In this document: positions 1-64,000 of the stretch, one piece after another
Position numbering within the stretch: position 1 is the first letter of the stretch
Layout of the letters: each line of letters begins with the position of its first letter
Assembly: GCA_031409275.1 (NCBI GenBank)
Contig: JANNXA010000055.1
Coordinates: forward strand, 320,001-384,000
From: Planctomycetota bacterium
GTDB taxonomy: Bacteria; Planctomycetota; B15-G4; SIAN01
DNA length: 64,000 bases
Reading direction: 5' to 3'
Translations under genes and position numbers: made by a program
The notes under the pieces: generated by a model
The model's input: the letters and a program-made list of their open reading frames with translations, nothing else
Told to the model about the DNA's origin: nothing
Databases searched by the model: none

Positions 1-1
1 C

Positions 2-1684
2 GAGCTCTTTGCGCTGGAAGCGTCGCTTGGGCGCGCGGCCGCCGCGGGCGCCCGGCTCGACGTCGATGCGGTCGTGAAGTCGTGCCTCGACCAGCTCGCG
101 CCGCGCCAGGGCGAGCCGCCACGCGACATGTTCTTCCGCTGGTTCGGCGACCATCCCTTCGTGCCGACGCGCGTCGACACGCTCTCCACCTTCGGGATGG
201 ACGTCGACACCGCGAGCTACAACCTCGTGCGCAGCTACCTCGAGAAGGGGACGCTGCCGCCCAAGGTGGCCGTTCGCACCGAGGAGTTCGTCAACGCGTT
301 CCGCCAGGAGCTCGCGGCGCCGGCGGCGGACAGCAACGACGTCTTCGCGATCACCACGGAACTCGCGCCAAGCCCGTTCGGAGGCGAAGGGCGCCACCTG
401 CTGCGCGTCGGCCTGAAGGCGCGCGAGATCGCGAAGGAGGCGCGCAAACCCGCCGCGCTCACCTTCATCCTCGATGTCTCGGGCTCGATGGAAGAGGGCG
501 GGCGCCTCGAACTCGTGAAGCAATCGCTGCGGCTGCTCGTGGCGCAGCTCGATGAGCGCGACACGATCGGCATCGTCGTCTTCTCCGAGAACGCGCGGCG
601 CGCGCTGCCGCCGACGCGCGCCTCCGATGCCGCGCGCATCTTCGCGGTGCTCGACTCCTTCCGCCCGGAGCAGTCGACCAACGCCGACGCCGGCCTGCGT
701 CTGGGCTACGAGATGGCGGTCGAGCAGCTGCGCCCCGACGCCGACAACCGCGTCATCCTCTGCTCCGACGGAGTCGCCAACGCGGGCATCACCGATCCCG
801 CCTGGCTCTCGGCGCGCATCCGTGAGTGCAAGGGCAAGCGCATCTACCTCACGTCGATCGGCGTCGGCATGGGCAACCACAACGACGCGCTGATGGAGCA
901 ACTCGCGGACGAGGGCGACGGGCAGTGCCACTACGTCGACGACCTCGCCGAGGCGAAGCAGATCTTCGTCGACGGCCTGACCGGCACCCTCTCGACGGTG
1001 GCACGCGACGCCAAGATCCAGGTCGAGTTCGATCCACTTGCCGTGCGCGCCTTCCGGCAGCTCGGCTACGAGAATCGGGCGATCGCTCACGCCAACTTCC
1101 GCAATGACCGCGTCGACGCGGGCGAGGTGGGCGCCGGCCAGTCGGTGGTGGCGCTCTACGAGGTCGAGCTCGCCGCGGACGCAACCGGGCCACTGGCGAC
1201 CGTGCGCTGCCGCTACGAGGATCCGCGCAACGCCACCGTGCGCGAACAGGCGCGCCTCGCCTTCGCCGCGGAGTCGGGAGCCACCGTTGCCGCGATGCCG
1301 GCACGCTGGCGGCTCGATGCCGCGGTGGCCGAGTTCGCCGAGCTGCTGCGCCAGAGCGTCCATGCTCGCGACGGCTCCTTCGGTGCGGTCGAACGGCTGG
1401 CCGAACCGCTGGTGGCCGAGCTGCCGGGAGATGCCGACGTGGCCGAGTTCGTCGCGCTGGTGAAGCAGGCGGCGCGACTGCCCGATCTCCTGCCGCGTCG
1501 CACCGAGCTCACCCGCTGCGTCGACGAGATCAAGAAGGTGCGCTGCTGGCAGCGGGAACTCGAACAGAGCGACCCGCCGCAGCGGCAGGCCAACTCCGCG
1601 CTGATGCAGCAGCTCGAGGAGCAGAATCGCAAGCTCGAGCAGGCGCTGCGCGACGCGCTGGCGAACGCGGCCAACGCGCGTTGA
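2..1684 (+). CDS. vWA-domain protein (YfbK-like; vWF_A N-part + VWA + DUF3520-like), 5' end truncated by window
   Basis: Frame is open from base 2. Motifs STFGMDVDTASY, VRTEEFVN, MIDAS DVSGSM, SDGVAN, GYENR, VDAGEVGAG are typical of YfbK-like proteins; extra C-terminal coiled coil. Confidence 0.88.
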   Translation, partial: ELFALEASLGRAAAAGARLDVDAVVKSCLDQLAPRQGEPPRDMFFRWFGDHPFVPTRVDTLSTFGMDVDTASYNLVRSYLEKGTLPPKVAVRTEEFVNAFRQELAAPAADSNDVFAITTELAPSPFGGEGRHLLRVGLKAREIAKEARKPAALTFILDVSGSMEEGGRLELVKQSLRLLVAQLDERDTIGIVVFSENARRALPPTRASDAARIFAVLDSFRPEQSTNADAGLRLGYEMAVEQLRPDADNRVILCSDGVANAGITDPAWLSARIRECKGKRIYLTSIGVGMGNHNDALMEQLADEGDGQCHYVDDLAEAKQIFVDGLTGTLSTVARDAKIQVEFDPLAVRAFRQLGYENRAIAHANFRNDRVDAGEVGAGQSVVALYEVELAADATGPLATVRCRYEDPRNATVREQARLAFAAESGATVAAMPARWRLDAAVAEFAELLRQSVHARDGSFGAVERLAEPLVAELPGDADVAEFVALVKQAARLPDLLPRRTELTRCVDEIKKVRCWQRELEQSDPPQRQANSALMQQLEEQNRKLEQALRDALANAANAR

Positions 1685-1724
1685 GAACACCGGCCGCTCG
1701 CCTGGGAATTGCGCTTCGCCCGCC

Positions 1725-1887
1725 TGATTCTTGAGTCCCTGCTGCGGCTCGGCCTGTCGACGCATGACATCGTCGGAAAACCGCGCTCCTTCCTCAGCGG
1801 GTCGTCAGACCCGCATCGTCGGAGCCGCGCTTTCCCTCCTCGTCCTGCGCCGACATGCAGTCGCCTCGCGACGGGGCTCCTGAATCA
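1725..1887. repeat. ~160-bp structured intergenic element (REP/MITE-like) between convergent genes
   Basis: Imperfect terminal inverted repeats TGATTCttGAGTCCC / GGGGCTCctGAATCA; internal direct repeats CATCGTCGGA..CCGCGCT at 1768 and 1814; perfect hairpin GCGGGTC-gtca-GACCCGC at 1797-1814. Confidence 0.45.
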
Positions 1888-3777
1888 AGCGGGCGAGCGA
1901 GCGATCTGCGCCAGGCCCACGAACCAGAAGCTCCACGCCGCCAGGCCGGCGAGGACCACCGCGACCACCGCCAGGACGCGCGCGGGGATCCGCTGCAGGC
2001 CGGCGTCGAGGCCGATGGTCAGCGTGGCCAGCATCGGAAAGAGGTAGCGCCCCTGCGGCGGCATGAAGTAGGTCCAGGCGTGCCAGATCGCTTGCGCCAC
2101 CGTCGCGACGATCATCAGCGCAGTCAGGAGCAGCAGCGGTCGCTCGGCCCGCGCGGCCGTCCGCCAGCTGTGGACGAAGCCCAGGACGAGCAGCAGCGTG
2201 ATCAGCAGCACGGCGAGGTCGTAGTAGGCGGGCTGGGCCACGTGCCCGATCTGGCCGTAGGTCCCCGTGGCCGTCTCCACCATCGGTCGGACCCAGTCGG
2301 GCCGCTCGAACAGTTCGGAGAGCGGCACCCCGCGGTCGCGCAGGTAGCGACCGGGATGGCCGACGCCGGCGATCGCGCCGGAACGGGTGAGCCACGGGTC
2401 GGCGCGCGTTTCGACGAACGCCTCGACGCGGCGCGCGTAGTCGAAGCCGTTGATCGACTCCACGTAGAGCCAGCGCACGCCGAAGCAGAGCGCCGGGATC
2501 GCGGCGACCTTCACCACGGCGCGTAGCAGGCGCGGCCACTCCTCGCGAGCCACGCGCGCCCGCAGTCCGAGCGCAAGCGCGGCGAGGCAGAAAGGGACGA
2601 AGATCCGGTAGTTCGCCTTCGAGCAGGCGAGCAGCCCCAGCACGACGGCGAGCGCGCTCCAGCGGATGCGGCCGATCGCGCGTCCGCCCGACGCCGCCGC
2701 GTCGCCGATCGACACCACCAACGCAGCGGCCAGCAGCGACAACGCGAGCGGGAGGCCGTCGCCGTTGAAGTAGCAGTAGACGTACCAGACCTGCGGCGAG
2801 GCGATCAGCAGCAGCAGCAGCGCCGGCTGGCGCGGCGCGCGCCACGCGGCCAGCACGAGCAGCAGCGCCAACAGCGCGACTTGAAACGCTCGCAACGCCG
2901 CTTCGGACGGCTCGGCGAGGAGCGCGAGGAATCGCCCCGCAATCGCATAGACGACGTCGAGTTCGAAGAGGTAGCTGCGCCCCCAGCGCGGGATGAGCGT
3001 GTCGTCGAGCGATGGGTCGCCGATCGGCACCGGCAACCAGTGGCTCACGTGGAACCCCGCCGCCGCCGCGTGCCCCCACTCGTCGGGATGGGCGAGGTGG
3101 CCCGAGACGGCGGCCATCGCCACCACCGCGCCGAGCACGAGGAGCGCGATCGCTCCCGCGATGCACCGCACGCTCGTGAGTCGCTGCACGCTCGCCCAGG
3201 GCACGGCCACGCGTCCCGCGCGCCAGACGCTCGCGGCGAGCCACCCCACGAGGAGCGCGACGAACAGCATGAAGAGCTGCAACGAGCGCAGCGCCGGCGA
3301 GCGCGGCAGCAACGGGAAGGCGACGCGGATCACGGCGTGGCCGCTCTCGGTGGCCGTCGCACGGATCGTCAGCCCATCGGCTTCGCGCACGTGATCGACC
3401 CCGCCCCGCTTGCCGACCGCGCGCGCACGCGTCTCTTCGAGGATCGACTCGCCGTCGAGCACGGCGAACCGCGAGAGCAGGACGCTCGCGCCTGCTGGGA
3501 TCTCGAGCTGCGCCGCGGTGATGAAGCGCGGTGGCAACGTGAAGTCGACGTCGACGAGCTCTGCGCTGGCCGGCAGCTCCCGCTCCTCGCGCCAAGGCGG
3601 CCGGGACTCGCCGCAGGCGAGCTGCAGCGCGATCACCACCGGCGCGTCCATGCGCAACGAAAGACGCAACGTCGTCGGCGCCGGCGCAACGAGGAGCCAG
3701 GACGCGACGGCGAGCACGCCGACCAGCAGCGCCCCCACCGCGACGCGCGTCACTCCACGCGAGGAACCGGTCGTCAC
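1885..3777 (-). CDS. Multi-pass membrane GT-C fold glycosyltransferase-like protein (DUF2142/ArnT-like)
   Basis: Many hydrophobic helices; HPDEWGH after a TM helix, YFNGD, QGRYLFP motifs. GTG start at 3777 overlaps the upstream stop (GTGA). Confidence 0.7.
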   Translation of the reverse strand: MTTGSSRGVTRVAVGALLVGVLAVASWLLVAPAPTTLRLSLRMDAPVVIALQLACGESRPPWREERELPASAELVDVDFTLPPRFITAAQLEIPAGASVLLSRFAVLDGESILEETRARAVGKRGGVDHVREADGLTIRATATESGHAVIRVAFPLLPRSPALRSLQLFMLFVALLVGWLAASVWRAGRVAVPWASVQRLTSVRCIAGAIALLVLGAVVAMAAVSGHLAHPDEWGHAAAAGFHVSHWLPVPIGDPSLDDTLIPRWGRSYLFELDVVYAIAGRFLALLAEPSEAALRAFQVALLALLLVLAAWRAPRQPALLLLLIASPQVWYVYCYFNGDGLPLALSLLAAALVVSIGDAAASGGRAIGRIRWSALAVVLGLLACSKANYRIFVPFCLAALALGLRARVAREEWPRLLRAVVKVAAIPALCFGVRWLYVESINGFDYARRVEAFVETRADPWLTRSGAIAGVGHPGRYLRDRGVPLSELFERPDWVRPMVETATGTYGQIGHVAQPAYYDLAVLLITLLLVLGFVHSWRTAARAERPLLLLTALMIVATVAQAIWHAWTYFMPPQGRYLFPMLATLTIGLDAGLQRIPARVLAVVAVVLAGLAAWSFWFVGLAQIARSPA

Positions 3778-4316
3778 GCGTCGAGGCTCCGGACGACGCG
3801 CGCCGGGACGCCCGCCACCACGCTGCGCGGAGGCACGTCGTCGACCACCACGCTGCCGGCGGCCACGAACGACTCGCGCCCGATGCGGCGGCCCGGAAGG
3901 ATCGTCGCATTCGCGCCGACGAAGCAGCCGCTCTCGAAGACCGTTCCCGCCACCATCGAGGGGAACGCACGCTGCAGCGGATGGTCGCGGTAGCCGACGT
4001 TCAGGTGGGTCAGGACGACGACGCGCGCCGCGATCGTGACGTCGTCCGCGAGCTCGATCCCCTCCGCGAGGTCGAGCAGGCATCCATCGCCGAGGAAGCA
4101 ACGGCGGCCGAGGCGCAGACCCGCGAGCCCGCGCCGGTCGAGATTGGTGAAGCGGACGTCATGCAGGATCGAGTCCGCCCCGATCGTCGCACCGAGCAGC
4201 CGCAGCCAGACCGCACGCAGCTGCGGGAAGAGCGCGAGCCGGTACGGCACCATGGCCAAGGTGACGAACCCGAAGCGCGCGGCGCGACGCCAGCCGATCT
4301 CGTCGAGGGCCTTCAC
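3774..4316 (-). CDS. Hexapeptide-repeat (LbH) sugar O-acyltransferase
   Basis: LbH repeats, THxxVG, GANATILPG, VAAGSVV..DVPP..VVAGVPARVVR. GTG start with GAGGTG RBS. Confidence 0.88.
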   Translation of the reverse strand: MKALDEIGWRRAARFGFVTLAMVPYRLALFPQLRAVWLRLLGATIGADSILHDVRFTNLDRRGLAGLRLGRRCFLGDGCLLDLAEGIELADDVTIAARVVVLTHLNVGYRDHPLQRAFPSMVAGTVFESGCFVGANATILPGRRIGRESFVAAGSVVVDDVPPRSVVAGVPARVVRSLDA

Positions 4317-4523
4317 GCGACACCTCGACGATTCGCCGCCGGCCCGGAGCGCTCGACCGTCGCCTCGTGGTTGCGCTCGTCGTCCACTGGACTCTCCGCA
4401 GGTCGCTCCGACACCCGGCGCGTGTCGGCGAACCGCGAAGCCGGGTCGGCCGGAATCTACTGGGAAGGGAGGGCGACGACGAGTGGAGCCGCTCGTCGAT
4501 CGCGCGCTGCGGCGACGGGCCTC

Positions 4524-4559
4524 TTGTCGAGGTGATCCATCCATCGCTATATCGCGATG
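4524..4559 (+). promoter_or_regulatory. Putative sigma70-type promoter (TTGTCG-N18-TATATC) with palindromic operator CATCGC-N6-GCGATG over the -10 box
   Basis: Perfect 6-bp inverted repeat 4542-4559 centred on TATATC, ending 5 bp before the ATG of the ArsR-MTase regulator. Confidence 0.6.
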
Positions 4560-4564
4560 CACTG

Positions 4565-5554
4565 ATGGCCACTTTGAACGACACCAGCCGCGCCCTTAAG
4601 GCGCTCGCCGACCCGACTCGATTGCGCCTGCTGCACCTGCTGTCGCAGCACGAGCTGTCGGTGGCGGAGCTGACGCGCATCGTCGGGGCCGGCCAGTCGA
4701 CCGTCTCGCAGCACCTCGCGCAGCTGCGCAAGGCGGGACTGCTCGCCGATCGCAAGGACGGGGCGCGCTGCTACTACTCGCGCACCGCGCAGACGAGCGC
4801 CGCCAGCCAGGCGTGGAGCGAGCTTTCCGACGCCATCGCCGGTTCCGAAGAGGCGCTCCACGATGACGCCGCGCTCGCCGAGGTCCTCGCCGCTCGCGAG
4901 CAGGAGGCGCGCGCCTACTTCGACCGCATCGCCGACGCCATCGAGCACGAGTACCTGCCCGGCCGGACTTGGGAAGGGCTCGCGAAGGCGCTGGTCCGGC
5001 TGCTGCCGCGCGCGAAGGTGGCCGACCTCGGCATCGGCGGCGGCGAGCTCACCCTGCTGCTGTGCGATGCCAGCGAGCGCGTCATCGGCGTCGACTCGAG
5101 CGAGGCGATGCTGGCGCGCGTGCGCGCCAAGGCGGCGAAGGCGGGCGTCGCGAACCTCGAACTGCGCCACGGCGAGATCGAGGCGCTGCCGTTGCGCGAT
5201 GGCGAAGTCGGGCTCGTCGTCCTCTCGCAGGCGCTCCACCACGCCACGCTGCCTCAACGCGCGCTGGCCGAGGCGTTCCGCGTGCTCGCGCCCGGCGGCC
5301 GCCTGCTGGTGCTCGACCTGCTGAAGCACAAGGAGCGCTGGACCGCGGTCAAGTTCCAGGACCGCTGGCAGGGCTTCCACGAGCGCGAACTGCACGAATG
5401 GCTCGCCGAAGCGGGCTTTCGCGACATCTCCACCGCGATCGTCGCGCGCGAACGACAGCCCCCCTTCTTCCAGACCCTGCTTGCACTGGCCGCGAAACCG
5501 CAACGTGCCGCGATCGACGACAAACCGCGTCAACGCCCCGCGAGGAAACGATGA
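4565..5554 (+). CDS. sahR: ArsR-HTH + SAM-binding methyltransferase-domain transcriptional regulator (SahR/SamR-like)
   Basis: N-terminal KALADPTRLRLL..ELSVAEL..QSTVSQHLAQL; C-terminal DLGIGGG SAM motif, LHH, LAPGGRL. Translationally coupled (ATGA) to metH. Confidence 0.85.
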   Translation: MATLNDTSRALKALADPTRLRLLHLLSQHELSVAELTRIVGAGQSTVSQHLAQLRKAGLLADRKDGARCYYSRTAQTSAASQAWSELSDAIAGSEEALHDDAALAEVLAAREQEARAYFDRIADAIEHEYLPGRTWEGLAKALVRLLPRAKVADLGIGGGELTLLLCDASERVIGVDSSEAMLARVRAKAAKAGVANLELRHGEIEALPLRDGEVGLVVLSQALHHATLPQRALAEAFRVLAPGGRLLVLDLLKHKERWTAVKFQDRWQGFHERELHEWLAEAGFRDISTAIVARERQPPFFQTLLALAAKPQRAAIDDKPRQRPARKR

Positions 5555-8500
5555 AGCGTCCACCGCTCCCCGAGCTCGCCCGCCAGCGCGTCGTGATCTT
5601 CGACGGCGGCATGGGTACGTCGTTGATGAACCGCAAGCTGCCGCTCGCCGACTACCTCGACTGCGAGAACTGCTCGGAGACGGTGAACCTCGGCCGCCCG
5701 GACGTGATCGAGTCGATCCACCGCGACTTCTTCGCCGCTGGCAGCGACGCGGTCGAGACCAACACGTTCGGCGCCAATGAAGTGGTGCTGGCCGAGTTCA
5801 ACCTCGCGGCACGGACGCGCGAGATCAACCGCATCGCGGCGCAGCTGGCGCGCAAGGCAGCCGACGCCTTCGAGACGGCGGAACGGCCGCGCTACGTCGT
5901 CGGATCGATCGGGCCCGGCACGCGGCTGCCGTCGCTCGGCCACACCACCTTCGCAGTGCTCGAGAAAAGCTACCACGAGCAGACGCAGGGGCTCCTCGAC
6001 GGCGACGTCGACGCGGTGCTGATCGAGACGTGCCAGGACATCCTGCAGACCAAGGCCGCGCTGTGCGGAGTGCTCGCAGCCTTCGAGGCGCGCAAGAAGC
6101 GCGTGCCGATCATGGTGCAGGTCACCATGGAGACCACCGGCACGATGCTGGTCGGCACCGAGCTGTCGGCGGCGCTCGTCGCGCTCGAGCCCTATCCCAT
6201 CGACGTGATCGGGCTGAACTGCGCGACGGGCCCGCAGGAGATGGGCGAACACGTGGCCTACCTCTGCCGCCACGCGCCGATGCTGGTCTCCTGCCAGCCC
6301 AACGCCGGCCTGCCGCAGATGGTCGACGGTCAGCCCCACTACCCGCTCAAGCCGGCCGACCTCGCGCGCTGGCTCGAACGGTTCGTGCGCGAGGATGGCG
6401 TGCGCATCGTCGGCGGCTGCTGCGGCACCACGCCCGAACACCTGCGCGCCGTGGCGAAGGCGTGCGCCGGGCTGGCTCCGGCCGCGCAGTCGCCGACCTG
6501 GGTGCCATCGTTGTCGAGCCTCTACGGCGCGGTGACGATCCGCCAAGACAGCTCGTTCCTGATCATCGGCGAGCGCACCAACGCCAACGGCAGCAAGCAG
6601 TTCAAGAAGCTGCTGGAGAAGGGCGACCACGACGGCATGGTCGCGATGGGACGCGAGCAGCTCGCCGAGGGAGCGCACGTCGTCGATCTCTGCACGGCCT
6701 ACGTCGGACGCGACGAGGTGGTCGACATGTGCGACGCGGTGAAGCGTTTCTCGACGCAGGTCTCCGCCCCGCTCTCGATCGATTCGACCGAGGCGCCGGT
6801 GCTCGAGGCCGCGCTCGCGCTCTGCGGCGGCCGCTCGCTGATCAACTCGATCCACATGGAGGATGGCGAGGAGCGCATGGCTCGCGTCCTGCCGCTCGCG
6901 AAGAAGTTCGGCGCCGCCGTCGTCGCGCTGACCATCGACGAGAAGGGGATGGCGAAGGAGCGCGACGAGAAGGTCGCGGTCGCCGAGCGCATCGTCGGTC
7001 TCGCCTGCCGCAAATGGGGCCTGCGCCCCTCCGACATCCTGATCGACCCGCTCACCTTCACCATCTGCACCGGCAACGAGGACGACCGCAAGCTCGGCCT
7101 TTGGACGCTCGAAGGGATCGAGCAGATCAAGCAGCGGATGCCGGAATGCCACACGCTGCTCGGCCTGTCGAACATCTCGTTCGGGCTGAAGCCGCCGGCG
7201 CGCCACGTGCTCAACTCCGTCTTCCTCCACCATGCACGCCTGCGTGGACTCGACGCCGCGATCGTCCACGCGGCGAAGATCAAGCCGCTCTACCAGATCC
7301 CGGAACAGCACCGGCAGGTGGCCGAGGACCTGATCTTCGATCGGCGCCGCCCGAGCTACGACCCGCTGCACGAGCTGATCGGCCTGTTCGAGAACGTCGT
7401 CGAGGAGCGGTCGGCGCGGCCGGTCGCGCTCAGCATCGAAGAGCGCCTGAAGGAGCGCATCGTCCGCGGCGAGCGGCCGGGCATCGAAGTCGACCTCGAG
7501 CAGGCGCTCGAGCGCTACGCGCCGCTCGCGATCATCAACGACCTGCTGCTCGACGGCATGAAGACGGTCGGCGAGCTGTTCGCCAGCGGCGAGATGCAGC
7601 TGCCCTTCGTGCTGCAGTCGGCGGAGACGATGAAAGCGGCGGTCGCTTTCCTCGAACCGAAGATGGAGCGCAAAGCGGGCGACAGCAAGGGACGCATCGT
7701 GCTCGCCACCGTGCGCGGCGACGTCCACGACATCGGCAAGAACCTCGTCGACATCATCCTCAGCAACAACGGCTACACGATCTACAACCTCGGCATCAAG
7801 CAGCCGCTCTCGACGATGCTGGAAGCGGCGCGGACGCATGCCGCCCACGCCATCGGCATGTCGGGACTGCTGGTGAAGTCGACGGTCGTGATGAAGGAGA
7901 ACCTCGAGGAGATGAACCGGCTCGGCATCACCTTGCCGGTGATCCTCGGTGGCGCGGCGCTCACCCGCGGCTACGTCGAGCGCGACCTGCGCGCGATCTA
8001 CAAGGGGCCGTTGTCGTACGCACGCGACGCGTTCGAGGGGCTCGAGCTCGCCGGTCGCATCTGCGCGTCCGAGCCGGTGAGCGCGCAGGCGAGCACCGCG
8101 GCGGCGACGGCCCTCGCGAGCGGCGCCGCCGGTGCCGAGGATGCCCGGCAGGACGCCGGTGCCGCCGCCGAGGCAGCGAGCGCCGGGCTCGCGCCGGTCG
8201 AACTGCCGCGCACCTTCTCGCTGCGCGAGCGGCCGATCGTCCACGACGAGGCGCTCGCGCCTCCCGTCGTGCTCGACGTGGTCCCGGTTCCCGACGTGCC
8301 GTTCTTCGGCACGCGCGTGGTCGAGAAGATCTCGCTGCAGTCGCTCGTCCCGCTGATGAACGAGCGCCTCCTGTTCCAGTTCCAGTGGGGCTTCAAACGC
8401 GGCGCCCACAGCGAGGCGGAATGGAAGGCGCAGCTCGAGGAGCACGCCCGGCCGGCCTACCTCGAATTGCTGAAGCGTTGCGCGCAGGAGGAGATCCTGC

Positions 8501-9078
8501 AACCGAAGGCGATCTACGGCCTCTTCCCGTGCCAGAGCGTCGGCGAAACGCTGATCGTGTACGACGAGACGGCCACGCGCGAGGTCGCGCGCATGTACTT
8601 CCCGCGCCAACTGCGCGGGGCGCGCCGCTGCATCGCCGACTTCTTCCGACCGGTCGACTCCGGCGAGATGGACGTGATCGGCATCCAGCTCGTCACGGTC
8701 GGCCAGCGCGCCAGCGACATCGCGCGCACCTGGTTTCGCGCCAACCGCTACCGCGACTACCTCTACCTGCACGGCCTGTCGGTCGAGATGGCGGAGGCGC
8801 TCGCCGAGTACATCCACCGCCAGATCCGCAGCGACCTCGGCATCGCCGGCGAAGACGCGCGCGACCTCGGCGCGATGCTGCGGCAGGGCTACCACGGCTC
8901 GCGCTACAGCTTCGGCTACCCAGCGTGCCCCGACCTCTCGATGCAGACCGTGCTGAACCGGCTGCTCGGGGCGCATCGCATCGGCGTGACGCTGAGCGAG
9001 GAGTTCCAGCTCGATCCGGAGCAGAGCACCTCGGCGATCGTGGTGCACCACCGGCAGGCGAAGTACTTCGCGGTTTGA
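5551..9078 (+). CDS. metH: Cobalamin-dependent methionine synthase
   Basis: DGGMGT, GLNC and GGCC Zn ligands, IGERTNANGSK pterin domain, DVHDIGKN B12 motif, RYSFGYPACPDL activation domain. Confidence 0.97.
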   Translation: MKRPPLPELARQRVVIFDGGMGTSLMNRKLPLADYLDCENCSETVNLGRPDVIESIHRDFFAAGSDAVETNTFGANEVVLAEFNLAARTREINRIAAQLARKAADAFETAERPRYVVGSIGPGTRLPSLGHTTFAVLEKSYHEQTQGLLDGDVDAVLIETCQDILQTKAALCGVLAAFEARKKRVPIMVQVTMETTGTMLVGTELSAALVALEPYPIDVIGLNCATGPQEMGEHVAYLCRHAPMLVSCQPNAGLPQMVDGQPHYPLKPADLARWLERFVREDGVRIVGGCCGTTPEHLRAVAKACAGLAPAAQSPTWVPSLSSLYGAVTIRQDSSFLIIGERTNANGSKQFKKLLEKGDHDGMVAMGREQLAEGAHVVDLCTAYVGRDEVVDMCDAVKRFSTQVSAPLSIDSTEAPVLEAALALCGGRSLINSIHMEDGEERMARVLPLAKKFGAAVVALTIDEKGMAKERDEKVAVAERIVGLACRKWGLRPSDILIDPLTFTICTGNEDDRKLGLWTLEGIEQIKQRMPECHTLLGLSNISFGLKPPARHVLNSVFLHHARLRGLDAAIVHAAKIKPLYQIPEQHRQVAEDLIFDRRRPSYDPLHELIGLFENVVEERSARPVALSIEERLKERIVRGERPGIEVDLEQALERYAPLAIINDLLLDGMKTVGELFASGEMQLPFVLQSAETMKAAVAFLEPKMERKAGDSKGRIVLATVRGDVHDIGKNLVDIILSNNGYTIYNLGIKQPLSTMLEAARTHAAHAIGMSGLLVKSTVVMKENLEEMNRLGITLPVILGGAALTRGYVERDLRAIYKGPLSYARDAFEGLELAGRICASEPVSAQASTAAATALASGAAGAEDARQDAGAAAEAASAGLAPVELPRTFSLRERPIVHDEALAPPVVLDVVPVPDVPFFGTRVVEKISLQSLVPLMNERLLFQFQWGFKRGAHSEAEWKAQLEEHARPAYLELLKRCAQEEILQPKAIYGLFPCQSVGETLIVYDETATREVARMYFPRQLRGARRCIADFFRPVDSGEMDVIGIQLVTVGQRASDIARTWFRANRYRDYLYLHGLSVEMAEALAEYIHRQIRSDLGIAGEDARDLGAMLRQGYHGSRYSFGYPACPDLSMQTVLNRLLGAHRIGVTLSEEFQLDPEQSTSAIVVHHRQAKYFAV

Positions 9079-9291
9079 AGCCGACGGGGGCTGCGGCCCC
9101 CGCGGCTCAAACCGTCGAAGACGAGACCGCGCGGTGCGCGGCTCGCTTCGACTGCGTTGCACCTGACGATCGGCGCGGCGCGCCGCTCGCAGGTGAACCG
9201 GGGGCGGGGTGGTGGGCGTGCGGCTGCGGGTACGCAGCGCACGGCGAGAGCGGGACGGGGGTGGAGGTGCGGCTGCGGGGACGCAGCGCGC
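9071..9291. repeat. Array of five bulged hairpins downstream of metH
   Basis: Hairpins at 9071-9114, 9114-9152 and 9160-9195 have 5'-arm A bulges. Two near-identical hairpins GTGCGGCTGCGGG(T/G)ACGCAGCGC(A/G)C lie at 9218-9242 and 9267-9291. Confidence 0.75.
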
Positions 9292-9352
9292 AGAACGGCA
9301 GAGTCGGGAATTGGGAGCAGGCGGACGGAGCGGCGGTAAGTTGCTCGGCCCT

Positions 9353-10147
9353 ATGGCGAAGCACGAATCGATCGACTGGTACGACACGCCGCTGCTCTAC
9401 GACATCGTCTTCGAAGAGGACACGAAGAAGGAGGGCGACTTCCTCGAGCAGGCGTTCGAGCGTTTCGGGCGCGTGGCGCGAGTGCGCTCGCCGCGGCGAG
9501 TGCTCGAGCCGGCGTGCGGCAGCGGCCGGCTGATCGTCGAGATGGCGAAACGTGGCTGGCGGCCGACCGGCTTCGATCTGAGCCAGCCGATGCTCGACTT
9601 CGCGGCCAAGCGCCTCGCCGATGCGGATCTCGAAGCGACGTTGAAGGTCGCGCGGATGGAGTCGTTCTCTTTTCGCGAGAAGTTCGAGCTCGCCCACTGC
9701 TTCGTCTCGACCTTCAAGTACCTGCTCGACGAGGCCTCCGCGAAGAGCCACCTCGAGGCCGTGGCGGAGGCGCTGCTGCCGGGCGGCCTCTACCTGCTCG
9801 GATTCCATCTGACCGACTACGAGTGGGATGCCTGCCAGCACGAACGTTGGGTTGGCACGCGCGAGCAGGTGAAGGTCGTCTGCAACATCCGCAGCTGGCC
9901 CCCGGAACAGGCCAAGCGCCGCGAGAAGGTGCGCTCGCGGATGACGGTGACGGAGGCGGGGCGCGTGCGCCACACCGAGACGAGCTGGTGGTTCCGCACC
10001 TACGACGCGGCGCAGGCGAAGCGGCTGCTGCGCTCGGTGCCGGCGCTGGAACACGTGGCCACCTACGACTTCTGCTACGACTGGACGCAGCCGCGCGACC
10101 TCGACGACAAGCAGCTCGACACGCTGCTGATCCTGCGCAAGCGCTGA
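9353..10147 (+). CDS. Class I SAM-dependent methyltransferase
   Basis: VLEPACGSGR motif I, GFDLSQPML, LLPGGLYLL. Confidence 0.9.
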   Translation: MAKHESIDWYDTPLLYDIVFEEDTKKEGDFLEQAFERFGRVARVRSPRRVLEPACGSGRLIVEMAKRGWRPTGFDLSQPMLDFAAKRLADADLEATLKVARMESFSFREKFELAHCFVSTFKYLLDEASAKSHLEAVAEALLPGGLYLLGFHLTDYEWDACQHERWVGTREQVKVVCNIRSWPPEQAKRREKVRSRMTVTEAGRVRHTETSWWFRTYDAAQAKRLLRSVPALEHVATYDFCYDWTQPRDLDDKQLDTLLILRKR

Positions 10148-10175
10148 ACGCTTCCGTCGGAGCGCGGCGCGCCGC

Positions 10176-11645
10176 TCAGCCGCCGCGGGCCCACTGCTCG
10201 GCGAGGCGCACGAGCGTGCGCACCCCCATGCCGTTGCCGCCCTTCGGCGTCTCCGGACGGCCACGGTCTTCCCACGCGTAGAGGTCGACGTGCGCGAAGG
10301 GCAGACCGCCGGCGAAGCGGCGCAAGAAGAGCGCCGCGGTGATCGCTCCGGCGCGCTTCTCGCTGCCGACGTGATTCACGTCCGCGATCGACGAGTCGAG
10401 GTGGCGGTCGTAGGGCTCGTGAAGCGGCAGACGCCAGACCGGCTCGTCGCTCGCGAGCGCTGCGGCCGCGACCGCGGCGGCGAGCGGCTCGTCGCTGCAG
10501 AAGAAGGCCGGCAGGTCGGGACCGAGCGCGGCGCGCGCCGAGCCGGTCAGCGTCGCGTAGTCGATCAGGCGCGCGGCCTTCTGCTCGCGCGCGTAGCCGA
10601 GCGCATCGGCGAGGAGCAGGCGCCCCTCGGCGTCGGTGTTGCCGATCTCAACCGTGGTCCCGTCGTAGGCGGTGAGGATGTCGCCAGGCCGAAACGCGTC
10701 GGGGCCGACCATGTTCTCGGCCGACGGCAGCACGGCAAGGAACGGCAGGTCGATGGCCAACTGCCCGATCGCCTCGAGCGCGCCGATCACCGTCGCCGCT
10801 CCGCCCATGTCCTTCTTCATCAGCTCCATCGCATCGGCCGGTTTCAAGTCGAGGCCACCGCTGTCGAAGGTGACCCCCTTGCCGATGAATGCCACGGCCG
10901 GCGGCGCAACGCCGCGGCGCACCAACGTCACGGTCGGCGGCTTGGCGCTCGAACGGCCGACGGCGGCGACCATGCGAAAGCCGCGAGCCGCGACCTCGGC
11001 ACCGCGCAGCACCTCGACTCCGAACCCATGGCGACGGGCCACTGCGGCCGCCGCATCGGCAAGTTGATCGGGACCGAGTTCTTCCGCGGACGCGTTCACC
11101 AGGTCCCGTGCGAGCGTCATGCCAGCGACGTGGGCACGCGCGCGGGCGAGCGCCGTCGCGGCGACCTCTGCGGGCACGGCGGCCACCAGCACGACCTCGT
11201 GCGGAGCTGCGGCGGTCGCCGGCTTGCCGCTGCGGCGAAAGCGGTAGCTCGCCAGCAGAAGGCCTTCGGCCAACGCCACGAGCGTGGCGACAGCGTCGCT
11301 GGCGAGTGGCGCCGCGGGCACGATCAGCGCGACCTGGCTGCCGGGCGCAAGCTGCTGAGCGGCGAACGCCGCCGCACTGCGCAGCGCTGCCGACGAACGG
11401 CCGGCGCCCTCGCGTCCGCACAAGAGGCCGTGGCTGCCATCGGCGGCGCTCCACGGCAACGCCTGCCCCGCCTTCGCATCGAAGCGCGTGAAGCTCGCGA
11501 GACGGGTGATGGCGGCCTGAGCCGGCGCCGATAGGCCCGGCGTTCCTTGTTCCTTCCACCGCCCCCACTCGGCGGCGTCGAGCAGGTCGACGCGCAATCG
11601 CGCCCCTGCGTCGGTTGCGATCGAGATCTTCGCCTGCTCGGACAT
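10176..11645 (-). CDS. pepA: Leucyl aminopeptidase (peptidase M17)
   Basis: GKGVTFDSGG, MKKDMGGA, NTDAEGRL, ATLTG metal/catalytic motifs. Confidence 0.93.
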   Translation of the reverse strand: MSEQAKISIATDAGARLRVDLLDAAEWGRWKEQGTPGLSAPAQAAITRLASFTRFDAKAGQALPWSAADGSHGLLCGREGAGRSSAALRSAAAFAAQQLAPGSQVALIVPAAPLASDAVATLVALAEGLLLASYRFRRSGKPATAAAPHEVVLVAAVPAEVAATALARARAHVAGMTLARDLVNASAEELGPDQLADAAAAVARRHGFGVEVLRGAEVAARGFRMVAAVGRSSAKPPTVTLVRRGVAPPAVAFIGKGVTFDSGGLDLKPADAMELMKKDMGGAATVIGALEAIGQLAIDLPFLAVLPSAENMVGPDAFRPGDILTAYDGTTVEIGNTDAEGRLLLADALGYAREQKAARLIDYATLTGSARAALGPDLPAFFCSDEPLAAAVAAAALASDEPVWRLPLHEPYDRHLDSSIADVNHVGSEKRAGAITAALFLRRFAGGLPFAHVDLYAWEDRGRPETPKGGNGMGVRTLVRLAEQWARGG

Positions 11646-11691
11646 CGTCGCGCTCCCCGTCGAAGCGCAGGAGCGTAGCGGGCGAAGAAAC

Positions 11692-11737
11692 ACTTCGCGC
11701 CGGCGTCCGGGAGGGAGCCCGAAAGCCGGCGCGAAGT
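11692..11737 (-). terminator. Probable intrinsic terminator of the metalloprotease gene
   Basis: 13-bp inverted repeat ACTTCGCGCCGGC / GCCGGCGCGAAGT followed on the minus strand by GTTTCTT. Confidence 0.6.
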
Positions 11738-11811
11738 CGATCGCGGATCGATTGCGATCGCCGCGGACGGAGCGCGGGGTGAGCCGCGCCCCGCCCGGGG
11801 ATCCGATGAAA

Positions 11812-13560
11812 CTAGTAGTAGCCCGGGTAGCCCTGAGCCTCGAAGCCCTGCTCGATGTCCGTCGAGTTGGGCGTGCCGTCGTCAATATTTCCGTTGTTGT
11901 CGTCGAGCGTCAGGATCTGCGACTCGTTCGTGTCGCAGATCTTGGTGGCGTTGTAGCCGGTGTACCACGCGTGGAAGAGCGTGTCGGCGATGAGGTCGCC
12001 GGCCGCGTCACCGAGCGAGTTGTTCAGCTCGACACGGACCTTCCAGAACGCGCCCATCAGCACTTCGCCATCGGCGTGGACTTCGCCGTAGCAGCCGGCG
12101 CCGCAGCTGCCGCAGTACTGGCGCGTGTTGTTGCCGCTGCGGATGTAGCCGCCGCCGGTGAAGAACTCATCGCCGACGATCGGATCGTCGTAGATGTACA
12201 TCGCCCATACGTCGGCCGAGCCTTCGCCAAAGCCGTCCGGGCCATTGCCCGAGCCGTACTTGTCGTTCGCCCAGTGGCCAGTCTCGTGCGCAATGACGGT
12301 CGAGTAGCAAGTGTTGTTGCAGCCGCCGCCCTTGCGGTAGTAGTTGGTCGAGCTGCCGTTGTAGTAGGCGTTGCAGCTCGAGTTCTGGTTGACGTTCAGC
12401 TTCTGCTTGAAGTCCATCTTCGTGTCGGCGGGATCGAGCGTCTTGACCCATTCCCGGAAGATCACGGCGTGGCGCTGGGCGTTCATTTCGCCCGTGTTGT
12501 ATTCCGTCGGGGAGGCGTTCAGCCCGGTGTAGTGCGTGACGCCTGGGGTGACCGAGGCGCTCTTGGTGAAGTCTGCGCCGCCCTGGTCGTCGACATGCGC
12601 GAACGTCGAGGCCGATCCGAACTCCCAGGTCACGGTCTGGGTCGAGGTGCCGCCGTAGGTGATGGTCCAAAGACCCGCCATGTCGGTGTCGGTGTTGCCG
12701 ACCGCCGAATTGACGTCGCCACGACCGAGCAGGAAACGCTGGACCGGGTTGGCGGCCGTGTCCGGCTTGGTGCCGGGAGTCGCCCACTGGCGCGTCTCAC
12801 CCTTCAGGTCGATGAGGGTGTGGATCATGTTCTCGCGCTTGAGGATCGTGCCGTCCTTCGCATCGACGTAGATCGTCTCCTGCACCGGCAGACCCTTCGC
12901 GGCATCGAAGCCGCCGTCGAGCTCGACCAGCCAGGCCAGGCGGCCGGCATTGCCGAGACCGGCACGCACGATCATGAAGTCGACGCCGACGACGCGCGCC
13001 GCGCGTCCGAAGGCGTTCATCGCCCGCATCGTGGCGACGTCATCGCCGATCGTCGGAGCGGGATTGATCTCCGCCGCGTTCGGGACGCTGTTGTTCTCGA
13101 TGCCGATGATGGCACCGTCCGCGTTGAAGAGCACCGAGACGTTGCCGCCCTTGACCGCGACGCCCGAGACCCACTGCGAGAAGTTGACCGAGACCTTGTC
13201 GGTCGAGCCGATCTTCGACAGACGGATGTGGTTGACTTCCTCGGTCAACAGCGTGGAAGAGTCCCCGCCGAAGAGACCCGGGAACGCGTCCACGAAACGA
13301 CGCGCAGCCGCCTCGTAGTCGGCGTCGCTCTGCGGCACGCCGAACAAGCGGATCGGCTTGCCGAAGATGAACGTCGGGAAACCGCTGTCGAAGTCCCAGT
13401 TCGCGCGAAGCCCCGGAACTTCGTCACGCAGCATCGCGAAGGCGGAGTCGGCATCGCTTGCCGAATACTCGCCCGCGAATGCAATCCCGGACGAGCTCAG
13501 CGCGAGTGCGCACGCCAGCCCGCTCCGCCAATTTCGACGCCCATCACCCTGTCGAGTCAT
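11812..13560 (-). CDS. Secreted thermolysin-like (M4/M36-type) zinc metalloprotease with FTP/PepSY-like propeptide
   Basis: Signal peptide; propeptide features (FSQWVSGVAV, YVDAKDGTIL); CNAYY, HETGH, GEGSAD third ligand, GEVHADG. Confidence 0.85.
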   Translation of the reverse strand: MTRQGDGRRNWRSGLACALALSSSGIAFAGEYSASDADSAFAMLRDEVPGLRANWDFDSGFPTFIFGKPIRLFGVPQSDADYEAAARRFVDAFPGLFGGDSSTLLTEEVNHIRLSKIGSTDKVSVNFSQWVSGVAVKGGNVSVLFNADGAIIGIENNSVPNAAEINPAPTIGDDVATMRAMNAFGRAARVVGVDFMIVRAGLGNAGRLAWLVELDGGFDAAKGLPVQETIYVDAKDGTILKRENMIHTLIDLKGETRQWATPGTKPDTAANPVQRFLLGRGDVNSAVGNTDTDMAGLWTITYGGTSTQTVTWEFGSASTFAHVDDQGGADFTKSASVTPGVTHYTGLNASPTEYNTGEMNAQRHAVIFREWVKTLDPADTKMDFKQKLNVNQNSSCNAYYNGSSTNYYRKGGGCNNTCYSTVIAHETGHWANDKYGSGNGPDGFGEGSADVWAMYIYDDPIVGDEFFTGGGYIRSGNNTRQYCGSCGAGCYGEVHADGEVLMGAFWKVRVELNNSLGDAAGDLIADTLFHAWYTGYNATKICDTNESQILTLDDNNGNIDDGTPNSTDIEQGFEAQGYPGYY

Positions 13561-13914
13561 GTGCTGATCCTTCTGGTGAACCTGACAAGACGCCGAAAGC
13601 GAGCCTCGCACCAGCGAGGAAGGACCCGCCGACGACGCGCCACTGAAGCAGAAGTGAAGCGGACCGAACTCGTCGATCGCGATCGAACCGGACTGCCGGG
13701 CGTAGCGCTCGGTTCGAGACTTGATCCAAAGGAAACCGTGTCGTTCCCAATGAGAAGCCGCCACATGGTAGGCACGCCCAACGATCGCGCCAGCGTTGCG
13801 TGGAGAGTCACGCCGAGCGGTCGTCCGGCCGCTAGAACTTGCGCCTTGAATGGCCTAGAGGTTGTGCGACGCTCACCGTAGGCGCGATGGTTCGAACTTT
13901 TTTCGGATCCAGCG

Positions 13915-14565
13915 ATGGCTGCCGCGGAAAACTCCGCTCCGACCCCTCCCCCGCGCCGTCTCTTCTTCGCCGCCGGGCTGCGCGCCCTGTTCCGAGGAGT
14001 CGAGTCGGCATCGACGTCGCTCCAGGGGGTCTTGCCGCAGGCGCAGAAGGCGCTGGCCAAGTTGCGCCCGCCGAGCAGCGAGCCGCTCTTGCGCCCGCCA
14101 GGAGCCCTGCCCGAGGTGACGTTCGCGGCGACCTGCCAGCGCAGCGGTGAGTGCGTGACCGCCTGCCCGGTCCACGCGTTGCGGCCGCTGCGCTCTCCCG
14201 ACCCGACGCGCGACGGGACGCCCTACCTCGTTCCGAGCCAGCAAGCGTGCGTCGTCTGCGAGGACCTGTCGTGCATGAAGGCGTGTCCGAGCGGCGCGCT
14301 GACGCTGGTGGCCAAGGAGGCGATCCGCATCGGCCTCGCCCAGGTCCACTTCGACGACTGCCGGCGCAGTTTCGGCGAGCCGTGCCGCGAGTGCGTCGAC
14401 CGGTGCCCGCTCGGCAGCGCCGCGATCCGACTCGACGAGCGCGGCCGAGTGGAAGTGAGCGCCAGCGGTTGCGTCGGCTGCGGCGTGTGCGAGTACTTCT
14501 GCCCGACCGCGCCGCGCGCGATCACGATCCAGGCTTTCGCGGCGCCTCCGGCTCGAGCCCGATGA
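13915..14565 (+). CDS. NapG/MauM-like polyferredoxin (4Fe-4S dicluster protein)
   Basis: LRPPGAL.E..F...C, GTPY, CxxCxxxxCxxxCP, CxxCxxxCP, CVGCGVCEYFCP; N-terminal RRLFF. Confidence 0.85.
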   Translation: MAAAENSAPTPPPRRLFFAAGLRALFRGVESASTSLQGVLPQAQKALAKLRPPSSEPLLRPPGALPEVTFAATCQRSGECVTACPVHALRPLRSPDPTRDGTPYLVPSQQACVVCEDLSCMKACPSGALTLVAKEAIRIGLAQVHFDDCRRSFGEPCRECVDRCPLGSAAIRLDERGRVEVSASGCVGCGVCEYFCPTAPRAITIQAFAAPPARAR

Positions 14566-15484
14566 GTTCGCACGGAATCGCTTGCTGCACGGCGTCGACC
14601 TGGTCCGCGGGCGCCTTCAACAGAGCGTCGAGACCGGCGAACAACGTCTGCACCGCCTGCTCACGCGAGTAGCTGACCAGCGCCAGCCGCGCCCCCGTCG
14701 TCCGCGCATCGGTCTGCAGCGCCGGATCGTCGCTGATGCCCGCAACGCATGCGGTCGCCGCCAGCCCGCCTCGCTTCACTGCAGCGATCGCGACCGCCGT
14801 GCTCTGCGGATCGCCCGCGATCACCGCGTCGATCCGCTCCATGCGCGCCATCAAGGCGAGCAGCCGCTCCAGCGTGTCCTCGTTCGAGAAGCCGAGGGGA
14901 TGACGCAACCGAACTTCGACCTTGCCGAGCCGCTGCTCGACCGCCCGGATCGCGAATTCGGCGCGCTTGCGCGATTCGGGCCAGCGCGCATCCTCGACCA
15001 CGATGACGCACGGCTCCGTCACGCCGTCGGCCGCCAGGCGCGCGGCCACGCGCTCGCCCGCTTCGCTGGCCAACATCGAGCTCGGGACCCCGACCCAGGC
15101 ACCGCTGAGCGCATCCCCGTGAAGCGCGAGCAGCAGCGGCACCTCGCGATCGGCCGCGAGTCGACGCGCGCGCTGCAACAGGTCGGGCGCCGCCGGAAAG
15201 AAGACGATCGCTTCGACTTTCAGATCTACGAGCGCCAGCACCGCCGCCTCGGTCGCCGTCGCACTGCCGTAGCCCGGACGCACGTCGAGCTCGCGCCCGC
15301 GGCGGCGCGCCTCGTCCAGAAGCAGCGCCTCGAGTCCATCCTGCGGCTCACCCAGGACGACGCCGAGGCGCGGCAGCGCCTTCGGTGGCGCCACTGCGCC
15401 GGGATCGGCGACCGCCGCCGGCTTGTCGCCGCACGCCGCCGCTGCCAGCGCGCACCACGACCACGCCGCGAGCCGGCGACCCAT
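14522..15484 (-). CDS. Lipoprotein, type I periplasmic-binding-protein-like
   Basis: Lipobox AAAAC; pattern LGVV..EARRRG..L..VEAIVFFP..VPLL..R...F..IDAVIA resembling sugar-binding PBP-I, but divergent. Confidence 0.6.
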   Translation of the reverse strand: MGRRLAAWSWCALAAAACGDKPAAVADPGAVAPPKALPRLGVVLGEPQDGLEALLLDEARRRGRELDVRPGYGSATATEAAVLALVDLKVEAIVFFPAAPDLLQRARRLAADREVPLLLALHGDALSGAWVGVPSSMLASEAGERVAARLAADGVTEPCVIVVEDARWPESRKRAEFAIRAVEQRLGKVEVRLRHPLGFSNEDTLERLLALMARMERIDAVIAGDPQSTAVAIAAVKRGGLAATACVAGISDDPALQTDARTTGARLALVSYSREQAVQTLFAGLDALLKAPADQVDAVQQAIPCELIGLEPEAPRKPGS

Positions 15485-15679
15485 CGTTTCACTCGCCAAT
15501 TGGAGCTCCCGATCCCTGCGACCCTTCTCGATCGGGGCGCGATCATGCAATCCTTCGGCCGCCGACCATCGGGCGCAAGGCGGGCCGCTGAATCTGAGCG
15601 ATCGCGTCCGGAGAAGCGCGATCTCGCGCGCACCCAACGCGGCTCCGGGCGGCCGCCGGGCGAGGCCGCCGATTTCTTG

Positions 15680-15695
15680 TGGCATCCGTCGTGCT
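15680..15695 (+). promoter_or_regulatory. Possible sigma54 (-24/-12) promoter
   Basis: TGGCATCCGTCGTGCT has exact GG-N10-GC spacing, about 50 bp upstream of the HEAT-repeat gene. Confidence 0.4.
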
Positions 15696-15747
15696 GTGTT
15701 CGTCTAGGTTGCTCGTCTTCTGGCCCCTTCGGTGGCGCTCTTTTCTC

Positions 15748-17523
15748 ATGTGGCTTCGCCCGCTGCGTACGCCTCTCTGCGCGCTCGCCCTCCTCGGCCT
15801 GGCGGTCGCGGCCCCCGCCGCATCGCTTCGGGGCGGCAGCGGCCTGCGCGCACAGGCTCAGCAGGCGCCGCCGGCGCCGCCTCCCGCGGCTCAGAATGAC
15901 GGCATCGCCGGCCGGCGCGAGAGCGAGGGGCCGGCACGCGACGGCTTCGATGATCGGCTGCTCCCCGACGCGCCGCGCTCGCCGTGGCGCACCTGGTTCA
16001 ACCGCAACTTCCATCGTTTCGAACCGCTGCCGCTCGCCGGCGGTGCGGGACGTGGCGGTCTGCCCCCCCACCTCGTCGACCCCAAGCTCCGCAACGAACG
16101 GATCGCCAGCTACCGCAGCGATGTCGCGACGCGCCTCGCGCTGCTGCTGCGAGATCCCGACGATCGGGTGCGCGGCGCGGCCGCGATTTCGTTCGCTCGC
16201 GGCGGCTTCGTCCATGACGCGCGCGACGTGCAGCGGTTGTTCGAGCTCGCCGATGACGAGCAGCGGCGCGTGCGCTCGCAGGCAGTGCTCGCGGCAGCTC
16301 TTGGCGAATCGAGCCCGGCGCGCCACCGGCTGCTGCAGATCGCGCACGCCGACTTCGATGGCCTGCACCTGCAGAACGAGGTCGAGCGCGATCGAATTCG
16401 GGCGCTGGCGACTTTGTTCCTCTCGCTCGACGGCGAACCAGCGCTGCCCGCGCTGGTCCGCAGTTTCGCCGAGGATCCATCGACTCCACTGCAACTGCGC
16501 GCCCTGGTGATCCAAGGGCTCGGTTTGTCGCGGGCGGCGGCGGCGCTGCCGACCCTCGCCGCGCTCGTCGACGACGTCACGCAGCCGGCGCTGGTGCGTG
16601 CGGCAGCGGCGGCCGCGCTCGGACTGCTCGGCGACCCCGCCGCAGCACCGTTGCTGCTGGCGCGACTCGATCGACGCGACAGCGACACCGACGTGCGCGC
16701 CGCTGCAGCTCTCGCCCTCGGCGCCGTCGCGCCGCGCGGCGACGAGGAGTTCGTGCGCACCCTTCTGAAGGCGACCGAACACGAGAGCAACGCGCTCGTC
16801 GGTCGGTTCCTGCTGCTCGCGCTCGGCGAAATCGGTGGCACGACGGCCCGTCTGCGCCTCGAACGTGCGCTCGAACACGAAAGTGCCGAACAGCGCGTCT
16901 TCGCCGAACTCGGACTCGGCCTGCTCGCGCGACGTGGAGACCGCGAGCAAGCGATCGCGCCGCTCGAAGGCGCGTTGCGACGCACGCGTTCCCAGGATGA
17001 GCAGTGCGCGCTCCTGTGCGCGCTCGGCATCTCCGGCGCTCCGGAGGCGTTCGGCAGCATCGCCGGCTTCCTGGAGGCGAGCGCTCCCGAGGTGCGCCGC
17101 GCGGCGATCTCGGCGTTGTCGCTGCTCGGCCTGCCCGCCGCGGTGGCGAGCCTCGAACGGCTGCTGCTCGACGATTCGGCGCCAGAGGTGCGCATGCATG
17201 CTGCGCGCGCGCTCGGCCGCCTCGACCCGAGCTGCGCCGCCTTGATGATCCATGAACTCGGTGGCGGCCGCTCGCGCGCCGCGGCCGAACGCGCGAGCCT
17301 CATCCTGGCGATCGGCTTCACCCGCGACCCGGTCGCGCTCGAGCCTCTGCTGGAGCTCCTTCGCGAACCCGGCCACACTTCGCGCGAGCGCGAAGCCGCA
17401 ACGCAAGCGCTCGGCCTCATCTACGACGAACGGCAGCTGCCGCCAGGGCTGCCGCTGGTGGCCAGTCGCAGCTTCCTGAACGAGTCGTCCGAACTCGCCG
17501 AGCTCACCACGCTGGCCGAATGA
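15748..17523 (+). CDS. Secreted HEAT/PBS-lyase repeat protein
   Basis: Signal peptide; repeated D..VR..AA.ALG.L units. Confidence 0.85.
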   Translation: MWLRPLRTPLCALALLGLAVAAPAASLRGGSGLRAQAQQAPPAPPPAAQNDGIAGRRESEGPARDGFDDRLLPDAPRSPWRTWFNRNFHRFEPLPLAGGAGRGGLPPHLVDPKLRNERIASYRSDVATRLALLLRDPDDRVRGAAAISFARGGFVHDARDVQRLFELADDEQRRVRSQAVLAAALGESSPARHRLLQIAHADFDGLHLQNEVERDRIRALATLFLSLDGEPALPALVRSFAEDPSTPLQLRALVIQGLGLSRAAAALPTLAALVDDVTQPALVRAAAAAALGLLGDPAAAPLLLARLDRRDSDTDVRAAAALALGAVAPRGDEEFVRTLLKATEHESNALVGRFLLLALGEIGGTTARLRLERALEHESAEQRVFAELGLGLLARRGDREQAIAPLEGALRRTRSQDEQCALLCALGISGAPEAFGSIAGFLEASAPEVRRAAISALSLLGLPAAVASLERLLLDDSAPEVRMHAARALGRLDPSCAALMIHELGGGRSRAAAERASLILAIGFTRDPVALEPLLELLREPGHTSREREAATQALGLIYDERQLPPGLPLVASRSFLNESSELAELTTLAE

Positions 17524-17547
17524 GCATGCGCCTCGGTCGGCAACGAC

Positions 17548-17587
17548 CGACTCATGGCGACTTCGGGCGACTACAGGCGACTACAGG
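17548..17587. repeat. Tandem 10-bp repeat x4 (CGACTnnnGG)
   Basis: CGACTCATGG CGACTTCGGG CGACTACAGG CGACTACAGG, preceded by the GCAA-loop hairpin 17533-17550. Confidence 0.7.
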
Positions 17588-19203
17588 AACGTCGGCGGAT
17601 CGTCGTCGTCGTCGCTGTCGTCCTCGCCCGGCCGGCCCGCGCCATCGCGCGCGTCCTGCGGCGGTGCCCCCCCGCCTGCAGCACCGTGACGCCGCCGCAG
17701 CTCTTGCGCGAATGCCTCCACCTTCTGCCGCAGCCGCAACGCCTGGTAGGCGCTGGCGTGCGGCGGAAAGAGACGCGTATCCGCTTGCAGCAACATCGAG
17801 CAGAGGGCGAGCCGCAGCGCATCGGCCGGCTTCTCGACGCCGATCGCCTCGCGGATGCGATTGCCGACGCCCTTCCACCCCGGGTAGATCGGCAGCCCCT
17901 CCACCTCCGCGGGCGCCTTCCAGCCGGCCGCTTTGCGCAGGCGGCGCAGGCACATCGGATCGAGCAGCGGATCGACTCCCTGCAGCTTGTGGCCGGCCGC
18001 TTCGACCGCCAGGACGTCCACCCCCGCGATCACCGTCCCGAGGCGATGAACTTGCGGAGCGTCGGGCGCCTGTGGATCGAGAGCGCGCAGCACTTCGTAG
18101 GGGAAGACCCCGGCCGCCGCGCCGTCGCGCGAATGGACGGCGTCGATCAACGCGAAGTGGACCGGCAACTTGTCGAGCAGCGCCAAGGTCAGGTCGCCCG
18201 CATCGACCCCGTATTCGAGCGAGACGAGGTCGGTCGGCGTCGCCAGCGTGTGCCAGACGTTCCAGAGCGCCAGCGCGGGCCCCCAATGCTCGTCGGTTCG
18301 GTTCTTCGCGAAGACGATGCGGAAGTCGGCCTGCTTCCAGTAGCGACCTGTCGCCCGTTTGCCGAGCGCACCGACGTCGACCGGTTGCAACTCGTCTGCG
18401 AGATCGCGCAGTTCGTAGCACGACTCGTCGTAGCCGAGCGCCGCGCCAACTTGCTTGACCGAGCGGCGCGACAGATAGCGCGACAACTCGCCGCGCGTCT
18501 CCACGACGCGCAGGATGCGGAAGCCGCGATCGAGCAGTCCGTTGAAGAGTTGCGCGACGAGCTTCGGATCGACGTAGCTCACCGGCTCGGCCTCTTTGCG
18601 CACGCCGCGCATGAAGTCGACCTTGCAGACGACTTCGAAGAGCTCGCGACGCTTGCCCGACTTGAGCTGCGCATTCTCGACCGCTTCGTAGAAGCCGGAG
18701 TGCTTCAGCGTCTCGCCGAAGACCTTGGTCGCGTCTTCGCCGCGTGCGACGACGAATGGCCGCGGAGCGCCGCGAACGATGGGCGCGGGCGGCAGCGTCA
18801 CGAAGGGGGCAGACGCCGCCGCGGCGGGCACGCGAATCGGCGCCGGTGTTGGAACGGCAGGAGCGGCGGCGGGCGGCGGCACGGCGACGCGCGAGGTCGG
18901 CGCCGCGCGCTGGACCGCTCGGGTCTTCGGCGCCGGCCGCGAATCCTCTTCGTCGTCTTCTTCTTCCGTGTCGTCGTCGGCGTCGTCGGCATCCTCGGAC
19001 GCGTGAGCATGAGCGGCAATCGGTCGCTCGTCCGACTCGTCATCGTCGCCGTCGCCGCTCGCGTCGCTGGCCGCAACATCGACCTCGTCGTCGCTGCTGC
19101 TCGCCCGCGCCTTGCGCTTGGGGGCCGCGGCTTTCGCGGGTCGCTTGGTGCTCTTGGGAGCGGCGCGACTCGACGATGAACTCGCCTTCTTGCGGGTGGC
19201 CAT
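17581..19203 (-). CDS. DUF362-like protein with long basic/acidic disordered N-terminus
   Basis: K/R-rich then D/E-rich N-terminus; core VVCKVDFM..YVDPKLV..L..GF..LRVVE..ADFRIVFAKNRT..FALIDA resembles DUF362. Confidence 0.55.
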   Translation of the reverse strand: MATRKKASSSSSRAAPKSTKRPAKAAAPKRKARASSSDDEVDVAASDASGDGDDDESDERPIAAHAHASEDADDADDDTEEEDDEEDSRPAPKTRAVQRAAPTSRVAVPPPAAAPAVPTPAPIRVPAAAASAPFVTLPPAPIVRGAPRPFVVARGEDATKVFGETLKHSGFYEAVENAQLKSGKRRELFEVVCKVDFMRGVRKEAEPVSYVDPKLVAQLFNGLLDRGFRILRVVETRGELSRYLSRRSVKQVGAALGYDESCYELRDLADELQPVDVGALGKRATGRYWKQADFRIVFAKNRTDEHWGPALALWNVWHTLATPTDLVSLEYGVDAGDLTLALLDKLPVHFALIDAVHSRDGAAAGVFPYEVLRALDPQAPDAPQVHRLGTVIAGVDVLAVEAAGHKLQGVDPLLDPMCLRRLRKAAGWKAPAEVEGLPIYPGWKGVGNRIREAIGVEKPADALRLALCSMLLQADTRLFPPHASAYQALRLRQKVEAFAQELRRRHGAAGGGAPPQDARDGAGRPGEDDSDDDDDPPTFL

Positions 19204-19488
19204 CCGTTTTTCTCGGGCCTCGTGCGGCCCCAAACCGGGGCAGTGGCGTCGTCGGCGGGCGCGGTCCCGCCATGGACCGCCACCCAAGACGCATGAAGCG
19301 AATCGACCTCGCTTCGCTCGCGGGGGAAGCCCCGCGGCTTGGAACCGACGACCGGCAGAGGTCTAAAGCCTGCCCCGGGGCGAAGCAAGAGGGCGCGCGC
19401 GTCGATGCGCTCACCCGACGCGCCGGAGCGTCCGCGCGAGGCGGCGTATCGTGCTTCTCCCCGATCGAGGCGCCTGGCGGACTCCCTC

Positions 19489-21183
19489 ATGCTCAACCTG
19501 CTGTCGATGAGTTTGACACTCGCCTGCTCGCCGGTTGGCGGCGAGCGGCCGCCGACGCCGCGCGCCGTCGACGTGCTTTTCTTCGCGCCGCTCGTCCGGA
19601 CGGTCGACCCGACGCAACCGCAGGCGGAATTCGTCGCCTGGCGCGAAGGACGCATCGTGGCCGTTGGCACGCGCGCGCAGGGGGAGGCGTTGCGCGCGGT
19701 CGCTTCCCGCATCGAGGAGGGGCCGGCGGGCAGCTGCCTGATTCCCGGATTCATTGACAGCCACGCCCATCTCTTCGCGATCGGCCACGCGCGCCGTGAA
19801 CTCGACCTCACCGGCACGCGCTCCTTCGCCGAGGTCGTTGCACGCACGGGCGAACGGGCCGCACGATGGCCCGCGGGTCGCTGGATTCGAGGTCGCGGCT
19901 GGGACCAGAACGACTGGCCCGACCAGGGATTCCCCCATCACGCCGAACTGTCGGCGGCGACCCCCGACCATCCGGTCCTCTTGACGCGCGTCGATGGTCA
20001 CGCGGTTCTGGCCAATGCCCGCGCGCTGCGCCTCGCGGGAATCGACGAGCGCAGCGTGGCGCCGGCTGGCGGCGAGATCGTGCGCGACGCGCATGGCGTC
20101 CCGACGGGTGTTCTGATCGATCGCGCCGTCGATCTGGTGGCGTCGATCGTGCCGCCGCCCACCGCCGATGAAGAACGCGACGCGCTCGCAAACGCGCTTC
20201 AGGCGTGCGCCGAGAACGGAATCACCTCGTTGCACGACGCCGGTATCGGCCGCGAGCGGCTGGCGCTGCTGATGGAAAGGGCGATCGCAGGCAGTCTGAG
20301 CGTCCGCCTTCACGAAATGCTCGACGGCGACGACGCGGCGCTCCTCGACGAGTGGTTCGCGCGTGGCCCGTTCCACGATGCCGGCGGATTCCTCGACGTG
20401 CGCGCGGTCAAGCTCTACGCCGATGGAGCGCTCGGGTCGCGCGGCGCGTGGCTGCTCGACGACTACGCTGATCGGTCAGGCCACCGCGGACTCGCACTGA
20501 TCGAACGTGAAGCGTTGGTCACGATCGCACGGCGATCGCTGCAGGCCGGATTCCAGCTTTGCACTCACGCCATCGGCGATGCGGCGAACCGCATGGTTCT
20601 CGACGCCTACGAAGCGGCGCTGAAGGAGGTCGGCGCGCCGGCACGCGACCATCGCTTTCGCGTCGAACATGCGCAGCTGCTCACGCCGAGCGACGTGCCG
20701 CGTTTCGCCGCTCTCGGCGTGGTCGCGGCCATGCAAAGCTGTCACGCGACGTCGGACGCGCCGTGGGTCCCCGCGCGAATCGGCGTCGCTCGCGCCGAAC
20801 AGGAGGCGTATGTCTGGCGGAGCCTGATCGACGGCGGCGCGCGGCTGTGCAACGGCACCGATGCGCCGGTCGAGTCGTTGTCGCCGTTGCGCAACCTCGC
20901 CGCGGCGCAGACTCGCCGCGATCCCGATGGCCCGATCGGGAGCACGTCAGCGGCCTTCTTTCCGCAGCAGTGCCTGAGTGGCGAAGAGGCGCTCGCGAGC
21001 GCGACCGCCGCCGGCGCCTACGCCGCATTTCGCGAATCGGAGCTCGGCGTCCTGCGCGTCGGGGCCTGCGCCGACCTCGTGCTGCTTTCCTCCGATCCGA
21101 CGCGACTCGCCCCCGATTCGTGGCGATCCGTGAAGGTCCTGCGGACGGTCGTCGCTGGACGAACTGTCCACACGCTGGACTGA
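19489..21183 (+). CDS. YtcJ-like amidohydrolase (Amidohydro_3)
   Basis: PGFIDSHAH, GRGWDQ, RVDGH, KLYADGALGSRGA, HAIGD, RVEHAQ, GTDAPV, ADLVLL. Confidence 0.92.
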   Translation: MLNLLSMSLTLACSPVGGERPPTPRAVDVLFFAPLVRTVDPTQPQAEFVAWREGRIVAVGTRAQGEALRAVASRIEEGPAGSCLIPGFIDSHAHLFAIGHARRELDLTGTRSFAEVVARTGERAARWPAGRWIRGRGWDQNDWPDQGFPHHAELSAATPDHPVLLTRVDGHAVLANARALRLAGIDERSVAPAGGEIVRDAHGVPTGVLIDRAVDLVASIVPPPTADEERDALANALQACAENGITSLHDAGIGRERLALLMERAIAGSLSVRLHEMLDGDDAALLDEWFARGPFHDAGGFLDVRAVKLYADGALGSRGAWLLDDYADRSGHRGLALIEREALVTIARRSLQAGFQLCTHAIGDAANRMVLDAYEAALKEVGAPARDHRFRVEHAQLLTPSDVPRFAALGVVAAMQSCHATSDAPWVPARIGVARAEQEAYVWRSLIDGGARLCNGTDAPVESLSPLRNLAAAQTRRDPDGPIGSTSAAFFPQQCLSGEEALASATAAGAYAAFRESELGVLRVGACADLVLLSSDPTRLAPDSWRSVKVLRTVVAGRTVHTLD

Positions 21184-21456
21184 ATCGCGGCGAAACGGCC
21201 GTTCCCCGGCGATTTTCCGTGGCCGACGAAGTTCGGCCCGCGACTTCCTAGGACGGTCTCCTGCAACCCCTGACGAAACGCCGGGACTGGGCTAGCCTCC
21301 CGGCGCTCGCTTCGGACCAGTTCCGTCGACCGCGCACAGCCCGCGCGGAAACGTGCGATGCCGCTCCTGCGGCCCAACGTTCGGCGAACGTGGAACGGCG
21401 ATTCGTCGTGCAGGTTGCTCATCGCCTGAACGCGTCGAAGCGCCGCTCCGCGAGCC

Positions 21457-21489
21457 GCATGGAACCCCGTCGCCTCGCGGTCCGTCCAA
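21457..21489 (+). promoter_or_regulatory. Putative ECF-sigma promoter (GGAAC-N17-CGTC)
   Basis: GCATGGAAC-N15-TCCGTCCAA, 44 bp before the GTG start; closely resembles the motifs at 29199 and 31749. Confidence 0.5.
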
Positions 21490-21532
21490 CCTTGCTACGC
21501 CGTGTTTGGCACCCGGGAAGAGGAGAAAACGA

Positions 21533-24532
21533 GTGTCCGATTTCGCCCGAGCTCCGCTCGTGAAACTCGCCCTTGCGAGCGTCACGTGGCTCGCCTGGAC
21601 CCACGCCGCCTCTGCCCAGACGCGCGTTGGCTCGTTCGTTGACGGGGAACGGCCGATGTACCTCGAGGTCCCGCCATTCGTTGATGGACAGGCGATTCAC
21701 CTCGAACTGCGCAACGTGCCGGCGGGCGCGAAGGCTCCGCTGCTGATCTGGAGCCTAGGCACCGATCTGATCGACCTCACGCCGGCGGGCGTGCCCGGCT
21801 CGCTCGGCCCTGACCTCACCATGGGGTCGCTCGAGTCGATGGACGCGGTCAACTTCACTTACGACGACGTCATTCCGACCGGACTCGCCGGCACCACGGT
21901 CTATCTGCAGGCCTACGTGAAGCTCCCCGGCGGCATCGGGCGACTCAGCTCGATGACGGCCACGCGCATCATCAACGTCGGCGACGATCCCGGCACCGCT
22001 CCCACCGTCAAGTTCCCGTTGCCGGTCACGGTCAGCGAACTGCTCGCTCCAGGAACCGCAGGTTTCGATCGCACGCTCGAAGCGCTGCGCGTCGGCGTTC
22101 CGCTGCCGAAAGGGCACGTCCTCGAGTCGAACGGCATTCCGCAACTGACCGTGCTCGGCGGCGCCGGTGAGGCGCAGTTTTCGACGCTCGCGAAGTGGGA
22201 CGACGGCAGCGTCAAGTGGGCGCTTTGCGAATGGCGCACAAGCCTCACGGCAGGCACTTCATCGACGGCGTTCTCGATCGACAAAGGGGCCGGCAACTTC
22301 GGTGGCGCGAATCTCGCCACGACGAGCGGGACGACCATCACCGTCGACACTGGCTCGGTCAAGGTGACCTTCGATCCGACCAAGAACGACCTGTTCGACA
22401 GCTACGTCCGTAGCAGTCGCGAAGTCTTCGACACGACGAAAGGCAACGGCCCCCGTTTCTGGGACTCGGCCGACGTCGAGTGGACGTGGCACGAAACCGC
22501 CGCCACGTTGCGGCGCAACGGCCCGGTGCGCGCGGAGGTGCAGATCGATGGCGCCTTCACGCGCACCAGCGCCAGCGACGACGCCGATCGCCTCTACGTG
22601 CGCTTCTACGTCGAGCTGACGAAAGGCTCTGCGGCCGCGAAGGTGACCGTCTCGCTGCGCGACAGCGCGCTCTCTTTTCCCGAACACCTGCTCTATCGCG
22701 GATTCACGTTTCGCGCCTACTTGAATGAGACCGGCACGCTCGACGTACGCCTCCCCGAGACGTCGACCGACGGCCTGCCGCAGAACCTCTGGAGCGGCCA
22801 GCTCACCGCCAGCGGCGACACCGCGCTGTTCAACCAGGGGTTCGCGCGCCTCAAGAACGACGAACTCTGCTACGACCCTAACTGGTCGAACTTCGTGCCG
22901 CTGCTCGAGCGGTTCGGCAACGACGTCTTCGCGAGCGAGGGTGTCCAGGCACGCATCGGCGCGACCTACTTCACCGGCGACGTGACCACCGGCTACCGGA
23001 CCGGCGAGCGCGAGTTCGCCGACCCGACCTTCATCGAAGTCAACGCGTCGAATGGGCGCGGAGTGCTCATGGGCCTGCCCTATGCGCGCTACTTCTGGCC
23101 GATCGAGGTCGCGGCGGCAGGCGATGGCCGCTGCGAGGTCGGCATCCTGCCGCACAAGGATCCCGCCGACACCTACAACTACACGCTCACCTACGCGAGC
23201 GCCGAAACCCGCTTCTTCTGGATCATGCCCGAAGGCGCGAAGGCGGCCGACCCGGTCGCCACGGCGTTCCCGTTCGATGCCCCCCTCGCCGCGCGTGCCG
23301 ACACCTGGGTCTACAACCAGTCCGACGTCTGGCACTGGAAGCTGGTCACGAAGCCGGAAGTCGACACCTACTGCACGCTCTCCGGCCTGCGGAAGCCGGC
23401 CCCCTCTTCGACTGACGTCGTGCGCACGATCTACGAGTACTCGAACACCACCGGCGGCGGCAGCAACAACTGGGAGGAGACGCGACGCTTCTATCAGTGG
23501 CTGCGCTTGGGCCTCGGCGGTGCGGCAATCAACTCGTGGATGGAGGCGTACTACAAAGTCGACAAGATGCCGTGGATCATCGACGATGGCACCGTCAGCC
23601 AACGCGCCTCGGTCCGCAACAAGACGGCGGTCGTGACGAAGAAGGACGACTACTACAACAACTCGAAGCACACCTATTGGCAGGTCGTCCCGGACTGGGG
23701 CTTCTCGCACGGCGACACCTACCTGCTCGACAGCGGCCGTCACATGTCGGAAACGCTGCTCGACAGCACCATCTCAGGCAACGTCGAGCCGAACGGCAAC
23801 TTCGTGAGCGGGACCTACGGCGCGATCATCAACGCGGCCGTCGCGGTGCTCGACTACTACGAGGATCCCGCGCTCCAGGGCTGGGCGCATCAGATCGTCT
23901 ACGAGTGGACCAACATCGTCTTTCAGGTCGACAACAACTTCGGCGTCAACACCGACAAGCGCGGCTGGCAGGCGCCGATCGGGACACCGGCCGGCCAGGC
24001 CGCCAACCCGGACGGTTACATCGTCTCGTGGGACGCCGGCAAGTCCTCCGACAAGGCGTCCTACGGCTACACCACGCAAGGATGGACCGACATCCGCAAC
24101 GGCTCTCAGGCCTTCGAACGCTACGTTCATTACCTGCGCGAGCACGATCCGTCCGACCCGCTCCTCGGCGATCTGCTGGCGCGCGGCGAGGACTGGTACC
24201 ACTACGCCCACCGCTCGATCCGCGACGACTGGCAGCTGCTGACGGGCGACCTCTACATCATCGACGTGTTCCGCGGCGACGCGGGGAACCCGGTGGTCGA
24301 CCCCTTCGAGGAGCCCGGCTTCGACATCGAGCAGGACGACCAGATCGGCTACGCGTTGCAGTCGATCGTCAACTTGAAGCTCGAGAACGAGATCTCGGAG
24401 ACCGCCTTCTCGTACGGTGTCGAGATGCACCGCAGCATGAGCAAGGGCACCTACGACTCGTACATCAATGACCCGATCCTGAACGAGTTCATCTGGCGCT
24501 ACCTCGTCCACTACGGCCTGCTCAAGCCGTGA
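21533..24532 (+). CDS. Large secreted PcRGLX/YetA-like protein, paralog 1 (~999 aa)
   Basis: AGGAG RBS + GTG; signal peptide ending ASA-Q; RVGVPLPKG..QFSTLAKWDDGSVKWAL, TVDTG, NGPVRAEV as in PcRGLX N-terminal and beta-sandwich domains; W/Y-rich helical C-terminus. Confidence 0.65.
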   Translation: MSDFARAPLVKLALASVTWLAWTHAASAQTRVGSFVDGERPMYLEVPPFVDGQAIHLELRNVPAGAKAPLLIWSLGTDLIDLTPAGVPGSLGPDLTMGSLESMDAVNFTYDDVIPTGLAGTTVYLQAYVKLPGGIGRLSSMTATRIINVGDDPGTAPTVKFPLPVTVSELLAPGTAGFDRTLEALRVGVPLPKGHVLESNGIPQLTVLGGAGEAQFSTLAKWDDGSVKWALCEWRTSLTAGTSSTAFSIDKGAGNFGGANLATTSGTTITVDTGSVKVTFDPTKNDLFDSYVRSSREVFDTTKGNGPRFWDSADVEWTWHETAATLRRNGPVRAEVQIDGAFTRTSASDDADRLYVRFYVELTKGSAAAKVTVSLRDSALSFPEHLLYRGFTFRAYLNETGTLDVRLPETSTDGLPQNLWSGQLTASGDTALFNQGFARLKNDELCYDPNWSNFVPLLERFGNDVFASEGVQARIGATYFTGDVTTGYRTGEREFADPTFIEVNASNGRGVLMGLPYARYFWPIEVAAAGDGRCEVGILPHKDPADTYNYTLTYASAETRFFWIMPEGAKAADPVATAFPFDAPLAARADTWVYNQSDVWHWKLVTKPEVDTYCTLSGLRKPAPSSTDVVRTIYEYSNTTGGGSNNWEETRRFYQWLRLGLGGAAINSWMEAYYKVDKMPWIIDDGTVSQRASVRNKTAVVTKKDDYYNNSKHTYWQVVPDWGFSHGDTYLLDSGRHMSETLLDSTISGNVEPNGNFVSGTYGAIINAAVAVLDYYEDPALQGWAHQIVYEWTNIVFQVDNNFGVNTDKRGWQAPIGTPAGQAANPDGYIVSWDAGKSSDKASYGYTTQGWTDIRNGSQAFERYVHYLREHDPSDPLLGDLLARGEDWYHYAHRSIRDDWQLLTGDLYIIDVFRGDAGNPVVDPFEEPGFDIEQDDQIGYALQSIVNLKLENEISETAFSYGVEMHRSMSKGTYDSYINDPILNEFIWRYLVHYGLLKP

Positions 24533-24567
24533 CCTAGCGCGTCGCGAACGAACGAGAACGATCCTGA

Positions 24568-24613
24568 TTCCGCCCGTCGCCGGGAGAGTTCCGGCGGCGG
24601 GCGGAACCTTTTT
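24568..24613 (+). terminator. Intrinsic terminator after paralog 1
   Basis: 16-bp stem TTCCGCCCGTCGCCGG / CCGGCGGCGGGCGGAA (one G-U pair) followed by CCTTTTT. Confidence 0.85.
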
Positions 24614-24705
24614 CAGACCAGCCCACGCTTCAGAGCGAGCCTCCCGACACCGAACTCACTGCTCGACGGATTCGAGCACCTGGGGATTCGGAGGTCTGGA
24701 ACGAC

Positions 24706-27681
24706 ATGCTGAAGCACTTCGCAGTTCCATCACTCGTCGCTGCGCTCGCCCTGGGGGCGAGTGCGCAGTCAACGACGACATCGACGATCGGCTCGTTCGT
24801 GAGCGGGGAGCGACCCTACTACCTTGAGGTCGACCAGTTCGCTGACAACCAGCCGTACACGGTCAAGTTCATGAACCTGCCGGCGGGTGCCACCGACGTC
24901 ACGCTCTACCTCTCGCCGAAGATCGTCGTGGTCAAGCACCCCGATGCTTCCGCGCCGGGCAACTTCGGCATCGACCTCGCCTCGGCCACCACCATCAAGG
25001 TCACGGGCAGCAGCTACAGCGGCACCGTCAACGGCGCCACCTGCAACGGCCCGATGTACATGCAGGGCTACTTCAAGACCGCGGCCGGCGGCCGCCTCAC
25101 CTCGCTGGTCGAGCTGTTCCCCGACAGCGCGCTGACGTCGCCTCCGTCGCAATCGATCTCGTTCCCGCTGCCGCTGGTGACGCAGGAAGTCCTGCGCCCC
25201 GGCAAGAAGGGGGTCGACCGGACCGCCCAGGCGGTGCGTGTCGGCGTGCCGCTGCCAAAGGGACAGGTCTTCGAGAAGAACGGCGTCCCGCAGATGACCC
25301 TCACCGGCGGCCCGAAGGAGGGGCAGTTCTCGACGCTCGCCAAGTGGAGCGACGGCAGCTGCAAGTGGGTGCTCGCCGAGTACCGCGCCGACGTTCTGGC
25401 CGGCCAGACCAACAGCTCGATCAAGGTCGACAAGGGCACCGGCAACTTCGGCGGTTCCGACCTCGCGACCGTCAGCGGCACGGTGACGACCGTCGACACC
25501 GGCGCGATGAAACTGACCATCGACTCGAGCAAGCCCGATCTCTTCCAGTCGCTGCAGGCGAACGGCCGCGACCTGATCTCGACCTCCGCCGGCAACAAGC
25601 CCCACTTCTGGGACGACAAGGACGTCGAGTGGACCTGGCACAAGACGTCGGTCAAGACGCGGCGCAACGGACCGGTCCGCAGCGAGATCGAGGTGGACGG
25701 CATGTTCACCCGCTCGTCGTCGGCGACCGACGCCGACCGGATCCTGGTTCGCTTCTACCTCGAAGCGGCGAAGGGCTCGTCCGCGCTGCGCGCGACGGTG
25801 TCCCTGCGCGACACCAGCATCCAGTTCCCCGAGCACCTGATGTTCCGCGGCTTCACCTACCGCCTGCAGTTGAACGAGTCGGGCCCGTTCGACGTGCGCA
25901 TGCCCAAGCCGGCGCTGCTCGGTGACGCGGTCACCTTGCACAGCGGCTCGATCGGCAGCGGGCAGGATGCGGCCTTCGTCAGCGGCTACGTGCGCCGCTC
26001 CGACTATCGCCTGCAGACCGACCCGAACTCCTCGTCGCACTACGGCTTCGTCCAGCGCAACGGCGCCGACGACTTCGCCGTCGAAGGCGTCTGCGCGCGC
26101 ATCGGCAGCACGAACTTCTGCGGCTCTTCGGCGACCAACTGGTTCTCCGCGGAAGGCGAGTTCTCCGACCCGTCGTTCGTCGAGCTCAACTCGCAGTCGT
26201 CCGGCCGCGGCACGGTCTTCGGCATCGAGCACGCCTGCCGGACCTGGCCGGTGAGCATGGAAGCCGGCGGCGACGGACGCGTCGAGATCGGCCTGCTGCC
26301 GCGCAAGAAGTCGAGCGACACCTACCTCTATCCGCTGACCTACGCCAGCGCGGAGACGCGCAGCTTCTATCTCTCCTTCGAGACCGCGCGCGCCGCGGAC
26401 CCCTTCGCGGTGGCGACGAGCTTCGACTACCCGGTCGTCGCCCGCGCCGACCTCTTCGCCTACAACCAGGCGCAGGTGTGGCCGTGGAACCTCGTCTCGG
26501 AAGCGGACGCGAAGAGCTACCAGACCTTCGCCAACATCCGCACGACCCAGCCCGACAAGTCCGATCCGGCCCGCACCAACTATCGCTTCGCGGGCGGCAC
26601 CGGCGGCGGCAACAACAACTGGGAGGAGACGCGCCGCTTCTACCACTGGCTGCGCACCGGCAACGGCGGCTCGTACTTCAGCTCGCTGTTCGAGGCGTAC
26701 TACAAGGTCGACAAGATGGCCTGGAACATCGATGACGGCCGCCTGGCCGATCGCCAGAAGATCCGCAACTCGACCGCCAAGGTGACGCGCAAGTCGGACA
26801 TGTACGACGGCAGCAAGCACACCTTCTTCCAGGCGGTCCCCGACTGGGCCTTCGCCCGCGGCGAGACCTACCTGCTCGACGCCGCCAAGCCGCTGGCGGA
26901 GACGATCCTCGACAAGTCGATCTCGCCGAACGTGCAGCCGAACGGCAACTTCGTGCAAGGCACCTACGGCGCGGTCACGGATGCCGCGTGCGCCGCACTC
27001 GCGCTCGGCCCCAATCAGGAGCTCGAGGACTGGCTGCACCTGATCATGTACCAGTGGGCGAACGTGGTCTTCCAGCAGAGCAACAGCTTCGGAGTGAACA
27101 CCGGCACGCTCGGCTGGCAGGCGCCGGTCGGCACGCCGGAAGGCAGCGCGACCAACCCCGACGGCTACATGATCACGTGGTCGGCCGGCAAGGCCTCCGA
27201 CAAGGCGAAGTACGGCTACATGTCGCAGATCTGGACCGACCTGCGCGGCAACTCGCTCGCCTTCAAGAACTACTCGCACTTCCTCGCCGAGAAGGCGCCG
27301 ACCGATCCGCTGCTCTCCGACCTGCTCTACCGCTCGGCGGACATGTACCACTACGCGCGCCGCGGCCTGATCGATGACCACAACCGCAACACCGGCGACT
27401 ACTACATCACCGACGTCTTCGCCGGCGACGCGGGCAACAGCAAGCCCAACCCGCTCTCAGCTCCGGGCGCCTTCATCGACAAGCCCAACACCAGCGGCTA
27501 CTCGAACCAGAGCATCGTCAACTTCCTCCTCGACTTCCGCGCGAGCGAGTCGGCCTACAGCTACGGGGTCGAGCTGAACCGCAGCATGTCGGAGACGACC
27601 TACCAGCACATGGTGAACGACCCGATCCTGAACGACTTCATCTATCGCTACCTGGTGCACTACGGCGTCATCAAGCCGTGA
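24706..27681 (+). CDS. Large secreted PcRGLX/YetA-like protein, paralog 2 (991 aa)
   Basis: GGAGG RBS; signal peptide ASA-Q; collinear with paralog 1 along its whole length (NNWEETRRFY, EAYYKVDKM, PNGNFV.GTYGA, NDPILN.FI.RYLVHYG..KP). Confidence 0.65.
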   Translation: MLKHFAVPSLVAALALGASAQSTTTSTIGSFVSGERPYYLEVDQFADNQPYTVKFMNLPAGATDVTLYLSPKIVVVKHPDASAPGNFGIDLASATTIKVTGSSYSGTVNGATCNGPMYMQGYFKTAAGGRLTSLVELFPDSALTSPPSQSISFPLPLVTQEVLRPGKKGVDRTAQAVRVGVPLPKGQVFEKNGVPQMTLTGGPKEGQFSTLAKWSDGSCKWVLAEYRADVLAGQTNSSIKVDKGTGNFGGSDLATVSGTVTTVDTGAMKLTIDSSKPDLFQSLQANGRDLISTSAGNKPHFWDDKDVEWTWHKTSVKTRRNGPVRSEIEVDGMFTRSSSATDADRILVRFYLEAAKGSSALRATVSLRDTSIQFPEHLMFRGFTYRLQLNESGPFDVRMPKPALLGDAVTLHSGSIGSGQDAAFVSGYVRRSDYRLQTDPNSSSHYGFVQRNGADDFAVEGVCARIGSTNFCGSSATNWFSAEGEFSDPSFVELNSQSSGRGTVFGIEHACRTWPVSMEAGGDGRVEIGLLPRKKSSDTYLYPLTYASAETRSFYLSFETARAADPFAVATSFDYPVVARADLFAYNQAQVWPWNLVSEADAKSYQTFANIRTTQPDKSDPARTNYRFAGGTGGGNNNWEETRRFYHWLRTGNGGSYFSSLFEAYYKVDKMAWNIDDGRLADRQKIRNSTAKVTRKSDMYDGSKHTFFQAVPDWAFARGETYLLDAAKPLAETILDKSISPNVQPNGNFVQGTYGAVTDAACAALALGPNQELEDWLHLIMYQWANVVFQQSNSFGVNTGTLGWQAPVGTPEGSATNPDGYMITWSAGKASDKAKYGYMSQIWTDLRGNSLAFKNYSHFLAEKAPTDPLLSDLLYRSADMYHYARRGLIDDHNRNTGDYYITDVFAGDAGNSKPNPLSAPGAFIDKPNTSGYSNQSIVNFLLDFRASESAYSYGVELNRSMSETTYQHMVNDPILNDFIYRYLVHYGVIKP

Positions 27682-27727
27682 GCCGCCCCGCCCACCGAAA
27701 GGCGCAATGAACGACTGAACGAGCCAA

Positions 27728-27758
27728 GCGCCCGCGCCGGAACTCCCGGCGCGGGCGC
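27728..27758. terminator. Hairpin between convergent genes (probable bidirectional terminator)
   Basis: Perfect 13-bp stem GCGCCCGCGCCGG-aactc-CCGGCGCGGGCGC. Confidence 0.7.
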
Positions 27759-27766
27759 GCGGCGTT

Positions 27767-29140
27767 TCAGCGACGCAGCCGCGCCAGCAGCCGCGCCTTG
27801 ACGCTGGTCATCGCGACCCGCTCCGCCGCATCGAAGCGCTCGGACGAGAGGAAGAGCGGCGCCGTTTCGGGCCGCTCGGGCAGCCGGCCATGCGAGCCGC
27901 GCGCGAGCCCGGGGTCGAGCGAGATCGCCTTCATCAGGTAGCGAAAGCCCAGCTTCTTCTTCAGCAGCGTGGCCGCGAGCTTCAGCTTCAGGAAGCGGTC
28001 GCCCGGCGAGAAGAAGAGTTCGCTCGGGTCGTAGCCGGGCTTGCGATGGATGTCGACGGTCGGCGCGAAGTCGGGCGCGAGCGCGTCGTCGAACCAGTAG
28101 TGGTAGGCGAAGAAGCGATCGCGCGCGCTGATCGCGACGAGCTCGCCCGAGCGCTCGTGGTCGAGCCCCGCCGCGCGCTTGCCCTCGGCATCGAGCACGC
28201 GATCGATTCCGGCGGTCCGCTCGAGCAGCACCTTCACCGCGGCCACATCGACCGCGCGGCGCACGTAGACGTGAGCGACCTGGTGGTCGGCAACCGCAAA
28301 GGCGCGCGAGCCGCCTGGATCGAGCAGTTCGCCAAACGGAGTGGTGCGCACGGAGAGGTAGCCGTCATGGCGCAGGACGCGGTTGATCGCCACGGCACCG
28401 GTCACGGCATCGATGCCGTACTCGCTCACGACCACCACCGAGCGGCCTTGGGCGCGCGCCACGTCGATCAGCTTCCCCGCCTCGGCATCGACGGCCGCGA
28501 CCTGCGCCGGGATGCGCGCGTCAGCGGGTCCAAAGCGCTGAAGGTCGTAGTCGAGGTGCGGCAGGTAGACCAGCGCGAGGTCGGGATCGCTGCGCAAGAG
28601 GACGCGCTTGGCCGCCTCGGCGATCCAGCGCGTCGAGAGGATCGACGCGGTCGGGCCCCAGAAGTGGAACAGCGGAAAGGTGCCGAGCTCGGCGGTGAGC
28701 TCGTCGCGCAACGACGGCGGATCCGATTGGCAGTCGGGAATCTTGCGTCCATCGGCGGGGTAGAGCGGCCGCGGCGTGAGGCTCTGCGTCGCACCCGAGT
28801 GGAGATTGAACCACCAGAAGAGGTTCGCGGTCGTCGTCGGCGGCGTCGCCACGGCCAGTTCGGCCAGCAGCTTGTCGCCCTGCACGAGGTGATTGCTCTG
28901 CCGCCACAACCACACTTCGGCGAGGTCGCGGAAATACCAGCCGTTGGCGACGATGCCGTGGGTGCGAGGCAGCGCGCCGGTGAGGAGCGTCGCCTGCGCG
29001 GTGCAGGTCACCGCCGGCAGCACCCCATCCATCGGCGCGACGAAGCCCTCCTTGGCCAGCGCCGCGAGGCGTGGCGCGTGCGGAAGCAGGTCGAGCGTCA
29101 GGCCGACCACGTCGATCACCAGCAGCTTGCGATTCGCCAT
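27767..29140 (-). CDS. Alkaline-phosphatase-superfamily nucleotide pyrophosphatase/phosphodiesterase (EboF-like)
   Basis: DVVGLT, AVTCTAQ (Thr nucleophile), HGIVANGWYFR, YLPHLDY, SEYG, DIHRKPGYDP, GSHG. Confidence 0.88.
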   Translation of the reverse strand: MANRKLLVIDVVGLTLDLLPHAPRLAALAKEGFVAPMDGVLPAVTCTAQATLLTGALPRTHGIVANGWYFRDLAEVWLWRQSNHLVQGDKLLAELAVATPPTTTANLFWWFNLHSGATQSLTPRPLYPADGRKIPDCQSDPPSLRDELTAELGTFPLFHFWGPTASILSTRWIAEAAKRVLLRSDPDLALVYLPHLDYDLQRFGPADARIPAQVAAVDAEAGKLIDVARAQGRSVVVVSEYGIDAVTGAVAINRVLRHDGYLSVRTTPFGELLDPGGSRAFAVADHQVAHVYVRRAVDVAAVKVLLERTAGIDRVLDAEGKRAAGLDHERSGELVAISARDRFFAYHYWFDDALAPDFAPTVDIHRKPGYDPSELFFSPGDRFLKLKLAATLLKKKLGFRYLMKAISLDPGLARGSHGRLPERPETAPLFLSSERFDAAERVAMTSVKARLLARLRR

Positions 29141-29198
29141 GGCGCGCATGATCGCCGCCCCGGCGTCCGCCCGGAAGCGTCGCGGCGCATCGACCCAC

Positions 29199-29229
29199 GC
29201 ATGGACAGGGGCCCGCCGGCTCCGTCCAA
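29199..29229 (+). promoter_or_regulatory. Putative autoregulatory ECF promoter
   Basis: GCATGGAC-N14-TCCGTCCAA; identical core and spacing to 31749-31776. Confidence 0.65.
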
Positions 29230-29310
29230 TCGCCCGTGGACGATCGGGACCCGGCCCATTCCGGGAGTGGACCTCGCCACTTCTTGCGCTCGCTGCAACC
29301 AAGGAGAGCG

Positions 29311-29901
29311 GTGGAAGACGACCGCGCGCTGGCCGAGGCGGCTTCGCGCGGCGATCGCGTCGCGTTCGACCAGTTGGTCGACCGCTACCTCGATCGCACG
29401 CTGCGCATCTGCGTCCGACTCCTCGGCAACTACGAGGATGCGGAGGACGCCGTGCAGGAGACCTTCGCCCGCGCCTGGTCGCGGCTGAAGAGCTTCGCCG
29501 GTCGCTCGACCTTCGGCACCTGGGTCACCACGATCGCGCTGCGCCACTGCACCGACGTCGACCGCGCGCGCAAGAGCCGCCGCCGCCACGTGCGCGAGCT
29601 GCCCGCCGACTTCGACGCCGACCGCGATGGAGCCGCCTCGCGCGCCGCGACTCCGCCCCGCGCGGTCGAGCAACGCGAACTGCTGCTGCAGGTCGAGGGA
29701 GCGCTGGCCCGACTGCCGACGCGGCTGCGCACGGCGCTGACGTTGCGCACCATCGAGGGGCTCGAGTACGAGGAAGTCGCGCGCACGATGGGCACGTCAA
29801 TCCGCTCCGCGCGCCTCTACGTCTGGGAAGCGCGTCAACGGTTGACGCGCGAACTCGAACTCGGACCCGCAACGCGCCCCGCTTCCGAGGAGCGCCCATG
29901 A
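29311..29901 (+). CDS. ECF RNA polymerase sigma factor
   Basis: AAGGAG RBS + GTG; AFDQLV.RY, DAEDAVQETF..AW, F.TWV..IA (region 2); LP.RLR.AL.LR..EGL.YEEVA (region 4). Confidence 0.93.
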   Translation: MEDDRALAEAASRGDRVAFDQLVDRYLDRTLRICVRLLGNYEDAEDAVQETFARAWSRLKSFAGRSTFGTWVTTIALRHCTDVDRARKSRRRHVRELPADFDADRDGAASRAATPPRAVEQRELLLQVEGALARLPTRLRTALTLRTIEGLEYEEVARTMGTSIRSARLYVWEARQRLTRELELGPATRPASEERP

Positions 29902-31730
29902 GCCGCTGCCGCCACGCGCGCGACCTGCACGACTACGTCGACCGCGAGCTGCCGCTCGACGCCGCGCTCGCCTTCGAGGCGCACCTCGATTCCTGCGCGA
30001 GCTGCCGCGCCGAACTCGCCGCGGCGCGCGCGCTCGACGACGCATTGCTGGCGCTGCCGCGGCCGCGCCTCGCCACCGCCGATCGCCAACGGCTGCGCGC
30101 AGCGATCGCAACCCGCATCGATGCTCCGACCGGAAGCGCGCGACCGATCGATCGCCCCAGCCTGCGTCGCCTGGCGCCACTCGCCGCGGCGGCGGCCGCG
30201 CTGGCGGCCGGCGTCACGCTGTTCGTGCTGCTGCGCGCGCCGCCGCGCGCCAACCCGCCGACCCCGACCCCCTCGGCCACCCCCAACTCCGCGGGCTCCC
30301 AAGCTGCGACCGCCCCGGCGACGCCCGCCAGCCTCTTCGCCGTCGCCCCCAACGACGCCGGCCGCGCCGATGTGCACTCCGAAGTGGCCGCGATCCTCCG
30401 CCAATTGGCGAAAGGCCACGCTGCCGCCGAAGGGGGCGAGCTCCTGACCAACTTCCTCGTCGCGATCGAGCCGCTGCGCCAGCGTGGGTTGCCCATCGCG
30501 TCGACGCTGCTCGCGCTCCTCCACGACGAGGATGGCGAGCTCGCCACGACCGGCGCGCAACTCCTCGCCACCGCCGTCGTCGCGGGAACCGTCCGTCGCG
30601 ACGAGCCTGGGCTGATCGCCACGCTCGACCGCGCGCTGCGCCGGGCGGACCGCGCGACCGCGATGCTGCACGCGCTCGAGGCGATCGGCACTCGCGGCGC
30701 CTACGAAGCGATCGTGAACGCTGCGGCGATCCCGAACCTGCGCGAGCCGGTGCTCTTCGCTCTTGCCGGGGCCGGACGGGCCGACACGCGCGAAGCGCTG
30801 CAACGCTGCCTGATCGAGCTGCTGCGCGGACGGCCCACCGACGTCGCGCTGGCCGAGCGCGTCGTCGCGCGCCTCGCGATTCGCAACGTCGAGTCGCTGC
30901 AACTGCTGGCGGCGCTCGCACGCGCTGGCCTCACGCCAGCGCTCGTCGACGAACGGCTCGAGCGCACTGCCGCCACGGCACGCCCGCTGCTCGCGGCCGC
31001 GCTGCGCGGCGACGATCCAGCGGCGCGCCGCGACGCCCTTTCGCTGGCGCCGCGGGCCGGCGACCCCACGCTTGCCGACGCGATCGTCGACGCCGCGATC
31101 GCCTACGAAGAGGGCGCCGCCGCGCTCGCGGCATTGCGCGCGCTCGGCGGTACCCCCGCCCTGCTCGCCGTCGCCCGCTGGAAGAGCGCCAGCGTGCCGA
31201 CGAAGTCGCTGTCGCAGCTCGGCGAGGAGTGCTTCGCCGCGATCGCAGCGGCGACCCCTCCAGCCGATCTGGCGCAGGCGGTCGCCGACGTCGGCGGCAT
31301 GACGCCGCGCATCGCGCTCGCGTTCGCCGACCTCGCCATCACCGCCGGCGGCGCGGGTGGCCCGCCGTTGCGCGCCGCGCTCCTCGACCATCCGCTCTCG
31401 ACCGGCGAGTTGCGCGCACGCGCCGCGCTGGCGATCGCGCGCGGCCACGAGCCGTTCGCGCCGGAGCGCGCGCTCGCGCTGCTGACGGCGCTCGCGCCTG
31501 AACTCGTCGACGACGCGAATGCCGATGGCGGGCTCGCCGGCGCGCTGCTCGTGCTGCTCTACGAGCATGGCCGCGAAGCGGAGCTGACGCGCGGGCTCGC
31601 GGCACTCGGCTGGACCAAGTCGCGCGCTCAGGTCGCGCGGCTCGCGGCGGCCGCGCGGCGCATCCTCGACGAGCGTTCGCTCGACCGCAGCGTGGAGCGC
31701 CTCGACACGCTGCTCGCGCTTGGCCCGTAG
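29898..31730 (+). CDS. Zinc-binding (ZAS/zf-HC2) transmembrane anti-sigma factor with large helical-repeat extracytoplasmic domain
   Basis: ATGA-coupled to sigma; C..L.DYVD.EL...FEAHLDSCASC; single TM helix; Pro-rich linker; Ala/Leu HEAT-like repeats. Confidence 0.85.
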   Translation: MSRCRHARDLHDYVDRELPLDAALAFEAHLDSCASCRAELAAARALDDALLALPRPRLATADRQRLRAAIATRIDAPTGSARPIDRPSLRRLAPLAAAAAALAAGVTLFVLLRAPPRANPPTPTPSATPNSAGSQAATAPATPASLFAVAPNDAGRADVHSEVAAILRQLAKGHAAAEGGELLTNFLVAIEPLRQRGLPIASTLLALLHDEDGELATTGAQLLATAVVAGTVRRDEPGLIATLDRALRRADRATAMLHALEAIGTRGAYEAIVNAAAIPNLREPVLFALAGAGRADTREALQRCLIELLRGRPTDVALAERVVARLAIRNVESLQLLAALARAGLTPALVDERLERTAATARPLLAAALRGDDPAARRDALSLAPRAGDPTLADAIVDAAIAYEEGAAALAALRALGGTPALLAVARWKSASVPTKSLSQLGEECFAAIAAATPPADLAQAVADVGGMTPRIALAFADLAITAGGAGGPPLRAALLDHPLSTGELRARAALAIARGHEPFAPERALALLTALAPELVDDANADGGLAGALLVLLYEHGREAELTRGLAALGWTKSRAQVARLAAAARRILDERSLDRSVERLDTLLALGP

Positions 31731-31748
31731 CCACGGCGCGCGACGCGT

Positions 31749-31776
31749 GCATGGACGTGCGAGCGCGATCTCCGTC
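31749..31776 (+). promoter_or_regulatory. Putative ECF promoter of the secretin-like gene
   Basis: GCATGGAC-N14-TCCGTC, second copy of the motif upstream of the sigma gene. Confidence 0.65.
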
Positions 31777-31835
31777 TCACGTTGATGCACGCGACCACCG
31801 GGCTCTCCGGTGCGCGCGAGCGCTTGGAGGATCCG

Positions 31836-33620
31836 ATGGTGCTCACGTCGTGGCTCGCTGCCGCACTCCTGTCCGCTGCGCCGTTGTCCGGGAACGATGA
31901 GCAAGGCGCCGGCGCGCGCCGCCCGCTGGTGCTGCAGCGCCACTCGATCTCGGCGCTCACTCACGCGAGCGTGTCGCCTTGCGCCGCGCTCAACCTGCTG
32001 CCGCTCGCCCAACCCAATGACGCCAACGGGGGTGACGGCGGCGAGGGCGAGCTTCGGAGCGCGCTCGAGACCGACTACGTCATCGAACTGGTGCGGACGG
32101 TCGTCGAGCCGAGTGGCTGGGAGAACGATGGTTGGCGGCTGGAGAGCTTCGATGGCGGCGCTCTCGTCGTCGTGGCTCCCAACGACGTGCAGGCGAAGAT
32201 CGGCGAGCTCCTCGCGACGCTCGAACGCGATCTGCTGCCGAGCGAACGGCTCGAAGTGCGCCTGCTTCCGGGCGGCAGCGCGGCGTTCTCCAGTTCGAGC
32301 GGCCTGCTGGTCGACCGCGCCACGGCCGATCAGCGCCTCGCCGGCAAGGGCGCGCTCCACCTCGCGCGCGTCTCGCTGCGCGACCTGCAACCGGTCGGCG
32401 GCAGCTTCGGCGAGACGCAGGAGTTCACTTCGCAGTTCGACCTCCAGATCGCCGAGAGCGCCGTGACGACGACTCCACGGCGATCGAGCTGGCTGCGCGG
32501 GCTGCGACTCCTCGCGCGCGCCACCCGCGTCGACGCCGGCGCGCTGGTGCAACTGGTCGTCAGCGCGGCCGATCCGGTCGCACCCACCGATGCCACCGCC
32601 TTCGACGCTGCGTCGACGATCGCGCTCGACTCATCGCTCGCGACGCGCAAGGCGATCGGTCGCCTCGACCAGCCGCACGTCGGATTCGTCTCCTTCGCGG
32701 GCACCGTGCTGCTGCCCGAAGGCAAGGCGCTGTGGCTGCCCGTCTCGATCCACACGGCGTCGGGCGAGGTCGAATGCACGCTCGACCTGCGCTGCGAGCT
32801 GGGCAGCAGCCGCCCTTGCGCGGTCATCGAGCCGATCGCCCGCAGCGAGGGCGAAGCGTTGCGGCTGTCTCTGCGACGCGCCCTGCCGAGCTCGCTCGGA
32901 CGGGTGCAGCTCGGCCGCCTCGGCATCACCTGTTCCGGCCTTTCGGACGCCGACCCGCTCTTCAACCGGCGCTTCGCGGGCGACCAGGCCCCCATCGCGC
33001 GCTTCGGTGAGGCGATCTCCGCCGAGGGCGCGTGCGCCATGGCCAGCTCGATGGTCCAGGAGGTCCTCGACACCGATCCGTGGTGCCAGGTCGGGCTGCT
33101 CGGTTCCGGGCTGCGCACGCTGCTTCCGCCCGCCGCCAGCAACGTGGTGACGGCAGCGCTTGCGACCCTGACCGGCGGCGATGGCGGCGCCACGATCCGC
33201 GCGCGCGTACGCATCGGCGGTGAACTGCGCGGCGAGTTCGCCGTCCCCGCGATGGTCGACCAACCGCTCGCGCTGTGGACCGGCGTCAACACGCTGCTGG
33301 TGCAGGGCTGGGACGCCGACGTCGCCAGCAACGTCGCCGGCCCATCTCCGTTGACCCAATCGTTCCTGGATGGACTCGCGCTGCATCTGCTGCTCGAGCG
33401 TGGCGTCCGTGGCGAGCTGCACCTCAGCGTCAACGCGGCCGCGCAGCTCCTGACGGCACCCGCTGCGCTCGTCAGCGTCGGCGACGCGAGCGACCTGTCG
33501 GTCCATCAGGTGCGCGCCAGCGTGCTGGCGATCGATGAGCTGGTGTCGCTGCCGGCGCGTGGCGGCAGCGTGACGCTCGGCGGCGACGTCCAGCTCGAGC
33601 TCGAGGTGATCCCGAACTGA
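31836..33620 (+). CDS. Secreted protein with two secretin-like (NolW/N-domain + beta) modules
   Basis: GGAGG RBS, signal peptide; ELVRTVVEPSGW..ALVVVAPNDVQAKIGELLATL resembles secretin N domains; duplicated segments FDLQIAESA..P..W.RGL.L and WDADVASNV..P..F.DGL.L. Confidence 0.5.
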   Translation: MVLTSWLAAALLSAAPLSGNDEQGAGARRPLVLQRHSISALTHASVSPCAALNLLPLAQPNDANGGDGGEGELRSALETDYVIELVRTVVEPSGWENDGWRLESFDGGALVVVAPNDVQAKIGELLATLERDLLPSERLEVRLLPGGSAAFSSSSGLLVDRATADQRLAGKGALHLARVSLRDLQPVGGSFGETQEFTSQFDLQIAESAVTTTPRRSSWLRGLRLLARATRVDAGALVQLVVSAADPVAPTDATAFDAASTIALDSSLATRKAIGRLDQPHVGFVSFAGTVLLPEGKALWLPVSIHTASGEVECTLDLRCELGSSRPCAVIEPIARSEGEALRLSLRRALPSSLGRVQLGRLGITCSGLSDADPLFNRRFAGDQAPIARFGEAISAEGACAMASSMVQEVLDTDPWCQVGLLGSGLRTLLPPAASNVVTAALATLTGGDGGATIRARVRIGGELRGEFAVPAMVDQPLALWTGVNTLLVQGWDADVASNVAGPSPLTQSFLDGLALHLLLERGVRGELHLSVNAAAQLLTAPAALVSVGDASDLSVHQVRASVLAIDELVSLPARGGSVTLGGDVQLELEVIPN

Positions 33621-33731
33621 TCGGAACGGTCGGAACCACCCGCTTCCTTCGGCGGCGCAGTGCGGCGAGACTGCCGCGCTGCGCCGTCACCCGTTCGGGG
33701 TGGCGTGCGCGCACAAGAAGAGGAGTCGCGC

Positions 33732-34670
33732 ATGCGCTTTCGACGACTCGGCTGGAGCAGTTGCAAGGTCTCGACGGTCTCGCTCGGGAGCTGGCTCACC
33801 GTCGGCTGGACCATCGATCAGGCGACCACCAACGCCCTCGTGCGCACCGCCTTCGAAGGCGGCGTCAACTTCGTCGACACCGCCGACGTCTACGCACGCG
33901 GAGCCGCCGAGCTGGCGCTCGGTGAAGCGCTTGCACCGTTCAAGCGCTCCGACTACGTCCTGGCGACCAAGTGCTTCTGGCCGATGAGCGACGGCGTCAA
34001 CGACCGCGGCCTGTCGCGCAAGCACCTCTTCGAATCGGTGCATGCCTCGCTCCGACGGCTGCGGACCGACTACCTCGACTTGATGCAGTGCCACCGGTTC
34101 GATCCCGAGACCAGCGTCGACGAAGTGGTCGACGCGATGAGCGATCTGATCCGCGCCGGCAAGGTCCACTACTGGGGCGTGTCGGTGTGGAGCGGAGCGC
34201 AGATCGCGGACGCCGCGGCGCGCGCTGGCGCCCGCCACGGCTTCGCTCCGGTCACCAATCAGCCGCCCTACAACCTGCTCGAACGCGACATCGAGCAGGA
34301 GGTGATCCCGCGCAGCCGCGAGAACCGCGTATCGCAGATCGTCTTCAGTCCGCTGGCGCAGGGGCTGCTGACCGGCAAGTACGCCGGCGGCAAGCTGCCC
34401 GCTGATTCGCGCGCTGCGAACGACAAGAAGAACAGCTTCCTCAAGCCCAAGCTCACGGCCACCAACGTCGCCCGCGCGCAGAAGGTCGTCGACCTCGCGC
34501 GTGCCGCTGGCCTCTCGCCCGCCGCGGTCGCGCTGGCGTGGACGCTGCGCACACCCGACGTCGCTTCGGCGATCGTCGGCGCGTCGCGCCCCGAGCAGCT
34601 GAAGGAGAACCTCGCCGCCGCCGACCTCGACCTCCCGAGCGACCTCGTGAAGGCGCTCGACGCGGTGTAG
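33732..34670 (+). CDS. Aldo/keto reductase (Kv-beta/AKR6-like)
   Basis: SLGSW, DTADVY, ATK, GLSRKH, HRFD, NQPPYN, SPLAQGLLTGKY, QL.EN. Confidence 0.95.
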   Translation: MRFRRLGWSSCKVSTVSLGSWLTVGWTIDQATTNALVRTAFEGGVNFVDTADVYARGAAELALGEALAPFKRSDYVLATKCFWPMSDGVNDRGLSRKHLFESVHASLRRLRTDYLDLMQCHRFDPETSVDEVVDAMSDLIRAGKVHYWGVSVWSGAQIADAAARAGARHGFAPVTNQPPYNLLERDIEQEVIPRSRENRVSQIVFSPLAQGLLTGKYAGGKLPADSRAANDKKNSFLKPKLTATNVARAQKVVDLARAAGLSPAAVALAWTLRTPDVASAIVGASRPEQLKENLAAADLDLPSDLVKALDAV

Positions 34671-34696
34671 GTCGTGGTCGCTACGATCGGATCGTG

Positions 34697-35311
34697 ATGA
34701 ACCTTCGCGCGCTGCTCCTGCTCGTTTCGCTGTTCGCCGCGGCCGGCTGCCACGGCTACTACCCGCGCTGGCACTACGCGCCGGCGCACGAGGTGCACGT
34801 GCTGCACCTGCAAAGCGACGGCGATCCGACGGCGGTCGTGAGCGCGCGCATCGTCGGCGTACTGCGACCCGAGGAGTCGCAACCGCGGCGACTCCATGCC
34901 CGCCTCGAAGTCGAGAATCGCAGCGCGGAAGCGATCGCGCTCGACCCGTCGCGCGCGCAGTTGCGCGCCTCCGGCGGCCTGCCGTTGATCCCTTCGGAAA
35001 GCGCGACTCTGAACGTGCCCGCGCACGAGGCGCGTCGCCTCGACCTCCACTTCGCCCTTCCCGACGAACCGTCGCTGCTCGACTCCGCGCTCGACGAGGT
35101 GGAGCTCGCCTGGCCGCTCGAGGTGGGTGGCCGCGTCGTCACCACGCGGGCGCTGTTCCATCGCGCCAGCGTCTGGTCGTTCGATGAACACTACGGCTAC
35201 TCCGGTTACGACCCGTTCTGGAGCGTGCGCGGCGATTACCCCTACGGCTCGCGCTTCGATCCGTGGTGCACCGGACCCGCGTGGTACGGCTACGGGTGGC
35301 GCATTCGATGA
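34697..35311 (+). CDS. Hypothetical lipoprotein with aromatic (Y/W/G/P)-rich tail
   Basis: Lipobox AAAGC; stop overlaps the addB start (ATGA). Confidence 0.75.
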   Translation: MNLRALLLLVSLFAAAGCHGYYPRWHYAPAHEVHVLHLQSDGDPTAVVSARIVGVLRPEESQPRRLHARLEVENRSAEAIALDPSRAQLRASGGLPLIPSESATLNVPAHEARRLDLHFALPDEPSLLDSALDEVELAWPLEVGGRVVTTRALFHRASVWSFDEHYGYSGYDPFWSVRGDYPYGSRFDPWCTGPAWYGYGWRIR

Positions 35312-38181
35312 CGCCGGCCGCGGCGCTCGCGGTCGAGCACGACCCCGACCCGCGCCGGCTCGAAACGCGCCTGCTCGATCAACTCTTCGCCGCGCACGAC
35401 GCCGCCCGCGCCCACACCTACGGTCTCGCCGACCTCGTGGTCGTGGCGCCGACACGACGCCTGCTCGACCGGCTGCAAGAACAGGCTCTCGAGCGGCGCG
35501 CGGCGCTGGCCGGCATCGAGTTCGTGCTGCACGACGGCCTGGCCGCGCGCTTCCTGCGTGACGCCCGCCATCCGGCGCCGCGCGCCTTGCCTCCCGCCTG
35601 GCTCGCCACGCTCTTCGCGCCGCGCCTGCGCGCGGACGGCTCAACCCTCGAGCGCTACCTGCTGGCGCAACCCGCCGCGCAACGCGGGCTGCTGGCCACG
35701 TTTCGTGACCTTCGCGACAGCGGTCTCGACGCCGCCGCGACCCGGTCCGTGGGAGCGCGCGCGAGCGAAACGGGCCGCGCGACGCTGGAGCTCTTCGGAC
35801 GCTTCGAGGAGCTGCTCGCCGAGCTTGCGCCGATCGGCTTCGGTGACGGCGCGGCGCTTCCACGCGCCGCGCTCGCCACGACGACCCCGTTCGCGGCGCA
35901 CCATTGGTTCCACTACGGCGCCTACGAGTTGATCGGCACCCATCGCGCGTTGCTCGCGCGCGCCGCACGCGAGCGACCGGGCACGCTGTTCGTGCCCACC
36001 GAGCCGGGAGATCGCGCCGCGCGCGCCCTGCTCGAAGCGTGCGGCGCGACCTCGAGCGCGCGCGCTGCGACTTCGCCTGGCTCGACCGCCCCCGCCGCGC
36101 GCATGGTGCAACGGAGCATCCGCAGCGCCGCGACGCCGACCGATGAAGTGCGAGCCGCCGTTCGTCAACTCCTGGCATGGCATCAGCGAGATGGCGTCCC
36201 GTTCCGCGAGATGGCGCTCCTGGTGCGCGCGCCCGATCCCTACGGCGCGCTGGTGGCCGCGGAAGCGGCGCTGCACGACCTGCCGCTGGCCGCGACACCG
36301 CGCGCGTCGCTTGCGCAGCGGCCGGCGGCGCGCGAGCTGACCTGGCTGCTCCACCATCTGGCCCATCCAGAAGATGTGCTGCGCGCACGCACCGCGCGGC
36401 GCCACTGGCACTCCGATTGGCCACCAGCGGAGAGCCTGGCGCTCGAACTGGCGCGCGACGACGGACTCGCTGCACGACTGGCGCGCCTCGCCGCGCTGCT
36501 GCCCTCCGACCCGGAGGTCGTCGCGACGCTCACCGCGCAGGCCGCGCTCGCGACGGAGCTTGGCGGCGTGAAGAGCTTCGCCGCGGTGCTCGATCGCACC
36601 GAGCAGGCGGGGTTGCTCGCGCTGGCCGCGCTGGAGGAGGCGAGCGCCGCGGCGCCCGCCGCGGGCGCCGTGCAGCTGCTGGAGCTGCACCAGGCGCGCG
36701 CGTTGCCGCTGCGGCGCGCGTTGCTCTTGGGCGCGAACGAGACGCTGCTGCCGCGCCGCGGTGAGGAGGACTTCTTCCTGCCTGACGCCGATCGACGACT
36801 GCTGTCGGCGGCGACGGGAGCACCGCTCGCGCTGCACGACGACGCGCTCGCCGACGAACGGGTCCTGCTCGACCGAGCGCTCGCCGGCGTCGAGGAGCAG
36901 CTCGTGGTCAGCTACGCGCGCAGCAACGGCGACCGCGAACTCGCCCCCTCCCCGTGGCTCGCCCATCTCGCTGGCGTCGCGCCGCGCAAGGAGGCGCTGT
37001 CGCGCCACCCGCTGCGCCTGCTCGTCGATCTGCACGATCAGGTCGGCCTGCTGACCGAAACGGAGACGAGGCTCTGCTGGCTTGCCCCCCACTCGCAGGT
37101 CGTGGTTCGCGATCCAGCGTGGATCGACCAGGATCCGTTGACGCGCGCGTTCCTGCGACTGCGCGCCACCGAGAGCTACACGCCGGATGCGCTCGACTGG
37201 GATGGCGTGGTCGGACCGCTGCAGCCGCGCGAGAGCTACACGCCGAGCGAACTCGAGCAGCTCGGACGGTGCCCGCTTCAGTACTTCTTCGCGCGCGAAC
37301 TGCGCGTGCTGCCACCGGACGACGAACGCACGAGCGGCGAGCTTCCCGCCGCGCTGAAGGGGAGCCTCTTCCATCGCGCGCTCGAGCAGCTCTACGCCGC
37401 GCGCTTCACGGCTCGACTCGGCACCGCCGAGACGAGCGAGTCGCAGCTGCGAGCGGAGTTGACCGCACGTCTCTCCGCGCTGCTTCACGAGCCCGATTTC
37501 GCCGGTCGCCTCTCCGCGACGCTCGCCCCATTGCGGCTGGCGACCTACAGCGCGACGCTCGCCGCGTTCGCGTTCCGTGACCTCGCACGGCTGCGCGAGC
37601 TGCGCATCGTCGACGGTGAGTTCGAACGCGCCGAGCAGCGGGTGGACGTCGGAGCGGACGACTGGCCGATCCTCCTGCGCATGCGCCTCGATCGCCTGCT
37701 CGTCGACGCGGATGGCGGAGAATGGGTCGGCGACTACAAGTCGGGCGGCAACCTGAAGAGCAAGGCGAGCGTGACGCAAGCGCTGCGCGGTCGCGAGCTG
37801 CAGTTGGCGCTCTACGGCATGTCGCGGCTCGCCCAAGGCAAGCCGCTCAAGGGGCTCGAGCTCTACTCGCTCGCCGCCGCCGAAGAGGACGACGAAGCCG
37901 ATGCGGCGGAGAGCTACTGGCTCGGAGCGGATCTCGAAAAGCTGCGCGCGGCGCTGCCCGACCTGCGCGACACGCTCGAACAGCTGATGGAACTGCGCGA
38001 CCACGGCCGCTTCGTGCTGGAGCCCGACAGCAGCGGCGACCACTCCGCCTGCGGTCGCTGCGCTTACCGCTTTGCGTGCCGCCACTCCCACGGCGCCACG
38101 CGTGCGCGCGCCGAGCTCGCGCCCGAGTTCGCCACGTATCAGGCACTCGCCCGCAAGGGCGCACGCAAGGCGACGCCATGA
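35308..38181 (+). CDS. addB: AddB/RexB-like inactive helicase + PD-(D/E)XK nuclease
   Basis: E..L...A..L.VSY; TPSELE..RCP; GSLFH; RLDRL, GDYKS, QL.LY; CxxCxxxxxC Fe-S cysteines. Confidence 0.8.
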   Translation: MTPAAALAVEHDPDPRRLETRLLDQLFAAHDAARAHTYGLADLVVVAPTRRLLDRLQEQALERRAALAGIEFVLHDGLAARFLRDARHPAPRALPPAWLATLFAPRLRADGSTLERYLLAQPAAQRGLLATFRDLRDSGLDAAATRSVGARASETGRATLELFGRFEELLAELAPIGFGDGAALPRAALATTTPFAAHHWFHYGAYELIGTHRALLARAARERPGTLFVPTEPGDRAARALLEACGATSSARAATSPGSTAPAARMVQRSIRSAATPTDEVRAAVRQLLAWHQRDGVPFREMALLVRAPDPYGALVAAEAALHDLPLAATPRASLAQRPAARELTWLLHHLAHPEDVLRARTARRHWHSDWPPAESLALELARDDGLAARLARLAALLPSDPEVVATLTAQAALATELGGVKSFAAVLDRTEQAGLLALAALEEASAAAPAAGAVQLLELHQARALPLRRALLLGANETLLPRRGEEDFFLPDADRRLLSAATGAPLALHDDALADERVLLDRALAGVEEQLVVSYARSNGDRELAPSPWLAHLAGVAPRKEALSRHPLRLLVDLHDQVGLLTETETRLCWLAPHSQVVVRDPAWIDQDPLTRAFLRLRATESYTPDALDWDGVVGPLQPRESYTPSELEQLGRCPLQYFFARELRVLPPDDERTSGELPAALKGSLFHRALEQLYAARFTARLGTAETSESQLRAELTARLSALLHEPDFAGRLSATLAPLRLATYSATLAAFAFRDLARLRELRIVDGEFERAEQRVDVGADDWPILLRMRLDRLLVDADGGEWVGDYKSGGNLKSKASVTQALRGRELQLALYGMSRLAQGKPLKGLELYSLAAAEEDDEADAAESYWLGADLEKLRAALPDLRDTLEQLMELRDHGRFVLEPDSSGDHSACGRCAYRFACRHSHGATRARAELAPEFATYQALARKGARKATP

Positions 38182-41100
38182 GCGCCGACCTCCCGCCCGA
38201 TGCCGCGGCCCGCGAGGCGGCCGTGACCGACTTCGCGCACAACCTCTGCGTCGCGGCGGGCGCCGGCGCGGGCAAGACGAGCCTGCTGGTCGAACGGCTG
38301 CTCCACGCGCTGCTGGTGGTCGGCCTGCCGATGCAGCGACTGGCCGCGATCACCTTCACCGACAAGGCGGCCGCAGAGATGCGGGCGCGCCTCGCGCAAG
38401 CGTTGCAGGCCGCGATCGCGGCGCTCGAGCCCGGGGGAACGAGCAGCGACGCGGCCCGTCGCTGCGCACCAGCGGCCGACGTCGCTCGTCGCGTGCTCGA
38501 GCGAGCGGCGCGACTCGGCACGGTCGACGCGGCGACGATGCTGCGGCGCGCCCGCATCGCCGAAGAGGCCCCGGCCCGCGTCGCCACCATCCACTCCTTC
38601 GCCTTGGCGTTGCTGCACCGCCATCCAATCGAGGCGGGGGTCCCGGCCGGCGTCGCCATGGACCTCGGCGATGGCTGGCGACGCCACGTGCGCGCGCAGC
38701 TGCCGGCGGCGATCGCAGCCGCGCTGGCGGCGGAAACGAAAGCGACCGCGCTGCGCGGCGCGCTGGCGGAACTCGAAGTCGATCAGCTCGGCGCCCTCGT
38801 GACCGCGCTCGCGTGGCTGCCCGGCGCAGGCGCTCCCGTACCGGCGCGCACCATCGTCGCGCCGCTGCTGCTGCCGCTGTTGCCGGCACTCGCGACCGGA
38901 CGCGCCGCACTGCCGCCACCGACTCACACCACGCGCAAGCTCTACGAACAATGGGATCTGGTGCTCGATGCCCTGCACGCGCTCGATCGGTTGCCCGTCG
39001 ACGCGGCGCCCGCGAGTGTCGTGACGCCGGCGCTGCGAACCGCGCTCGCCAAGGAGATCTCCAAGGCGAAGGTCGTCAGCGCCGCGGTCGATGTCGACGC
39101 CTGTCGCGCGCTGCTCGCGAAGGCGTACGCCGGATTCGATCGGCTGCTGCAGGTCGATGACGCGGGGATCGAGCTCGTGTTGGCGGCGGCGCTGCCGATC
39201 GCGAAGGCGCTGAAGGATGACTTTTTGCGCGGCGGTCGCATCTCCGCCGATGGCACGCTGGCTCTGGCCGCGCAACTGCTCGCGCAACGACCCGCCGTGC
39301 GACGAGCCGAGGCGGCGACGATCGACCTGCTCTGCGTGGATGAGTTCCAGGACACCGACGCGCTCCAGTGCGAGCTCGTGCTTCGCCTCTGCGAGCTCGA
39401 GCCTGCCGCCGGCGCACCCGCCGGCGCACGCGGCGCGCTCGCGACCGGCCGCTTGTTCCTGGTGGGCGATCCGAAGCAGTCGATCTATCGCTTCCGCGGC
39501 GCCGACCTCGACATCTATCGCCAGACGATCGACCGCGTGCTGCGCGAAGGCGGCCGCGCGCTCTCGCTGTCGAACTGCTTCCGCAGCCCGCGCGCGCTCG
39601 TCGATCCGGTGAACCACTTCTTCGCCGCATGGAGCGACCCGACCAACGATGCCGAGCCGACCTTCGAGCCGTTGCACGCGGGGCGCGGCGACGAGCCAGG
39701 CCAGGTCGAGCTGTGGCAGGTCGTGCGCCCCGATCCGCGCAACGATGCGACCGCACGCGCCGAGGCCGAGGGGCGCGCGATCGCCGCCGACCTCGCCGCG
39801 CGCCGCGGCGATCTGCGCCGACTGCAGGACGTCGCCATCCTGTTGCGCGACCTCTCCGACCTCCATTGGTTCGCCGGGCCGCTGCGCGACCACGGCATTC
39901 CCTACGCCATCAGCGGCGGACGCACGTTCGCGCGCCGCAGCGAAGTCGGCGAACTCGCCTCGCTGCTGCTCGCCGCGGCTGATCCCGAGGACGAGGTCGC
40001 GGCGCTCGGCGCTCTGCGTTCGGGACTCGGCGGCCTCACCGACGCCGAGCTGCTGGCGACCAAGCGTTGGCGCGGAACGCTGTGCTGGCCGAAGCTCCTC
40101 GACCATCCGGTGCCGGCGGCACAGCGCGTCGCGCGCGTGCTGGCGACGCTGCACGAAGAGCTCGCGACGCGGCCGCTGCGCGCCGCGGTGACCCGCTTCG
40201 TCGACGGCTCGTGGCTGCTGCCCCTCGCCGCGCTGGCGCGCGACGGCGAACAGCGACTCGCCAATCTGCACAAGCTCGCCGAGCGTGTCATCGAACGCGC
40301 GGAGGAGCACCGGCTGCCGCTCGCCGAGGCGGTGCGCGAAGTGATCGGCGCCGACGACGAGATCGAGGGCGAAAGCGAGCGATCGCTGGCCGACGACGAG
40401 CTCGACGCCGTGCGCCTGCTCACGATCCACAAGGCGAAGGGGCTCGAGTTCGAGCATGTCTATGTCCCTGACCTCGGCCATCAACTGCGCTCCGGCCAGG
40501 CGCGGCCGTGGTCGGCATCGCTGGTGACGACGCCGCACGGCACGCAGCACGCGGTCTCCTTGCGGCCACTTCGACGCTGCAATTCGGCGCAGCTCCTGCG
40601 CGAGGCGCGCGACGAGGCGCATCGCCAGGCGGAGAACAAGCGCCTGCTCTATGTCGCGATGACGCGCGCGCGAACGCGGCTCGTGCTGGTGGCGGGGCCC
40701 GGCCCGGCCGCAGCACCGGCGAACACCTGGCTCGCGCCGCTGTTGCGCTCGTTGCCGGCGAACGTCGCGCCGCGCAGCGTCCCGATGCCGCCGCGCCCCG
40801 CGCCGACCCAACACGCGCAGCTCCTGCCGGTGGAGCAGATCGCCCGCGCGCGCCACGCCTTCGATTCGGCACGAGCCGCGGCGCAAGCCGTGTTGCCGAC
40901 CTTCGTCTCCCCCTCGCATCACGAGCCGCAACTCGAGAGCTCCGCCGCGACGCCTCGCGATGAGACGCTGGCCGCCGATCCCGAGGCGCTGTCGCTCGGC
41001 ACGTTGCTGCACGCGGCGCTGGCGCAAAGCGGCCCGCGCCGCGCGCCGACCGCGGCCGAGCTGGCGTTCGCGGCCGCCGCCCTGCCGATGCCGCCGATCG

Positions 41101-41447
41101 TGCGAGCGCGCATCGTCGCCGCTGCCAGCGCCCTGCTCAGCGCGCCGCCGGCGCGGCAACTCTTCGCGGAACTCGCTGCGGTCGAGACCGTCGCGGTCGA
41201 ACTGCCTTTGCTGCTGCGCCGCGGCGACCAGCGCTTTCGCGGGGCGGCCGATCTCGTCTTCATGGAGTCGGGTGCGCTGGTCGTCGCCGACTGGAAGAGC
41301 GATCGGAGCGACGACTTCGAGGCGCTCGCTTCGCGCTACCGGCCGCAACTCGAGGTCTACCGCGAGGCGCTCGCGGCCGCGCTGCAGCGACCGGTGCCAC
41401 GCGTCGAGCTGCTGCTGCTGCGCCACGGCCGTCGCCTGCCGTTGTAG
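38178..41447 (+). CDS. addA: AddA/RexA UvrD-family helicase-nuclease
   Basis: AGAGAGKT, ITFT.KAA.EM, TIHSF, VDEFQDT, VGDPKQSIYRFRGAD, TIHKAKGLEF, YVAMTRA; C-terminal GAADL..DWKS..QL.VY. Confidence 0.92.
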   Translation: MSADLPPDAAAREAAVTDFAHNLCVAAGAGAGKTSLLVERLLHALLVVGLPMQRLAAITFTDKAAAEMRARLAQALQAAIAALEPGGTSSDAARRCAPAADVARRVLERAARLGTVDAATMLRRARIAEEAPARVATIHSFALALLHRHPIEAGVPAGVAMDLGDGWRRHVRAQLPAAIAAALAAETKATALRGALAELEVDQLGALVTALAWLPGAGAPVPARTIVAPLLLPLLPALATGRAALPPPTHTTRKLYEQWDLVLDALHALDRLPVDAAPASVVTPALRTALAKEISKAKVVSAAVDVDACRALLAKAYAGFDRLLQVDDAGIELVLAAALPIAKALKDDFLRGGRISADGTLALAAQLLAQRPAVRRAEAATIDLLCVDEFQDTDALQCELVLRLCELEPAAGAPAGARGALATGRLFLVGDPKQSIYRFRGADLDIYRQTIDRVLREGGRALSLSNCFRSPRALVDPVNHFFAAWSDPTNDAEPTFEPLHAGRGDEPGQVELWQVVRPDPRNDATARAEAEGRAIAADLAARRGDLRRLQDVAILLRDLSDLHWFAGPLRDHGIPYAISGGRTFARRSEVGELASLLLAAADPEDEVAALGALRSGLGGLTDAELLATKRWRGTLCWPKLLDHPVPAAQRVARVLATLHEELATRPLRAAVTRFVDGSWLLPLAALARDGEQRLANLHKLAERVIERAEEHRLPLAEAVREVIGADDEIEGESERSLADDELDAVRLLTIHKAKGLEFEHVYVPDLGHQLRSGQARPWSASLVTTPHGTQHAVSLRPLRRCNSAQLLREARDEAHRQAENKRLLYVAMTRARTRLVLVAGPGPAAAPANTWLAPLLRSLPANVAPRSVPMPPRPAPTQHAQLLPVEQIARARHAFDSARAAAQAVLPTFVSPSHHEPQLESSAATPRDETLAADPEALSLGTLLHAALAQSGPRRAPTAAELAFAAAALPMPPIVRARIVAAASALLSAPPARQLFAELAAVETVAVELPLLLRRGDQRFRGAADLVFMESGALVVADWKSDRSDDFEALASRYRPQLEVYREALAAALQRPVPRVELLLLRHGRRLPL

Positions 41448-41508
41448 ACCCCGGGGGAAAGTCGCGCCGCCGTTTCGGCCACGATGCCCCGCTACACTCC
41501 GCGGCCCC

Positions 41509-42306
41509 ATGAACAGCACTCCCTTTCAGCCCGGACTCGGCCGGTTCGAATGGCTCGGGCCGCCGCGCACGCGGCTGGCACTGCTGATCGTCGCGCCGCA
41601 TCCCGACGACGAAGTGATCGGTCCCGGCGGACGCGCCTGCTTGGAGGCGGCGGAAGGGGTCGGGGCGATCGTCGTCACCGACGGCGCCCGCGGCGCAGGT
41701 GGCCGCAGCGAGCCGGGACTCGCGGCGCGCCGTGAAGCGGAAGCGATCGCCGGATTGCGTGCCGTCAACGCCAGCTTCGCGTGGTTGCTGCGCCTGCCGA
41801 GCGCGACGCTGCAAGCCGCGCCGGGTGCGGCCGCCGCGGACGCCATCGCCGCCGCCATCGCCCACTTCGCGCCACGCGCCGTGGTCACCACCTCCCCTTA
41901 CGAACGCCATCCGACCCATCTCGCGACGACCCGTGCGACGCTGCTGGCCGCGCGCCGCTCGACGCCACCACCCCACGTCGAAGGCTTCCCCGTGTGGGAC
42001 CCGGTGCCCGGCCATGCCGGCGTACGCGAAGTCGACGTGAGTCGTGTGCTCGACGCCAAGCTCGCGGCCATTCGCTGCCACGCGAGCCAGTGCGCCGATC
42101 GGCCGTTCGCCGAAGCGTCGCGGGCTCAGATGGAACGCGACGGAACGCTCTCCGAACTCACCGGCAGCGGTGGTACTCGCTTCGTCGAGCGCTATCTCGA
42201 CCTCGACGAATTGGTGGCGCGCGACGCGCCGAGCCTGCGCGCCTGGTTGACCCGCCGCTTCGAGGCCGACCTCGACTTGCGCCTCGGCGCCGGTCGCACC
42301 GACTGA
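41509..42306 (+). CDS. PIG-L/LmbE family N-deacetylase
   Basis: APHPDDE, TDG, RRE.EA, HPTH, K..AI.CH.SQ. Confidence 0.88.
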   Translation: MNSTPFQPGLGRFEWLGPPRTRLALLIVAPHPDDEVIGPGGRACLEAAEGVGAIVVTDGARGAGGRSEPGLAARREAEAIAGLRAVNASFAWLLRLPSATLQAAPGAAAADAIAAAIAHFAPRAVVTTSPYERHPTHLATTRATLLAARRSTPPPHVEGFPVWDPVPGHAGVREVDVSRVLDAKLAAIRCHASQCADRPFAEASRAQMERDGTLSELTGSGGTRFVERYLDLDELVARDAPSLRAWLTRRFEADLDLRLGAGRTD

Positions 42307-42314
42307 GGATCGCC

Positions 42315-43367
42315 GTGAACGCTCCCGCCACGCTCCACACGCGCATCGTCGATGCCATGCCGTCGGCGCTCATCCGGCTCTTCGCGCGACCCTACGTCGC
42401 AGGCGACAGCCTCGCCGCTGGAATCGCGGTCGCGCAGCGGCTGCTGCGCAACGCCGGGCTGGTGACGACGCTCGACCTGCTGGCCGAAGAGGTGAGCAGC
42501 GAGGAGCGAGTTCGCGCCAATCGAGCGACCTACCTCGAGATGGTGCGCGCGGTGGCCGGCGAGCAGGCGTTTCGCGCGCCGCGCGATCGGCCGAGCCTGT
42601 CGGTGAAGCTCTCGTCGTTCACGACGGCGCCACTCGACAAAGGCGGTGATGGCCGCGGCTGCCAGGAAGCGATCGAGGAGATCGCAGCGGAAGCGAAGCG
42701 GCTCGGCGTGCCGCTGACCATCGACATGGAAGATCGCCACTGGACCGATTTCACTCTGACGACGGCGATCGGCCTCGCGCGACGCGGCTTCGACGTTGGC
42801 ACGGTCTTGCAGACGCGACTGCATCGCACCGAATCGGACCTCGCCGCCATCCCGGAAGGGATGCGCGTGCGCATGGTGATCGGCATCTACCTCGAGCCGC
42901 CCGACGTCGCGCTGACCGAGAAGCCGGCGATGAAGGAGCGACTGCTCGCGCAGTCCGCGCGCCTGCTCGATCGCGGCGTCTATGTCGAACTCGCCAGCCA
43001 CGACGAAGTGATCACTCGCCGCTTCCTGCGCGACGTGATCGGGCCGCGAAGGCTCGGCGGCGAACGCTACGAAGTGCAGATGCTCTACGGCGTGCCGCGC
43101 GCCCAGTTGCTGAGCGAGATCCTGGCCGGGAAACTGACGCCGGTCGATCGCAGCCCGCCGCTCTGCCGCCTCTACGTGCCGTTCGCAACGGCCTGGGATC
43201 AGGCCACCGCCTACTGCCGGCGCCGCCTGCGCAACAACCCCAACATGGCGACTTATGTTGCTTTGAACCTCCTGCAGAGCCTGCGCGGTCGGAATGCCGG
43301 GATCTCGCAGTACGAGACGGCGGTGGCGCACCTGCGGCGAAACGACCCCGATCCGCGAACGCATTGA
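42315..43367 (+). CDS. Monofunctional proline dehydrogenase
   Basis: ARPYVAG, TLDLLAE, SVKLS, IDMED, VLQTRL.RT, ASHD, QMLYGV, YVPF..Y..RRL. Confidence 0.88.
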   Translation: MNAPATLHTRIVDAMPSALIRLFARPYVAGDSLAAGIAVAQRLLRNAGLVTTLDLLAEEVSSEERVRANRATYLEMVRAVAGEQAFRAPRDRPSLSVKLSSFTTAPLDKGGDGRGCQEAIEEIAAEAKRLGVPLTIDMEDRHWTDFTLTTAIGLARRGFDVGTVLQTRLHRTESDLAAIPEGMRVRMVIGIYLEPPDVALTEKPAMKERLLAQSARLLDRGVYVELASHDEVITRRFLRDVIGPRRLGGERYEVQMLYGVPRAQLLSEILAGKLTPVDRSPPLCRLYVPFATAWDQATAYCRRRLRNNPNMATYVALNLLQSLRGRNAGISQYETAVAHLRRNDPDPRTH

Positions 43368-43391
43368 CACTTCGACGCCCGCCGTTAGCGT
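43364..43391 (+). promoter_or_regulatory. Putative sigma70 promoter TTGACA-N16-TAGCGT
   Basis: Perfect -35 hexamer overlapping the ProDH stop codon, followed by a comparatively AT-rich leader. Confidence 0.5.
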
Positions 43392-43610
43392 GCGCGCCAC
43401 TGTTCTGAGCGGCATCCGCCTATTCATCTGCCATTGTCGAGACGCTGCTCGAACTTGATTCACCCCGTACCCGGGATGCGCCGGTCACGGTGAATCACCG
43501 TTTCTTCTCGAATCCGCCCAGCGGGGTCGTGCACTGCGCGTCCTGCCGATCACGGCAGAAGCTCCGCAGAGCATCGGGGCGGTCTTTGCATTCGATGGGA
43601 GTTGCTGGTG

Positions 43611-44246
43611 ATGATGGACGAGGTCGAGTTCGTGACGACCGCCCCCGCGGTCGTCGACGCGTCCGTTGCTGCTGGGCGCAGCAAGTGGAGTCCGGCGGAG
43701 TTGGCGGCGACCCTGGTCGATGCGTCGACTCACGTGCGCTTCTTGCTGAAGGAACTGGTCGGCGGTGGCGATGTCGCGACCCACGAATTGAAGAGTCGAC
43801 CGGTGGCCTACGCGCAGGTGCAGCGCATCTGCAGTTCCCGCTTGAAGGAACCGCTGGTGCTGGCGACGCTGCGCGGCGTCACCAAGTGCTACCGCCTCCA
43901 TCCCGACTACGCCGCCACGGTGGCGGACCTCGTCGCTGACGCCTCCGCGCCGCCGCCGAGCGTCCCCAAGCCCCCAGGGGAACGCAAGCCGCGCCAGATG
44001 CGGCGAGCGCAGCAGGGATCGGCACTCGATGGGATCGCCGATTCGCGCGGCAGCTCTTTGGCCATCGCCGGTGCCGCGCCGATCCGTCGCGTCACCCAGG
44101 GACAGTCGGGACGCATGCTGACCATTCCCGCCGAGATCTCGATCGACTTCTGCAAGGCGCTGCTCGGCTTCGTCAACGCGACCGCCAACGGCACGCGCTA
44201 CCGAATCATCATGGAAGACGACGGCTACCGCCTCGAAGCGTGCTGA
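43611..44246 (+). CDS. Hypothetical protein (possible winged-helix-like DNA-binding protein)
   Basis: GGGAG RBS, normal codon usage, basic helical N-domain ending in a short beta-hairpin-like segment (VTKCYRL); no family recognised. Confidence 0.6.
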   Translation: MMDEVEFVTTAPAVVDASVAAGRSKWSPAELAATLVDASTHVRFLLKELVGGGDVATHELKSRPVAYAQVQRICSSRLKEPLVLATLRGVTKCYRLHPDYAATVADLVADASAPPPSVPKPPGERKPRQMRRAQQGSALDGIADSRGSSLAIAGAAPIRRVTQGQSGRMLTIPAEISIDFCKALLGFVNATANGTRYRIIMEDDGYRLEAC

Positions 44247-44254
44247 ACGTCTTC

Positions 44255-44284
44255 CGCGGTCCCGGCTTCACGGCTGGGACCGCG
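44255..44284. terminator. Hairpin between convergent genes
   Basis: CGCGGTCCCGGC-ttcacg-GCTGGGACCGCG (one G-U pair). Confidence 0.6.
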
Positions 44285-44293
44285 ACGCGCCGT

Positions 44294-45520
44294 TCAACCG
44301 CCGTCGGTCGGCGACAGGTTCGCATCGAGTGCCGTCGCACACGCGGGCGCAACGTCATCGTCGAGCGAGTCGAGATAGCCGGGCGGCAGCGCGACCCGCT
44401 GCGTGCCGCTCTTCTTGCAACGTCGCGCACGGATCGCGCCGAGCGGATAGGCGAGCGTGCGATCGAGCCCGACGAGGATCGCGTCGACCTCTTCGAGCGA
44501 GCTGGCACGGAACAGGTCGTTGCGCGCCGGACCGCTGTTGCGAAAGCCCTTCAGGTACCAGCCGCACCACTTGCGCATCTCGAGGACGCCCGAGCGCGCG
44601 CCGAACAGCTCGATCAGCAGCTCGGCATGCCGATGGAGGATGTCGATCACGCCACCGAGGTCGGGCGGCGTGGGCGGCTGGCGGCCGGCGAATGCATCGG
44701 CAAGTTCGCGGAAGAGCCACGGTCGCCCGAGGCACCCGCGACCGACGATGACGCCGTCGCAGCGCGTCTGGCGCATCATCGTGAGCGCATCGCTGGCGTC
44801 GTAGATATCGCCGTTGCCGAGCACTTGGATTCCCGGCGTGGCGCTCTTGAGTTCGCCAATCGCGGTCCAACGTGCCTGCCCGTCATAGAGCTGCGCGGCG
44901 GTGCGCGCGTGCAGGCCGATGGCGACGCACCCCTCCTCGCGCGCGACGCGCCCCGACGAGAGGTAGGAGAGGTGGTCGTCGTCGATGCCGAGTCGCACCT
45001 TGACCGTGACCGGCACGTCGCCGGCGGCCTTCACCACCGCTCCGACCAGCTTCGCCATCAGCCGCGGCTTGATCGGGATCGCGGCGCCGCCGCCTTGCGA
45101 AGTGACCTTGCGCACCGGGCAGCCGAAGTTGAGGTCGAGGTGGTCGACCGCCCCTTCGCCCACCAGGAGCCGCGTCGCCTCGCCGAGGTAGCGCGGGTCC
45201 GCGCCGTAGAGCTGCAACGAGCGGGGCGACTCCTCCGGGTGGAACGCCGCGAGCTGCCGGGTCTTCTGATGCCCCTCCACGAGACCGCGGGCGATGATCA
45301 TCTCGCTGACGTAGAGCCCGGCACCGAAGCCGCGGCAAAGCCGGCGATAGGCTTGGTTGGTGACGCCGGCCATCGGCGCGAGCACGACGGGCGGGTCGAC
45401 GCGAAAACGCCGGTAGTCGAGCGGCGCGAACTCCCCTGGCGCGGCGGGCACCAACGACGTCTGGCCGGCGAGTTCGTCGCCGCTATCGTCCGCGTCCACC
45501 CTGGGGAGGGTTGAATCCAT
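44294..45520 (-). CDS. dusB: tRNA-dihydrouridine synthase (DusB-type); start may be 45451
   Basis: LAPMAGVT, SEM, QLYG, DLNFGCP, VTVK.R.G, HART, NGDI, GRG.LGRPWLF, RKW. Confidence 0.92.
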   Translation of the reverse strand: MDSTLPRVDADDSGDELAGQTSLVPAAPGEFAPLDYRRFRVDPPVVLAPMAGVTNQAYRRLCRGFGAGLYVSEMIIARGLVEGHQKTRQLAAFHPEESPRSLQLYGADPRYLGEATRLLVGEGAVDHLDLNFGCPVRKVTSQGGGAAIPIKPRLMAKLVGAVVKAAGDVPVTVKVRLGIDDDHLSYLSSGRVAREEGCVAIGLHARTAAQLYDGQARWTAIGELKSATPGIQVLGNGDIYDASDALTMMRQTRCDGVIVGRGCLGRPWLFRELADAFAGRQPPTPPDLGGVIDILHRHAELLIELFGARSGVLEMRKWCGWYLKGFRNSGPARNDLFRASSLEEVDAILVGLDRTLAYPLGAIRARRCKKSGTQRVALPPGYLDSLDDDVAPACATALDANLSPTDGG

Positions 45521-45962
45521 GCGTTCCTTCATTCGTTCGCTCGTGATCGCGTGCCTGGTGGCTCCAGCGATCAGCTGCACCGGTCCGCTCGTCGCCGTCC
45601 GCGAGGAGCACCATCCGAAGGGTGGACAGTATCTCGTCTCGGCGACGATCGACGAGTGGCCCGGCGGCTTCTATTCGACCGCCATCACCATCCGCAATCG
45701 CAGCACGAAGACGCTGCGCCTCAACCCCGGCCTCTTCCGTCTCGAAGGAACGCCGCCGACCGGTTTCGTGGCCGCCGGCCCCATGGTCCTCTTCTTCGGC
45801 GAACAGGGCTACCAGATGCCCGACGCGATCGCCGCCAACAGCTCCGTCCAGGGCGAGGTCTTCTTCGAGATCCGAGGCTCCAACGTGCCGCTCGGGCCGG
45901 TGCGGCTGTTCGTGACGCTGCCGGACGGCGATCACTCCTTCGAGTTCGACCTGCTTCAGTAG
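45519..45962 (+). CDS. Hypothetical lipoprotein (Ig-like/DUF4352-like beta sandwich)
   Basis: GGAGG RBS, lipobox AISC, ITIRN.S...L.L.P..F.L..G.V.F pattern. Confidence 0.75.
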   Translation: MRSFIRSLVIACLVAPAISCTGPLVAVREEHHPKGGQYLVSATIDEWPGGFYSTAITIRNRSTKTLRLNPGLFRLEGTPPTGFVAAGPMVLFFGEQGYQMPDAIAANSSVQGEVFFEIRGSNVPLGPVRLFVTLPDGDHSFEFDLLQ

Positions 45963-45965
45963 CGC

Positions 45966-46964
45966 CTACCACTCCTGCTCGGCCTTGAGCTGCCGCCCCA
46001 TCAGGTCGCGCACCGCGCGCGATGGATCCTTGTCAGCGTGGAGCACGGCGTAGACCTGTTCGCAGATCGGCATCTCGACCTTGAGCTTCGCCGCGAGCGC
46101 GTGGACCGCTGACGAGGTCTTCACGCCTTCCGCGACCTGCTTCATCGATTGCACGATGTCGGCCACCTTCTCGCCGCGACCGACGCGGATGCCGACCGCG
46201 CGATTGCGGCCGTGCGGCGAGATGCACGACGTGATGAGGTCGCCGATTCCGGCCAGCCCGAACATCGTCTCGCGCTCCGCGCCCAGCGCGACGCTGAGGC
46301 GCGCCATCTCGACGACGCCGCGCGTGAGCAGCGCCGCTTTGGTGTTGTCGCCGAATCCCAGCCCATCGACGATGCCGCCCGCGATCGCGATCACGTTTTT
46401 CAACGCGCCGCCGAGCTCCACCCCGAGCGGGTCGCCGCTCGTGTAGACGCGGAAGCGCTCGGTGTTGAGGAGGTCTTGGATCCGCAGCGCGTGGCCGCGA
46501 TCGGCGGAGGCTGCGACGACCGTCGTCGGCATCCGTCGCGCCACCTCTTCGGCGTGGCTCGGCCCGCTCACCACCACCACCGGCACGTCGCCGAGGACTT
46601 CCCGCATGATCTGGGTCGGGCGGGCGAGCGTCTCCTGCTCGATCCCTTTGGTCGCGGTCACGAAGAGGCGACGCTTCGCGGTCAGCGGTTGCTGGTAGGT
46701 CGTCAGCATCGCGCGCAGGTACTGGCTTGGCACCACCGAGAAGACTGCGCCGTCGCCCGCCAGCGCTTGCGGATCGCTGGTGATCTCGATGCGGTCGGGC
46801 AGCTCGATCCCGGGCAAGTAGCGCGAGTTGCGGCGCGACGTCGCCATCTCGGCGCCGTAGGCCGCGTCGTGCACGAAGATGCGCACCGCGACGCCGCGCT
46901 CGTTGAGGACGAGGGCAAGCGCGGTCCCCCAACCGCCACCGCCGATGACCAGGGCGCGTTCCAT
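45966..46964 (-). CDS. gpsA: NAD(P)H-dependent glycerol-3-phosphate dehydrogenase
   Basis: GGGGWGTALA, ATKGIE, SGPSHA, GGALKNVIAI, GDN.KAAL, GDLI..C...RN, AEG. Confidence 0.96.
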   Translation of the reverse strand: MERALVIGGGGWGTALALVLNERGVAVRIFVHDAAYGAEMATSRRNSRYLPGIELPDRIEITSDPQALAGDGAVFSVVPSQYLRAMLTTYQQPLTAKRRLFVTATKGIEQETLARPTQIMREVLGDVPVVVVSGPSHAEEVARRMPTTVVAASADRGHALRIQDLLNTERFRVYTSGDPLGVELGGALKNVIAIAGGIVDGLGFGDNTKAALLTRGVVEMARLSVALGAERETMFGLAGIGDLITSCISPHGRNRAVGIRVGRGEKVADIVQSMKQVAEGVKTSSAVHALAAKLKVEMPICEQVYAVLHADKDPSRAVRDLMGRQLKAEQEW

Positions 46965-46989
46965 GGCTGCGAGCCTCCCGAAGGGATGG

Positions 46990-47616
46990 TCAGGACTGCG
47001 GCCGACCGGCGCGCGACTCCTCGCCGCGCAGCAGTCGTCCGATGTTGCTTCGATGACGAATCAAGATCAGCAAGCCGACCGCGCTGGCGGCGATCTGCAC
47101 GGCACGCTCGACCTCGATGCCAGCGAAGCGCGGCAGGAGGAAGCAGCTCGTGGGAAGCACCAGCGCGGCGACCAGCGACGCCAGCGAGACGTAGCGCGTC
47201 GGCAGGAAGACCGCGAGCCAGGCGACCAGCGCGATCAGCGCAGGCAACGGCGCCGAGGCCGCAAAAACCCCCGCCGCCGTCGCCACGCCCTTGCCGCCGC
47301 GGAAACGCAGGAAGAGCGGGAAGACGTGGCCGACGATCGCAGCCACCCCCGCCAGCAGTCCGAACGTCGCCGGCGCAAGCGTGCCGGAACCGAAGTGCTG
47401 CGCAGCGACGACCGGCGCGCACCCCTTGGCGAAGTCGAGCACGAACACCAGGAAGAAGAAGCGCCGCCCCAGCACCCGCCCGGCGTTGGTCGCGCCGATG
47501 TTGCGGCTGCCGTGCTCACGCAGATCGACCCCACGCAGGCGCCCGACGTAGAGGCCGATCGGCAGCGACCCGACGAGGTAGCCCGAGAGCAACAGGAGTG
47601 GATCGGTAGCGGTCAT
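46990..47616 (-). CDS. plsY: Glycerol-3-phosphate acyltransferase PlsY
   Basis: YLVGSLP, DLREHGSRNIGATN, D..KG, GH.FP.F..FRGGKGVAT, HRSNI.RL. Confidence 0.96.
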   Translation of the reverse strand: MTATDPLLLLSGYLVGSLPIGLYVGRLRGVDLREHGSRNIGATNAGRVLGRRFFFLVFVLDFAKGCAPVVAAQHFGSGTLAPATFGLLAGVAAIVGHVFPLFLRFRGGKGVATAAGVFAASAPLPALIALVAWLAVFLPTRYVSLASLVAALVLPTSCFLLPRFAGIEVERAVQIAASAVGLLILIRHRSNIGRLLRGEESRAGRPQS

Positions 47617-47733
47617 GCGCCTCGCTTGGAAAAGGGCGGCGAGCATACGGTTGCGTCGCGGCCATCGCGCGTTGCCGGGCCGCACGACGAGCGCCGGGCT
47701 ACCATGCGCGCCCCTTCCTGGAGCCCGCGATCC

Positions 47734-48732
47734 ATGCCCGCCACCCCGTTGCTCTTCGTTGGCCTCGGCCCGATCGGCCGTTCGACCCTCGGCTGCGCGC
47801 TCGCCCGGCGCGGCTTGAAGGTGGTGGCCGCCTGCGACGCCGATCCCGCGCTCACCGGCAAGCGCCTCTCCGAGCTCGTCGCGGGCGCGCCGAAGTCGGT
47901 GAAGGTCGTGGCCACCCTCGCCGCGCTGCCGCGCCTGCCGCGCGGGACGGTCGCGATCGTCTGCACCAGCTCCTCGCTCTCCGCCACGGCCGCGACCTTC
48001 CGTGCGTTGCTCGCGAAAGGCATCCACGTGGTGTCGAGCTGCGAAGAGCTGGTCTTCCCATTCCTGCGCCAACCGCGACTCGCCAAGGAGCTCGACCTTC
48101 TCGCCAAGAAGAAGAAGGTCGCGCTGCTCGGCACCGGCGTCAATCCGGGCTTCGTCCTCGATCTGCTGCCGGCGGCGCTGAGCGGCGCCTGCCTGAGCGT
48201 GACTGGCGTGCGCGCCCACCGCGTCGTCGATGCCGCGACGCGGCGCGGTCCGCTGCAGCGCAAGGTCGGCGCCGGCCGGAGCATCACCGAGTTCCGGGCG
48301 GAAGCGTCGGCGGGCCGGTTGGGCCACGTCGGACTGCCGGAGTCGGCGCAGCTCCTGTGTCGGGTGCTCTGCTTCGGCAAACCGGCGATCGAAGAGACGC
48401 TGAAGCCGGTCGTCGCCACCGCGACGATCGAGACGCCATTCGTGCGCGTCGAGGCCGGCCAGGTCGCTGGCATCGACCACCGGCTCGTGGCCGTCGCGCC
48501 GCGCGGCCGCGTCGAGCTCCATCTGCAGATGTACGTCGGCGCCCCCGACCCGCGCGACACGATCTGCATCGATGGCGAGCCAGCGCTGCAGCTCACCATC
48601 GGCGGCGGCACACCGGGCGACCTCGCCACCGTCGCCGCGTTGCTCAACGCCGCGCCGGCGCTCGCTTCCGCGGCACCCGGCCTGCGCACCGTGATGGAGG
48701 GGCCGTTCCCGCTTTGCCGCGCGCTCTCGTAG
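47734..48732 (+). CDS. DapB-like NAD(P)H oxidoreductase (2,4-diaminopentanoate/amine dehydrogenase family)
   Basis: GLGPIG, VVSSCEEL, GTGVNPGF..D, RR.PLQ.KVG.G, GHVGL.ES, I.GG..GD.AT. Confidence 0.8.
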   Translation: MPATPLLFVGLGPIGRSTLGCALARRGLKVVAACDADPALTGKRLSELVAGAPKSVKVVATLAALPRLPRGTVAIVCTSSSLSATAATFRALLAKGIHVVSSCEELVFPFLRQPRLAKELDLLAKKKKVALLGTGVNPGFVLDLLPAALSGACLSVTGVRAHRVVDAATRRGPLQRKVGAGRSITEFRAEASAGRLGHVGLPESAQLLCRVLCFGKPAIEETLKPVVATATIETPFVRVEAGQVAGIDHRLVAVAPRGRVELHLQMYVGAPDPRDTICIDGEPALQLTIGGGTPGDLATVAALLNAAPALASAAPGLRTVMEGPFPLCRALS

Positions 48733-48738
48733 CCACGG

Positions 48739-50622
48739 TCAACGCTTCGCCGCAAGCCGCAGCAGTCCGCGGCTGGCATCGAGCGACAGGTCGAAGTGCT
48801 CGAGGAAGTTGAGGCCGATCAACGCCTCTCCGCCCCCGTCGTCCTGCAGCGGAAGGACGACGGCCTCGACTTCGGTGACGCGCGCGCCTTGCAGGTCGAT
48901 GCTCTCGAGCAGCACCACCGGTGCCTCGAGGCGCCCGCTCGCCGTGGTCACCGTGACGCGCCGAAGCGGTCGCTTCCGATCGACCTTCAGGCGATCCGCG
49001 AGTCCTTCGCTGATGGCGGTGAGCGAAGCGCCGGTGTCGACGATCACCAGCGCCTCGACGCGATCGCCGAATCGAGCGCTCGCGCGGATCGCGCCGCCGG
49101 CTCGATCGAATCGGATCTCCACCGCATCTCCGTCGTCCGCGACCGCCACCGGAGCCAACGAGGCGAGCAGCGCGGCGAGCGACTCCGCCTGCCGCTGATC
49201 GAGGCTCGCCACCTTCTCGAGCACGATGCGCGCGCGATTGCGATCGCCGAACTCGTAGTACGCGAATCCGAGCGACTGCAACAGCTGCGGTTCTTCGCGA
49301 AAACGCTGCAGCCCCTCTTCGAGCAGGGCGATGGCGTCGGCAGGGCGTCGCTGCGCGCGCGCCGCCTCGCCAGCATGCAGGTAGGCGCTTCGCAAGGCGT
49401 CGACGAGCGGACCGTCGCTGGCGCCGGAGATGCGAGCGGCATCGACGAAATAGGGCAGCGCCCGCTCGGCTGCGCCCTCGTCGAGCAACGCCAGCGCGAA
49501 CGCGTGCAGGATGCGTGGCTCGCGGTCGAAACGGCGCGCCGCGCGATCCAGCGACTCGAGCAGGCCGGCCACCGCGTCGCGCGCTCGCGCGCCGCGCAAC
49601 GCCAGCTCGACCACCGCCGTCACGGGCCGAACCAGGACTTCGCGCAGCCCAGGGTCGAGATCGAGTGCCGCGAGGTAGCGCTCGAGCGATGCGTCGTAGT
49701 GGCCGCCAGCGGCGTACCACGTGGCGAGCGCGCGCTGCGCGACCGGATCGCGCGCGAACAACGACTCCTGCATCGCCGTTAGCTCGACTGGGCGAGCACG
49801 CCCCTGCCGCTCGATCACGCCGGCGATCGTCACGACCGTCGCACGCCCTTCGACCGTCGCCCGCGCGAGCCCGACCAGACGACCGCGCGCATCGCAAAGG
49901 AATCGCTGCTCGAGCGGAGCGTCGCTCGTGACGACGAGCAGGCGATCGCGTTCGTCACGCTCGACCACGGAGGCGATCGTTCCCGCGCCCGTCGCGCCGC
50001 CGCCCGCAAGTTCGAGCGGCGTGCCAATCGGCAGCTCGCTCCATGGCGCCAACGTCGCGCGGAGATCGACTGGCGCCGGCGCTTCGAAACAGGCGAGGTC
50101 GTTGCCATCGACGGTGAGGAGCTGCGTGGGCGGCTCCCCTTCGAGTTCGACCGCCCCGACCCACGCCGCCAACGGTGTGATCCACAGGGCGCGCGTCCCG
50201 TCGTCGACCACGAACCCCTCGATCGACCGCAACCGGCGACCGGCCGCATCGCGGCTGAAATGGGGCACTGCGACGAGCGGCGCGCGCGGCGCTTCGATGG
50301 CCGCCGCATCCGGTGGCGCTGGGAGGGAACTTTTGTCGGCGGGTTCGACGTCCAACGCGGCCGTGGACGACGGCGTCGCAGGCGCGGCGGGCGGCCTCCT
50401 CTGGGCAGAGGTCGCATCGAGAGCACGTTCCGAAGCCGTGCTCGAACCGACGCGCCACGCCGCGGCCGCCGCCAGGACGACGACCGCACTCATCGCGACC
50501 GTCCAGCGCGTCCGGCGCCGACGCGCCGCCGGCGTCAGAAACGACGTGCCGCAGGCACTGCAACGGCGCGCCCCGATCGGGAGTGCCGTCAAGCACGAGG
50601 GGCAGCGGCTGGAGAAGTTCAT
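48739..50622 (-). CDS. Zinc-ribbon + TM + degenerate trypsin-like + TPR + retropepsin-like aspartic protease
   Basis: CPSC..CSACG, TM helix, TPR-like helices, IVDTGAS and LIGLNFL clan AA motifs. Confidence 0.8.
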   Translation of the reverse strand: MNFSSRCPSCLTALPIGARRCSACGTSFLTPAARRRRTRWTVAMSAVVVLAAAAAWRVGSSTASERALDATSAQRRPPAAPATPSSTAALDVEPADKSSLPAPPDAAAIEAPRAPLVAVPHFSRDAAGRRLRSIEGFVVDDGTRALWITPLAAWVGAVELEGEPPTQLLTVDGNDLACFEAPAPVDLRATLAPWSELPIGTPLELAGGGATGAGTIASVVERDERDRLLVVTSDAPLEQRFLCDARGRLVGLARATVEGRATVVTIAGVIERQGRARPVELTAMQESLFARDPVAQRALATWYAAGGHYDASLERYLAALDLDPGLREVLVRPVTAVVELALRGARARDAVAGLLESLDRAARRFDREPRILHAFALALLDEGAAERALPYFVDAARISGASDGPLVDALRSAYLHAGEAARAQRRPADAIALLEEGLQRFREEPQLLQSLGFAYYEFGDRNRARIVLEKVASLDQRQAESLAALLASLAPVAVADDGDAVEIRFDRAGGAIRASARFGDRVEALVIVDTGASLTAISEGLADRLKVDRKRPLRRVTVTTASGRLEAPVVLLESIDLQGARVTEVEAVVLPLQDDGGGEALIGLNFLEHFDLSLDASRGLLRLAAKR

Positions 50623-50784
50623 GCGGAGGTTTCTTCCCGCCGACACTCGAAGAGCGCCACGTCAGGCCGGCCGCGGTCGTCGCGCGGCCGAAGGTACACT
50701 CCGCCGGCCCGCGCGAACCGTGACGGATGACTGATCCGAATCGGCCAGCGGCACGGCCCGGTGCTTGAAAGGACCCCCTCCTCC

Positions 50785-52899
50785 ATGTTCGCCACCGCAC
50801 TCCTCCTCGGCGCCCTCTGCTTCCCAGCCGCCCAGTCGCCGCCAACGGACGACTTCACCACGAAGTCCTCGAACGGCATCACCGTCCGCTTCGACAAGTC
50901 GATCGAGATCGCGACCGCCGACCTCGACGCACTGCTCTCCTCCTTGCGCCTCACGCGCGACGCCGTGAAGGCGGCGTTGGGCATCGCGCTGCCGTTCGAC
51001 CCCGTGGTGACGGTACGACGCCGCAAGCAGCCGAAGGGGGCGTTCTACACCGATGGCGAGGACAAGATCTTCTTCGACTTTCCATCGGAGAACTACGTCG
51101 CCCGCCTGCAGCTCGGCGACGAGCGCATCGTGCGCTACGCACTGCCGTGCTACCTCCAGATCTGGCTCTACCGCTCGCTGACGTCGACGGGCGGGCTCGA
51201 TCCGCGGATCCTCGAGTCGCTCAGCGACTATTGCATGTTCATCTACAAGCGCGAGGTCGAGCGGCTGAACCCGCAGGCGAAGGCGCCCGCGAGCCCGGAG
51301 GGACCGGGAACGTGCTGGTTCCAGCTCGAGACGTACTACCCCTCCGCTACCTCGTTCATCCTGAACAATCTGTCGAGCATGAAGGTGCCGGCGCACCTGC
51401 TCGGCCAGACGCTTCGCGATCTCGCCATCGCCTCCACCGATGACCCGAAGATCGCGCAGCTCTTCGACCTCGTTTCGTCTCCTGAGCCGCTCCTCAGCGC
51501 AACCGAGTCCGAGCCGAGCCCGCCACTGGTCCCCGCGTCCGCGCTCCGCACCGGTCGCCTGGCGCTCTTCAACGGCGTGCCGTTGCTGGACGTCGCCGCC
51601 GAGCCGATTCCGCTCGCCGAGCGGATCAACGAGTTCGAGAAGGTCTTTCTCATGGCGATCACGATCTCGCCGGACAATCGCCTGCGCCGCGAGCCGCCGG
51701 GTTTGCGCGATCTCGATATCTGGCGGCTCTACTTCGAGTACCGACCGCGGGTCCTCCGGGCGCGCGACAACTTCGACTACTACCTCGTGCTGCGCGAGTT
51801 CTTCGGCCGCTTCCAGGATCGAGCGCTCGCCATGACGCCTTCGCCGTCGCTGCCGGTGACGCCGGGAACGCCCTATTGGTGCTCGGTCAGCGGCGTGAAG
51901 TTCGCGCGATCGGCTGACCGCATCTACGTCTCGCGAGTCACCCCCGAATCAGCGCCGGCCAAGGCGGGAATCCGCGCCGGTTTCGAGGTCGTCAGCGTCG
52001 ACGGACGCGCTGCGCTGCGCGTCGTGGAGCTCCTGACGAGCTTCTCGCGCCAGTTCGACTCCTGCCCCTCGATACAGCGCGCGCAGATCTTCTCGCTCGA
52101 CATGCTCCTCTCGGGGGTCCGCGACTCGAACTGCGAGATCGTGCTGCGCGACCCGGCCGCGAAACCCGATACCGCGCCCCTCAAGGCCACCCTGAAGCGC
52201 GGCCTGCCGCCCGACGCCAAGACGCCACCGCCGAGCGTCGAGTTCACGCAGCGCCCCGACCAGGTCGGCGTGATGAAGATCCATCAGTTCAGCGGCGATG
52301 CGTTGCAGCGCTTCGCGCAAGCGATCGAGACGGCGAACCAGGCCGGTCTGAAGGGAATCGTCATCGACCTGCGTGGCAACGAGGGCATGTCGTTGATCGA
52401 TTCGAAGCAGCGCACGTCGAGTGCGATGCTCGGGCGTCTGCTGCCGGTTCAGAGCGAGAAGATGGTGATCGGCAACGCCATCCGGCGCACTCAGGAGGAG
52501 TTCGACAAGACGACCTCTCAGGAGATCGTGATCGAGCGCATGCCGGGCGGCAACCCGTTCGGCGGTCGCCTCGCGCTGTTGGTCGATGGCTGGACGGGCG
52601 GCGAGTCGGAGTGGTTCGCGCTCGGCTTCCAGCTCGCGAAGCTCGGGCTCGTCGTCGGCCAACCGACCGCCGGCAGCGTCACGGCACCGAAGACGTTCGA
52701 CCCCAAGCAGCAGTCGCTGACGGCGAGCCGAATTGACGTCAGCTTGCCGATCGCGGCGGTCTTCTGGCCGGATGGAACACTGCTGCAGACCGTCGGCGTC
52801 AAGCCGCAGGTCGAACTCGAGGTCGACCCAGCGGATCTGGTGACGGGCGTCGACACGGTGGTCGAACGGGCGGTGAAGCTGCTACTGCAGTCGCCCTGA
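50785..52899 (+). CDS. Secreted PDZ + peptidase S41-like protein, apparently lacking the catalytic Ser
   Basis: Signal peptide; PDZ (SAPAKAGIRAG..VVSVDG); IVIDLRGN, LLVD.WTGGESE.F, VVGQPTAG, GVKP. Confidence 0.8.
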   Translation: MFATALLLGALCFPAAQSPPTDDFTTKSSNGITVRFDKSIEIATADLDALLSSLRLTRDAVKAALGIALPFDPVVTVRRRKQPKGAFYTDGEDKIFFDFPSENYVARLQLGDERIVRYALPCYLQIWLYRSLTSTGGLDPRILESLSDYCMFIYKREVERLNPQAKAPASPEGPGTCWFQLETYYPSATSFILNNLSSMKVPAHLLGQTLRDLAIASTDDPKIAQLFDLVSSPEPLLSATESEPSPPLVPASALRTGRLALFNGVPLLDVAAEPIPLAERINEFEKVFLMAITISPDNRLRREPPGLRDLDIWRLYFEYRPRVLRARDNFDYYLVLREFFGRFQDRALAMTPSPSLPVTPGTPYWCSVSGVKFARSADRIYVSRVTPESAPAKAGIRAGFEVVSVDGRAALRVVELLTSFSRQFDSCPSIQRAQIFSLDMLLSGVRDSNCEIVLRDPAAKPDTAPLKATLKRGLPPDAKTPPPSVEFTQRPDQVGVMKIHQFSGDALQRFAQAIETANQAGLKGIVIDLRGNEGMSLIDSKQRTSSAMLGRLLPVQSEKMVIGNAIRRTQEEFDKTTSQEIVIERMPGGNPFGGRLALLVDGWTGGESEWFALGFQLAKLGLVVGQPTAGSVTAPKTFDPKQQSLTASRIDVSLPIAAVFWPDGTLLQTVGVKPQVELEVDPADLVTGVDTVVERAVKLLLQSP

Positions 52900-52968
52900 C
52901 CCGCCTGATCCATGAGCCCGCGCGCCGCGGCGGCCCGCGCGCCGCAGTTCGCACTTCGCTGAACCCCA

Positions 52969-53018
52969 AAACGCCACACGCCGCCCGCGGGACTCCCTGC
53001 GGGCGGCGTGTGGCGTTT
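52969..53018. terminator. Bidirectional intrinsic terminator
   Basis: 20-bp perfect arms AAACGCCACACGCCGCCCGC / GCGGGCGGCGTGTGGCGTTT between convergent genes. Confidence 0.85.
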
Positions 53019-53048
53019 CGCTCGAACGTCGATCAGAACGAACGTCGA

Positions 53049-54827
53049 TCAGAAGTGGATCCGACCGGTGAATCGCACGTCCTTGACGTCGGCGCGCGGG
53101 AAGACCACTTGACCGTTGTCGACGACCAGCACCACGTGCTCACGCGTCTGCTTCATGAGCCGCCCGCGCATGCGCTGTCCGTTGTGGAGCACGACCGACG
53201 CCTCGGGCATGTCACCCACGCGTCGGTACTCCGGCGCTGACGAGTCCAGCAACGAGATCTCGTCGAGGTCGAAGACGCACTCGCCGGACCCCAGCCGCAG
53301 CGTCAGCGTCGTACCACGCACGCGCTGGATGCGGCCGCGGAAGGCGTGGCCATTCTCGAGCTGGATGATGGTGTCAGCACCTTCGAGCTGCGAGCGAGGA
53401 GTGGGCGAGCCGAGCGCCAGCGGCCGCTTGCGCGGCGGCTCCAGGATCATGGCACGCGGGTCGGCCGCGACCGGATCGGGCCGTTCGACGGCGACCGGTG
53501 CGCGTTTCGGTTCAGGAGCCGGTTCCGGTGGCAGCTCGGCGACGGGCGGTGCGGGAATCGGCTCGGCGACGGGCGGCGCTGGAATCGGCTCAGCGACGGC
53601 CACCACCGGCTCGTCCGACGGCTCGTCGACCGCGGGTGGCGGAGTGTCGCTCACTGCCGGTTCCGCGGGAACGCTGGCGTCGACCACTGGCTGCGATTCG
53701 ACCGTGACCACCGGCGGCGGTTCGGACGTCTCGATCGGTTCCTCGGATGGTTGCGCGACGGGCGTCGCTCCCCGCAGCGGGTTCGACGGCAGCGTCGCGA
53801 CGACGGGTCCATCCGCGCTCGAACCCAGCATTCCGCGCCGATCGAGCTCGAACACGAGCGCGGCGGTGAGCGCGGCAGCGAGCAACATGCCGGCCGCAGC
53901 GACCCAGCGCCGTCGCTTGCTCGACAGCGCCACGATCGGCGCAAGCGGAGCGAGCGGCGGCGCGGCATCGGCGGCGGAAGCACCCGCCGTCACGACCAAG
54001 GCGGTTTCGATCTCTTCCGCGTCGCCAACGAACGCCGGCAGATCGCCGTCGTCGCGATCGAGCCAACCGGGGCCATTCGGCTGCGCGGCCACGGGCTCGT
54101 CGGACGCAGCGAACGCCATCGCGCGCTCTTCGCTCGCAGCGGCGGCGATCGGATCCGCCATCCGTTCTGCGGTCGGCGCGATCGGAGCCTGCCGCTCCTT
54201 GCGGCGACCATCTTCGAAGCGCTGCCCAAGCGCCATCTGAGCGACCGCCGTGAGTTCCTCCATCGAGGCCTCTTCGCGGGTCGTCTCGTGGGCGTCGGAT
54301 GCATCCGCACCCAGGTTCGCCAGGGCGTCTTCGAGCCCGGAGCTCGATTCGGGCGCGACGCGATCGGCAGCGGATTCGCCCGCCGAGGCGGCGACCTCCG
54401 AAGAGGACGCGTCCTCGTCCATCGAATCGATCGGGGCGAGTTCGGCGGCCGCCGGCATCAGCGCGGCAAGCTCGTTCGCTTCGTCTTCGCCTTCCGCGCG
54501 CTCGTCGATCGCTAGCGTTTCGCTCGCTGGCGCTTCGCTCGCTGGCGCTTCGCTCGCTGACGTCTCGCTCGCCGCGGCAGGCGCATCGGGAAGCGCCGAC
54601 AAAACCTCGGCCGTCGCCTCGTCGTCGACGAGCAGGAACTCCTCGCCGGCGGTGTCGCCAGGCGCCGCAAGCAGTTCATCGTCGAGGTCGAGCAGGAAGC
54701 TGTCGTCCGGCAAGAAGCCGCCATTGCCGTTCGCGGCTGGGGCACGCCCCTCTTGCGCCGGATTCGGTTTCAGCGGAACGCCTTCCCCGTCAGCCGGATC
54801 GACGTTGTCGTCGCGTTGCTGCGCCAT
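53049..54827 (-). CDS. Hypothetical membrane-anchored protein: acidic disordered N-terminus, TM, Pro-rich stalk, two small Sm/SH3-like beta domains
   Basis: D/E/A-rich N-terminus; RRRW + TM; tandem I.L.NG...RG......L.L...G...F....I domains. Confidence 0.7.
   Translation of the reverse strand: MAQQRDDNVDPADGEGVPLKPNPAQEGRAPAANGNGGFLPDDSFLLDLDDELLAAPGDTAGEEFLLVDDEATAEVLSALPDAPAAASETSASEAPASEAPASETLAIDERAEGEDEANELAALMPAAAELAPIDSMDEDASSSEVAASAGESAADRVAPESSSGLEDALANLGADASDAHETTREEASMEELTAVAQMALGQRFEDGRRKERQAPIAPTAERMADPIAAAASEERAMAFAASDEPVAAQPNGPGWLDRDDGDLPAFVGDAEEIETALVVTAGASAADAAPPLAPLAPIVALSSKRRRWVAAAGMLLAAALTAALVFELDRRGMLGSSADGPVVATLPSNPLRGATPVAQPSEEPIETSEPPPVVTVESQPVVDASVPAEPAVSDTPPPAVDEPSDEPVVAVAEPIPAPPVAEPIPAPPVAELPPEPAPEPKRAPVAVERPDPVAADPRAMILEPPRKRPLALGSPTPRSQLEGADTIIQLENGHAFRGRIQRVRGTTLTLRLGSGECVFDLDEISLLDSSAPEYRRVGDMPEASVVLHNGQRMRGRLMKQTREHVVLVVDNGQVVFPRADVKDVRFTGRIHF
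53534..53597. repeat. In-frame 27-bp tandem repeat (VAEPIPAPP x2+)
   Basis: GCTCGGCGACGGGCGG(T/C)GC(G/T)GGAATCG x2 plus a partial copy. Confidence 0.8.
54511..54570. repeat. In-frame 15-bp tandem repeat x4 (ASExx)
   Basis: GCT(A/G)(G/A)CGxxTCGCTC x4; the two central units are identical. Confidence 0.8.
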
Positions 54828-55078
54828 GAACCGAGCCTCACTCCCGCCTTCGCGACCAGGGCCACGCATCGCGGCCTCTCGTTCCCTCTTCGTCGGGAGG
54901 AGCCCGGCAGGTTGATCGCGCCCGAAACTCGCCGCGGCAGCGAATGGGAAAAAGCGTCTCGAACGACGAAACAAGGGACAGCCCATTGAGCGGGCGCCTC
55001 GCCTCCCGTATCAAGCGGCGCTGAGCCGCCGACCGAAGTTCGCATTCGCCGCGGCGCCCCGAATGGCGACTCCTCCCG

Positions 55079-55660
55079 ATGCATGAATCACCCCTTGCCC
55101 TGCGCTGCGGCCGCGTCCTCTTCGCGCTGCTCTCCCTTTGGATGTGCAACTGCGCGAACGTCCCGCCGTGGCTGGAGCGCAGCTACGTGCGCGTGGGCGC
55201 GGTCGCGCTCGAGGAGCAGCTCACCGCCGACGGGGCAAGCGACAGCGGACCGTTCGTCGGAGTCGGCGCGACGCTCGGCACGTTGATGGCCATCGAACGT
55301 ACCCGTTCGGTGGCGCTCGAGGCCGAGGTCGAGGCCTTTGACCTCCATTCCGGCGCGCTCGACGGCTACGGCTTCCGCTACCTCGGTGGTCCGCGCTGGC
55401 ACTGGAACGTCGACGGGCGCCTGCGTCCGACGGTCGGCGTCGGCGGCGCCTGGACCGACTTCCGGCTGGACGGCCACCAGCGCGGACGCGACCCCTCCGG
55501 TCCCGGCGGCTACCTCGACTGCGGCCTCGATTGGATGATCACGCCCTACTTCGGCATCGGCGCGAAGCTGCGTGGACTGATGCGTTACGAACAGGCTCAG
55601 CGCGAGCACGGACCGCGCGCCGGTCTCGAGTTCGCGCTGCAATCGGTCTGGCGCTTCTGA
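55079..55660 (+). CDS. Outer-membrane beta-barrel protein (OmpA/OMP_b-brl-like); start uncertain
   Basis: Alternating amphipathic strands, RP.VG.G.G, C-terminal ...SVWRF beta signal. Confidence 0.7.
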   Translation: MHESPLALRCGRVLFALLSLWMCNCANVPPWLERSYVRVGAVALEEQLTADGASDSGPFVGVGATLGTLMAIERTRSVALEAEVEAFDLHSGALDGYGFRYLGGPRWHWNVDGRLRPTVGVGGAWTDFRLDGHQRGRDPSGPGGYLDCGLDWMITPYFGIGAKLRGLMRYEQAQREHGPRAGLEFALQSVWRF

Positions 55661-55670
55661 GGACTCCCCC

Positions 55671-56555
55671 ATGACGCGCCTCCTGAATTCGCGACGAAGC
55701 CTGCTCCCGCTTGCGGCCACGCTGCTGCTTTGCGGCTGCGTGCAGTCGCCGCTGCCGCTGCCGATGGCACCCGTGCGCGCACGCGAACGCGTCGAGCCGG
55801 CAAGCAGCGAAGTGCTCGCAGTGCTCGATTTCGACGACCAGCGCCCCGAGTTCGAACGCAGCGAAGAAGCGATCGACGAGCGCTTCGTCGGCAGCCGGTA
55901 CTTCGCGCTCGATCGCTTCTGGACCTTCCACTCCGCTGATGCCGAGCTCGATCAGGATCCCGCGCAGGCGCCCGACCTGCGCGCGCGGGTGACTGGCACG
56001 GCCGCCTTCCGCTGGTACCCCTTCCCGAACCACGGCTGGGGCAAGCCGCTGCCGGCGCCGCTTGCGACGGCGCTCGCCGATTACGTAGCGCTGCACCTCG
56101 AACAGCGCCGCGTGTTCGCCAGAGTCGTGCGAGTCCAGGATGCGCGCGTCGCGGCAGCGGTCGGCGCGACGTTGCTGCTGTCGGGCCGAATCGATCGCTT
56201 CGGCGCTGAACTCGCCGAGTTGCGCGACCCGTTCGTGGTCCGACCTGACGATTGGACCGAGTTCCGACTCCTCGCGGCCGCCGATTACACCATTGCACTG
56301 ACGCCGATCGCCGGCGGCGAGCCGCTCCTGTCGCGACGCTGCAAGGCGCGCGACGACCAGAGTCGACTGCTCGACGATCTCGAGCACTACCGTGGAAATC
56401 AGGCGCAACCGCTCTGGCAGCTCGATGCCGAGCACTTCCCCGGATTCGCGGAAGCGGACCTCGTCGATCGCGCCCGGCGCGCGCTCGAAGGTGCCACCGT
56501 GCCGCTGGTCGCCGCGATCGAAGCGGCCGTTGCCCCCCCGGCCGCTTCGGAATAG
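55671..56555 (+). CDS. Hypothetical lipoprotein
   Basis: GAGGA RBS; lipobox LCGC; V.DF.D.RP motif. Confidence 0.7.
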   Translation: MTRLLNSRRSLLPLAATLLLCGCVQSPLPLPMAPVRARERVEPASSEVLAVLDFDDQRPEFERSEEAIDERFVGSRYFALDRFWTFHSADAELDQDPAQAPDLRARVTGTAAFRWYPFPNHGWGKPLPAPLATALADYVALHLEQRRVFARVVRVQDARVAAAVGATLLLSGRIDRFGAELAELRDPFVVRPDDWTEFRLLAAADYTIALTPIAGGEPLLSRRCKARDDQSRLLDDLEHYRGNQAQPLWQLDAEHFPGFAEADLVDRARRALEGATVPLVAAIEAAVAPPAASE

Positions 56556-56647
56556 CGAGCCCGTTCCGGGGGAAAGCCCTGTGCCCGCGTGCTCAAGCGC
56601 GCCCCTTGCCGACGTCGAAGGTCCCGACGCCGCCGCAGGGGAGAGCA

Positions 56648-58774
56648 TTGGACGACGATCACCCACGCGCACCGGAGACGGTTCGCCCGCGATTGCTGAC
56701 ACTGACCGCCGCCGACGGCGCGGACAGTGCCGGCGGCGATTGGCGTGGCGTCATCCAAGCCGCCGGCTATTCGCTGCTGACCGCCGCCACCGTCGAGCAG
56801 GCGCGCACGGCGCTGGCCTCCGACCCCAACGCTGCGCTGCTCGCTGATCTGGGAACGCCAGGCGCGATCGAACTGCTCGGCGAACTCGCGTCAGCAACCT
56901 CGCACCCGCTGCTCGCACTCGCGTCGAGCGGTGACCGGGGCCTCGACGCGCTCCCGGACAACATCGAGGTGGTCGCTCGAGAGACTCTCGTCGCGACGCT
57001 CGCCCGACAGTTGCGCCGTGCCGTCTCGATCGCCGCCACGTCGAACGCTCTGGCTTCGACGACGGCGCAGCTCGAACGCGCCCATCGCTTCGCTCGCATC
57101 GGCAGCTTCGATGTCGACTGGGGCCAGCGACAGGTCGCCCTCACCGCGCCCGCCGCGCAGCTGTTCGGCTTGCCGACCGCCGAGCGCACGCTCGCGCTGC
57201 GCGACTTCGCTGATCGAGTCGGTGGCGCCCGCAGCGATGCTTGCCTCGCCTGGTGGCTCGCGGTCGCGGACGGCGCCGCGCGTGGCGCCTTCGAGCAGCG
57301 CCTGACTCGTCACGTGAACGGCGAACGGATCGTCCGCATCCACGCCGAGCGGCGCGGCGATCCTCGCAACGGCGGCGTCACGCTGCATGCGTTGGTGCAC
57401 GACGTCACCGACCGGCGCCGCGTCGAGGAAGAGCTCGAGTACCAGGCGCGCCACGACGAGCTCACCGGGCTCGCCAATCGCCGACAGCTGCTCGCGAGCC
57501 TCGAGCAGGCGCTCGCCGAGGCCTCGCTCCACGACTGGCGAGTGGCAGTGCTCTTCCTCGATGTCGATCGCTTCAAGGACATCAACGACAGCCTCGGACA
57601 CAACGTCGGCGACCAGTTGCTGGTGGAGATCGCGAAGCGGCTTCGGCAGGCGATCCGCAGCGACCGGCGCGACTCGGAGTTCGGAACGCTCGGCGACCTC
57701 GTCGCGCGTCCGAGCGGGGACGAGTTCGCGCTGATCGTCACCGGCCTGCGCCGAGACGCCGACGCGAAAGCGGTCGCTGCGCGCATGCAGGCCGCGTTCA
57801 CGCCGCCGCTGCAGCTCGCCGGCCGCGAGGTCTTCCTCACCGCGTGCGTCGGCTACGTCGTCACGGATGGCAACGGCATCGAGCCGCGCGAACTGCTGAA
57901 ACAGGCCGAGTCCGCGATGTACTCGGCGAAGACGAACGGCCGCGCCAGCGCCGCCTGCTTCGATCCTTCGATGACCCGGCTCGCCGACCAACGACTCGAA
58001 ACCGAGGCGGCCATGCGGCGCGCCCTCGAGCGACGCGAGTTCGAGGTCTGGTACCAGCCACGCATCGAGCTCCGCTCGGGGCGCATCGTCGGGATGGAGG
58101 CGCTGGTCCGCTGGCGCCATCCGCAAAAGGGGATCGTGCCGCCGGTGCAGTTCATCCCGCTCGCCGAGGAGAGCGGATTGATCGTGCCGCTCGGCGCCTT
58201 CGTCCTGCGCGAGGCGTGCGAACAGGCGCAGCGCTGGCGCGAGTCGGGGCTCGGCGAATTGCGAATGGCCGTCAACGTCTCCGCCGAACAGTTCCGCGAG
58301 CGCAACCTCGTCGAACTCGTGGCGAACGAGCTCGCGCATAGTGGCTTGCCCGCCGACGCGCTCGAACTCGAGCTCACCGAAAGCACCCTCATGCGCGACG
58401 TCGACCGCGCGCTCGGGACGCTGAAGCGGTTGAAGCAGTCGGGCGTCCATCTCGCCATCGACGACTTCGGCACCGGCTACAGCTCGCTCGCCTACCTGAA
58501 GCGCTTCCCGATCGACTGCCTCAAGATCGACCAGTCGTTCGTGCGCGACGTCACCACCGACTCAGGCGACGCCGCCATCACGTCGCTGATCGTGATGATG
58601 GCGCATCGGCTCCGGCTGGCCGTCGTCGCCGAGGGGGTCGAGACCGAGCAACAGGCCGAGTTCCTGCGCGCCGAACAGTGCGACCAGGTCCAGGGCTACC
58701 TGTACGACAAGCCGCTCACCGCGACCGACGCGACCACGCGACTCGAACGCCAGCTGATCCTGCCGATGCCGTGA
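56648..58774 (+). CDS. Degenerate REC + PAS-like + GGDEF + EAL c-di-GMP enzyme
   Basis: HDELTGLANR, DVDRFK.IND.LGH..GD, SGDEF; EAL, VNVS, ELELTE, IDDFGTGYSS, KID, EGVE, QGY. Confidence 0.92.
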   Translation: MDDDHPRAPETVRPRLLTLTAADGADSAGGDWRGVIQAAGYSLLTAATVEQARTALASDPNAALLADLGTPGAIELLGELASATSHPLLALASSGDRGLDALPDNIEVVARETLVATLARQLRRAVSIAATSNALASTTAQLERAHRFARIGSFDVDWGQRQVALTAPAAQLFGLPTAERTLALRDFADRVGGARSDACLAWWLAVADGAARGAFEQRLTRHVNGERIVRIHAERRGDPRNGGVTLHALVHDVTDRRRVEEELEYQARHDELTGLANRRQLLASLEQALAEASLHDWRVAVLFLDVDRFKDINDSLGHNVGDQLLVEIAKRLRQAIRSDRRDSEFGTLGDLVARPSGDEFALIVTGLRRDADAKAVAARMQAAFTPPLQLAGREVFLTACVGYVVTDGNGIEPRELLKQAESAMYSAKTNGRASAACFDPSMTRLADQRLETEAAMRRALERREFEVWYQPRIELRSGRIVGMEALVRWRHPQKGIVPPVQFIPLAEESGLIVPLGAFVLREACEQAQRWRESGLGELRMAVNVSAEQFRERNLVELVANELAHSGLPADALELELTESTLMRDVDRALGTLKRLKQSGVHLAIDDFGTGYSSLAYLKRFPIDCLKIDQSFVRDVTTDSGDAAITSLIVMMAHRLRLAVVAEGVETEQQAEFLRAEQCDQVQGYLYDKPLTATDATTRLERQLILPMP

Positions 58775-58856
58775 ACGCGGCCCGGGCGGCGCCGAAGCGA
58801 GTTTCCTTCTTCCGGCGCGGTGACTAGCTTCATGTCGCCCCGCACGGAGGATCGAC

Positions 58857-60017
58857 ATGAACGCGCAGTGGCCCCGGGACGAGCATGACGCACGCGGCAC
58901 GAGTTGGCGCGCAGCGGTGCTGGTCGCGTTGGCAGGGCTTGCCATCTGGAAGTTCACCGGCCGCGACGGTGACGGACTGCTCGACCCGTCCGCGCGACCG
59001 CGCAGCATCTCGCCGCGCGGTGACCTCGACTCCTCCGAACGCGCCACCATCGCCCTCTTCGAGCGCGCGTCACCTTCGGTGGTGTTCATCCGCAACGTCG
59101 CCGTCGAGATCGACTCGAACACCTTGATCGCGACCGAGGCGCGCGAAGGAACCGGCTCCGGCTTCGTGTGGGACGAAGAGGGGCACGTCCTCACCAACTA
59201 CCACGTGATCCACGCCGCGACCGAACTCGTGGTCACCTTCGCCAACCACGACTCCTACCCGGCACGTGTCGTCGGCCATGAGGTCGAGAAGGACCTCGCC
59301 GTGCTGCTCGTCGACGCGCCCCGCGAGCTGTTCAAGCCGCTCGCCGTGGGCACCTCGGCCGATCTGCGGGTCGGCCAGAACGTCTACGCCATCGGCAACC
59401 CGTTCGGCCTCGACCAGACGCTCACGGCTGGAATCGTCAGCGGGCTCGGCCGCGAGATGCCCGCCAAGTACGAGGAGTACGGTCGTGGTCAACGCCTGCT
59501 GACCGACCTCATCCAGACCCAGGCTCCGATCAACCCGGGCAATTCGGGCGGACCGCTGCTCGACAGTTCCGGGCGCCTGATCGGCATGAACACGGCGATC
59601 GTGTCTCCGTCGGGCGCATCCGCCGGCATCGGTTTCGCCATGCCGGTCGACACGATCAATCGCGTCGCCACCGAGATCCTCCGCTTCGGGCAGGCGCGCC
59701 GCCCGAGTCTCGGCGTGCTGATCGCCAAGGACTTCCTGACCGCGGTCTATGGCGTGAAGGGAGTCGTCGTCACCGGCGTCGTCAAGGGCAGCGGCGCGGA
59801 AGAAGCGGGCCTGCGCGGCGAACTGCTCCCTCGCAATGGCCGCCCCACCGCGCGCCAGGACATCATCGTCGGCGTCGACGGAACGGCGATCGCCACCAGC
59901 AACGACCTCTTTCGTGCGCTCACCCACCACGAGGTCGGAGAGAAGGTGAAGCTCGACGTCGTGCGCGACGGCAAGACGATCAAGTTCGAAGTCGAGCTGC
60001 GGGACTTGCGCCAGTGA
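58857..60017 (+). CDS. HtrA/HhoA-type trypsin-like serine protease with one PDZ domain
   Basis: GSGF, TNYHV, DLAV, AIGNPFG, INPGNSGGPL, C-terminal PDZ; N-terminal TM. Confidence 0.95.
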   Translation: MNAQWPRDEHDARGTSWRAAVLVALAGLAIWKFTGRDGDGLLDPSARPRSISPRGDLDSSERATIALFERASPSVVFIRNVAVEIDSNTLIATEAREGTGSGFVWDEEGHVLTNYHVIHAATELVVTFANHDSYPARVVGHEVEKDLAVLLVDAPRELFKPLAVGTSADLRVGQNVYAIGNPFGLDQTLTAGIVSGLGREMPAKYEEYGRGQRLLTDLIQTQAPINPGNSGGPLLDSSGRLIGMNTAIVSPSGASAGIGFAMPVDTINRVATEILRFGQARRPSLGVLIAKDFLTAVYGVKGVVVTGVVKGSGAEEAGLRGELLPRNGRPTARQDIIVGVDGTAIATSNDLFRALTHHEVGEKVKLDVVRDGKTIKFEVELRDLRQ

Positions 60018-60919
60018 GCCTGCGACCCGCGCGGGGCGCGGCGTTCTGCGCAGCGCTTGGGCTGCTCGCGACGAACGCGTGCGAGAAACCGCAGCTCGAC
60101 GCACCACCGCCACCGAAGGTCGGCGAGCTTCCGGCGGCCTCGGCGGACGCCGAGGTCGCGACGATCGACCCCGTCGCGGAGCTCACGCGCGACGCGCCGA
60201 CCGATCCCGCCGCACCCGATCCCGGCGCGCGCGTGCAACCGGTGTTTCGCGGCGGCACCGCGCCGCCGCCGAGCGATGAACCGAAGGACCCCGAGGAGCG
60301 CTGGTTGCAGTGCGAGCGCTACGACATCGACTTCAATGGCCAGAACCTGCGCACGCTGCGGATCGGCAAGCCAGGCTGGCCCGAGGTCCTGCTGCTGCAC
60401 GGGGCGCGCTTCGACTCGCGCACCTGGCTCGAGCTCGGCACGCTCGAACTGCTGGCGAAGAACGGCTACCGCGCCGTCGCCATCGACCTGCCGGGCTTCG
60501 GGCAGTCGAAGCAGATCACCGTCGCGCCGGAGAGCTTCCTCTGGATCGCGTTGCCGTTCCTCGATCTCAAGCGACCGGTGGTCGTCTTTCCGTCGATGAG
60601 CGGGACGTTCGCCTTTCCGCTGCTGATCGACCACCCCGAGCTGCTCGCGGGCCTCGTGCCGATCGCGCCCGCCGGCGTGCCCGATTTCGGCGCGCGCCTC
60701 ACCGGACTGACGCTGCCGGCCCTGATCGTCTGGGGCGAGTCGGACACCGTCTTCCCCACCTCGCAGGCGGAGACGCTGAAACGACTGTGGCCGCGAGCCG
60801 AGAAGCTGATCCTCCCGAAGGCGAGCCACGCCTGCTACCAGGACGATCCGGAGGGGTTCCACGCCGGCCTGCTCGCGTTCCTGAAGAAGGCCGATTGGAA
60901 GGCGCCGCCGGGCCGCTGA
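60014..60919 (+). CDS. ABHD14B-like alpha/beta hydrolase, probable lipoprotein
   Basis: LLHGARF...W..LGTL..LA..GYRAVAIDLPGFG, PSMSG nucleophile, GESD, HACY; GTGA-coupled to the protease. Confidence 0.85.
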   Translation: MSLRPARGAAFCAALGLLATNACEKPQLDAPPPPKVGELPAASADAEVATIDPVAELTRDAPTDPAAPDPGARVQPVFRGGTAPPPSDEPKDPEERWLQCERYDIDFNGQNLRTLRIGKPGWPEVLLLHGARFDSRTWLELGTLELLAKNGYRAVAIDLPGFGQSKQITVAPESFLWIALPFLDLKRPVVVFPSMSGTFAFPLLIDHPELLAGLVPIAPAGVPDFGARLTGLTLPALIVWGESDTVFPTSQAETLKRLWPRAEKLILPKASHACYQDDPEGFHAGLLAFLKKADWKAPPGR

Positions 60920-60965
60920 GTCGATCCGAGGCGAGCGCGCCTGCGCGCGCCGCGGCCAGCGCGAA

Positions 60966-61634
60966 TCAACCTGCGCGAGTGAGCAGGTAGGCGCGCTCGT
61001 GCGCGGCGTCGAGCCCTTTGGCGCGAAAGTGCGGCTCCTCGTCGATCAGCGACTTGCTCCCGAGCTCCTCGAGCGCGCCGAGCGGCGCGAAGAGTTCACG
61101 AACCTCCTCGACCCCGACCGCGAACGGCGGCCCCGCCATCTTCCGCGAGTCGTACTCGAGCGTGACGATCAGCATGCGACCGCGCGGAGCCAGCAGCGCG
61201 CCGCACCGTTCTGCGTAGCGGCGGCGCAGCGGCGGCGGCAGCGCGATCAACGCCGCGCGATCGTGGATGGCATCGAAAGTGCCCTCGCGCGCCGGGTCGA
61301 GCGCGAAGAAGTCGCCACGCCACAGCTCGATTGCGCCGCTTGCCGTCACCTCGAAGGGAGCTCCGTGCGGAGCCGCATGCACCTGCGCGGCGAGGCGCTG
61401 CTCGGCGAAGAAATCGTGCACGGCCTTGGCCGCGAGCTCGACCCCCAACACCGCGTGGCCGCGGCGCGCCAGCCAAGCCAGATCGACGCTCTTGCCGCAA
61501 AGCGGGACGAGGACGCGCTCGTCGCCGCGCGGCAGCAGGCGCGCCGCATGCGCGACGAGCCAGCATTGCGGCGCCTCGCGATGAAACGCGATGCGCCCCT
61601 CCTCCCAGCGCTGGATCCAGTACTCCGGTTCCAT
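60966..61634 (-). CDS. tpm: Thiopurine S-methyltransferase family protein
   Basis: W..RW....I.FH, VLVPLCGKS.D, GVEL, GDFF, DRAALIAL, GPPF.V. Confidence 0.92.
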   Translation of the reverse strand: MEPEYWIQRWEEGRIAFHREAPQCWLVAHAARLLPRGDERVLVPLCGKSVDLAWLARRGHAVLGVELAAKAVHDFFAEQRLAAQVHAAPHGAPFEVTASGAIELWRGDFFALDPAREGTFDAIHDRAALIALPPPLRRRYAERCGALLAPRGRMLIVTLEYDSRKMAGPPFAVGVEEVRELFAPLGALEELGSKSLIDEEPHFRAKGLDAAHERAYLLTRAG

Positions 61635-61654
61635 CAAGGAGCTCCGCGGGCGTG

Positions 61655-62425
61655 TCAGCGTCGAAACTGCGGCGGCCGTTTGGCGAGGAACGCCTCGACC
61701 CCTTCGATCGCGTCGGGAGTCGCCATCAGGTCGCCGCGGTAGAGCCGCTCGATCCGCGGCAGCAGCGCCTCGACGCGGTCGGCGAGCTCGAAGCGCGCCG
61801 CCTGCGTCGCGAACCGCAGCGCGCTGGCGGACTTGCGCAACCAGTTCGCTCGCACCCACTCGAGCGCGGCCGCTTCCGGATCGTCAGCCAAGGCGTCGAC
61901 GAGGCCCCACGCCAGCGCGTCGGCGGCGCCGACACGACGAGCGGTCAGCAACATCTCGTCCGCGCGCGCCTGACCGATCCGGACCGGCAGGAGCAGTGAT
62001 GCAAGCGGTGCGAAGACACCGAGCTCGATCTCCGGCGTCGCGCACTCGCTATCAGGCGCCGCGAAGAGGCGTTGCGCCAGCAGCGCCAGTTCGAGGCTGC
62101 CGCCCAGGCACTTGCCTCGCACCGCGACCGCGAGCGGCAGCCCGCTCGCCAGGAACTCGCGCACGAACGCGTGGAACTCGACCAGGAACGGGCCGATCTT
62201 CGCGGCTCGATGGTCGTCGATGCTGGCGCCGTAACCGAAATGGTCGCCGCGGGTCGTGAGGAGCAGCGCGTGCGGCCGCGCCGATGAGCGCGCCGCCGAG
62301 TGGAGTGCGCGACGCAGCTCGCTGACGAGCGCTCGATCGAGGACGTTGCCCGGCGGAGCGTGGAGGTGCCAGACCTGCAGTCTTCCTTCGTCGAGTTCGC
62401 TGATCTGCAGGCGCGGTTCATCCAT
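61655..62425 (-). CDS. Enoyl-CoA hydratase/crotonase, cyclohexa-1,5-dienecarbonyl-CoA hydratase (Dch)-like
   Basis: APPGNVLD, FGYGASIDDH, CLGGSLE, PEIELGVFAP.AS, E.LY...LM.T.DA.EG..AF..KR.P. Confidence 0.8.
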   Translation of the reverse strand: MDEPRLQISELDEGRLQVWHLHAPPGNVLDRALVSELRRALHSAARSSARPHALLLTTRGDHFGYGASIDDHRAAKIGPFLVEFHAFVREFLASGLPLAVAVRGKCLGGSLELALLAQRLFAAPDSECATPEIELGVFAPLASLLLPVRIGQARADEMLLTARRVGAADALAWGLVDALADDPEAAALEWVRANWLRKSASALRFATQAARFELADRVEALLPRIERLYRGDLMATPDAIEGVEAFLAKRPPQFRR

Positions 62426-62445
62426 GGTGCCGCGCATCATGCCGC

Positions 62446-63831
62446 TCAGCGCGGCGGCGCGCGCGTGGCGTGGACTTCGACCCGCGCGGCGGCGTCGAGC
62501 CGCACTTCGAGCGACTGCTCGACGTAAGGCTCCGCAAGATGGAGCTGCGCGACGCCACCGAGCGCCGGCAGGGCCAGCGTGCCGTCGGCCGCCAACGGCA
62601 GGCGGAAGTGGCCGCTCGCCAGATCGAGGCCGACCCACGTGCGAAAGCGCGGTGGCGGCATCACCGCCACGTGCGTCGTCGCCGCTTGATCGAGCAGGAG
62701 CACCGTTTCGCCGCCCACGCTCGCCCTCACGCCGAGACGACGCCCGAAGCGGGCACGCGCACCCGCCTGGAAGGCGATCACCTCGATCGCCGCGAGGTCG
62801 GCGCGCCGCTCGACGGGAAGCGCCACTTTTCCTTGCTCGTCGCTCTCGACCGAGAAGAGCGAGGGCGCCAGCCCAGCCGTGCGTGCACCGTCCAGCGCCA
62901 CCACGAAAGCGTGAGGCGCCGCTTCGAAGGAACGATCGAGCACGACGAGCGGGTAGGCGCCGACCTCGTCCGGAGCGAGCGCGTCGGCGGCCAGGTCGCT
63001 CCACTCGAGCCACGCAGGCGCCAACGCGTCACTCGCCGCCGCATCGGGAAACAGCCGCGCCTGAAGCCAGCGCTCGCCGCCCAGTCCGCGTGCGCCGACA
63101 CGGCCCGGCGCGACTTCGCCGCTCGCGAGGCGCAAGTCCAAAGCCGCGACATGGACGAGCTCCCGTCCGCGCTGCGCGCTCCATTCCAGATGGTCGCGAT
63201 CGGCGTGGAGCACATCGAAGCTGCACCACGCGGGGTGGTGCGTCGTCGCCGACGGGAAGAGCAACGTCCGCCCCGCCCGAGCGCCGAGCAGCGCCTGCTC
63301 GTAGTCGTCGCTTGCACGCGGGAGGCGTGACAGCGCCGGATCGAGCGCGAGGACTTCGAGTTCGAGCGTCACGGGCGCGGTCGCGGCGGCTCGCGGTGCG
63401 ACGCGCAGGCGCGCCACTGCGCCGCCCCCGCCTTCGCTTGCGCGGAGCGTGCGCACCAGCGCTGAGTCGCCCATGGCCAGCTTGACGCTCGTCAGCAGCG
63501 GCCGCGGTCGACCGTTGGCGCCGAGCTCGAAGTTGAACGGCAACCACTCCTCGTCGGAGAGCGCCGCGAAGGCGGCGTAGGCGGCGGTCGGCGCGGCGGT
63601 CGCGGCCGCATCGCTGACGCGCACCGCACTCCCGAGCTGCGCCAGCTCCACCACGACGCCAACGCCCTCCGCGCGCACCACGAGGTCGCCCACCGCATCG
63701 CCGAGCAGCTCGATCGAGGTCGCCGCTTCCGTCACGGCGACGCGGCGCGGCACGAAGGCATCGCGCAGCCAAGGCGGCGCACCCCCGAGGGGGTCGATCG
63801 CGGCAGCCAGCAGCAGCGCACCCAGCACCAT
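62446..63831 (-). CDS. Hypothetical secreted protein
   Basis: Hydrophobic N-terminus, normal codon bias, no family recognised; start could be 63861. Confidence 0.6.
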   Translation of the reverse strand: MVLGALLLAAAIDPLGGAPPWLRDAFVPRRVAVTEAATSIELLGDAVGDLVVRAEGVGVVVELAQLGSAVRVSDAAATAAPTAAYAAFAALSDEEWLPFNFELGANGRPRPLLTSVKLAMGDSALVRTLRASEGGGGAVARLRVAPRAAATAPVTLELEVLALDPALSRLPRASDDYEQALLGARAGRTLLFPSATTHHPAWCSFDVLHADRDHLEWSAQRGRELVHVAALDLRLASGEVAPGRVGARGLGGERWLQARLFPDAAASDALAPAWLEWSDLAADALAPDEVGAYPLVVLDRSFEAAPHAFVVALDGARTAGLAPSLFSVESDEQGKVALPVERRADLAAIEVIAFQAGARARFGRRLGVRASVGGETVLLLDQAATTHVAVMPPPRFRTWVGLDLASGHFRLPLAADGTLALPALGGVAQLHLAEPYVEQSLEVRLDAAARVEVHATRAPPR

Positions 63832-63918
63832 CGCCGCAGCATAGTCGGACCGAAGGTTCACTATCGTGTCGGCCCCTCATCCGTAGAAGTGGCCCCTGAA
63901 ATGGAGGCGCGCGAAGGC

Positions 63919-64000
63919 ATGCAAGTCGACGTCCAGCGGATCAAGGCCGAGGTGGCGGTGCACGCCGAGACGCTGCATCGCCTGCGCGGCGAGGTCGGCA
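63919..64000 (+). CDS. Start of a CDS running off the window (N-terminus reminiscent of MoxR AAA+ ATPases)
   Basis: MQVDVQRIKAEVAVHAETLHRLRGEVG...; only 27 codons are visible. Confidence 0.35.
   Translation, partial: MQVDVQRIKAEVAVHAETLHRLRGEVG

Follow-up and report, generated by a model that had tools for sequence, protein, structure and literature searches.

What do two tandem genes encoding secreted-looking proteins of ca. 1,000 residues do in an uncultured planctomycete, and does their likeness to the rhamnogalacturonan lyase PcRGLX make them pectin-cleaving enzymes? Within the window (the whole stretch of 64,000 nucleotides analyzed), both open reading frames are intact and lie where the first-pass annotation had placed a pair of collinear, diverged paralogs. 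They align end to end with 51% identity, and every sequence block that had been quoted as common to them is present in the alignment. By domain, identity was 33% in an N-terminal module and 51 to 57% in the other three domains. The elements of the gene pair are as follows.

21520..21525, + strand: GAGGAG, resembling a ribosome-binding site, 7 nt ahead of the gene A start codon (GTG)
21533..24532, + strand: gene A (P0001), 999 aa, intact, GTG start, same domain architecture as gene B
24568..24615, + strand: terminator-like hairpin with a T-run, 18 pairs, between genes A and B
24706..27681, + strand: gene B (P0002), 991 aa, intact, ATG start
24706..24765, + strand: predicted signal peptide of gene B (aa 1 to 20), read from sequence
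27728..27758, + strand: GC hairpin, 13 pairs, separating gene B from the convergent phosphodiesterase gene, with no proper T-run

Both N-termini consist of a short basic stretch, then a hydrophobic one, with A-x-A at the end, and thus resemble Sec signal peptides; pLDDT was low across residues 1 to 24 of the structural model, matching the signal peptides predicted in the first-pass annotation. In neither protein did a reading of the sequence find a stretch of transmembrane strength beyond the N-terminus. Each gene also has, as had been described, a hairpin of its own downstream: after gene A, the stem proper of the terminator-like structure spans 24568 to 24606, while for that after gene B (27728 to 27758) the terminator scan made no call. 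A stem resembling the latter was found in five of the six relatives examined. A REP-like repeat was considered for both hairpins and rejected, each core being single copy at tight matching. The reported richness in Asn, Thr, Tyr, and Trp held as well, since the four residues make up 20.2% (A) and 18.6% (B) of the proteins versus 5.2 to 12.5% in nine other genes of the window, ranking 15 and 32 among 3,338 roughly called genes. A third paralog, on contig C30, is 69% identical to gene B and has a Cys-containing, lipoprotein-like signal at its N-terminus; it had gone unnoticed in the first-pass annotation, as had the N-terminal module and the association of relatives with polysaccharide biosynthesis.

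The domain architecture, given here for gene B, comprises four parts.

24784..25125, + strand: all-beta N-terminal module (aa ca. 27 to 140), related to an unnamed domain that ends ca. 50 proteins of the genome
25153..25455, + strand: PcRGLX-like RIFT barrel (aa ca. 150 to 250), PF19501
25456..26430, + strand: beta-supersandwich (aa ca. 251 to 575), weak PF21345
26431..27678, + strand: (alpha/alpha)6 toroid (aa ca. 576 to 991), with invariant polar residues at six alternate helix starts

PF19501, the first domain of PcRGLX, matched P0001 with 20.4 bits (E, 4.5e-4) and P0002 with 23.0 bits (E, 7e-5), around the cutoff of 22.1, and was matched by 33 of 36 clade members at E values up to 1. The PcRGLX-type domain proposed earlier is therefore weakly recognizable in both proteins, but it is not N-terminal, as the module of ca. 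115 residues precedes the barrel. PF21345, the central beta-sandwich, fell under the Pfam cutoff (E, 0.019; 17 of 36 clade members at E up to 1); the sandwich superposes structurally on that of PcRGLX, and relatives exceed the cutoff. An AlphaFold2 model built with 79 sequences had a pLDDT of 93.4 and a pTM of 0.92 and includes the C-terminal toroid that had been postulated, over ca. 415 residues. Foldseek ranked PcRGLX first (E, 2.6e-19; 13% identity), with the runner-up at 1.2e-7. With VIA-align, 651 residues of the model, between 150 and 987, were superposed on residues 24 to 924 of the PcRGLX chain (Z, 24.0; rmsd, 4.6), and the next match (Z, 17.4) covered the sandwich only. Along similar lines, for the Atlas model of a homologue, the ten neighbors among the matches listed were all PcRGLX-like clusters or their relatives. 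PcRGLX (PL26, Penicillium chrysogenum; PDB 5XQ3, 5XQG, 5XQJ, and 5XQO) has the same three domains in the same order, and our sequence and fold searches met no other solved structure of the clan. As modeled, the pair thus belongs to the three-domain PcRGLX-like clan (PF19501, PF21345, and toroid). A pocket in the toroid is suggested by conservation together with secondary structure, and there was no high-identity hit to a characterized family, the two points on which the first-pass annotation had said that its proposal could fall.

At the sequence level, the pair is nonetheless not PL26, and the identity of an ordinary exo-rhamnogalacturonan lyase fails on both profile and motif, because PF21346, the PL26 catalytic profile, is silent and the RH motif is absent. 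PF21346 had no match in the genome itself, with two control genomes matching, and it was absent from the 36 clade members and 42 relatives scanned. The RH..-H-W motif of the PL26 toroid loop, which we take to be catalytic, is present in PcRGLX; its RH pair occurs in 13 of 15 PF21346-matching proteins among the matches listed, and none of 40 clade members has the motif. The activity defining PL26 is that of an exo-lyase on rhamnogalacturonan I (PMC13501991); the family goes unmentioned in the main text of PMC11131199. Comparison of toroid profiles connected our clade to its relatives at 99.5% and these relatives to the PF21346 type at 98.3%, versus 1.2% for the direct comparison of our clade with the PF21346 type. 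The catalytic region had been called novel looking, and this stands insofar as no characterized family claims the domain by sequence; it does not stand for the fold, since through intermediates the toroid is distantly homologous to the PL26 catalytic domain. PcRGLX itself differs from the pair in being only 12 to 14% identical to it and in lacking the extra N-terminal module. That the two genes encode ordinary PL26 exo-rhamnogalacturonan lyases, as the common three-domain architecture might suggest, is very improbable in view of the silent profile, the RH motif found in 0 of 40, the direct match of 1.2%, and the 13% identity in the structural alignment.

The nearest comparison is with uncharacterized proteins that match PF19501 and PF21345 without PF21346, labeled "YetA-like" or "RIFT barrel domain" and including the clade of another family (f4). 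They are 20 to 33% identical to the pair from the barrel into the toroid (Atlas TM scores, 0.61 to 0.64) and share with it an invariant His and Gly719, but they differ in the Glu preceding this His and in three Arg residues, all replaced in our clade. None of those that we encountered bears a named function. NCBIfam gave no match for nine clan proteins tested, and no solved structure was hit significantly when P0002, A2, and A3 were used as sequence queries.

The toroid alone is less telling. Compared with 48,161 chains, the isolated domain (a toroid-only model with a pLDDT of 65) matched mostly (alpha/alpha)6 carbohydrate enzymes, with GH105 (Z, 14.3) above PcRGLX (Z, 11.6) but nearly tied, and Foldseek with the same model found nothing at E values up to 0.001. 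Unsaturated glycuronyl hydrolases of GH105/GH88, PL27, GH76, and AGE-family epimerases all have this toroid (Z, 11 to 15) at 6 to 12% identity and with near-tied scores, although none carries a barrel and a sandwich so arranged. The fold therefore does not name the chemistry, and the earlier label of lyase or hydrolase may or may not fit. PF07470 (GH105/GH88) had no match in the genome or in the Pfam scan of P0001 and P0002, and PF07944 (GH127/GH146 beta-L-arabinofuranosidase) was absent from all 36 clade members scanned and hit 3 of 42 distant relatives. The near-tied matches include cellobiose 2-epimerases and dermatan sulfate epimerase (Z, 11.9 to 13.1), and proton abstraction is common to lyase and epimerase chemistry. 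The proteins could accordingly be polymer modifiers, that is, epimerases acting at C5 or C2 and using the His in the same toroid, like those of the dermatan-sulfate-epimerase or AGE type, but we hold this to be quite unlikely, given that no more than one invariant His is in common with the wider group and that the architecture of the whole protein is that of PcRGLX.

In order to follow the residues lining the putative pocket, we used a census of alignment columns, loose motif counts for two Arg-containing stretches being too noisy. It singles out one position.

26818..26820, + strand: codon of His705, candidate catalytic residue, kept in 187 of 188 relatives

His705 (His713 in gene A) was found in 40 of 40 sequences of our clade, 43 of 43 of the f4 clade, and 104 of 105 others. 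Through intermediates, the Arg that follows the SAKQ stretch in PcRGLX (residue 627 of the deposited sequence) aligns to it, such equivalences being taken from sequence and profile alignments. Around this His, the charges change. The Glu preceding it in relatives is Lys in 40 of 40 members of our clade; an Arg near 744 to 748, present in 147 of 148 sequences outside the clade, is replaced within it (its register is ambiguous, alignments differing by four residues); Arg819 (142 of 148 outside) is Asp in 39 of 40; and Arg841 (122 of 148 outside) is Gln in 40 of 40. The clade has also gained invariant Lys, Asp, Arg, and Tyr residues of its own, and although identity within it ranges from 42 to 87%, conservation reaches 97% or more at about 40 polar or aromatic positions of the toroid. 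In the model, six alternate toroid helices (starting at 640, 710, 751, 842, 935, and 973) have conserved residues at or immediately ahead of their first position, namely, Asn637/Trp639, Lys704/His705/Gln709, Asn748, Tyr838/Gln841, Tyr932, and Asp972. The helix-start face is the usual active-site side of (alpha/alpha) barrels. Together, the conservation and the model suggest a pocket that is live but rewired. Arg commonly neutralizes uronate carboxylates in lyases; a change of substrate, or of its charge, is therefore likely, and the loss of three Arg residues weakens the reading as a uronate lyase. In metal-independent lyases, one His or Tyr often serves as both base and acid (PMC8377490).

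Alternatively, a former lyase may have become an abundant, noncatalytic surface protein whose pocket binds glycans without cutting them. The disappearance of the PL26 RH motif and of the three conserved Arg residues fits such a role, as does codon bias (self-consistent, rough gene calls), by which gene B ranks 21 of 3,338; the product of the top-ranked gene, on contig C9, likewise carries the module at its N-terminus. However, the ranks of gene A (1,109) and the third paralog (1,735) are far lower, codon bias is a mere proxy for expression, and both the invariance of His705 across 188 sequences (187 of 188) and the ca. 40 toroid positions conserved at 97% or more speak against a binder, which makes this reading unlikely. 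One RNA run covered 6% of words, and four of the eight pieces listed fall on gene B with few differences; RNA contigs of this kind can neither rank genes nor prove transcription and were excluded as evidence.

The query matched 634 representative proteins, and the nearest named relatives come from Planctomycetota metagenome-assembled genomes. In a tree of 266 core sequences (from 304 after removal of duplicates), the close family of about 40 sequences, 42 to 87% identical, formed a clade with a support of 1.0 and a stem branch of 0.95; the f4 clade as its sister had a support of 0.34. A class-wide scan of 42 genomes with the toroid profile detected it in seven of eight genomes of our own family (f1, including the genome itself), in 16 of 16 of f4, and in none of 18 in three other families.

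In 14 of 16 f4 genomes, the coordinates place a homologue no more than 7 kb from a polysaccharide deacetylase gene, and in the two exceptions, the two genes are on different contigs. The locus includes a WecA-like transferase, GT4 glycosyltransferases, and flippase-like, GNAT, methyltransferase, and B12 radical-SAM genes. These 16 genomes are kin and not independent cases, and further f4 paralogs sit outside glycan loci. The L118 and L120 homologues have same-strand glycosyltransferase and AsnB genes as neighbors, joined in L120 by a Wzy-like gene, and a more distant homologue (L011) has GT4 and exosortase genes around it. Co-occurrence of the f4 glycan locus with our own clade was rejected, its markers being found in 0 of 8 f1 genomes with two queries; the evidence from context is therefore borrowed from relatives at 20 to 30% identity. 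Weaker deacetylase homologues were seen in 8 of 12 genomes of f2, which have no match to this family.

Genes A and B are flanked by an amidohydrolase gene and the convergent phosphodiesterase gene, a synteny kept in kin, and the neighbors scanned include no transporter permease and no CAZyme family, in keeping with the earlier observation that none is adjacent. A periplasmic-binding-like gene, below the Pfam cutoff, lies ca. 6 kb upstream. Polymer loci are found elsewhere in the genome, with exosortase/GT4/AsnB, Wza/Wzz/Wzy, and deacetylase/Wzy genes. The idea that loss of Arg tracks an amidated uronate is half supported, the genome having AsnB in its exosortase locus; against it, the L118 and L120 homologues also adjoin AsnB, yet they belong to a part of the tree that generally keeps the Arg residues.

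Would the proteins instead be secreted to feed on a glycan from the environment, such as an algal or bacterial exopolysaccharide, as lyases or hydrolases whose uptake and catabolic partners are encoded elsewhere? The one solved structure that matches belongs to a catabolic enzyme, sulfatase-family genes adjoin some homologues (L008, L116, and L198), and distant homologues carry PA14, LamG, or CBM96 domains; the N-terminal module is also common to proteins annotated as proteases, lactonases, and esterases. A feeding system would, on the other hand, fit poorly with neighbors that include neither a permease nor a glycoside hydrolase, with GH88/GH105 over the cutoff in 0 of 8 family genomes, with a search of the genome (93% complete) that found no GH88/GH105, KduI, UxaC, or UxuA, and with a presence that is family-wide rather than patchy. 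We judge it rather unlikely on balance.

The N-terminal module bears on where the proteins may be held. An iterated profile seeded from a neighbor of the third paralog found 62 open reading frames in the genome, ca. 50 of them with the domain ending 5 to 9 residues from the C-terminus, and gene A appeared in the genome-wide search with the repeated-tail profile at an E value of 0.049. Of the 23 rows that the tail profile scored above 3 bits in a set of 199 proteins, 22 came from the close family, as N-terminal modules or as fragments. Profile-profile comparison of module and tail gave 87% over 85 columns, versus <1% for windows wholly downstream. The link came from this reverse search, the first profile built from the module itself having matched the three paralogs only. 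In the Atlas, the module falls with Pfam-less clusters that are commonest in Planctomycetota (scores, 0.93 to 0.94), and by structure it is found on Kelch, lactonase, reprolysin, and esterase proteins (TM, 0.70 to 0.78). We infer that it may attach proteins to the surface or envelope. Our literature searches, mostly of work outside subscription journals, found no paper on the family or the module.

The two genes likely represent a candidate enzyme family, one that probably trims the cell's own surface polymer and not pectin. More specifically, we give a probability of roughly 0.4 to exported, envelope-held enzymes in which His705 serves as the base for cleaving the cell's own surface polysaccharide. 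The steady presence of the family (7 of 8 and 16 of 16 genomes in f1 and f4), the glycan-locus context of its kin, and the polymer loci of the genome count in favor of this reading; the position of A and B outside any glycan locus and the presence of a KDPG aldolase in the genome count against it. On the computed fold, clade, and residue changes, we infer the following export, attachment, substrate, and chemistry. The proteins would be exported by Sec and attached to the envelope through the N-terminal module, and their substrate would be a polymer that the cell itself produces from its Wzx/Wzy loci. Cleavage would probably be a lyase-type elimination, with a sugar or charge at the cut site that may have changed relative to that of the relatives; beta-elimination by polysaccharide lyases in general yields a 4,5-unsaturated product. 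Such cleavage might serve to release chains, to control their length, or for clearing, in line with proposals for RbmB of Vibrio and AlgL of Pseudomonas, lyases with a proposed role in processing the producer's own Wzx/Wzy-type or alginate polymer (PMC12993940). AlgL was among the toroid matches (Z, 10.7). Both enzymes are encoded in biosynthesis clusters, unlike A and B, and the likeness drawn here is one of proposed role rather than of sequence.

The scaffold and fold are already known, and uncharacterized CAZyme-like families are not rare; what is new is an uncharacterized family that fails PL26 membership. In the searches made here, the PcRGLX clan has one solved structure for 634 representative proteins matching the query, and 0 of 42 scanned relatives have the PL26 catalytic profile. 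It is a tentative and still doubtful proposition that A and B are the founders of a new CAZyme family, with a PL26-like scaffold, a pocket recharged around a kept His (three Arg lost; Lys and Asp gained), a planctomycete-specific surface module, and a role in remodeling an as yet undescribed, possibly charge-masked envelope polymer. They would then be a branch of a large clan that processes self-polysaccharides and is now mislabeled as pectin lyases. The pair offers a soluble-looking, well-modeled test case, with a candidate residue in His705 and a clear contrast to its relatives, and an activity, if found, would found a new enzyme family and provide a probe for the surface polymers of this uncultured planctomycete lineage.

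Finally, the close-family clade splits into a group containing A (support, 0.996), a group containing B (0.991), and unpaired basal members, so that the tandem pair is an old, retained duplication, and it recurs in relatives with the same neighbors. Between the A and B groups, there are fixed differences beside the His site at positions 627, 629, 630, 701, and 702, and from these differences (627 to 630 and 701 to 702), the two paralogs may have different preferences.

An unnamed domain of about 113 aa, a relative of the N-terminal all-beta module of the tandem PcRGLX-like genes A and B, was detected by iterated profile search in 62 ORFs of the same genome (e.g., L002:22-1473). In about 50 proteins it lies at the end, 5 to 9 residues before the C terminus, and several further proteins begin with it. 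Among the carriers scanned, neither Pfam nor NCBIfam gave it a name, and we consider it a candidate sorting or surface-attachment module. The loci discussed here are as follows.

Features on other contigs of the genome and in the window
L002:1498-4569 (G000:C30), third PcRGLX-like paralog, B-type
L239:10195-15190 (G000:C9:26035-31189), four Cys/Asp-rich paralogs in tandem, each about 340 aa
L243:5020-14913 (G000:C40), GT4 and AsnB-like genes alongside an exosortase gene
window 14522-15685, minus strand, periplasmic-binding-protein-like gene (match under the Pfam cut-off)
window 29236-33620, plus strand, ECF sigma factor, zinc-finger anti-sigma-like gene and 612-aa gene

The third PcRGLX-like paralog has a lipoprotein-like signal and a Gly-rich linker. 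Facing it in convergent orientation is a di-haem cytochrome c peroxidase-like gene, which itself bears the repeated tail. In the Cys/Asp-rich paralogs, the domain sits at the N terminus; an ECF sigma gene precedes them, and a flippase-like gene is nearby. Two of the four were scanned, with zero Pfam matches, and the last ranked first in codon bias among 3,338 genes. The cluster may encode a major surface protein.

A surface-glycan locus is conserved in the related family f4 (L200, L202, L205, L208, L210, and L211), with two B12 radical-SAM genes, a methyltransferase, a GNAT, a deacetylase, and a protein of ca. 410 aa that was found in 16/16 f4 genomes and 0/26 others and had no match in a Pfam scan. 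We read this locus as an undescribed modified glycan pathway. Our genome has the MlaD-methyltransferase gene order observed around the f4 homologue (L196, G000:C36:54000-73999), with neither the radical-SAM nor the PcRGLX-like genes in between. The exosortase locus is a putative exopolysaccharide locus of the PEP-CTERM type.

Elsewhere in the phylum, the PcRGLX-like barrel matched genome G057 weakly at 14 places and the PL26 catalytic-domain profile PF21346 at none, which we read as a large expansion of the clan.

Within the window, no permease was found among the scanned neighbors of the periplasmic-binding-protein-like gene. The 612-aa gene matched neither Pfam nor NCBIfam, and the order of its group is kept in part among relatives.

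Follow-up and report, generated by a model that had tools for sequence, protein, structure and literature searches.

A three-gene locus of an uncultured Planctomycetota bacterium, encoding an ECF sigma factor, a zinc-finger anti-sigma factor and a double secretin-derived protein (gene 3), probably represents a new ECF group with its own promoter, its own anti-sigma architecture and a single target, found in at least 17 families of this phylum; a group number assigned earlier is possible. The sigma gene and gene 3 are preceded by the same conserved promoter-like signal, so that the sigma factor likely activates both itself and gene 3. The three genes are present as annotated, an ECF sigma and a zf-HC2 anti-sigma by Pfam matches, followed by gene 3; coordinates are positions in the window, that is, the whole 64,000-nt stretch of DNA analyzed, all features lie on the forward strand, and the genome scanned comprises 5,585,221 bp.

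The sigma factor, its anti-sigma partner and their distribution

The sigma gene (29311..29901, 196 aa), assigned through Pfam, TIGR02937, alignment and a quick tree, starts with GTG behind an AAGGAG at 29301-29306; its product consists of regions 2 and 4 only (Pfam Sigma70_r2 and Sigma70_r4_2), scores 94.2 bits against TIGR02937 (cut-off 42.9) and carries IRSARLYVWEAR as the sequence of region 4.2. The start of the anti-sigma gene (29898..31730, 610 aa; zf-HC2, HEAT_2 and alphaRep/HEAT matches, AlphaFold2) overlaps the sigma stop by 4 nt, and the protein combines a zinc-finger motif (H29-x3-C33-x2-C36), one membrane helix (about 93-111), a linker and a predicted periplasmic HEAT solenoid (156-607), an architecture that bears out the extracytoplasmic helical-repeat domain proposed in the initial annotation. 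The zinc finger and the helix are widely kept among relatives: zf-HC2 is found in 20/21 family members and HEAT_2 in 8/21, HxxxCxxC in 40/42 module loci, and a membrane helix is predicted in 43/46 anti-sigmas. The AlphaFold2 model has a pLDDT of 87.3, the HEAT region matches alphaRep/HEAT, and the atlas look-up returned HEAT leads only, all below 0.9. Domains, gene coupling and promoter together point to an ECF sigma factor paired with a zinc-binding class I anti-sigma factor.

The same set of three genes (an ECF sigma, an anti-sigma with zinc finger, transmembrane helix and HEAT repeats, and gene 3) is found in a further 12 families of Planctomycetota and is kept together across at least 17. 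Among the newly fetched gene 3 loci with enough upstream DNA, 26/33 have the sigma gene and the gene that follows it, and in the other 7/33 the sigma gene does not lie within 4.5 kb upstream. None of the module genes is located near the secretin cluster of this genome, and literature searches on ECF, Planctomycetes and secretin yielded no description of the module.

The closest described counterpart is ECF231, in which the anti-sigma factor at position +1 also joins a zinc finger in the cytoplasm to HEAT repeats in the periplasm by a single membrane helix, and which likewise has a conserved predicted promoter (PMC7826278). That group is, however, reported from Bacteroidetes and Acidobacteria, with adhesin neighbors and the promoter TGTAACCTT / GTTTCCAC (Casas-Pastor et al. 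2021, PMC7826278), whereas the present host belongs to the Planctomycetota, the neighbor is a tandem secretin-derived gene (the Pfam scan of the ten genes around gene 3 found no adhesin families) and the promoter is NTNRAC-N16-CGTC, ECF231 being compared here by its description. The term 'Secretin' has 0 occurrences in the available part of the ECF supplement of PMC7826278.

The shared promoter motif and its conservation

The motif CGAC-n4-GCATGGAC-N13-CTCCGTC, which the initial annotation had placed at identical spacing upstream of the sigma gene and gene 3, is indeed found at 29191-29226 and 31741-31776. It contains P1 (29199..29226), a predicted autoregulated ECF promoter 84 nt 5' of the sigma start, and P2 (31749..31776), a family-specific second copy 59 nt 5' of gene 3; in both, a -35 box ATGGAC (29201-29206 in P1, 31751-31756 in P2) is separated by 16 bp from a -10 box CGTC (29223-29226 and 31773-31776), as the proposed TGGAC-N16-CGTC implied. 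The 15 specified core bases match twice in the window, compared with 0.00 matches on average over 100 shuffles, GCATGGAC-N13-CTCCGTC gives the same two matches and no other across the 5,585,221-bp genome, and a matrix from 13 orthologous sites, a training set that excluded this genome, ranks P1 and P2 joint first in the genome at 23.3 bits. Sigma-70 promoter and terminator scans returned no match across 29000-35000. A bipartite AAC-like/CGT promoter before its own gene is a hallmark of ECF sigma factors, with CGTC as the generic -10 box (PMC8103513).

In the family genomes, the two-box core with its 16-bp spacing precedes the sigma gene in 8/8 and gene 3 in all 7 that have this gene, the gene 3 sites of G036, G037 and G041 being degenerate and picked by eye; in G037, where gene 3 is transcribed divergently, a separate motif lies on each strand. 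For G036, a relocation of gene 3 is the less likely reading, since its contigs end at an inverted repeat and an inserted element is likelier. Only 3/15 family sites, two of them from this genome, retain the 5' CGAC, and this extension, part of the motif in the initial annotation, was therefore rejected. In a test on held-out metagenome loci, fixed in advance of the search, 9/9 close loci have the motif with its 16-bp spacing 5' of the sigma gene and 0/9 with six other spacings, compared with 3/25 distant ECFs; before gene 3 it occurs in 2/3 held-out gaps, the remaining one (L145) having the -10 box and no matching -35. A looser pattern at 16 bp is present in 33/49 module-sigma upstream regions versus 2-11 at other spacings (shuffle control for the 49 regions: mean 5.1, maximum 13) and, outside the class, in only 6/19 loci. 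These orthologue, spacing and held-out results support the earlier proposal of a shared ECF promoter, and P1 and P2 would thus probably serve the sigma gene and gene 3 as one autoregulated promoter type. In the motif scan suggested in the initial annotation, orthologous loci do carry the motif, and the short TGGAC-N16-CGTC is at background genome-wide (49 matches versus 31-114 for other spacers of 10 to 22). That background frequency is what would favor a chance similarity of the two copies in GC-rich DNA, an explanation that both the spacing controls and the held-out loci refute, and that retains practically no probability given that spacing and position are fixed in orthologous sites whose spacers and flanks are only 32-42% identical.

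The -35 box differs between lineages, with TGGAC here, TGAAC in sister genomes and TTAAC or TTGAC in other families, in agreement with a general NTNRAC; the '-35' regarded as atypical in the initial annotation is therefore one lineage's variant, close to the usual AAC box of ECF promoters. The box and the sigma 4.2 helix covary by family, in three lineages only and confounded with descent. The sigma factor very probably recognizes P1 by its NTNRAC-N16-CGTC, in which ATGRAC is the -35 form of this family. The genome holds 27 ECF-like ORFs at 60 bits or more, and this number, together with the generic nature of CGTC (PMC8103513), could speak for a conserved motif whose reader is a different sigma factor or regulator and not the adjacent ECF; such a reader is very unlikely, since the -35 box shifts by lineage with the 4.2 helix of the adjacent sigma, the pattern is absent from four non-module ECF loci and from 22/25 distant ECFs, and the motif follows gene 3 on rearrangement.

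The position of gene 3 relative to this promoter also varies. In the class's other four families (13 loci), gene 3 lies after the anti-sigma gene, within about 45 nt in 12, and no motif is found in the gap between them; in most lineages, gene 3 very probably rides on the P1 transcript, and in the present family it has acquired its own copy, P2. Beyond the locus, no target was seen in genome-wide motif and matrix scans, so that the 'regulon' of the initial annotation is not supported. A wider regulon was rejected for now, as neither the loose motif nor the matrix has an excess at 16 bp (29 matrix matches of at least 16 bits at this spacing versus 29-100 at six others); 9/10 of the other top-12 matrix matches fall within open reading frames or on the junctions between genes, and neither the two full-length secretins nor the HEAT-hairpin gene is preceded by a clear motif. 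The regulon very probably consists of this locus alone. One matrix match (G000:C49:50305) is intergenic and inside an inverted repeat, and the second full-length secretin has a weak match with 16-bp spacing 290 nt upstream.

Gene 3, a double secretin-derived protein

Gene 3 (31836..33620, 594 aa; BfpB profile match, AlphaFold2 and fold searches) starts with ATG behind a GGAGG at 31826-31830, and its product has a signal-peptide-like N-terminus followed by two tandem secretin-derived units, unit 1 (residues 28-325, 31917..32810), made of an N1/N3-type domain and a secretin beta core whose gate hairpin is 46 residues long, and its duplicate, unit 2 (residues 338-594, 32847..33617). The secretin ancestry proposed earlier is borne out by the profile match to the secretin BfpB (E 2.3e-9), by the fold match of unit 2 to RcpA (Z 9.9, rmsd 3.4 over 118 residues) and by the HHalign comparison of the two units (probability 99.66%, E 2.5e-24). 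The relationship lies below Pfam detection: single-sequence searches of Pfam and NCBIfam gave no match for gene 3, PF00263 is found in 0/45 members and Secretin_N once and weakly (E 0.044), and the atlas look-up returned Planctomycetota clusters and one cluster with Secretin in 30% of its members. Sequence and model indicate that gene 3 retains the N3-type ring domain of secretins (PF00263; InvG, GspD, PilQ, RcpA, BfpB), their two beta sheets, inner and outer, and their gate hairpin, and the nearest relatives are the genome's own TPR-secretins on contig C36, whose gate hairpin has the same DxDVEIA...P signature. In contrast with these secretins, each gene 3 chain contains two units and is devoid of a TPR or N0 region, a lip, an amphipathic helical loop and a lipobox, and the ten genes around gene 3 include none for pili or type II secretion.

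The missing lip and amphipathic loop are the parts by which secretins enter the membrane. The lip-equivalent segment has medians of 31 and 8 residues versus 121-126 in the genome's own secretins; the loop-equivalent segments are 11-13 residues long, with the amphipathic loop motif in 1/130 (strict) or 9/130 (loose) and both own secretins positive; and a lipobox is found in 1/46 of the gene 3 family only. The amphipathic loop is described as the most conserved secretin sequence and proposed to be central to membrane association and insertion (PMC6155069). Since lip and loop are absent from both units, and a lipobox from the family, the outer-membrane channel of the initial annotation is doubtful; lacking these membrane-inserting parts, the protein would work inside the envelope and not as an ordinary outer-membrane channel.

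The model first proposed for this locus, similar to cell-surface signaling, holds that the gene 3 product is an outer-membrane ring, inserted by amphipathic gate hairpins or through a partner, which signals directly to the HEAT domain so that the sigma is freed. The layout resembles that of FecI/FecR/FecA and FoxI/FoxR/FoxA, with a sigma factor, a membrane anti-sigma and a sigma-induced envelope protein gene (PMC11637429); the trio stays together in its many families, and the gate hairpin is the best-conserved part of gene 3 (its length stays at 46 residues between the 10th and 90th percentiles), and hydrophobic and acidic residues alternate along it. The model is nevertheless unlikely in view of the missing lip, loop and lipobox; the same hairpin also occurs in full-length secretins that retain the lip, so that its conservation need not mean membrane insertion, and the N-domains match the N1/N3 type, with no STN/N0 family match reported in the gene 3 scans. 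The locus also differs from FecIRA-type systems in having no TonB-dependent receptor, FecR domain or STN match and a zinc-finger/HEAT anti-sigma instead; the absence of FecR and TonB-receptor parts, already claimed in the initial annotation, was confirmed in the Pfam scan of the three genes and in the family scans.

The hairpins bear as well on possible partners. Those of gene 3 in this genome have 7/26 residues identical to the own secretins, which disfavors a tight co-assembly with them; the HEAT-hairpin protein of the same genome shares 16-17/26. This low identity, the confident packing of both units in one chain (AlphaFold2 pLDDT 91.8, pTM 0.90) and the occurrence of gene 3 paralogues without a sigma pair, some with several tandem units, would fit a periplasmic ring or cage that stands by itself, serving as a scaffold or for binding, unlinked to the cell's secretins and induced by the ECF circuit under an unrelated envelope stress. 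This is, however, rather unlikely, because all ring-building secretin elements are kept and the family-wide hairpins have a median of 10-11/26 residues identical to the secretins of this genome, a similarity comparable to that between the two secretins themselves (10/26).

A possible secretin-surveillance circuit

In the mechanism that we favor, the zinc-finger domain would hold the sigma factor, the outer HEAT solenoid would bind a protein signal, and proteolysis or release would free the sigma, all as expected from established ECF biology. The chances are about even that the sigma then transcribes itself and gene 3 and that the product acts as a periplasmic ring-building accessory or a secretin decoy and not as a pore; equally balanced is the proposal that this product remains periplasmic and extends beta sheets of the secretin type through edge pairing, either among its own copies or with full-length secretins of the cell. 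It could thereby cap or neutralize incomplete or misplaced secretin rings, whose state the HEAT domain would sense.

There are precedents for dedicated systems against the damage done by misplaced or open secretins, namely the Psp response (PMC3467454) and SlkA/SlkB, the plugs of PilQ (PMC13392014). The Psp response is not known to be an ECF system. More tentatively, an undescribed Planctomycetota ECF group may run a dedicated secretin-surveillance circuit in which the HEAT anti-sigma senses secretin-fold protein in the periplasm and induces an anchorless double secretin. This protein would be a decoy that caps or joins secretin rings or, in the boldest version, the outer transducer of a secretin-based cell-surface signaling that replaces the TonB receptor.

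The locus places an unannotated secretin derivative, with two fused units and no membrane anchor, under the control of an envelope signal. Since lineages vary in both the -35 box (TGRAC, TTAAC, TTGAC) and the recognition helix of the sigma factor, the set also provides natural variants for testing the -35 recognition code of ECF sigma factors. If the gene 3 product binds secretins or the anti-sigma factor, it would offer a new way to monitor or tame the largest outer-membrane pores of the bacterium.

Composition and distribution of the module

The first gene of the module (29311..29901) was assigned to the ECF sigma factors by family searches, and its stop is overlapped by the start of gene 2, the anti-sigma gene (29898..31730). 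A zf-HC2 zinc finger was found in 20 of 21 members of the gene 2 family, and Pfam HEAT_2, at an E-value of 0.01, in 8 of 21; 40 of the 42 module loci carry HxxxCxxC, and the gene 2 profile matches alphaRep/HEAT structures. In the gene 2 model (pLDDT 87.3), a helical domain at the N-terminus is followed by a single membrane helix (43 of 46 members score for one), and a linker then leads to a solenoid at 156–607, which the predicted topology would place in the periplasm. Anti-sigma factors of this architecture are known from ECF231, as described in the available part of PMC7826278; by its description, ECF231 differs from the module in host range, neighbours, and promoter. The module is also alike in layout to cell-surface signalling, as outlined in excerpts of PMC11637429, but falls outside that class. 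The literature searched yielded no description of the module, which may nevertheless fall under an existing planctomycetal ECF group number, and the accessible portions of PMC7671368 and PMC10828601 had no bearing on it.

Judging by how its closest proteins and loci are named, the host belongs to the Planctomycetota. At an E-value of 1e-15, 151 of the 301 genomes sampled from the phylum have a match to the profile of gene 3 (31836..33620); this count takes in full-length secretins and shorter paralogues. Among 39 further gene 3 loci, picked for strong full-length matches, 26 carry the sigma gene together with the gene that follows it; upstream sequence is truncated in 6, and in the remaining 7 no sigma gene lies within 4.5 kb upstream. 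Outside the class, 19 module loci from 12 families were recovered. In a quick tree, the 49 module sigmas and one other sigma of the window's own genome shared a branch from which 25 other ECFs were separate; the SH-aLRT value of this branch (89) lay under the starred level.

The module is flanked by a divergent phosphodiesterase/nucleotide-pyrophosphatase-family gene (27767–29140, minus strand) and, downstream, by an aldo-keto reductase gene (33732–34670, plus strand), both of which hold their positions in the genus and the sister genus; no terminator was found, and transcription from P2, the predicted promoter of gene 3, may run on into the reductase gene. Farther out lie two tandem paralogues of ~1,000 aa each with weak matches to PcRGLX-like (polysaccharide lyase) domains (21353–24532 and 24706–27681) and, downstream of the module, a PD-(D/E)XK nuclease and UvrD helicase-nuclease gene pair (35263–41447), which we take to be AddB/AddA-like.

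Promoter motif and its conservation

The two motif copies stand where the initial annotation had located them. P1 (29199..29226) ends 84 nt upstream of the sigma start (29311), and P2 (31749..31776) ends 59 nt upstream of that of gene 3 (31836); both starts have ribosome-binding sites. The boxes are ATGGAC and CGTC, separated by a 16-bp spacer. The pattern GCATGGAC-N13-CTCCGTC has two matches in the window (0.00 on average over 100 shuffles) and the same two matches and no others in the whole genome (5,585,221 bp). With a matrix trained on 13 sites from other genomes, both window sites ranked joint first, tied with one match in coding sequence. The wider regulon that had been proposed did not emerge from the genome-wide motif and matrix scans, and the CGAC 5′ extension of the motif did not hold up either, being kept in 3 of 15 sites. 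Among the 12 best matrix matches, only one intergenic site, GTGGAC-N16-CGTC at G000:C49:50305 (L131; G000 being the window's own genome), is a candidate for another target; it is located in an inverted repeat downstream of sulfate-activation-like genes.

Selection acts on the promoter motif. All eight genomes of the window's family have it ahead of the sigma gene, and the seven that possess gene 3 have it ahead of that gene as well; no gene 3 match was found in G035 (70% complete). Spacers and flanks are only 32–42% identical between sites, while box identity is inflated by the choice of sites by their boxes. In G037, where gene 3 is divergent from the sigma gene, each direction has its own motif copy (ATCGAC and ATAGAC). 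The remaining four families of the class contribute 13 loci in which gene 3 lies behind the anti-sigma gene, within ~45 nt in 12 and after ~235 nt in one, and the gap contains no motif; the second copy is thus special to the window's family and singles out gene 3 as a direct target. In two genomes, a 120–200 bp inverted repeat, 85–89% identical, lies between anti-sigma and gene 3 (L035, L072, L073; G035, G036), which suggests an inserted mobile element splitting the module.

A loose pattern, written only after the class-level sites had been seen, occurs at 16 bp before 33 of 49 module sigmas (27/30 within the class and 6/19 outside), against 2–11 at the other spacers from 12 to 20 bp; shuffles gave 5.1 on average and 13 at most. 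The family pattern was fixed in advance of a metagenome scan, which returned 61 loci, 35 of them scored and 34 of these with at least 150 nt upstream. Close relatives (67–82% identical) had the pattern at 16 bp in 9/9 cases and at spacers of 13–15 or 17–19 in 0/9; two of the nine duplicate upstream sequences known from G036 and G040, leaving seven independent. Distant ECFs had it in 3 of 25, one being itself a module locus. The motif was present in two of three held-out gaps between anti-sigma and gene 3, the third having the -10 part only.

Before the sigma gene, the window's family has ATGGAC, ATGAAC, or ATCGAC as its -35 box; families 2, 4, and 5 mostly have RTTAAC there, and family 3 has TTTGAC. 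The usual ECF -35 is an AAC box (PMC8103513, in the part available), and this variation by family identifies TGGAC, previously regarded as atypical, as a drifting form of it. The sigma 4.2 helix reads IRSAR(L/M)YV(W/F)EAR in the window's family, mostly xARVYLxxAR in families 2, 4, and 5, and S(I/V)KSxxHLAR in family 3; from these sequences, box and helix appear to change in step, although three lineages make this suggestive only.

Gene 3 as a secretin derivative

Gene 3 has no Pfam match, and its 145-sequence profile has a single PDB match, the secretin BfpB (E 2.3e-9). The structural model is confident (pLDDT 91.8, pTM 0.90). Foldseek returned six matches at E ≤0.001, every one a secretin; their whole-chain TM scores are low (0.15–0.23). 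By VIA-align, residues 449–594 superpose on RcpA (Z 9.9, rmsd 3.4 over 118 residues) and residues 28–135 on a GspD N domain (Z 8.3, rmsd 2.3 over 69 residues); the two halves are duplicates (HHalign 99.66%), and a 46-residue gate hairpin is the best-kept part. Gene 3 lacks the lip, the corresponding segments having medians of 31 and 8 residues, versus 121–126 in the genome's own secretins. The amphipathic loop, the most conserved secretin sequence and proposed to be central to membrane association and insertion (PMC6155069, in part), is likewise gone, a strict pattern detecting it in 1/130 gene 3 sequences, both own secretins being positive. A lipobox occurs in 1/46 members; BfpB is anchored via a lipidated cysteine according to the available text of PMC12531336. 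A signal-peptide-like hydrophobic stretch is present in 122/130 sequences. Gene 3 is secretin-derived but is missing two defining membrane features of secretins.

Paralogues of gene 3, some without the sigma pair, were observed at L040:2977-6342 (G039), L041:2068-5400 (G041), L102, L103, and L128, with four units per open frame (~1,100 aa) or extra units directly behind gene 3. At L084 (G021), the module gene 3 is in two frames (416 + 191 aa), through a frameshift or assembly error.

Contig C36 of this genome encodes the full secretins nearest to gene 3, two full-length TPR-secretins (~860 and ~870 aa) whose genes flank two ExbD genes as well as large TPR genes (G000:C36:82272-96474; L129, L130). 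One, with PF00263 at 86.9 bits, adjoins TPR and two ExbD genes; the second, truncated at the locus edge in the Pfam scan, was identified by profile. The pairing of a secretin with ExbD-type motor genes is unusual. A HEAT-repeat protein on this contig (G000:C36:108042-109337; L130:12043-13338) has the gate hairpin as its only secretin part, 16–17 of 26 residues being identical to the hairpins of the genome's secretins; as a query, it matches 72 of 151 phylum genomes, some via secretin hairpins only.

The gene 3 hairpins of the window share 7 of 26 residues with the same secretins (family-wide median 10–11). This weak match counts against tight co-assembly and leaves room for two other readings, both rather unlikely: that the product forms a free-standing ring or, at slightly lower odds, that it acts as a transducer pore.

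Proposed circuit

We strongly infer an autoregulated ECF with gene 3 as its single target. By analogy with established ECF biology, the zinc-finger domain would sequester the sigma factor until an outer signal frees it. More speculatively, in the reading we favour, the gene 3 product would be periplasmic, pair its beta sheets with secretin-fold partners, and cap or neutralise incomplete or misplaced secretin rings; the Psp response (PMC3467454) and the Slk plugs (PMC13392014), in the portions available, are loose precedents for a secretin-limiting role. The circuit is real and conserved, very probably with a single target, and has an unusual, secretin-derived output.
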